A stretch of 32,000 nucleotides of DNA. It comes from Paramicrosporidium saccamoebae KSL3 (taxonomy: Eukaryota > Fungi > Cryptomycota). Location of the stretch: the NCBI GenBank assembly GCA_002794465.1, contig MTSL01000097.1, forward strand, positions 1 through 32,000. The letters run 5' to 3'. Every line of letters begins with the position of its first letter. The stretch's first letter is position 1. Below, piece by piece: positions 1-32,000 of this stretch. The notes beneath the pieces were generated by a model. That model worked only from the letters and a program-made list of their open reading frames with translations, ran no database searches and was not told where the DNA came from. The position numbers and the translations under genes were made by a program.

Positions 1-96
1 GTTCAGACCGTCGCCACTCTCTTCCGGAAGAAGACTTTTAATGGGTTTCACTCCGGCTGAGAAGACAAAGGGTAAAAAAAGTAACAACGCTTTCAT
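1..96 (-). CDS. 5' end of a putative secreted protein, truncated by window edge (MKALLLFLPFVFSAGVKPIKSLLPEESGDGLN...)
   Basis: ATG at 96 on minus strand, 32 open codons to base 1; M-K-hydrophobic core-SA pattern of a signal peptide. Not in ORF track. Confidence 0.6.
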   Translation of the reverse strand, partial: MKALLLFLPFVFSAGVKPIKSLLPEESGDGLN

Positions 97-558
97 ACTA
101 CACCCGCCAAGTTGCCCCTTCCACTATATATGCCGATATTACAAGCTGTCTGATTGAAAGATAGAATCGCAAGCGAGATGCAGTGCAACCATTGGCTACA
201 CGGGAGACAAGAGCCACCTATTTGGGGCCTAATCAGATGAAAGTTCCAGGTCCATATAATACGGTTTCTATTTCATAAATCCAGCTCTCGCTTAGCGCAT
301 ACAACAAGTAATTCCTCTATGAAAACTGAAGAGTCGCTACGAAGCAGGCCTCGCATCCTCAAATCGTGACAAAGATTAGTCGAGGGACTCGGTCATGCAA
401 AATATGACTATACTTTTAAGTATCCACTGCGCCTAGTGCGTGGATTGGAAGAATTGACATTTGTCAAGCGCGTCGTACACATACGGGGTGTATGGGCAAG
501 ATAATCTGGTATTAAGGCTTTTAGGAATTTTCATTAAAACACCATTGCCACAAACACC

Positions 559-3500
559 ATGGGAGATGAATCGGTGTGGGATGGCAAGATATCCATTGAG
601 CACCAAATAGACATTCACGTACGTGACCTGTTACAATGCAGCCCCGCTGAACACCATGAAATCCTCACCGGCCTCCAATACGTCATGGAATATCGGGTGC
701 GCGGTCGTCAACAGCGGACGCTTGACCCCACAATCTGTGATAAATTAGTACGTGCACTTCTGATATCGACGGGTACACTGACCAAGGGCGGAATATTTGT
801 GGAACGAAAACTGACGACAGATGCAGATTTTGCGTTTGTGCTGCTGGTGGATTACTGTCAAGAGGTGGAGGAGTGTGCACAGTCGTTGGTGGGAATTCGA
901 CCTGAGGAATTACGGCTACGTCTACGATTGGGGAAGCGACTGGCTCAATCTTCGGAGCAGAATGTGAAAATGGCAACAATGGCGCTGCTCCGGTCTCTCT
1001 CTCCAGAATGTGATTGGAGGGAATACTTTGCAGAGTCGGAAGTGGAGACAGTCCGGACCATTTTGGAAGGGCACAATTTCTTCACCGATGGTAATCTCAA
1101 GGAGAAGCGAAGAACGACGACTGTGACATTACATCCACCGCCCGCACTGTATTTTGATCGCAGTGCCAAGAGAGTGCTGGACATGTTCCACACAAGCATT
1201 GAGCAGGGATTAAGTACTGAAGACGTCCTGCTCATCCGACCGGACTATGGTAAAAATGAGATTCCTTTGTTTATTGAAAAGCCCATTTGGAAAATGTTCC
1301 TTTCCCAATTGACTGATGTAATGATTGTCATTTTGACAATCACTGCCATAGTCTCGGCGGCCGTCGACTTTCCCAATATCGAGTCAGCCGTTGTTTTGGG
1401 CGTGGTAGTCGTTTTGAATGTAATTATCGGCTTTTGGCAGGAACTAAAGTCCTCCCGCACCATCTCTGCGATGAAATCGCTCGAGATCCCAAAGGCAAGA
1501 GTTTGTAGGGATGGACAGGACGAGGAAATATGCGCAACAGAACTTGTCCCTGGAGATATTGTCATTTTGGCTGAGGGCGACTATGTTCCTGCGGATCTGC
1601 GACTTGTGCAATGCAGTCGACTAGAGATCAAAGAAACCATACTCACTGGAGAAAATGACGGCGTTTCCAAGTCGATAAGACCTATCCGCGAACCCACCCG
1701 AAGACTTCAATTGGTGCGGTGTGAAGGAAATGCCTTTATGGGGACAATGGTTACTCGGGGCACAGCCATTGGCGTGGTAGTAAGGACTGGGGCGGCTACT
1801 GAGATTGGCAGAATAGGCGCCGCTCTCAATGAAAACACGGAAACGAAACCATCGCCATTGCAACGCAAAATGGGCATACTTGGAAAATGTCTCGTCTTGG
1901 CGGCAGTTGTTCTATGTGCGCTCGTCTTTACTATTGGTCTGATCCAAGGAATCGATATCCCTTCCATGACCCGACTGGCCATCAGTCTCGCAGTTTCGGT
2001 TATTCCAGAGGGTCTTGTGGCCATACTGACCGTTGGAATGGCTCTGTCAGTAAGGCGTCTTACCCGACGTGGCGTTTTAGTGCGACAGATGAACGCAATT
2101 GAAACATTGGGCTGCACATCTGTGGTGGCGGCCGACAAGACGGGCACTCTGACTGAGGGTAAAATGCGTCTAGAGGAGCTGTGGATCTTGGGAGAGGATA
2201 CCACCTTGGCCATGAACACGTGCATCCTCTGCAACAATGCATCGTTGCAAGGACACGGGGAACCCACCGAAGTTGCATTGTTAGAGGGAGTGTCGTCCCG
2301 TGGATCTCAGACAGAGGAGGTGCAGGCGAGATGGAAGCGATTGATCGAGATTCCCTTTGACAGTGAAAGGAGAATGATGAGTGTATTAGTAACCGAAGGC
2401 GACAAGAGTGATGAGTTGACCCTTTATTGCAAAGGTGCAGCAGAATCAGTGTTGGAAAAGTGTCAAAAGATTCTCGTCAATGGAGAGGTCCAGAGACTTG
2501 ATCGGGTGCATCTTGCAGTGATTGAGGAAAAGGAAGACTCTTTCTCCGACCGCGGACTTCGCGTACTTGCATTGGCCATGAAATCCACAGTGGATCTCAG
2601 CGGCTTCCCCGACGCATTTGATGCAGACAGTGAGGACCTGTCCTTATTTTCGTTCATGGAGAATGAAATGGTCTTTGTGGGATTAGTGGGTCTATATGAT
2701 CCTCCGCGCGAGGACGTGGCTGAGAGCGTTGCGCAATGTCAACGCGCCGGGATCAAAGTGTGTATGATTACGGGTGACCATTTAAAGACGGCTACTGCCA
2801 TTGCCACGCAGTTGGGGATTTACAATCAGGGCCGACCCGAACTATCGCGGGTGCTAAATGGCCATGATTTGGATCTGCTCAGCGTAGAGGTCATTGCAGC
2901 CCTTCGTCCATTCCCGTCGGTTTTTGCGCGGGTTTCACCCTCCAACAAACTGTCCATAGTGCAGGCTTTGCAGAGGAGAAACGAAACGGTGGTGATGACC
3001 GGAGACGGAGTTAATGATGCTCCCGCCATCCGACAGGCCAATGTCGGCGTCGCCATGGGACGCGGTGGCACCCAAATCACCCGTGATGCTGCAGCTGTCA
3101 TTCTTCTAAACGATGACTTTACCTCCATTCTCCATGCCATCGCTGAAGGACGACAAATGTATCGAAACGTGACTCTCTTCATTGTATATCTACTGTCGTG
3201 CAATTCGGCAGAAATCTGGACGGTTCTAGGCGCCATGATTGCAGGCTGGGACGCCCCCTTTTCTCCCATGAACATTCTTTGGGCCAATGTCATTGCCGAC
3301 ATTCCGCCCTCCCTTTGTTTGGGGCTCGAACGCGATCCAATAGAAGATTTGATGACCGATGTACCCAAAGTCATTGCTCCCCGAGTAGTGGGCTCTGCCA
3401 CATGGCTGCTGATTGCGATCAATGGGGCTACGCTGAGTGCACTTACTTTGGCCATGTACGGCACTTTACCCCCGGAAATGTCTCTAATTGAGCGTCGCTC

Positions 3501-3789
3501 AGAGGCCTTTGTGGTGCTAATTGGTCTGCAACTCATCATGGCCCTCATTTCACGGTCGATTCGCAAGTCTCTTTTCCGGGCTGGAATTTTGGGCAATTTG
3601 CATCTCCTGGCTGCGGTGATTTTCTCCTTTGCGCTGCTGATTGCGGGACTGTATATACCCTTTTTGGCGGATCTGCTTGATCTGAGGCCGGTCAGTGGAA
3701 ATTGTTGGATCAAGTTTGGGGTTGCCGTGGTGGTGATGGTGATTGTAAATGAATTCTTCAAAATGCTCATCCGAAGGGCCCGGCTCTAA
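559..3789 (+). CDS. P-type II (P2A/SPCA-like) cation, probably Ca2+, transporting ATPase, 1076 aa, intronless
   Basis: TGE, VIPEGL (TM4), DKTGTLT phosphorylation site, DPPR, TGDH, GDGVNDAP and C-terminal TM segments; in-frame TAA at 535 fixes the start. Confidence 0.95.
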   Translation: MGDESVWDGKISIEHQIDIHVRDLLQCSPAEHHEILTGLQYVMEYRVRGRQQRTLDPTICDKLVRALLISTGTLTKGGIFVERKLTTDADFAFVLLVDYCQEVEECAQSLVGIRPEELRLRLRLGKRLAQSSEQNVKMATMALLRSLSPECDWREYFAESEVETVRTILEGHNFFTDGNLKEKRRTTTVTLHPPPALYFDRSAKRVLDMFHTSIEQGLSTEDVLLIRPDYGKNEIPLFIEKPIWKMFLSQLTDVMIVILTITAIVSAAVDFPNIESAVVLGVVVVLNVIIGFWQELKSSRTISAMKSLEIPKARVCRDGQDEEICATELVPGDIVILAEGDYVPADLRLVQCSRLEIKETILTGENDGVSKSIRPIREPTRRLQLVRCEGNAFMGTMVTRGTAIGVVVRTGAATEIGRIGAALNENTETKPSPLQRKMGILGKCLVLAAVVLCALVFTIGLIQGIDIPSMTRLAISLAVSVIPEGLVAILTVGMALSVRRLTRRGVLVRQMNAIETLGCTSVVAADKTGTLTEGKMRLEELWILGEDTTLAMNTCILCNNASLQGHGEPTEVALLEGVSSRGSQTEEVQARWKRLIEIPFDSERRMMSVLVTEGDKSDELTLYCKGAAESVLEKCQKILVNGEVQRLDRVHLAVIEEKEDSFSDRGLRVLALAMKSTVDLSGFPDAFDADSEDLSLFSFMENEMVFVGLVGLYDPPREDVAESVAQCQRAGIKVCMITGDHLKTATAIATQLGIYNQGRPELSRVLNGHDLDLLSVEVIAALRPFPSVFARVSPSNKLSIVQALQRRNETVVMTGDGVNDAPAIRQANVGVAMGRGGTQITRDAAAVILLNDDFTSILHAIAEGRQMYRNVTLFIVYLLSCNSAEIWTVLGAMIAGWDAPFSPMNILWANVIADIPPSLCLGLERDPIEDLMTDVPKVIAPRVVGSATWLLIAINGATLSALTLAMYGTLPPEMSLIERRSEAFVVLIGLQLIMALISRSIRKSLFRAGILGNLHLLAAVIFSFALLIAGLYIPFLADLLDLRPVSGNCWIKFGVAVVVMVIVNEFFKMLIRRARL

Positions 3790-3800
3790 TCCATAAATGT

Positions 3801-4973
3801 TTATATTTCGTCAACTTGCATGGTATTATTGAGACGTGTCTCGATGGCAGAAAAGAGAAGATCCAGCACTTTGTGCGGATCACCAAAAGAAGTGTCTGTC
3901 ACTAGTCCACATAGCGATTGTAGCCACCGGAAGGGCACATGGCCCGCCTCCCCCGCTACAATCGATTCGTGGGGGGTGGTGAGTAGTAGAATTGGATCCA
4001 GCGGCAAGGACAACAGAATGGATTCCGATTCTTGTCGGCCCAGGTCGCGTTCTGATAATTCCAATTTTATCACCATCAGCGAGTCTGTGGCATCCGGGTC
4101 GTTGTGATAAAAGTACAACCGTGCTGTACCTTCAGTGAGGGCGAGTTCTGCCAGAATATATGCATGGGCAAATCGTCGATTGACTTTTCGGACATTTGTG
4201 GCAAAACGTCCATGAGTCCGAGCGGGCGCTCCCTCAGCAGGGCTCCTCGTAAGTGAGGAATCGTCATCCAAATGCTCCTCTCCTCCCTCTTCCTCCTCCT
4301 CCTCCCCCGCCTCTAGCTCCTCAAACCGCCACACCTGCAAATCATTCCTCGTCTCCATCACTCCCACTAGCTCTGCCCCCAGTCTATTCAGAGGTGACTC
4401 GCGCTCAACTATCCGTTCCGCCACAAAGAACTTGCCATGTGTGTTAAGGAACGGCTCCGCTGCCTTGATTATATTCTCCAATTGGTCGCGAAGCTTTTCC
4501 AGTTCCTTGCGTTTGAGGACGAGACGGCTACGTGACAGTTCAAGCGAGTCCTGCTTGGATTTAAGATTTTCTGAAAGCCGTTTGCGCGTCTCGAGCTCAA
4601 CCTGGAGACGGTGTAGCGTTAAATCGTGTTCATTGAGGTCCATGGCCGCAGGGTCGTCCTCCATGGAAATGGTCAGGTAGAGGGAATCATGCAATCTAGT
4701 ATCTTCAATGGTAGCCTCTAAATGCCGCTTTTCATAAAGCAGGTTTTGTCTAGACAGTTCGGCGCGGTCAAGGGCATTCTTGGCACTCTGCAGCACCTTT
4801 TTTCTCCCCCTCACCAGCAGCGACATGGCACGGTTTGCCTCGCGCAGCTCCAGAAGTGTCATGTTCAGACGTTTCTTTGCACTCACATCGTCCAAGCCAT
4901 CCACTTTCACCGCTCTGAGCTCGCTCAATGCCACCCTAAAACGCGTTGCAACGGCCTCAGAAGATTCATGCAT
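3801..4973 (-). CDS. THOC5: THO complex subunit 5 (FMIP/THOC5 family), ~390 aa
   Basis: N-terminal coiled coil with LSRQNLLYEKRHLEATIE, matching the THOC5 LxxQNLLYExxHL signature; first ATG at 4973 (the ORF track starts at an upstream TTG). Confidence 0.75.
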   Translation of the reverse strand: MHESSEAVATRFRVALSELRAVKVDGLDDVSAKKRLNMTLLELREANRAMSLLVRGRKKVLQSAKNALDRAELSRQNLLYEKRHLEATIEDTRLHDSLYLTISMEDDPAAMDLNEHDLTLHRLQVELETRKRLSENLKSKQDSLELSRSRLVLKRKELEKLRDQLENIIKAAEPFLNTHGKFFVAERIVERESPLNRLGAELVGVMETRNDLQVWRFEELEAGEEEEEEGGEEHLDDDSSLTRSPAEGAPARTHGRFATNVRKVNRRFAHAYILAELALTEGTARLYFYHNDPDATDSLMVIKLELSERDLGRQESESILLSLPLDPILLLTTPHESIVAGEAGHVPFRWLQSLCGLVTDTSFGDPHKVLDLLFSAIETRLNNTMQVDEI

Positions 4974-4980
4974 TTCGTCA

Positions 4981-4988
4981 GCCAATCA
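4981..4988. promoter_or_regulatory. GCCAATCA (CCAAT-box-like) 7 nt from THOC5 start
   Basis: Exact GCCAATCA; the same octamer recurs next to other start codons. Confidence 0.6.
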
Positions 4989-5167
4989 GGATGGAGGACA
5001 GAACGAAATTCGATTGGCGCCAAAATCCCCGGCCACTTGCCTTTTATATTCAGCCCCGCACGGTAATTAGCGACGTCGGTCGGTGCAAGTAGTGACACTA
5101 ATCACATATTATCGGTAAGAACCCATCCATCCTGCCGTCTCATCCTACAGTCTCTTAAAACTGAATA

Positions 5168-5963
5168 ATGAGCAACCAGAACCGCGAATCGCTGCTATTC
5201 CTCGCCAAGCTTGCGGAGCAGTCGGAACGCTTTCCAGGTGCGCCGTGTACAATGGTGTTTTGATGACGTAGACATGATGGAATATATGAAGCAGGTTGCC
5301 ATCCAGTCGGGGGAGCTGACTGTGGATGAGCGCAACATGTTTTCAGTGGCGTACAAGAATGTTATTGGGGGCCATCGGGCCAGCTGGCGCATCATTTCGT
5401 CGCTGGAACAGAAGGAAGAGACAAAGGGCAATATGGGACATTTGACATGCATTAAGGAATACCACAGCAAGATTGAGAAGGAGTTGGAGGACATTTGCAA
5501 TGATGTGCTGAACATTTTGACGGACAGTCTGCTCCCCAAGGCCACCACGGGCGAGTCAAAGGTATTCTATTACAAAATGCGAGGCGATTACTTCCGCTAC
5601 CTGGCAGAATTCCTGGTCAACGAACGCCGCAAGGAGGTGGCAGACAAATCCCTCGAGTCGTACCAGGCAGCCACGGAGATTGCTTCGAAAGACCTACCGA
5701 CGACCCATCCATTGCGTCTAGGCTTGGCACTCAACTTTTCAGTATTCTACTTTGAAATTATGAGTGTGCCGGAGAAGGCATGCCAGCTGGCGAAGCAAGC
5801 ATTTGACGATGCTATTGCACAGCTCGACTCGTTAAGCGAGGAGAGCTACAAGGACAGTACGCTGATTATGCAATTGCTGCGGGACAATCTGACCCTGTGG
5901 ACGAGCGATATGGATGATAGCGCAGCGGCTGAGAAGGCAGCAGCGGCTGAAGTGCCGCAGTAA
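5168..5963 (+). CDS. BMH1: 14-3-3 protein, 253 aa; exons 5168-5237, 5272-5963 (34-nt intron)
   Basis: Splicing gives [30 protein letters not shown]; [55 protein letters not shown]. Symbol is family-level. Confidence 0.97.
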
Positions 5964-6212
5964 TGCCACATAACCTGGCATGGCATGATTTGGCGTGGCT
6001 TGAATCGAATGTCGGATATCGGATCGATTGATAATTACGTAATAACTAACTGTTAATGAAATGTGGAATAAAATGACATGGTCAGAAAGCAGAGTTCCAG
6101 ATCGGGGGATGATTATTAAGGAGAGGATTTTTTGTCCAATATGACAACACATTCAACGTGATAGATTGGGGTTTTAATGCGACAGCACTTGGACTGAGAT
6201 TGGTCAAAATGT

Positions 6213-7226
6213 TTATTTGGTGCGCAGGGTGACACTGGAGATGAGGTCATTGAATGACTGCGACGTCACATCAGAGGGTAGGAAGGAGAGGGCGTGCATG
6301 GACTTTGATAGCAGATCTTCGGCGAGTTCTTGGGTTCGGGCCACTCCATTGCTTTCAAGAACCATTTCAATGACCTTTTCATGGTCATTGTTTTGAGAAA
6401 ATCCCCGACCCACATAATCTCTAATCACTGGAAACTCTTCCATGGCAAAGAGGACGGGGGCAGTAACGATGCCGTTCCGCAGATCGGCGCCAACAGGCTT
6501 ACCCAACTCGGTATGGGTGGAGGTATAGTCGAGCTTATCGTCAACGATCTGAAATGCCAATCCCAAATGCCTACCGAACTGATAGCACGCCTCTTGGACG
6601 GTCTCGTTATGACCCCCCAGGATGGCTACAGCCTTGCAACTCTTGGCAATTAGCGAGGCCGTCTTGAGATAGCTCTTCCGCAGATACACTTCTATGGAGA
6701 GCTTCTCCTCCACAGTCGCCTTCATCTGCAACATTTCCCCCTCCACCAAATCCTTAATCACCGTGGCCAGCAGAATGATAACCCGCAGATCGCCCAACTC
6801 TGCCAACGCCACTGACGCCTGCGCCAGTAAATAATCACCCGACAGCACTGCTGATTTGCTGCCGAATTTTACATTGGCTGTGGCCTTTCCCCGACGCAGC
6901 TCTGCATCATCCACCACATCATCGTGCAATAAGGAGGCTGCGTGGATCATTTCCACAATTTCTGCAAGATGATTATGGGCTGAGAGTGGCCCGGCAGGAT
7001 GCAGTGCTTGGGCCAACTGTAGCACAATGGCTGGACGAAGCAGCTTCCCCCCTTCCAAGTAGTAATGGTTCGCAGCAGTCAGAGAAGGCGACGAGGTGAC
7101 AACACGGGCGCGTATTCGCTCCGACAGGTCTGGACGAACGGCCGAATTGTACAACCGACAGCCGGCTGAGCTGTATAACCGGTGGACAGCTGAAATGTGC
7201 AGCCGATGGACAATTCGGCAGTACAT
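6213..7226 (-). CDS. COQ1: Mitochondrial trans-polyprenyl diphosphate synthase (ubiquinone side chain), 337 aa
   Basis: GGKLLRP, first Asp-rich motif LLHDDVVDDAELRRG, second motif FQIVDDKLD; Arg/Ser-rich, acid-free N-terminus. Confidence 0.88.
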   Translation of the reverse strand: MYCRIVHRLHISAVHRLYSSAGCRLYNSAVRPDLSERIRARVVTSSPSLTAANHYYLEGGKLLRPAIVLQLAQALHPAGPLSAHNHLAEIVEMIHAASLLHDDVVDDAELRRGKATANVKFGSKSAVLSGDYLLAQASVALAELGDLRVIILLATVIKDLVEGEMLQMKATVEEKLSIEVYLRKSYLKTASLIAKSCKAVAILGGHNETVQEACYQFGRHLGLAFQIVDDKLDYTSTHTELGKPVGADLRNGIVTAPVLFAMEEFPVIRDYVGRGFSQNNDHEKVIEMVLESNGVARTQELAEDLLSKSMHALSFLPSDVTSQSFNDLISSVTLRTK

Positions 7227-7255
7227 TAGAAGTGTCCCCTAATACCCATGCATCG

Positions 7256-7818
7256 ATGACAGTCACTTCCATCATTGGTGGCACCGAGCGGTATGATACA
7301 ATGGGGGTGATAAATGTATAGGGCTCGATGGGCATTGCTTATGGAACGTCTGAGTGACCGAGACGTCACTACCGTGTTGTGCAATACCGACCAGCGCATC
7401 CTTGACATTATTCCCTATCTCAACGAACCGCCGTTTCAGCTCGACTTTTTACGACGAATCTTTTTAGAAGAGTATTTTAATAGCCAAGGCCTTAATGGGA
7501 TGTAGAGAGTTGGTCACTGCAGAGGAAGTGTATCAATCTCCCGTTCAACTGATAATCGTTCTGAATCGCCCCTCGCAAATACTCCAGCCGCATGAAATTC
7601 CACGCTATCTAGCCTTTCTCTTAATGGCGTGCAAGCCCAAGGGGAGCGAAATATTCATTCTGGAGGACCGTGATCCCCAAGTCCTGTCAGTACTGCAGTA
7701 CTATTCGGACCGTTTTTTTCTCCAGGGCTTTGATCCCGACTATGCCCTCTGTGATGAGGATGGTGCGGTGCAATTAAAATTTATTGTCAACACAAGGGGA
7801 AAACTCATTGTTACATGA
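7256..7818 (+). CDS. 165-aa protein, candidate SWSAP1-like (Shu complex) RecA-fold protein; exons 7256-7290, 7322-7471, 7506-7818
   Basis: Two GT-AG introns (31 and 34 nt) join two ORF-track fragments into one frame. Family assignment is by remembered resemblance only (see findings). Confidence 0.65.
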
Positions 7819-7821
7819 ACA

Positions 7822-7927
7822 TGTCGAGACTGCAACTCTTGGTTGACGATCAAATACTTTGTGATGATCGTGTACTCTGTGCAACCGTGCAGTCTCAGGT
7901 TGACAGTAGCGCAGTCCCTCTGCGCTA
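7822..7927. other. Two adjacent hairpins (long multi-helix stem-loop plus 8-bp stem-loop); possible ncRNA or 3' cis-element
   Basis: Perfect pairs 7826-34/7888-96 (9 bp), 7841-45/7882-86 (5 bp), 7846-52/7865-71 (7 bp), 7907-14/7920-27 (8 bp). Confidence 0.6.
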
Positions 7928-8024
7928 ATCATGATGAAACTTACTACAATAGTTATAGGGTGGAGTGAATAAAGACTGATGGTCAAACACCTTATCCCAT
8001 CCCTTTGGCCGGGGTCTCATAGAA

Positions 8025-9614
8025 ATGACAGTGGAGGATATCATAGACTTTTCCTCCTTTGAACTAGATGCTCGACTTACACGGATCCTCCTCAGAAACA
8101 ACATTACCAAACCCACTCTGATACAGGAAAAGGCGATCCCACTTGCACTCGCGGGCAAGGATCTTCTTGCCAAGGCCAAAACGGGCTCTGGAAAGACTCT
8201 CGCCTATCTATTGCCCATCCTCCAGCGCTTGTTGACAGTGTCAAAAGCAGGAGTGAGGACCTTGATATTGGTACCAACAAAGGAACTGGCACGACAAGTG
8301 GCCGAGACGACTACCAGCTATTTGCACTATGCGCCCAAGGAACTATGTTGTCTGAACTTGGCCGGCGAGGAGTCGTTGCAGTTGCAAAAGTCAATGTTGG
8401 CTGTGCATCCATCGGTTCTCATCAGTACACCCAGTCGACTCCTTCCCCATCTCGACTCCAAGGCGCTACTCCTCGACTCGCTCGACTTTTTCGTGGTTGA
8501 TGAAGCCGACTTGGTACTGTCCTTTGGATACACCCAGGACCTGGAACGCATCGTGCAAGAATTTCTCCCTAAAACTGTGCAGACCTTTTTGATGAGTGCA
8601 ACGCTGACCGGTGAAATGGAAAAGTTAAAGTCTCTGGTGATGCGTAACCCGGTGATCCTAAAACTACAGGAGGCCGAGGAAGAGGACCAGAATTTGCTAC
8701 AACAGTATGTTATTCGATGCGAACAGGAGGACAAGTTTATCCTCATGTATGTCGTGCTCAAGCTGAAGCTTCTTAAAGGCAAACTGCTCGTCTTTGCCAA
8801 CGACGTGGAGCGCTGTTTCCGGCTGAAGCTGTTCCTGGAGCAGTTTGGCATCAAGACGTGTCTGCTGAATCCCGAGCTGCCTTTGCAGTCACGACATCAC
8901 ATTGTCGACGAGTTTAACCGTGGCGTTTACGATATTATTATTGCCAGTGACACTGAGAGCAGTGCAGTTGTTCCCAAAAAGGGAAAGAAGCATGGAAAGA
9001 CGGATAAGGAAGGTGGTGTTGCCAGAGGAGTGGATTTCCGACATGTCGATGTTGTTGTCAACTTTGACCTCCCACAGCGTGTGGATTCGTATGTTCATCG
9101 GGTGGGTCGCACTGCCCGCGGCGGTAATACCGGGACAGCACTTTCGTTTGTCTCGTCGACCTGTGATGAGACAATCCTGCGAGCTATTGGCGCAGACCAA
9201 GAACAGCGAGGCAGTCAGATTATACCGCACGAGTTTGATCTGAAACAGATTGATGGCTTCCGTTATCGCTGCAGCGACGCACTACGGGCTGTCACTAAGG
9301 TTGCCATCCACACTGCTCGTCTGCAGGCTGCAAAGGACGAGATTGTAAAGTCGGAGAAGCTAAAGACATTTTTCGAGGAGCGGCCTAAGGATCTGGGACT
9401 GCTACGACACGACAACAGCTCGGGCGTGATCAAGGCCAGACCGCATCTCAAGCACGTCCCGGAATATTTGCTCGCCTCTGAAGATGCCGACAAGAGGGCC
9501 AAGCTTGATCCTCTACCCCAAGCCGAACGTAATCCCAAACAGCAAAAATCAAGAAGAGGAAAATCGTTTATCAAGAAGAGACGCGATCCCCTCAAATCTA
9601 TAAAGAAGAAATAG
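8025..9614 (+). CDS. DBP9: DEAD-box RNA helicase DBP9/DDX56 (60S biogenesis), 529 aa
   Basis: AKTGSGKT, PTKELA, DEADLVL, SAT, ARGVDF, HRVGRTAR; C-terminal HLKHVPEYL and basic tail typical of DBP9. Confidence 0.93.
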   Translation: MTVEDIIDFSSFELDARLTRILLRNNITKPTLIQEKAIPLALAGKDLLAKAKTGSGKTLAYLLPILQRLLTVSKAGVRTLILVPTKELARQVAETTTSYLHYAPKELCCLNLAGEESLQLQKSMLAVHPSVLISTPSRLLPHLDSKALLLDSLDFFVVDEADLVLSFGYTQDLERIVQEFLPKTVQTFLMSATLTGEMEKLKSLVMRNPVILKLQEAEEEDQNLLQQYVIRCEQEDKFILMYVVLKLKLLKGKLLVFANDVERCFRLKLFLEQFGIKTCLLNPELPLQSRHHIVDEFNRGVYDIIIASDTESSAVVPKKGKKHGKTDKEGGVARGVDFRHVDVVVNFDLPQRVDSYVHRVGRTARGGNTGTALSFVSSTCDETILRAIGADQEQRGSQIIPHEFDLKQIDGFRYRCSDALRAVTKVAIHTARLQAAKDEIVKSEKLKTFFEERPKDLGLLRHDNSSGVIKARPHLKHVPEYLLASEDADKRAKLDPLPQAERNPKQQKSRRGKSFIKKRRDPLKSIKKK

Positions 9615-9790
9615 ACTGCAGAATGAGAGAGAGTATATAACGGATCAATTATAAACAATCTGTTGATAAACAAAAAGTGTGAGATAGGGGCCCAGGATTC
9701 CAACAGTGTCTGTTGATGCTTAAATTAGTTTTACTAAAGCATTTGGCGTTTTTTAGGCCGCCATTCTTAAGAAGGGATAGTGGAGTTGTA

Positions 9791-9824
9791 GGGTCGTGGG
9801 ATTGTGGGATCGTGGGATTGTGGG
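9791..9824 (+). repeat. Tandem octamer (YGTGGGAT) x4, five GGG tracts
   Basis: gggtcgtgggattgtgggatcgtgggattgtggg; loops of 4, 5, 5 and 5 nt. Confidence 0.85.
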
Positions 9825-9892
9825 ATCGCTATCCGGATGTGGATCAAACTATTCAATAACAAGCGGATTCTCTTCAGCAGAGCCCTTATTTA
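9815..9892 (+). repeat. Dispersed bipartite element, copy A
   Basis: GGATTGTGGGATCGCTATCC ... AGCGGATTCTCTTCAGCA ... cccttattt; matches copies B-D. Confidence 0.8.
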
Positions 9893-10085
9893 AATTTTAT
9901 ACAATGGATGTTTGAACTACGACTATAGCCGGGATAATGATCCTGAAATTTAATAGAGATATACCCGCTCATGTATTGCATACACCAGAAACACCTTGGT
10001 CTCTATTACAGCACAAGTTTTACGGGTACAAGAGAATAGACCATATACATTATCACAACTATATATATTCGAGGACCCCACGCAT

Positions 10086-11266
10086 TCATACATTGGGGGA
10101 TTCCGTCTGCTTGGCGGGTGCAACGTATTTCCTTTTCTTGATGGGAGCAAATTTGGGTGGAATCTGCACAATGGACATGGGCGCTACATTTTCGCAATTC
10201 TTTGCATTTGAAAGCGGTTCTAGAGGTTCTTCTGGGACGTCAAAAAGGTCCCCGGATCTGCGGCGCTTTGTGGGAGATGTGCCCAACTTGCCGTGTTTCC
10301 ATTTAACACCACAGGCGTTACATAATGTACTTGGTCCCTCCGGACCTCTCCTCCACATTGGGGTTACGCTGCATTTGCAGTGTGCGCATTGTCGTCCATC
10401 TTCAACTGTCTCAGTAGCGGGCGACGTGGAATGTGCTCTGCGTTCTGCTGTCGTTTTGGAAGTTCTTCTGGTGGTTCGTGCATGCGGCCGGTCAGTAGTC
10501 CTCACAGGACGAGCTAATGTATCACCAGCCACATCGTGGGGGGAGAAGCATGGGAACTGAATCTCACGATATCCAATGTTTGTAGGTTTTGTCAATTTTG
10601 GCAAATATTCAGAAAACAGCGACAATGGATCCCGTGTCCATCGCTGCAGACTGGTCGTTAGCATTTCAGATGGCATCTGGATTGCCATACTCAGAGGATG
10701 CGGAGAGTCAAGCAGTGGAGTGAAGGAGACGAGGAGATTTCCATCAAGCATCTCAACTATGGCATTGGAGGGAAAGACGAGCAGCTCGTCAGTCAGTTTG
10801 AAATATACACATTTTGGCCGGGACATTATCTGTTGGGTTGGTTTCTTATTCTGCGAGACAGTCCCATTCAGTAATTGCACCAAACCCGGATTCCGAGATA
10901 GTAACTCTTTGATGGAATTGGATGCGGAATCCTGAGCTGGGCTGGCCTCGGCGGCAGGGTCCTTTTTGGTTGGGTCCAGGAACATTTGTACCAGCGACAA
11001 AGAGCCTCTTCGAGCGCTAGTGAGCTGCTCCACACTTGGCAGAGTATAAAATGGGACGTTGTGGAAGCGATGGGCGCCGATCATTACAGTGGCGCTGCAT
11101 ACATGCTCCAGCTGCTCTGTCATCACGTCGCTGGCCCTTTCAAAGACTCGGCTTTGCAGAATATCCCGTTCCAAGGCAACACTCCTAACCAACAAAAGCT
11201 CTCCCCGTCTATTGTCACTATTAAAAAGATGGACCAGAATATCTACCGTGCCGTCTTGACTGTCAT
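10086..11266 (-). CDS. GATA zinc-finger transcription factor (C-x2-C-x18-C-x2-C), 380 aa; exons 11266-11247, 11208-10086
   Basis: CAHC-KCSVTPMWRRGPEGPSTL-CNACGVKWK; a 38-nt intron supplies an ATG start (MTVKTARRGELLLVRS...). Confidence 0.85.
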
Positions 11267-11278
11267 CGACCCCGGAGG

Positions 11279-11286
11279 GCCAATCA
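11279..11286. promoter_or_regulatory. GCCAATCA within a 26-nt bidirectional gap (GATA / MRPS9)
   Basis: Exact octamer 6 nt before the MRPS9 ATG and 12 nt from the GATA ATG. Confidence 0.65.
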
Positions 11287-11292
11287 GCGTCA

Positions 11293-12200
11293 ATGATAAG
11301 ACTGGCAGCATTTATTCGGCGCTCCGCTCCGAGCTGGGAATGTCCTCATTTCAGCCGAGTCTTCTCCACTACTCCCGCCGCCGCGAATAATGTAAATGTA
11401 TCGACGGGACGTCCGGAATTCAAAGCATCCGCGTTCACAGGAAAAGCCGACTTTTACGAGGCATACTTTTTCCTCCAAGATGTCCTGCAGCAGGCACAAT
11501 CCGCAGCCCCAGAAACGCACCATGTGCCTATTCGGATCCCATGGCACCCTCTAGATACCATGGCAGATACTATGGGATTTTCACTGACCAAGTTGCAGTA
11601 TCGCAAATTATGCACAATCCTACATAGACTGACCGCGCATACCCACTTGCCATCGCTGCTCCACTTCCTGTCCACCTTTTCGCCTGCAAACCTCACAGAG
11701 CTTCTTGATGCCAAGCCGAGTGAATCACGTGAGATTCTTGCTCGCTATGCGAACCGCGAGCCAAACCTTGGTCATGTTGACGGTAAGGGTCGTGCAGTCT
11801 CAGTTGGACGTCGGAAGACTGCCGAGGCCAAAGTCTATCTCGTTCGGGGCACTGGCGAGTGTTTTGTGAACGGAGTACCGGCGATAGAGTATTTCAAGAG
11901 ACCGCATGAAATGTTCAGGATTGCCGATCCGTTTACGGTAACTGCTTCTTTTGGAAAATACAATGCCTGGTGTCTTGTAAAAGGTGGAGGATTGGGTGGA
12001 CAGGCTGGTGCCATTGTCCATGGAATTGCTAAAGCTATAGTGCTACTGTCGCCCGAGATGAGAAACTCTTTGCAGCCTAGTACTCCCATTAGTCATTGCA
12101 TATTGATTGTTTAGTGTTGTACCGCGATCCAAGGATGGTGGAGAGGAAGAAGCCTGGCCAGCCCAAGGCCAGGAAGAAGTTTACTTGGGTCAAGCGTTAA
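11293..12200 (+). CDS. MRPS9: Mitochondrial ribosomal protein uS9m, 290 aa; exons 11293-12079, 12115-12200
   Basis: GRRKTAEAKV, VKGGGLGGQAGAI; after a 35-nt intron the canonical end RDPRMVERKKPGQPKARKKFTWVKR; Arg-rich presequence. Confidence 0.93.
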
Positions 12201-12214
12201 TAAACAATTCGTCT

Positions 12215-12294
12215 CATAGACCATCACACTGATTCAACAATCACCCCGTCGACCCATAGACTATCACACTGATTCAACAATCACCCCGTCGACT
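12215..12294 (+). repeat. 40-bp direct tandem repeat x2 (plus partial third) between convergent genes
   Basis: catagacYatcacactgattcaacaatcaccccgtcgacY at 12215 and 12255; 2 mismatches. Confidence 0.9.
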
Positions 12295-12330
12295 CATAAA
12301 TCATCATAGGACCAAATCTGTTTATTGTCC

Positions 12331-13958
12331 TTACATTTGGGAGCAATCAGCAAGGATCTCGTAATGTCGGTGGAGGTTTTTATGAATCTCTGCAAAGAGC
12401 GCCGGGATGCCCTTGGTCATCTTGACCACCCAGCCGAGTTCCTGGCGAAGACACTCGTCGGCAAATTCATTCCTCTTGCATTGAAATAGTAAATCTTGCT
12501 GCAACTAACCGATCAATAAATCATTCTCATCATACATGACTGACCCGGCTAAGGGCCTTTTCCAAATCTGGAGTTGGATTGGGTCCGTCTCGGGCACGAA
12601 GCTTCTCTGCATGCGCTTGGGACGAGACAATCTGATCAGAGAGTGCGGCAAAGCGATCAAATTTCATCCTCTTGGTTCGCGTCACCATTTCCTATACTTT
12701 TAACCGCTAAACCCTTTTCGATACGAGACAGCCCACAACTAGTCGGAGGAATAGTTCAACTCTGAGGCCTTGGCGATTTAAATCTTCAGCCTAAAATTCC
12801 ACACAAACCCCCAAATGTACTAGAGCAATGTGTGGAGTGACAAGCCCCTCCAATGCCTTGGGAACTGCAAGGTCCGCATGATCAACGTGCTGGGTGTTCT
12901 CCAAAATCTTTGCCATCCTCTCTGAGATGATGGCAATCTGCTGGTGAGAATTTCCATGAGACTCTGCAAAGGAGGAGAGCGATCTGCGCAGGTCCTCGAC
13001 AGCGTCTTTGAGGTGGTGGGACCACTTCCATGCATCATCGTAAATCATCCAATTCGGCTCACGGATTGGAACAGGTTCATTAGTGCTGGATGTCCTCATG
13101 CAGACAAACTCTTCTTGCCATCCTGGATTGACCCGGTTCCTGATGGTGGAGAAATCTTCCACCGAGAGAAATTCAACCAAAATAGGATCTCTCTGAATTA
13201 CAGGGTGATTTACAACAAGGAATAGAAACTCTTCGAGGCCCCTCCGTCTTGAAGCTACAAATGCATCAGATTGGGTCACTAGATAATCAGCCCAACTAAG
13301 GGGTGGTACGGGCTAGACGCTTTTGCGGAATATTCGGGACGATTCTAAATGGATATTTGTGCACAAGAACCTGCTGGAGCCAGGAAAAATCCTTATATCT
13401 ACGCACTACCTCTCCATTTCGGGTGGATGTGGAGATGCTGTAGTTGCGATGGCGATCGTAGAAAGGACCCGCCATATCTGCTGGGACCACCTCCACTCGA
13501 CAGGTGCTACATTCCACCTCGAGAATGGACCCCATGGAGAGCTGACTGACAGTACGCTTCCACGGATCAAGTGCCGATTCTCCCGAAGTGTAACTCGCAT
13601 TGGCCACAACAATATGATGGTCAGAGGCTTCTTGACTATCAACATTGTCGTCGCCCTCTTCAGCCGTGGCGCGCATCAGCTCTAGTCGTGCCAACAGGTC
13701 ATCCACCTTCAATTCGCCCTCTGTAAAGTTGACCTTGGACAACAACTATCCGTTAGCGCCAAATGCGAATCGTACGACGTCGGACATTTCCGAATCCATC
13801 GAGACCTCGGCAAGCATTTCGGCAAACTGGGAGGACTTTAGCGTCCCCCCGAGGTCGGTCTTTTCCCTAACCACAAAAATGGCCTTTGAATATGCCGTGG
13901 CTACGATTAAAGGCATGATTAATGCCTTACCTAATGTGTCAATGTTGTGCTCCGACAT
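12331..13958 (-). CDS. MVP1: Sorting nexin MVP1/SNX8 (PX-BAR), ~480 aa; 6 introns: 13930-13901, 13775-13746, 13309-13279, 12820-12791, 12724-12692, 12535-12505
   Basis: PX motifs VVRRYKDFSWLQQVLVHKYPFRIVPNIPQK and RRRGLEEFLFLVVNHPVI; helical BAR-like C-terminus; the spliced length of 1443 nt is in frame. Confidence 0.8.
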
Positions 13959-13981
13959 GTACGGAAAAATCAATATAATGT

Positions 13982-14404
13982 TTATCTACAACATACGTGG
14001 GCGGGAAGGATATCTCCGTTTGGATTATCGATGGAATAGGGACAGCCGCAATCCGTGACTGTGCAGGTCGGATTCAAATCACTCATGACCTTGCGGAATC
14101 TAGAGATGATCTGTGTAGGGGGCGAGTTGGGCATGGAGCGAGTGACAGTGCGAATCAGGGTTCGCACTCTAGTCTGCGTCAGAGTAGTCGGCTTAGTGAG
14201 GATGACTGGGATCGGGACTAGATTTGGTGTTGGAGTACATGGCAGACATGCAGTAGTTGTCCTGGGAGTTCCCACTGACGTAGTTCTTGCGCTCGGTGTG
14301 ATAGTTTGGAATACTTGCTGGGTCACCACATGAACACACTGGCTCCATACCAGCGGGATCAGCAACAACAGTAGAAAATGGGTATAATGGCCAACAGATC
14401 TCAT
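13982..14404 (-). CDS. Small secreted Thr/Pro-rich protein with Cys-rich C-terminus, 140 aa
   Basis: Signal peptide MRSVGHYTHFLLLLLIPLVWSQ; T/P-rich middle; CTVTDCGCP...HVCCR end. Confidence 0.7.
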   Translation of the reverse strand: MRSVGHYTHFLLLLLIPLVWSQCVHVVTQQVFQTITPSARTTSVGTPRTTTACLPCTPTPNLVPIPVILTKPTTLTQTRVRTLIRTVTRSMPNSPPTQIISRFRKVMSDLNPTCTVTDCGCPYSIDNPNGDILPAHVCCR

Positions 14405-14550
14405 CGCCGAATGCCCCACCCAAAGTCTCAATCACTAAAGTACCAAGTGGCAACGATACTCGGAATACCCGACCCTATTGGTCCAACATCAAACGGTCCG
14501 CAAGATGAATCTGCTCTAAATATAGTAACATGCTTATTATTGAACAAAAA

Positions 14551-15062
14551 TTAACGTGCACTGTAATATGTAGTGCGAACGATGGATTGGGTGCGGGATT
14601 TTTTGGTGCCGCTGCTGGGGGAGGCGGTGCCAGAGTGATCAGAGGAGGGCGATGCAGACCGAGACTTGTCCTCACTCTGTGCACGCTTCTTAGTTTCGGG
14701 ATTGATGGACTCTGCGGTTGGGGTGGCAACTCCAGTGAAATACGAAGTGTCAAACTATGTCCGTTAGTGATAGTCTGCATACTTACTCCTGGTATGGGAC
14801 CCGCATGTAGTTTGAGGGTCGAGGAAACATGCTGTGGATCAAGCGGCCGGATGGGTTGGCTATCGGCTCCTGAGAGTACGACCTGTAAGAGACTGGCCGA
14901 AGAAACCTTCCATGGCACCTGCTGCTCTGGCGCATTCTGAAGTCGAGTGAACGCCCTCCTCAAGTCTAATTGTTCTAGCCAGTCTACATTGGCAATGCAC
15001 TCTGCAATAAGCTATAATGGAATTAGTGTACCTGGAGCCTCCCTCGGCTCAAAGAATAACAT
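14551..15062 (-). CDS. Mediator subunit MED19/Rox3-like, 149 aa; exons 15062-15032, 15001-14787, 14754-14551
   Basis: Introns of 30 and 32 nt (second has GTAAGT, CTAAC, TAG); ASLLQVV...IRPLD...LKLHAGPIPG resembles MED19 SSLRSLIE...FRLHTGPLP; Ser/Lys-rich tail. Confidence 0.6.
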
Positions 15063-15111
15063 GCGGACTAGCGACCCTTGTGACAGGCGCAAACATCTAT
15101 TATACAAAATT

Positions 15112-15555
15112 CTACAAATAAATACGGTGGAACTGTCGGCTAGTGAGTGCCCTCCGACAAGTGGGACAGTGTTTCGTCTGGCGTACGGCCAGAATGATAC
15201 AAGCCTCGCAGAACAGATGGCCGCAGATAGTGGATGTCGGATGCGACATGTTGTCCAGACAAACGCTGCATTTGATGCAAGTTTTCTTTGCCTCTGGCGT
15301 CGGTAGCTGTTGCACAAAGTCTGTGGAAGGGCGGACTGGAGAGTCGACAGTGAGGTCAACAAGATTGGCGCGCCTTCTTCTTGGGGGCTGCTTTGGAGGC
15401 CTCTTTGTGACCTTTAGAGCCGGTTTCTTGACGGCAAGTACCTGGGGTTCTTCGTCATCAGTAAGGGTCAGTATTTCCTGGAGACTTTCTGTTATTTCTA
15501 TAGAACCGTCTGTAGTGGCTGTATGGGAAAGAGATGGGCGAGGAGTATGAGACAT
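15112..15555 (-). CDS. SUMO-targeted RING E3 ligase (RNF4/Slx8/Rfp-like), 147 aa
   Basis: SIM-like EILTLTDDEE and LVDLTVDSP; C-terminal C3HC4 RING CSVC...CGHLFCEAC...CPTC ending RIYL. Confidence 0.85.
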   Translation of the reverse strand: MSHTPRPSLSHTATTDGSIEITESLQEILTLTDDEEPQVLAVKKPALKVTKRPPKQPPRRRRANLVDLTVDSPVRPSTDFVQQLPTPEAKKTCIKCSVCLDNMSHPTSTICGHLFCEACIILAVRQTKHCPTCRRALTSRQFHRIYL

Positions 15556-15684
15556 TCCCAGTGGCCGGCCTCCTTTTGCGGTCACTCCCTATTGGTTGGC
15601 CATCCTATACGTTCTTGTATGATGTGGTTAATGATTGAATACTGATTTTATGGCCTCTGATCCTTGCGTATTTTCGAATCGATT

Positions 15685-16757
15685 ATGCATACCGTGAGCT
15701 ATTTGGTGCCGCAAGTTTTAAATCACGTCAATCCTAATGTTGACCAATCGTTGATGTCGGCGGAGATTACAAACTTCCGCAGCGTAGTGTCCAAGACTTC
15801 AAAATACCCTCCAGAAGCAGGCCGTTACATTCTATATGCTTGTCTGGGCTGTCCATTTGTGCAATTTATGGATGGCTGTAATATTATAGGCAATGCGTGC
15901 TGTGATGACCCGCGAGTTGAAAGGCTTAACTGAGGCTATTGACATGTGTCTCGTTGACTATCACTACTCTGACAATGGTGGACTCTAATGCGTTTACTTA
16001 TCCCCAGGACTGGCCTTTAGCACGGATGACAAGATTCCTGGCTGTTCACCAGACCCAGTAATGAATGCCAAGTTGCTTCGGGACTTGTACCTCTCAGTCT
16101 GTCCCGCATACAAAGGAATCTTTTCCGTTCCCATGCTCTGGGATCGCAAAACTGGCGAAATTGTGAACAATGAAAGTTTGGACATTATGCAAATGTTCAA
16201 TTCTAATTGGAATGACCTGGCTAAAAATCCGCAGCTGAACTTGTATCCCGATGACGCGACTGCACAGATTGAGAAATGGTTCAGCACCACGCAAGACAAC
16301 TTTTTAAAAGCACCAGGCGATGCCTTCCGTGCCACAACGCAGACTGAATGTGTGCTAAGCGTGATTGACTAATGCGGTTTAGATGAAGAAAAGGCTAATC
16401 AAGTGAAGGATGCTCTTGTAGAGTTGGATGGGATTTTGGGCAAGAGCAAGTACCTGATTGGAGAGCAACTCACTGCTGTTGATATTTCAGCATTCAATTT
16501 TGTTATTAGGTAAAGAGCCTACTAATAGCATTACTAGCTGATGTAGACACGATATCGTCTCCGTATTGCTCTTCCGTATCAATCACATCTTTGTTCGCGA
16601 TTTACCCAACGTGATGCGTTGGATCAAGGACATTCTCAATCTTCCTGGCATCCGCAATGTTGTCTGTGTGGAGCATATTAAGGGAATGACGTTTACCAAA
16701 AAGGCCTACAACCCTAATGGGATCATTCCACTGGGAAATGGGTTTACACTTCCTTAG
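15685..16757 (+). CDS. Xi-class / Ecm4-like glutathione transferase, 313 aa; introns 15859-15889, 15978-16007, 16350-16382, 16510-16546
   Basis: PPEAGRYILY..LGCPFAMR, SVPMLWDRKTGEIVNNESLDIM, NPNGIIPLG; four introns join three ORF fragments into one frame. Confidence 0.88.
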
Positions 16758-16763
16758 TAACAG

Positions 16764-18111
16764 CTAATAAGAAGGATGTTTAATAGTGGTGAAACATAGC
16801 GAAGCGTTAGTTCCACCAAACCCAAAGGAATTGCATAGCGCAGCCCGTAGGTTAGGGGCTAGTTGAGAGTGACCCGTAACTATTGTTACTCCACCCATGT
16901 TACTCCCACCCTGATAGTTCAGTGTTGGGGGGATGAGGGAGTGGTGAAGAGAGAGAATTGTCAGCACAGACTCGACTGCACCTGCCGCGCCAAGTAAATG
17001 CCCAATCGATCCTTTGTTCGCAGTCACTGTCACATTTGAAAAGAGTCTTTGCAGGGCGCAAAGTTCGGCAAGATCTCCAATGGGGGTTGCTGTGGCATGC
17101 GCATTGACATGTTGCACATCTCTGGGAGCGAGTTGTGCCTCTATCAACGCTCGCTTCATGGCCGACTCGGCGCCGGATCCATCGGGGTGGCTGGATGTAA
17201 TATGATGTGCATCGGCACTACAACCGTATCCCACAATCTCGGCATAAATCTTGGCTTTGCGTTGCTGAGCATGTTCAAGCTCCTACAAACAGTCATTATA
17301 CTTTAACATCCCAAACCTCAAGAACCAAGACGCCCGCTCCTTCTCCAATCACAAATCCGTCCCTCTTGCTGTCAAATGGACGACTGCTCTGTTCAGGATT
17401 ATCGTTAAAGTCAGAGCTGAGAGCTTTGGCCTGCGCAAATCCCGCAATCGCAAGAGGATTGATCGCCGCCTCGGTGCCACCTGCAACCATCACAGTGACA
17501 TATCCGTGTTTAATGAGCCTAAATGCATCTCCGACGGCATGCGCACCAGTTGCACAGGCAGTAGATGGTGCCAGTAAGGGGCCACGCAGCCCAAACCGGA
17601 TGGAAACGTGTCCCGCTGCCATATTGGGCAGGATTCGGGGGATAAAATGGGGACTAACCCGACGAGGACCTTTTTGGGCTAGCGTTGTGTATGCTTCTCC
17701 AATGACATCTAATGGCGCCATTCCGGATCCAATGCAAACGCCCTAGGAATCTAAACTCGAAAAATGTCGGTACGCCGTGCTCGCCAAGAGTGGAACTATC
17801 AATCATAGAGTCGGAGACGGCCTCTTTGGCGGCTGCCATTGCATATTGTATATATTTCGGCAGACTTTTGGCACCCTTTTCCTTCAATGTCAGCAAAATT
17901 CACAGTTTACATTGGACAAAAAGTCGGATAGCTCGCAATCATGTATCCACGCAGCAACTCGACTTGCCAAGAGACCATATTCGGGACCCAATTCAGCCGT
18001 AGATCGTATGGCACACTCCCCTTTAACCAGCCGACTCCATGACTTTTCGCAATTACCCCCCAATGGAGACACCAAACCCAATCCGGTGACTACTACTCGC
18101 TTAGTAGCCAT
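16764..18111 (-). CDS. CEM1: Mitochondrial 3-oxoacyl-ACP synthase (FabF-like), 417 aa; introns 17910-17882, 17773-17743, 17316-17283
   Basis: RVVVTGLG, catalytic Cys in TACATG, His in NAHATAT and [27 protein letters not shown]. Confidence 0.9.
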
Positions 18112-18152
18112 AGCGAGGAGCACAAATTCGACCAATAAAACCAGAGGACACT

Positions 18153-18160
18153 TGATTGGC
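18153..18160. promoter_or_regulatory. TGATTGGC (GCCAATCA, reverse) in the CEM1 / secreted-gene divergent gap
   Basis: Exact octamer 41 nt from the CEM1 ATG and 25 nt from ATG 18186. Confidence 0.6.
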
Positions 18161-18185
18161 TGAAAGCGATAAACAGCCCCAAGTG

Positions 18186-19547
18186 ATGATTGTCCACCGC
18201 AACTTCATCGGTCTGTTAATTTTAGTGCTTGTTCCAGTTATTAATGCAGGAGGGGCCCGGAGATCGCTAAAGTCGCCCCTGAAAACGAATAAGAGCATGT
18301 CCATCAATGGCACAACCAAAATAGATAGCGTCCAAATGGTCAAGGTATTGGTTAATTCGGCCCATTCATCGCAGAAGATACTCCAAGAACGACTCGAGAA
18401 AATTGGAGCGGGCGCCAAGACAAACATTGAAGAGTTTGCATCGACCCTGGAATTGCTGGTTCGTGAATCGATTCCGGCATCCCACTTGGCGGAAATTCTC
18501 AAGACATCTCGGTCAAGAGCAATGCTAAAGAGTATGCATGACGGCTTGATAAATATGCTAGCTAGTATCAAGGACATGGGATATTTTTGCGAGGTGATGC
18601 AAGTGATCGGCGACTATTATGGATGGCTATGGATCGAGCACAGCTTGACCGGCGACAAGATCCCCGTAACTTGGAAACCAGCCCAATTGGTGTTTGCGAG
18701 GGTTGCAGCTGCAGTCAATCTGGAAGACATGGAGACTTTGCTAGACATTGCAGACATTATGGGTAAAATACCACCAGGCTCTGTAAAATCCGACATGTAC
18801 GAATCTTACAAGAGGGCATTAGTGATGAATCAAGCCTCTTTAACGCAAGCTGATCATTTTTGGGAGATTATAGGCAAAATGACCGTGAGGAGTCCTTTGA
18901 AAGAGATTATTACTGGAGATTTGAAAAGCAAATTGACTGTTGGCCACATTGAATATGCATTAACACAATCCCCAGAGTTTCTAGGTGATACTCTTGCTCT
19001 CCTTCGGACAAAGGGTGGTTCTGAATTGGAGAAGCAAGTTTTCACGCAACTGGGCCTGTCCTCAAAATTCAAACATACTCCTACCATTCCAAAGCCAGTC
19101 ACTTCGACTACTAAACTGAGTCAGAGAGTGCAGCACGATCTATCAGGGATCCAGAAGCCTCGCGTATTGTATACAAAGATTCGAAATTTGCTAGAAGGTA
19201 TGACGCTCGATCCTGACAAACTCTTGCCTATAATCAAAGAGTCGAAGCTAAATGATTGTACCAAAACAATTAGCATCATGTTCCTTGCTACATTAATTTC
19301 CGATTCAGCCGCTATTAGGGAAAGCTACGACGCAGCCTGCGATTCTTTCCGTCACGGAAAGTGTCCGGTATGGCAGGTAGCTGAGGCACTGGAATATATT
19401 CTCCTAGAAATCCCAATCGTTGAAGAAGAAGAGGATGTATTTGACGCCATTCTTCATTCAAGATTGCTAGCATCTCACAAGTTGCGAAACTATGTCAAAA
19501 CCAACAATAATTCGTGTCCTAATTTATACGAGCTTGTCATAGATTGA
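18186..19547 (+). CDS. Orphan putative secreted helical protein, 453 aa
   Basis: Long intronless ORF; hydrophobic N-terminus FIGLLILVLVPVINA; AATAAA after the stop; no family recognised. Confidence 0.75.
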   Translation: MIVHRNFIGLLILVLVPVINAGGARRSLKSPLKTNKSMSINGTTKIDSVQMVKVLVNSAHSSQKILQERLEKIGAGAKTNIEEFASTLELLVRESIPASHLAEILKTSRSRAMLKSMHDGLINMLASIKDMGYFCEVMQVIGDYYGWLWIEHSLTGDKIPVTWKPAQLVFARVAAAVNLEDMETLLDIADIMGKIPPGSVKSDMYESYKRALVMNQASLTQADHFWEIIGKMTVRSPLKEIITGDLKSKLTVGHIEYALTQSPEFLGDTLALLRTKGGSELEKQVFTQLGLSSKFKHTPTIPKPVTSTTKLSQRVQHDLSGIQKPRVLYTKIRNLLEGMTLDPDKLLPIIKESKLNDCTKTISIMFLATLISDSAAIRESYDAACDSFRHGKCPVWQVAEALEYILLEIPIVEEEEDVFDAILHSRLLASHKLRNYVKTNNNSCPNLYELVID

Positions 19548-19727
19548 TTGTAATCGCAAGATGCCTGTTCAATAAATATTTAGTCCCAGAAAATCAATGT
19601 TGCAAAGTTTGTAACAAGTGTTAGATTCCAAGTGTGAAATGGTTTATAGTAAGGGTCCTGTTGATGAGCGAATTAGATTTGCCAAGGTATATGGCATGCA
19701 GGAAGCCATCCTTAATATAGTAGTAAT

Positions 19728-19800
19728 GGATTATGGTATCGCTATCTGAGTTGGATTCACCACAAGACGAGCGGATACTATTTAGCAAACCTTGTTATTT
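19728..19800 (+). repeat. Dispersed bipartite element, copy B
   Basis: GGATTATGGTATCGCTATCT ... AGCGGATACTATTTAGCAAA; second block 182 nt upstream of ATG 19952. Confidence 0.85.
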
Positions 19801-19829
19801 GTGTCCCGTGGCGAATTTCATGGGTCGTT

Positions 19830-19843
19830 GTTGCTATGGTAAC
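19830..19843. promoter_or_regulatory. RFX X-box-like site GTTGCTATGGTAAC
   Basis: Fits GTHNYY-AT-RRNAAC; a second TATGGTAAC ends at 19862. Confidence 0.45.
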
Positions 19844-19951
19844 GTCCACTGGTTATGGTAACCTTGGGGACAGTATTGACTTGATATGATTGTTGTGAAT
19901 TTAAACCACTGTCACCGCCACTGCCACAGTCACTGCCTCGGCTAGCACGTT

Positions 19952-20872
19952 ATGCAACTCTCCCTCACCACCCTCGCCTTTGCATTCATCAGTATCGTTT
20001 CGGCTCGCGATCTGAGCATTGCCAAGAAAGATAGCAAGCAGGTCACAATCAAATCCAAGGGCACCGGGGAAGTCCTCTGGTTCTCCCTTTCCATCTCCAA
20101 CGGTGTTCCCCTGTTTGAAATCAAAGGAAGCGAAAAGGATGACGAATCTGGAGCCAAGGCAAATGTGCAATTGGCCCTTGAAGACTTTAATGAGCAGGGT
20201 GCGAAGAAATGCCTGAGCTTGGCAGGAACGCAAGGATACTGGTCCGACATTAACGTGGAGCAGGTGGGAGAGGACAGCAAGAAGCCAAACCAGGTCATCC
20301 TAAGATCCACTATGACCCATCAAGATAAGGACATTGCAGGAAACTATTTCGTTCTCGCCCTAGAGGCATCGATTGACAAGGATGGGGATGCTTTTGAAAT
20401 CCGCCAGCAGATTCAAAACTTCCCATACACTGACGGAAAGGGAGTTCTTGACGCTGGACAGCTTATCAGTTCTTCCCACAAGGGCAATGCCAAGAAGGAC
20501 GCCAGCAAGATTACGCTTGCATCCGGAGGGCTTGCTGTTATTGCCGATTCTGCCATCGAGGACGGCACTCCAACCACCATCAAGGCTGTCAGAATGGACG
20601 AGGCCAAGGGTGCCCCACGCAGCGGATTATGCGAACAGAGCAAGCGGGCTCACGTAGAATTTGGTGCCGTACGACCAAAGAATGCAACTTATTCCGAGAG
20701 ACTCGTCTTTTATCCGAATTCGATCAAGATTGTGCAGGAACAGAAACCAGACACCAAGGGCGAGCCCAAGGATCATGTCAAGGGCATGACTTTGAACGGA
20801 GCAGCTCCCTCTGGTGCCATTTCCCTCGGGCTGGGTGCTTCCCTTCTTGCCCTCTTTGGTTTGTTAGCCTAA
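19952..20872 (+). CDS. Surface protein paralog 1 (signal peptide plus GPI-type C-terminus), 306 aa
   Basis: MQLSLTTLAFAFISIVSA|RDL; C-terminal NGAAPSG followed by a hydrophobic end without a cytosolic tail. Confidence 0.85.
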   Translation: MQLSLTTLAFAFISIVSARDLSIAKKDSKQVTIKSKGTGEVLWFSLSISNGVPLFEIKGSEKDDESGAKANVQLALEDFNEQGAKKCLSLAGTQGYWSDINVEQVGEDSKKPNQVILRSTMTHQDKDIAGNYFVLALEASIDKDGDAFEIRQQIQNFPYTDGKGVLDAGQLISSSHKGNAKKDASKITLASGGLAVIADSAIEDGTPTTIKAVRMDEAKGAPRSGLCEQSKRAHVEFGAVRPKNATYSERLVFYPNSIKIVQEQKPDTKGEPKDHVKGMTLNGAAPSGAISLGLGASLLALFGLLA

Positions 20873-21066
20873 GTTGGCTGTAAAAAGATTTGAATCCTAG
20901 ATCTTAGAGCTCAAATATCGAATCCCGCGTCTAGAGTCGAGTAATAAAACGGATTTGTTTGGCCAACGTCTAAAGCGGATTTCATCAATATTAGCCAATC
21001 CAGTTTTGTGTCTATTTATAGACAACTCACTCGGGCGAGTTGGTACATCACAAGTTAACAGCGCCG

Positions 21067-22077
21067 ATGCATCTTTTCTGTCTCCTCCCTCTGCTTGCTT
21101 TTGTGAGTGCACGAAACATTACGATTGTGACAAAGACCAACTCGACGTTCTATGCAGAGAGTGAGACGAAAAAGGACACTATCGGGTACAACTTTGCCAT
21201 TAACCAAAACGTCCTTTCGGTGATGCTTAATGCAACTGAGAGCGCGGAAAATATCGATCCAGTTTCGTACATGATCATCCCGAATCTGCTCCTCGAGTAC
21301 AATAGCACTGAGAATGCAAACTCGACTGACAGCATCTTTGGGTTTCAGGACAAGAATAGCGTTGTTGGTTCTTGGGGCAAGGGACTCTCTGCCACAAAGT
21401 ACAAGTCAAAGGCTCTCAATGGAACCGAGTCGGTTGATGTGTGGCAGGTCAGGGCGGAATGGTCGAATCCAAATGCCAAGAATAAGAAGCCCAAGTTTAA
21501 CGCTCTGATGTACTTTTCATCCGCGGCAACAGAATTCCATGGAAAGCGTCTGTCTCCCAATGCTATCAACATTCGCTACAGCATTCTAAACTATCCGTTC
21601 AAGTACCAGAACTCTACCCTCGGCCTGAATGAGCTGGTGTTGTCCAAGGGAAATATAGCCACCAATCTGTTCTCAAACAGTACCGACGACAATGGCGATG
21701 GCGACTATGGCTCTCTCCGTGTTAACCGAACAGCCTTGGTTGACGGCAAAAAGAAGCATCTGGTCGTCGATCACTATGATGGTTCCAGCATTGACATTGT
21801 TGCAGGGAACTCTACTAATATTGATCTCTCTGAATTTGACAAACAGTCAGTCCTATTCAGTGTGCGGGATGTTTCAGGAGCCAAGAACGTGACCATTGAT
21901 CAGCGTCTCTCCCTAAACATAACTGCCCTGCGTAAGGAAGCAGAGAAGAAAGGAAACAACAAGGAAGAAACTGCATCACCGAACAATTCAAACAAGTCTG
22001 GGGCTCCTTTGACATTTATGGCCTTTGTCATTGCCCTCACTTCTGTGTTGGTGTCCCTCCCTGCGCTGGTGCTCTAA
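21067..22077 (+). CDS. Surface protein paralog 2, N-glycosylation-rich, GPI-type, 336 aa
   Basis: ATG 21067 MHLFCLLPLLAFVSA|RNI; about 14 NxS/T sequons; hydrophobic C-terminus. Confidence 0.88.
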   Translation: MHLFCLLPLLAFVSARNITIVTKTNSTFYAESETKKDTIGYNFAINQNVLSVMLNATESAENIDPVSYMIIPNLLLEYNSTENANSTDSIFGFQDKNSVVGSWGKGLSATKYKSKALNGTESVDVWQVRAEWSNPNAKNKKPKFNALMYFSSAATEFHGKRLSPNAINIRYSILNYPFKYQNSTLGLNELVLSKGNIATNLFSNSTDDNGDGDYGSLRVNRTALVDGKKKHLVVDHYDGSSIDIVAGNSTNIDLSEFDKQSVLFSVRDVSGAKNVTIDQRLSLNITALRKEAEKKGNNKEETASPNNSNKSGAPLTFMAFVIALTSVLVSLPALVL

Positions 22078-22244
22078 GCCAAATGAGATGATGAATAAAA
22101 GGTTCTATTGATGGGCGGGGTATCGCGAGGTGGTATTGTGAGGTACTCTAACCACGGATTAGGGATTCCAACAACGAGCCTTTTAGTGAGCAAGAGTGTA
22201 TCCTTGTTAAAGGCGTCTTTATAAATCTCTACCATCACTACACT

Positions 22245-22316
22245 GGATTGTATGATCGCTATCCGGGTCGGACTCACTAATGACAAGCGGATACTTTTTA
22301 ACAAATCTTTACTAAA
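22245..22316 (+). repeat. Dispersed bipartite element, copy C
   Basis: GGATTGTATGATCGCTATCC ... AGCGGATACTTTTTAACAAA; second block 189 nt upstream of ATG 22475. Confidence 0.85.
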
Positions 22317-22378
22317 GTATGCGACGCCCTTGCGCATTGTTGATTGCTCGGCGACTGTCCAATTTAATCACAGAAGGA

Positions 22379-22427
22379 CCAATCGGACCAATTGAGGGGT
22401 CGCTATGCAACCGACACCTATATATAG
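22379..22427 (+). promoter_or_regulatory. Two CCAAT plus TATA box upstream of paralog 3
   Basis: CCAAT at 22379 and 22388; TATATATAG at 22419-22427, 47 nt before the ATG. Confidence 0.55.
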
Positions 22428-22474
22428 AGCACCGTTAGCTGTCAACAACACAAGCAGAGCCACTCGAGACAATA

Positions 22475-23476
22475 ATGCTTAAGCTCCTGACTTTGCTTCC
22501 TCTCCTCGCATATGCTGCAGCCCGTGATCTCCAAATGGTGACCAACACCAACTCGACCGTCTATGCCGAGAGCAAACACAATGCCGAGACAATCGGCTAC
22601 TACTTTGCACTCACTAACAACGTCCTCTCGGTGATGATCAACGGCACTACAACGGCTCAACTGATCCCCCAAGAGCCAGTTGGCTACATGATCATGCCTC
22701 AGCTTCTCCTCGAATACAACCAGACAATGGATGCCAACAAGACGGAGAGCCGCGCAGGCTTCATGTTTAAGCAGGGCGATATTGCCCACTGGGGGACTGG
22801 CCTTGCTGCCACAAAGTTTGAATCGCGTGGGGCAGACAATTCGACAGTCGATGTGTGGCAGGTGAGCGCCAACTGGACTAATTCGTATGCGCCAGACGGA
22901 AAGAACACGACAGTGCCCAAGTTCCACGCATTAATGTACATTGCCTCTGCGCCAACCAAGTTTGAGGGACACAATCTGACTGACGATGCTATCACTATCC
23001 GGTTCAGCATCCTGGAGTATCCGTTCATGCTGAACAACTCGACACTTGCACTGAACCAGTTGGCTTTGTCAGAGTCTGCAGGAATCACAGCCATTAACGG
23101 AACGTCCGCCGACGGTCCCAGCATCTATGGAGGCAACTTGCGCGTTGACAAGACCGCATTGGTTGATGGAGAGAAGCAGAACATTACGATCATCCACTAC
23201 AACAACGAGGCAATCGACATTGTCGCCGGAAATTCTACTCGCGTAAATGTCACCTCTTGGACTAAGGAGTCGCTCTTGTTGTCATTTGCAAACTCGTACA
23301 ACGCAAAGAATGTCACCTTTGATCAGCGTCTTGGAATCAGCATGTCAAACTGCGACTGCGAGCAGAATGCAAACTCTGAAAACTCGGCCAACCTGATGAC
23401 AAGCAGTACCATGTTGACTGTCTTTGTTGCTGTGCTCGGTGCGTTGGTTTTGGCTTTGCCTGTTCTAGTTTTCTAA
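22475..23476 (+). CDS. Surface protein paralog 3, N-glycosylation-rich, GPI-type, 333 aa
   Basis: [16 protein letters not shown]|RDL; collinear with paralog 2 (TNSTxYAES, GYMIxP.LLLEYN, VDVWQV, KTALVDG, KNVTxDQRL). Confidence 0.88.
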
Positions 23477-23490
23477 GTTTAAACAATAAA

Positions 23491-24614
23491 ATGACCTCTT
23501 CTAGTACGAGTATGGGTAAGCTCGGCCCAATCGAGATGGACCGACGTTATTCCATGGAAGACTTTGAGATTGTGCGCATTGTGGGGAAGGGATTTATGGG
23601 CAAAGTCATGGTAGTGTGCGAAAAGGCCACCAACCAAATCTTTGCGATCAAGTCAATCCACAAGCAAGCCATTCTGGAGCGAAAAGAGGTGAACCATGCC
23701 CGTGCAGAGCGCGATATACTTGCAGAGCTTGTCACCCAACAAAAGAATTGTCAGTATATTCAAAGTCCATTCCTAGTCCGTCTACATGCCGCCTTCCAAG
23801 ACAGAAGCAATCTGTATTATCTTATGGACTTTCATGGCGGTGGTGATGTGGCCGGTCTTCTTGCACAGATGATTCGGCTACCGTCCGACTGGGTACGAAC
23901 ATATGCTGCAGAGATTGTTTCCGGATTGGTCGATCTGCATTCACGGGGCATTGTTTATCGTGATTTAAAGCCTGAAAACATTCTGATTTCCCAGGAAGGA
24001 CACTTGGTGCTTACTGACTTTGGTCTTTGCAAGCTACTACTAGAAGGGACATTAACAAGAACATTTTGCGGCACACCAGAGTATCTAGCACCGGAAGTTG
24101 TGCTCCGAAAACCCTATGGATTAGCTGTGGATTGGTGGAGCTTTGGGGTTTTGCTTTATGAAATGCTCGTAGGAATGGTATTTTGTACATGGTCGGCTTG
24201 ACCGTTTAGACTCCCTTCTGGTCAGACAAGCCAGCTCAAATGTACAGCCGAATCGTAGCAGACAAGGCAATAGAGTTTCCGCCGTCAGTCGACCGGGTGA
24301 CAAAGGACCTGATCACAAATTTGCTGCTTCGGGACCCAGACAGACGTCTCACTGAAAGAAAAGTCATGAATCATCCATACTTTTCCGAAGTGAATTGGCA
24401 AGAACTGGCAAACTTGCACTATCCAGCACCCTTTCGTCCCGGACTAGTACATTTAATGGAGATTCTATAATTCGGCTAGGCCTCCAGATTGGATGTAAAT
24501 GCATTCGATCCCGAATTCACCAATTTGCCCCCCATAATCACGCCCACCGACTATAGCTTCCCTGATAATACATTTGTGCGCAAAGTCTTCCAAGGATTCA
24601 CCTTTCGTCATTAA
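23491..24614 (+). CDS. AGC-family Ser/Thr kinase (SGK/Ypk/S6K-like), 352 aa; introns 24178-24209, 24447-24479
   Basis: [34 protein letters not shown]; C-tail FDPEFT, TP turn motif and hydrophobic motif FQGFTF. Start could be a downstream Met. Confidence 0.92.
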
Positions 24615-24634
24615 GCACCAAACAACTAGTAACA

Positions 24635-24642
24635 GCCAATCA
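24635..24642. promoter_or_regulatory. GCCAATCA 15 nt before the LTA4H ATG
   Basis: Exact octamer in a 43-nt tandem gap. Confidence 0.6.
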
Positions 24643-24657
24643 GAAATAAATTACAGC

Positions 24658-26515
24658 ATGACGCCCACCCTCCGTGACCCTAATTCAGTCTCCAACATCC
24701 TCGCCTTTGTCACCAAACACATCAAGCTCAACTGGAAGGTGAATTTCGAGACATCAACAATTGCAGCTACGGTCGTTCTTACGCTGGCCAGGTTGACTGA
24801 GGAGCAGACGGTAAGACTGGACTGCTCGCATTTGGTGGTGAAAAGGGTTACTGACCTGGACAGTGGACAGGAGTTATCATTCCGTGTCGATCCAAATGCG
24901 ACAAAATTTGGCGGTCTTTTAGCTTTTGATCTTTGCACCAAATGCCCAACATACGATATTGAGTATAGCTCATGTGCTCAGTTGACCTTGTAGGGTTGAG
25001 TATGAAACCACAAAACTGTCTTCTGCTCTGCAATGGTTGACACCGGAGCAGACTGTGGGGAAGAAGCATCCATATTTGTTCAGCCAATGTCAGGCAATAC
25101 ACGCCAGAACAATGTTGCCTTGTCAGGATACTCCAGCCGTGAAATGCACCTATAGTGCCACTGTAACGCTGCCCGCTCCCCTCTCTGCTGTAATGAGCGC
25201 TAATCGTCGCATTGAACGGCCTGCACCGTCCGGCCTGTGCTCATTTGAATTTGAACAGACTCAGCCGATCCCGTCGTATCTGATTGCAATCGGTGCGGGC
25301 CACATTGACTCGCGGGAAATTGGGCCAAGATCCATGGTCTGGTGCGAAGGAGAGGTCCTTGATGCTGCAGCATACGAGTTTGCCGAGACAGAGTCATTTA
25401 TTTCAGTGGCCGAGGATTTGGTGGGCCCATATGTATGGGAGCGATATGATATTCTCCTTTTGCCTCCCAGCTTTCCATATGGAGGAATGGAAAATCCCTG
25501 TCTCACCTTTCTGACACCAAGTTTACTGTGCGGCGACCGATCTTTGGTCGATGTAGTAGCCCACGAAGTTTCCCACAGCTGGACGGGGAATTTGGTTTCT
25601 TGCATGAACTGGGAGCATTTCTGGCTAAATGAAGGATTCACCATGTTTCTAGAGCGCAAAATTCTTGCACGGATCCATGGAGAGGGATGGCGTCAATTTA
25701 ATAGCCACATAGGCTTGGCTGATCTGCGCGAAAGCGTCGCCCAGTTCAACGGAGACGGCCCTGAAACTATGCTGATTCCCGACTTGACTGATACTGATCC
25801 GGACGATGTCTTTTCCTCTGTTCCCTACGAAAAGGGCTACACTTTATTATATGTCTTGGAAGAGTTGGTAGGAGGGCCAGCAGTGTTTGAGCCATTCTTT
25901 AAAGCGCACATTCAAAAATTTGCGGGTCAGTCAATTACCAGTGAGGAATTCAAAGCGTTCCTACTAGGATATTTTGCTCGCGACACTGAGGTCTCTTCCA
26001 AGCTGGCCTCGTTTAATTGGAGTTTATGGTTCAGCGGGCGTGGAATGCCGCCAACCATTCCGTCCTATAGCGAAAAAATGATGACTCCCTGCCGGCTGCT
26101 CGCAGAGACTTGGGTCCAAAATGGCAAATCCAATGACGCAGACCAATTCCCTGCCTTTTCGCCGGCGCAAAAGACAATGTTCCTCGATATTATTCTCCAA
26201 AAGGCCAGCACCATGGACAAAAAGACAGTCCAGCAGCTAGACCGGGAGTATGGGTTGTCAGACTCTAATAATGTCGAAATTCTCCTTAAATGGTATCTGC
26301 TTTGCATCCGTAGCAATACGGAATCAATATTTGAGGGCGCAGCCAAATTTGCCACCCAGCATGGACGCATGAAGTACTGCAGACCGATCTTGAGGGAACT
26401 CTTCAAAAGCGGTGATTGCGGGAGAAAGTTGGCACTAAAGACATTTGACGAATATCGTTCGTTCTATCATCCCATCGCAGCTCAGTTGATTGCCAAAGAT
26501 CTCAATCTCTGTTAA
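24658..26515 (+). CDS. LTA4H: Leukotriene A4 hydrolase-like M1 aminopeptidase, 608 aa; intron 24963-24993
   Basis: [37 protein letters not shown] (HExxH), [18 protein letters not shown]. Confidence 0.95.
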
Positions 26516-26648
26516 GGATAACCGAAAAATGGGCACACTTTTTTAAGTAAAGATGTCTTTGTTGGGCAGGAGAAATCCGGTTGAATGGCTAGAGTAGATT
26601 CGTATTAAAGTATATGGCGCCATGACAGACTGCCACTCTTAGCACGCC

Positions 26649-26715
26649 AGATCGTGAGATAGCTACCAGAATTGCCAATCACCAGCGGATACTGTTCAGC
26701 CGAAACCTTTATTAC
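26649..26715 (+). repeat. Dispersed bipartite element, copy D (most diverged)
   Basis: AGATCGTGAGATAGCTACC ... AGCGGATACTGTTCAGCC ... cctttatta; spacer contains GCCAATCA at 26674. Confidence 0.7.
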
Positions 26716-26814
26716 CAATGGGTAAGCCCTTTTATAGGCTCTCTAGTACGCTGCGTTTCTTGACAATGAGCCAGTTGGTTGTTCTACTATTCCACATTAC
26801 ATCTTAGGACAGGG

Positions 26815-28072
26815 TTAAGTTTTATTTCGCAAGTCTACAATCTCCAACTCGATCCTTGAGAACTTTGCGTGTCCTTCTGGAGTGCTGATTTCTCTGTATA
26901 TTGGCCGATCTGAAGGATGCTGGTGGAATCCTCGTTGAGGGCAATTGGAAATTGTCCCAATGCCTGGAGGATCAGTTAGCCTAAAGATTCCAAAGTTGGG
27001 AGTCTGGGTGGGGGCCACAACAATTGCTATGGCTTCAGCAATTAAAAGCTGATATGGAAAATGTGTGTGCAGGTCAACGGAGCTCATAAAACACTGCTGG
27101 GTAGGATGAGTGTGGATCCAGCCAAGCGTCAGCACATCGCGCTGATCCTGAACATCAAACATTTCCTCCTCATTCAGCATGGCAACTGTGTCGCTTGTAG
27201 AGGTCTGCTTGGGCATGATCAATGTGGTGATGGTGAAAACGTCGTGGGACAATTTTCCAGCCAAAACCCCGCACGTTTCGAGATTTTTCCTAGTATTTTC
27301 TGCGGCGAGGTCCATAAATCGCGACACGATAATGTCGGGGATGTTGACCTTTCTCAATGGCATTCCATTTTCCAGATAATATTGTGCTCTCAGAGCTGGC
27401 TTGATTGTTGGCGGCGGGGAAAGTACAGGAAGAGGTACTGACGTGAAATTTGGCGTGGCCTCGGGCGTGGTCGGTGAATATTGTGCCGGTCTCATTGCCG
27501 GAATGGCAATATCGCTACTCGAACTCTTGTTCAGCAAATCGGTCTTGTGTGCATAACTCTTGGCCAAATCCAGTTTTTGCATTTCGCTGAGCCTCAATTT
27601 TCTGGCTTCTTCTTGGCTTTGCACGGCCCGTGCCGCCATTTTTTGCGCCTCCTCATCTCTGCGTCTGGCCTCTGTCATTTCCCGACTACGCTGTTCGCTG
27701 CGTATTCGCTCAGCTTCAGATTCCCTGAATCGTTGAAGCAGGAGGTGCTTGCTCTTCTCCAGTGCATCAAGAGCGGTAAGCAAGTTCCCCCGCAATGAAG
27801 CTCCCATTGCTGTCTTGTACTCGGAGTGTCTGGGTAGTTCCTTCAGAACGAGACTAGGCTATTAACGAACCCAGTATTGTGTACTTTGAATATTTAAGGT
27901 AGAGGATAAACGCCTTCTCCAAGTCGCCTTCATTGTGGTAAATACAGGCTTGTTTAAACACTGTTTCGGCAGAGCGTATGTACAGCCTAATGGATTTTGA
28001 AGAGTCAAAGGGCACTTCGGCCAATTTGTGTAGTGTTTCGAGATACTTTCCTTGTCGCTGCTCGTCGGCCAT
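26815..28072 (-). CDS. AMSH: AMSH/STAMBP JAMM deubiquitinase, 408 aa; intron 27884-27854
   Basis: MIT-like N-terminus (EGDLEKAFILYLKYSNLVLKELPRH), coiled coil, ETCGVLAG, JAMM motif WIHTHPTQQCFMSSVDLH. Confidence 0.92.
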
Positions 28073-28075
28073 CGT

Positions 28076-28083
28076 TGATTGGC
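28076..28083. promoter_or_regulatory. GCCAATCA (minus strand) 3 nt before the AMSH ATG
   Basis: Minus strand reads gccgccaatcaacgATG. Confidence 0.6.
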
Positions 28084-28154
28084 GGCACCCAGATTCCAGC
28101 GCGGCTTAAACTGCCATCGATCTTTGCCACCCCCTCTTTAACACTATAGTCAAA

Positions 28155-28552
28155 ATGCTTCTCCGTACGATTATCACTCTATTACTTTGCTTTGTCTCGA
28201 GTGCACGTGGATCAAATAGGTTCTCTTACGAGTTGTCTTCCATACCGATGGAATCGGGGAGCGGGGACGGCCGTACCGGAAAGCGTCGAGCCTCTAGTTG
28301 GACACTTCGCGCTCCACTAAAGAAAGACTTCCTGGCGCCGAGACGTCACAGCACACCTGAGGAAATTGGTTACCCCTCGCAATCTTTAGAACCTCGCATG
28401 ACAGAGTAATTGGCTTTATAATCTTATTCGTTAGTGAGGATGCCAGAAACGAAGCCTTACAAAATTTTCTGTACATTTACTGTCACAATTTAGACTATAG
28501 GAATGCTGAGGACGAGTCGGTGGAAAATTCAGATTCAGACTCGATGTTCTAA
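28155..28552 (+). CDS. Small secreted protein, 112 aa; exons 28155-28405, 28435-28470, 28501-28552
   Basis: Signal peptide MLLRTIITLLLCFVSSA; 29- and 30-nt GT-AG introns give an intact frame ending ...NAEDESVENSDSDSMF. Confidence 0.65.
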
Positions 28553-29069
28553 TCGGCTCTGTTAAATTGACGTTTGTTATGGACTGAAAGTTGAGTGTCA
28601 AAATTCCATTCCTGGTCTGTTGTACATTGAGATTGAAAACCAGGGCCCTTTTGTGAGAGTAGGTAAATAGACGAGAGATGAAGGGCCTTTATTATAAATC
28701 TTTGTTTGAAGTTCTTAGCCTGTCAAGAATGAGTACTGCTGCGTAGCAATTAAAGTATTGTGATATAGAGGATTGATTGGTTGGGTGTTTGAAGACAGTG
28801 AGACGTGTATCCCATACTATTCTAGGATTAACAGTGAACAAGCTCTCGTCTCATTCCTTCCCACCTGACAATGTACGTGGTATTATTCCCACTACGCAAC
28901 AGAATTACAGACTTTTACAGGCGGATTGAAGCTCGTTTATTACTAGCCCAATAGCCCTCTATAATCACACGAGTGACGTGCTATTGTATGGTGGTGGAGG
29001 TGGGTATAGACTTCGTTAGTGGATCTAAACGACTTGCTCTCAAACTAGGTAACCCACTCCTTCACAACA

Positions 29070-29969
29070 TTATCGCTTCTTATAAAGACAAGGCTTGAGG
29101 ATGGGCTTTAGGCGCTTTGCATCAATTTTTGCCTTGGAATGTTTCTTTGCATAAAGTGATATGAACACTGCGTTTGATGTATCCCTTTCAAATGTGGAAA
29201 AACCCGCCGTTTGTAGAGATTTAACAAACTCATCTAGTCCATGCTTCCCATCAAACCGACTTGCAACTTCAGAGATCCACAACTCTCCATTTGCTCTCAA
29301 AATTCGATTTGCCTCGGCCAAAGCGGCAGTATAGTCCGTATTCATTAGCGATAGACAAAAAATGACCACATCCACCGAAGAATCCTCTAGGGGCACGTCT
29401 GTCATGCTCGCCACTGTGACAAACTCGCTCACGGCGGCCAAATCAAAGGAATGCACCACAGCGCGCTTATGTAGTGTTTCGGCAATCTTTGCCTCTCCAC
29501 ATCCCAGATCTGCAATGAGCAGCTTCTCATTATTCAGACGTTTGTTGAGCCGGTCAATAAAGAGATCGACTGGATTAACGGGCCAAGCTTTTGTCTGTTC
29601 CCGGAATCCGACATGGTAGTGGGCAAAGTCGGTCGGATGCTGGCGAAAGTAGGAGAGAGCTTCGTTGCTAGAACTTTCGTAGAGTTTCTGGTTGAGGAAG
29701 CGAAAACGAGCACCGCTTAGTTTACTTTCCTCTTTTGATTTTCCCTTGGTCTGAGGAAGCTCTACTATTTTGTGTTGTACAGGCTCTACGGACCTACTCT
29801 TCTTTGCAGGATTCGATTTTTCTCTTTCTACCTTTTCTTTTCTCTTGGGTATATTTGTCGGCCGAGGAGCTGCATCAGGCTGTGACTCCTTAACAGTCTT
29901 CTTAGCTCCTTTCTTTTTGGCATCCACCACCGGTTCTCCTAGATTCCAGGATGGGACATTAAAGAACAT
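29070..29969 (-). CDS. RRP8: 25S rRNA adenine-N1 methyltransferase RRP8/nucleomethylin, 299 aa
   Basis: LSGARFRFLNQKLY, YHVGFREQ..WPVNP, ADLGCGEA, VHSFDL, IFCLSLM, WISEVASRF, C-terminal CLYKKR. Confidence 0.95.
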   Translation of the reverse strand: MFFNVPSWNLGEPVVDAKKKGAKKTVKESQPDAAPRPTNIPKRKEKVEREKSNPAKKSRSVEPVQHKIVELPQTKGKSKEESKLSGARFRFLNQKLYESSSNEALSYFRQHPTDFAHYHVGFREQTKAWPVNPVDLFIDRLNKRLNNEKLLIADLGCGEAKIAETLHKRAVVHSFDLAAVSEFVTVASMTDVPLEDSSVDVVIFCLSLMNTDYTAALAEANRILRANGELWISEVASRFDGKHGLDEFVKSLQTAGFSTFERDTSNAVFISLYAKKHSKAKIDAKRLKPILKPCLYKKR

Positions 29970-30130
29970 ACTCTCGCAAGCCCCGGGAACTGTAGTTCCA
30001 CCTTATGACCTTGGATGTTTAACTATAATAGAAGCTCTTTGCTGGAAACTTTACATCTTATATATATGAGTGAATTCTGCATGAGACCAAAGTGCTGCCA
30101 AAATTTCATATCGGTGGTAGCAAAAAAGAT

Positions 30131-30212
30131 CGACACCGGTGAGATTCGAACTCACGCGCCCAAAGGGCACCAGCTTAGCAGGCTGGCGTGTTAACCACTC
30201 CACCACAGTGTC
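30131..30212 (-). tRNA. tRNA-Ser(GCU), long variable arm
   Basis: Acceptor GACACTG/CGGTGTC, anticodon stem CCAGC/GCTGG with loop CT-GCT-AA, GTTCGAATC T-loop, T6 terminator. Confidence 0.97.
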
Positions 30213-30263
30213 AGCTGGATAGCTGTGGCACAAATAAATATCTAAGTATTATTATGTTGACGA

Positions 30264-30764
30264 ATGAGACTTTATTGGCTTGCATGCATGTTGCAGGCCA
30301 TCTCCGTGACGGCCAAGCGCAAGACACCAGAGAACAAGCCCGATAGTGATGTAGTTTACGGTGCATGTGCCCCTATCGGTCCTCTGAGCAACTCTTTCAC
30401 CGCCAAGCTCAGACTTCCCGGCTTTCCATTTGAATTTCCGCCCATCCTACCTGGAACACGCGATCGGTACCTAATCTTCCCTGCCCCCGATACAGTTGCC
30501 GATCACGAGGCGAGCGTCAGACGGTGTGCCGCTTATAAGGGGAGACTTGTAGATTTGCAGACTCCCGCAGAGATGGAAATTCTGGCATGTGCCATTGGGA
30601 CACCAAGTTTTGTTGGAAGCTGGTTCGAAGGTGGAAATCAGACACAGTGCAACGTGCTCTACCCTGGGGGAGTATTGTCCATGGCTGAAGATAACTGCAA
30701 AGGATATTTTGGATCCATCTGCAAGGTTCCCGGCTCAATGTTGCTAGACGGCTTTCAAGTGTAG
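30264..30764 (+). CDS. Secreted protein with C-type-lectin-like domain, 166 aa
   Basis: Signal peptide; pattern C..YKGRLVDLQTPAEMEIL...FVG...C...DNC......ICK fits the CTLD core with four Cys. Confidence 0.7.
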   Translation: MRLYWLACMLQAISVTAKRKTPENKPDSDVVYGACAPIGPLSNSFTAKLRLPGFPFEFPPILPGTRDRYLIFPAPDTVADHEASVRRCAAYKGRLVDLQTPAEMEILACAIGTPSFVGSWFEGGNQTQCNVLYPGGVLSMAEDNCKGYFGSICKVPGSMLLDGFQV

Positions 30765-30789
30765 TAGTGTGCAAATAAACACCAAAAAG

Positions 30790-30861
30790 TTCCGCATCGG
30801 GGAATCGAACCCCGGCCTTCTCGGTGAGAGCGAGAGATCCTAGCCACTAGACCAATGCGGA
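30790..30861 (-). tRNA. tRNA-Glu(CUC)
   Basis: Acceptor TCCGCAT/ATGCGGA, anticodon stem TCTCG/CGAGA with loop CT-CTC-AC, GGTTCGATTCC, T5 terminator. Confidence 0.97.
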
Positions 30862-30881
30862 TACATTTGCAGAGGGTAAAG

Positions 30882-31697
30882 CTATTTATTATTACTAAAA
30901 ATCCACGCTTGAAGAATTGGCTGGGTTGCTGTAGTGTCGGTTGCCCTGATGGCTGACATTTTTGTAGTTGAGAAGAGAGGTCCATGACCAGACCAGAAAA
31001 ACTCGATACGTTGATCTGTATTGAGCTGTTTGCGTACGATTTCACGCAAATGGCCTATGCATACATCAGGGAAATCTGGAACCTCAAACGCTACATCATC
31101 GCCAGTGGACAATCTGATGTTGATGTTCTTTGTGGGAAGGCCTTTGGGAAGAGAAGGCAAATTACAGGTTTCGTCTTTGGCTTCCTGTCCATCAACTAGT
31201 CCATTAGCTGGCGTGGCAAGACAGTAAGGAGGGATGCTGTACCGATAACCCCTTTCATCGTATGCCTCTGTCAGAGTCCCCGTCGGCGTGGTTACTCCCA
31301 CGCAATCCAGGATCATTTTTGCCGTCTCCATGTCCGCCTGTCCCACCGTCACTGCATTCCTCAGTGCCTGCCACACTTCCACTGCTCCGCCATATGCGGG
31401 TGCCGTCTCCCAAAACTCTTCTCTCCTCCTCGTTAGCTGGGCGGCGGTCAAGGGAACTGGCGTTCGCCAGGGAATGGCAATCTTTTGCAGCTCACAATTA
31501 TGAACAGAGGCCCGAACTGAGGTGCATGGCCGAGGATTGGGTGGGAATTGGGAATATTTCTGGCCAAGGGAGTATTGAGCGGGAAAGACACACTCATCTA
31601 GTAGTTGCTGAGAGTCAGCAAGGGTGTTGGCCTGAGCACTGCCTTGGTTCTCATTGTCAGTCTCATCTCCACAGCAGTAGGAAACGCATGCGCCCAT
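30882..31697 (-). CDS. UBTD1: Ubiquitin domain-containing protein UBTD1/2 (DC-UbP) family, ~271 aa
   Basis: MGACVSYCC lipidation-type start; QLTRRREEFWETAPAYGG..EVWQALR, YDERGYRYSIPPYC; C-terminal UBL domain. Symbol is family-level. Confidence 0.88.
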   Translation of the reverse strand: MGACVSYCCGDETDNENQGSAQANTLADSQQLLDECVFPAQYSLGQKYSQFPPNPRPCTSVRASVHNCELQKIAIPWRTPVPLTAAQLTRRREEFWETAPAYGGAVEVWQALRNAVTVGQADMETAKMILDCVGVTTPTGTLTEAYDERGYRYSIPPYCLATPANGLVDGQEAKDETCNLPSLPKGLPTKNINIRLSTGDDVAFEVPDFPDVCIGHLREIVRKQLNTDQRIEFFWSGHGPLFSTTKMSAIRATDTTATQPILQAWIFSNNK

Positions 31698-31728
31698 GAT
31701 TTGATGGAAAACTAAATTATTAACTTTG

Positions 31729-32000
31729 ATGCCTGGTTCGGAGTTTGAATTGGACCAGAAGCTACCGGTGGGCATTCTCGGAGCTACAGGCATTGTTGGG
31801 CAGCGCATGGCTGCCTTACTAGAGGGGCATCCATGGTTTGAGTTAAAGGTCGTTGGTGCATCGAATGCTTCCGTGGGTAAAAGATATGGCAATGTTAAAT
31901 GGCGCATCGACAATCCGTCATTCGTTCCCGATGCAGCCTCTAGACTGGAAGTTGTATCTTGTGACCTTGAGAATTTTCAGAACTGTGCCTGGGTATTTTC
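31729..32000 (+). CDS. HOM2: Aspartate-semialdehyde dehydrogenase, 5' part (truncated by window edge)
   Basis: VGILGATGIVGQR..LLEGHPWFEL..VGAS..SVGKRY, the eukaryotic/archaeal-type ASADH N-terminus; absent from the ORF track. Confidence 0.9.
   Translation, partial: MPGSEFELDQKLPVGILGATGIVGQRMAALLEGHPWFELKVVGASNASVGKRYGNVKWRIDNPSFVPDAASRLEVVSCDLENFQNCAWVF

Follow-up and report, generated by a model that had tools for sequence, protein, structure and literature searches.

Four homologous non-coding units of 140–200 nt, previously undescribed, lie on the + strand at the start of a scaffold of Paramicrosporidium saccamoebae, a parasite of amoebae. The window comprises the first 32 kb of this scaffold, and the search space was extended along the scaffold to position 39,969. 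Units A, C and D have no counterpart in the orthologous gaps of the relatives compared, three or four lineages in all. We tentatively read the units as a lineage-specific family of dispersed non-coding repeats, whose members may be decaying remnants left by a small non-autonomous mobile element or by another copy-and-paste mechanism.

Extent, position and make-up of the units

An initial annotation of the window had reported four + strand copies of an element of about 70 nt. Leave-one-out nhmmer searches over the 39,969 bases recovered every copy where it had been placed, with E-values of 8e-11 (A), 6e-10 (B), 1e-11 (C) and 2e-7 (D), and the next-best matches had E-values of at least 1. No fifth or partial copy was found by nhmmer, cmsearch or single-block searches in the window (1-32000) or in the sequence that follows it on the scaffold (32001-39969). 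The second conserved block of the element, AGCGGATWCT, had four exact matches; allowing one mismatch gave eight, compared with 3.05 ± 1.65 expected, and none of 100 shuffles reached this number.

The reported size turned out to be too narrow. A second homologous module of about 65 nt (U), which had been overlooked, is located 35–100 nt upstream of the originally described element (E), so that the true unit spans 140–200 nt (Table 1). In local alignments of the upstream flanks, A and B scored 21, compared with 9.2 ± 1.3 in shuffles, while A–D scored 16 and B–D scored 14. In none of the four units did the homology reach back to the stop codon or the upstream coding region. The position of the copies can be stated more exactly than by placing them in gaps: all four units follow the end of a + strand gene, the four genes being unrelated, and lie beyond both its stop codon and a poly(A)-signal-like hexamer. 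Each unit starts 62–110 nt past that stop codon and has the same orientation as that gene.

Table 1. Coordinates of the four units, their parts and their neighbors, and of the promoter adjoining unit C
Feature	Position	Strand	Length (nt)	Parts	Upstream hexamer	Neighbors	Basis
Unit A	9695-9892	+	198	GGATTCCAACA 9695-9705; U 9709-9770; 16-nt tandem duplication GTGGGATTGTGGGATC x2 at 9796-9827; E 9815-9892	TATAAA 9650 and GATAAA 9665, poly(A)-signal-like, between stop codon and unit	Convergent DDX56/DBP9-like helicase gene (stop 9614) and GATA-factor gene (stop 10086)	nhmmer and flank alignment
Unit B	19622-19800	+	179	AGATTCCAAG 19622; U 19657-19715; E 19728-19800	AATAAA 19571-19576	Unknown 453-aa gene (stop 19547), then surface-protein paralog 1 (ATG 19952)	nhmmer and flank alignment
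Unit C	22163-22317	+	155	GGATTCCAACA 22163-22173; diverged U ~22178-22222; E 22245-22317	AATAAA 22094-22099, kept in relative L002	Surface-protein paralog 2 (stop 22077), then paralog 3 (ATG 22475)	nhmmer and flank alignment
Unit D	26577-26717	+	141	U 26577-26641; E 26649-26717	AGTAAA 26546-26551	Convergent leukotriene-A4-hydrolase-like gene (stop 26515) and AMSH/STAM-binding-protein-like gene (stop 26815)	nhmmer and flank alignment
Paralog 3 promoter	22340-22474	+		CCAAT, TATATATAG, leader; outside the repeat			

Conservation among the copies is patchy, with 60–77% identity in E and 51–65% in U. Within E, B and C are identical at 55 of 72 positions (76%) and the remaining pairs at 60–69%; unit D carries the most diverged E, with a spacer shorter by 12 nt. 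Over whole units, the pairwise divergence K is 0.55–0.72, which exceeds the divergence between species. The first block of E is a 10-bp near-palindrome, GAT(A/C)GCTATC, that differs from its own reverse complement by one mismatch in A, C and D. The two blocks are free of indels and are spaced 16–28 nt apart, the linkers vary in length among units, and unit A also carries a 6-nt duplication. Motifs of the GGAT type repeat at approximately one helical turn and are amplified fourfold in A. An imperfect, subterminal inverted repeat, CTGTTGA...TCAGCAG, spans 6–9 bp and is 60–80% matched per copy; the homology runs on outside it, for 14–35 nt on the left side and about 10 nt on the right side.

As the initial annotation had argued, units A and D rule out tandem gene duplication as the full cause. 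Its statement that the element resembles no known family likewise held: in Rfam 15, only two tRNAs in the whole window passed the gathering score, and at E ≤ 10 no match fell on a unit in any of the four gaps (a noise match to sR3, E = 2.3, lay outside the unit). Our literature search found no publication describing intergenic elements in Paramicrosporidium. In the sequence collection, the helicase, paralog 3 and AMSH-like proteins of the window occurred solely on one 51,930-bp genome contig and on no transcript contigs.

Orthologous gaps in related lineages

We compared the gaps with those of uncultured relatives, in three lineages for C, two for D and one for A, and found no copy at these orthologous sites, where a conserved cis-regulatory element should have been retained. 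In both sister lineages (L002/L004 and L018), the orthologous gap lacks unit C. These lineages differ from P. saccamoebae by only 0.43–0.49 at four-fold sites (synonymous divergence 0.45), and neutral DNA is therefore expected to be still about 65% identical. The adjoining promoter of paralog 3, which serves as an internal control, is conserved in the sister lineages (about 85% identical), whereas the region of unit C is 38% identical and its local-alignment scores equal those of shuffles. The two sister lineages share 78% identity with each other over this gap. The most distant relative sampled (L012, L016) is fully syntenic, yet its A gap measures 73 nt versus 471 nt here and its D gap about 70 nt versus 299 nt. 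No copy is present either in the relative from sample DRR438482, for which gaps D and C were compared.

Broader searches gave a similar picture. A covariance model found no match in about 70 kb of the relatives' sequence. A strict pattern scan of metagenome contigs, including the samples of the close relative, returned one chance match, in a bacterial type I restriction enzyme gene; the scan of viral contigs returned none and that of prokaryotic genomes one chance match. We considered strings resembling block 2 and the tail of E in L002, L006 and L011 as diverged orthologs and rejected them (local alignment z < 2 for all unit-gap pairs). We likewise dismissed the likeness of unit D to a motif repeated in the DRR438482 relative, with z < 2 and the motif absent from the window.

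The absence of the units from these gaps speaks against an old conserved function and favors a mobile or duplicative origin; being missing from sister species, the family looks more like a young dispersed repeat than like a conserved RNA or control element. Since the copies differ from one another more than the species do, insertion after the species split would require sources that had already diverged or fast intergenic evolution.

Weighing the possible readings

The initial annotation had offered a small non-coding RNA, a mobile element and a DNA-level site as readings. The mobile or duplicative one is now favored; the evidence that it gave for an RNA did not hold up, and the relatives disfavor an old, conserved function. 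As dispersed repeats, the units would have spread by transposition or ectopic copying, possibly aided by the CTGTTGA...TCAGCAG and the internal ATCGCT...AGCGGAT repeats acting as DNA or RNA hairpins. They would have landed, or been tolerated, in the transcription-termination zone just past poly(A) signals, presumably because insertions there are least harmful in a genome that is 76% genic. Their absence from the relatives would then be due to a gain on the P. saccamoebae branch and not to losses in the other lineages, and the units would serve no conserved host function. On the dispersed-repeat reading, the 16-nt and 6-nt duplications in A, the 12-nt deletion in D and the variable linkers are scars of decay.

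A close analogy may be with MITE-like elements, which the units recall in their size (MITEs span 100–800 bp), non-coding nature, hairpin-capable inverted repeats, proximity to genes, lineage specificity and diverged copies. Such elements are known in Microsporidia, at least as listed for Nosema in PMC4405373. Unlike MITEs, the units occur in a single orientation, have no known autonomous partner, and carry an inverted repeat of only 7–10 bp that is imperfect and not terminal. Target-site duplications, a check proposed in the initial annotation, were found at no boundary tried: four boundary combinations, with shifts of at most 8 nt in both directions, gave sporadic 4-5-mers at inconsistent offsets. 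No transposase or autonomous partner was seen. With SINEs and retroposed small-RNA repeats, the units share their size, non-coding nature, and an orientation and position compatible with read-through transcription, but they end in neither an A-rich nor a simple-repeat tail, and they lack target-site duplications and any tRNA or Rfam similarity. A SINE or tRNA-derived origin was rejected, as neither strand has an A or B box and the units do not consistently resemble the window's two tRNA genes.

Several observations bear on the dispersed-repeat reading. In its favor, the units do not show the thermodynamic signal of a structured RNA. Against it, the inverted repeats are short, imperfect and subterminal, with homology continuing beyond them, and the published repeat content of the genome is just 0.53%, mostly simple repeats (PMC5701793). 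The copies share one orientation, lie within 17 kb and have similar offsets from stop codons, whereas random insertion predicts otherwise; for four of four copies in one orientation, p = 0.125 only. The family is sampled here by 4 copies in 40 kb of a 7.3-Mb genome. The patchy conservation, together with indels that avoid the blocks, hints at constraint, and the arms of a long-range helix co-vary.

This helix is central to an explanation that we consider unlikely, namely that the units are genes of a previously unknown class of small RNAs of 130–175 nt, closed by a covarying long-range helix and produced from the termination zone behind protein-coding genes. The origin and spread of this class would both fall within the P. 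saccamoebae lineage, whose members are intranuclear parasites. Each unit would yield a + strand RNA of ~130–175 nt, made either by read-through transcription of the upstream gene or from TATA-like GTATATGG/TATAAA boxes 24–40 nt upstream of E. In the predicted structure, CUGUUGA in U pairs with UCAGCAG in the tail of E and closes the ends, with the ATCGCU/AGCGGAU helix within. RNAalifold on the extended alignment gave the long-range helix nine pairs, 89% paired, three of them with compensatory changes; variable positions of the tail consensus CTNTTYARC pair with variable positions in U, pairing reaches 90.6% versus 33–54% for slid partners, and just 3 of 500 pair shuffles attained the same covariation. 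The consensus MFE was -5.5, compared with -1.8 ± 1.6 in column-shuffled alignments (10 of 300 as low). The G-U pairs are compatible with the + strand alone, and the units share the orientation of the upstream gene in all four copies. However, the helix was derived and tested on the same four sequences, so that p ~0.01–0.03 is optimistic and the covariation support for the predicted helix is marginal; among the MFE folds, only those of A and D contain it. The complementarity of the two blocks of E, claimed in the initial annotation, is real (11 pairs in B; 82.5% of cells paired versus 35–53% with a slid partner), but its covariation is no greater than in shuffles, and the triloop hairpin reported alongside it exists in B and C and is limited to them. 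Folding energies equal those of shuffled sequence (z = -1.3 to +0.9, neither strand significant), and single-sequence folding of whole units is equally unremarkable (z = -0.5 to +0.2).

Also against the small-RNA reading, the units match no Rfam family and lack both snoRNA boxes (C/D, H/ACA) and Pol III A/B boxes; T5-T6 runs within units A and C would halt Pol III, and the sister lineages have no ortholog, which is unusual for a functional RNA. Resemblance to the box C/D and H/ACA snoRNA genes that lie between genes in compact fungal genomes extends to a length of 70–200 nt, a helix joining the 5' and 3' ends, variable regions between conserved blocks and, for box C/D, UGAUGA adjoining the 5' arm in copy B. 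Unlike in box C/D snoRNAs, the C box has its exact sequence in B alone (A has UGAUGC, D UGAAUG and C AGUGAG), and no CUGA D box adjoins the 3' arm in any of the four copies. As for H/ACA architecture, we found no H box and no conserved ACA 3 nt from the 3' end, with folding energies equal to shuffled sequence. The units further differ from snoRNAs in having no Rfam snoRNA match and no ortholog in relatives.

We are similarly doubtful that the units are cis-acting DNA modules, in which the near-palindrome GAT(A/C)GCTATC, GCGGATAC and the repeated GGAT(T/C) motifs would be candidate sites, clustered for a sequence-specific protein. Placed between closely packed genes, such a module could terminate or block Pol II in a directional manner or serve as an insulator, with B and C also possible upstream activating sequences. 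The near-perfect 10-bp palindrome, the GGAT-type motifs at about one helical turn (four times in A) and the flexible spacing of 16–28 nt between indel-free blocks fit this idea, as does a location suited to a terminator: the units follow poly(A)-like hexamers at a distance of 20–70 nt and separate convergent genes or precede the next promoter. In yeast-type Pol II termination, roadblock elements consist of Reb1-type sites downstream of poly(A) signals. The units presumably resemble these in lying just past a poly(A) signal between convergent or tandem genes, in being directional and in being palindrome-like; they differ in sharing 140–200 nt, which we take to be well beyond a binding site, in fitting no consensus that we know and in being dispensable in sister species. 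Nor do their GATA-like cores appear to fit the fungal HGATAR consensus. The same gene pairs in the sister lineages do without the unit, and the A and D gaps measure ~70 nt in the most distant relative sampled; none of the approximately nine - strand genes in the window has a unit, a single motif is no commoner elsewhere than by chance, and no binding protein can be named.

It is highly improbable that E is a short coding exon, micro-ORF or coding relic with the + frame D-[CYR]-x-I-A-[IT]-R ... [KEQ]-R-I-L-F-[SN]-[RK]. In block 2, variable sites fall on third codon positions (ATT/ATA, CTC/CTA/CTT/CTG, TTC/TTT), CGG and AGA both encode Arg, and of the six frames this one, which is free of stops, shows the largest proportion of synonymous differences (16 of the 47 codon pairs that differ, 34%); the spacer indels measure 6 and 12 nt. 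Yet no codon position is favored among the variable columns (6/7/7 in block 2, 4/3/3 in block 1), the frame of B is broken by a TGA and a +1 frameshift, and the copies have no start codon, stop codon or splice site in common. Neither the rest of the 40 kb nor the relatives' sequence contains the peptide motif, the neighboring surface-protein genes match in their 5' coding region only marginally and without colinearity, and the 140–200-nt units contain no intact ORF. An origin as pseudogene fragments of the neighboring surface-protein family was rejected, as the comparison yielded just two marginal matches, which are not colinear and concern copy B alone.

Implications for a compact genome

The P. 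saccamoebae genome (7.3 Mb, 76% genic, with 0.53% annotated repeats that are mostly simple) is among the most compact of the fungal lineage (PMC5701793). At present, the family is a modest, annotation-level finding that establishes no new principle. A diverged family of 140–200 bp, probably missed by standard repeat finders, would show that compact genomes still gain and keep non-coding DNA, and that intergenic length turns over fast between sister lineages, as at the gap of 471 versus 73 nt. If its copies are many, the family would be a convenient marker with which to follow insertion dynamics and type strains in uncultured Rozellomycota. If instead the RNA or the terminator reading is true, the units would represent a way, specific to this lineage, of managing transcription where genes are tightly packed.

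A repeat in four intergenic gaps

The genome of Paramicrosporidium saccamoebae (Rozellomycota; accession MTSL00000000) carries in this window (positions 1-32000 of the 51,930-bp contig MTSL01000097.1, assembly GCA_002794465.1) an ordinary eukaryotic set of housekeeping genes, densely packed on both strands according to the annotation and the open reading frames. Between them lie four non-coding units (A-D) of a repeat that is real, undescribed and lineage-specific, with no clear place among the known classes. The initial annotation had described a ~70-nt element, here called E, and its four copies could be aligned as described, with pairwise identities of 60-76%. Each copy was recovered by a profile built from the other three, with E-values of 2e-7 to 1e-11 in 40 kb (the window and the next 8 kb of scaffold), where the runner-up matches had E-values of at least 1. 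Exact matches to block 2, one of the two motifs shared within E, numbered four, namely the four copies; with one mismatch allowed, there were 8 occurrences compared with 3.05 ± 1.65 expected. A fifth copy, whole or partial, was found neither in the window nor in the following 8 kb.

The ~70-nt extent first given to the element proved too short. Comparison of 160 nt on either side of each copy revealed homologous upstream flanks (A-B score 21 versus 9.2 ± 1.3 for shuffles; A-D 16, B-D 14 and B-C 13) and no relatedness among the downstream flanks. The upstream homology defines a module, U, with the alignment consensus CCTGTTGATGAGC.AATTAGATT..TA.TAAAGTATATGGCG, preceded in units A, B and C by GGATTCCAACA. 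U was never seen without an accompanying E, and on these grounds the limits of all four units were redrawn, giving lengths of 140-200 nt (see table). E is better conserved than U, the linkers between modules vary in length among units, and unit A contains a 16-nt tandem duplication.

All four units follow the stop codon of a plus-strand gene and share that gene's orientation, with stop-to-U distances of 95, 110, 101 and 62 nt for A, B, C and D. The upstream genes are mutually unrelated, encoding a DDX56/DBP9-like helicase, an unknown 453-aa protein, a surface-protein paralog and a leukotriene-A4-hydrolase-like (LTA4H) peptidase. A hexamer resembling a poly(A) signal separates stop codon and unit in all four cases (TATAAA/GATAAA, AATAAA, AATAAA and AGTAAA), and the AATAAA behind surface-protein paralog 2 is kept in a relative. 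We infer that the units sit in the termination zone, shortly past the points where cleavage probably occurs; a location inside 3' UTRs is not likely.

Coordinates of the repeat units and of other features in the window and in contigs of uncultured relatives (L-numbers)
Feature	Sequence	Coordinates	Strand	Element E
Unit A	window	9695-9892	+	9815-9892
16-nt tandem duplication in unit A	window	9796-9827	+
Unit B	window	19622-19800	+	19728-19800
Unit C	window	22163-22317	+	22245-22317
Unit D	window	26577-26717	+	26649-26717
40-nt tandem repeats	window	12209-12288
Surface-protein paralog 3 promoter	window	22340-22474
Surface-protein paralog 3 promoter	L002	985-1154
Surface-protein paralog 3 promoter	L018	300-434
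AGC-type protein kinase frame	window	23491-24993
Kinase ORF, 236 aa	window	23491-24201
Kinase frame resumed after probable intron	window	24574-24993
tRNA Ser(GCT)	window	30130-30213	-
tRNA Glu(CTC)	window	30789-30861	-
DRR438482-relative motif	L006	24-68
DRR438482-relative motif (tandem)	L011	2653-2730
DRR438482-relative motif	L011	about 4277-4318	-
52-nt insertion	L018	about 150-205

Orthologous gaps in relatives

Three proteins of the window served as queries in protein searches, which brought up uncultured Paramicrosporidium-like lineages in metagenomes and SRA assemblies. The gap holding unit C was compared in sister lineages, the C and D gaps in contigs L006 and L011, and the A and D gaps in L012 and L016. 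Two sister lineages (L002-L005 and L018; JGI 3300042203-5, SRR35145398 and SRR16214429) differ from P. saccamoebae by 0.43-0.49 at four-fold sites and from each other by 0.19. Their gap between surface-protein paralogs 2 and 3 has the same length as in the window. The promoter half shares ~85% identity with the window sequence; the half where unit C would lie shows no relatedness, with 38% of positions identical over the element, local alignment scores equal to those of shuffles, and no match by nhmmer or cmsearch. Since the two sisters share 78% identity across this region, neutral DNA is still alignable at such a distance, and unit C is therefore truly missing from the clade. No copy was found in the C and D gaps of the lineage in sample DRR438482 (L006, L011), which is more distant. 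A still more distant lineage (L012 and L016; JGI 3300036987, 3300037657 and 3300037044; SRR12926096; SRR11844784) is represented by long syntenic contigs with identical gene order, and its A and D gaps also lack a copy. There, the helicase/GATA gap measures 73 nt versus 471 nt in the window, and the gap between LTA4H and the STAM-binding-protein-like gene (AMSH) ~70 nt, with a mis-called last exon allowed for, versus 299 nt. A strict pattern fitting copies A-C was also searched in public collections, giving one match, in bacterial coding sequence, in a metagenome collection that included the closest relative's samples, zero in viral contigs and one chance match in 596 Gb of prokaryotic genomes.

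Contigs of the relatives revealed other features of the intergenic gaps. L012 (21.7 kb) and L016 (13.2 kb) are colinear with the window gene for gene, with much shorter intergenic gaps; the 3' end of AMSH in L016 is probably mis-called, an intron having been overlooked. Two tandem copies of a 40-nt unit (93% identical) lie where the ribosomal S9 and PX/RING genes converge, in a gap of 216 nt in the window versus 61 nt in syntenic L012; here too P. saccamoebae has additional DNA between convergent genes. A 52-nt insertion in L018 relative to its sister L002, with an internal direct repeat, TCAACATCAT(A/G)GCA, present twice, exemplifies rapid indel turnover in these gaps. The DRR438482 relative has a repeated intergenic motif of its own, GAGTAG..GTGATTACTGCACCC.TTTA with a small hairpin inside, in three of six sampled gaps, the site-D orthologous gap among them; the motif is absent from the window, and any likeness to units A-D is not significant. 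For the closest relative, the independent JGI contigs L009 (ending at 2001) and L010 (ending at 1127) both break 5-24 nt past the AMSH stop, at the start of the site-D gap, where a repeat or polymorphic region may have interrupted assembly.

The promoter of surface-protein paralog 3 contains CCAATCGG, GCTATGCAAC, TATATATAGAGC and the leader GTCAACAACACAAGCAGAGCCA; it is strongly constrained (~85% conserved between lineages with a synonymous divergence of 0.45). Of the AGC-type protein kinase behind this paralog, the deposited annotation calls only a 111-aa fragment, and a kinase is called at the same place in relatives L004 and L006. Because its true start is probably near 23536, ~59 nt would separate it from the paralog 3 stop, versus 310 and 557 nt in relatives.

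Tests for structure and coding

In line with the initial annotation, which recognised no known family in the element, Rfam returned no match at the gathering score or at an E-value ≤ 10. The window's only Rfam or ARAGORN matches are two tRNAs. Neither the 70-nt elements nor the whole units fold better than dinucleotide shuffles (z from -1.3 to +0.9). For the helix proposed between blocks 1 and 2, the complementarity is present in all copies, and the covariation equals the shuffle mean, with six nearly invariant core pairs (five unchanging, one broken in D) and outer pairs that change without compensation. From the extended alignment, RNAalifold predicted another, long-range helix, joining columns 21-30 to columns 184-193, in which CUGUUGA(UG), the opening of U, pairs with the tail of E, comprising 9 pairs with 89% of cells paired and compensatory changes in three pairs. 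On the same four sequences from which the structure was chosen, its covariation was reached by 3 of 500 shuffles, and the consensus energy of -5.5 kcal/mol was equalled by 10 of 300 column-shuffled alignments. This predicted helix is the sole positive hint of an RNA, or else of a hairpin in the DNA.

A plus-strand frame in A, C and D reads ...D-C-G-I-A-I-R...K-R-I-L-F-S-R..., and three successive codons in it vary at the third position. Variable sites are evenly distributed over codon positions, B contains a stop codon and a frameshift, start codons and splice sites are not common to the copies, and the peptide motif does not occur elsewhere in the 40 kb or in the relatives. We consider it highly improbable that the units are coding.

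Nature of the repeat

These comparisons suggest DNA that only the P. saccamoebae lineage has gained, or has at least kept, because it is absent from a sister clade at near-neutral distance and from very short orthologous gaps at greater distance. The units resemble MITE-like and similar non-autonomous elements in size and in having subterminal and internal inverted repeats, but differ from MITEs in showing neither a target-site duplication nor a strict terminal inverted repeat. Unlike SINE-type elements, they have no Pol III boxes and no tRNA-like head, and snoRNA boxes are missing as well. Since the units fail the formal tests for known classes, we refer to them simply as a dispersed repeat specific to this lineage. 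The copies bear duplications and deletions, and we tentatively favor a decaying mobile or copied element as the best single description. The uniform orientation of the units, their constant location past poly(A) signals, the stronger conservation of E relative to U and the covariation in the long-range helix keep functional readings in play; a small RNA family seems unlikely to us, and we are similarly doubtful of a DNA module that binds protein or acts as a terminator or insulator.

Divergence between copies over whole units (K 0.55-0.72) exceeds the divergence from the sister clade, an internal tension in this picture; a recent insertion would therefore need source copies that had already diverged. 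The mobile-element reading predicts such copies elsewhere in the 7.3-Mb genome.
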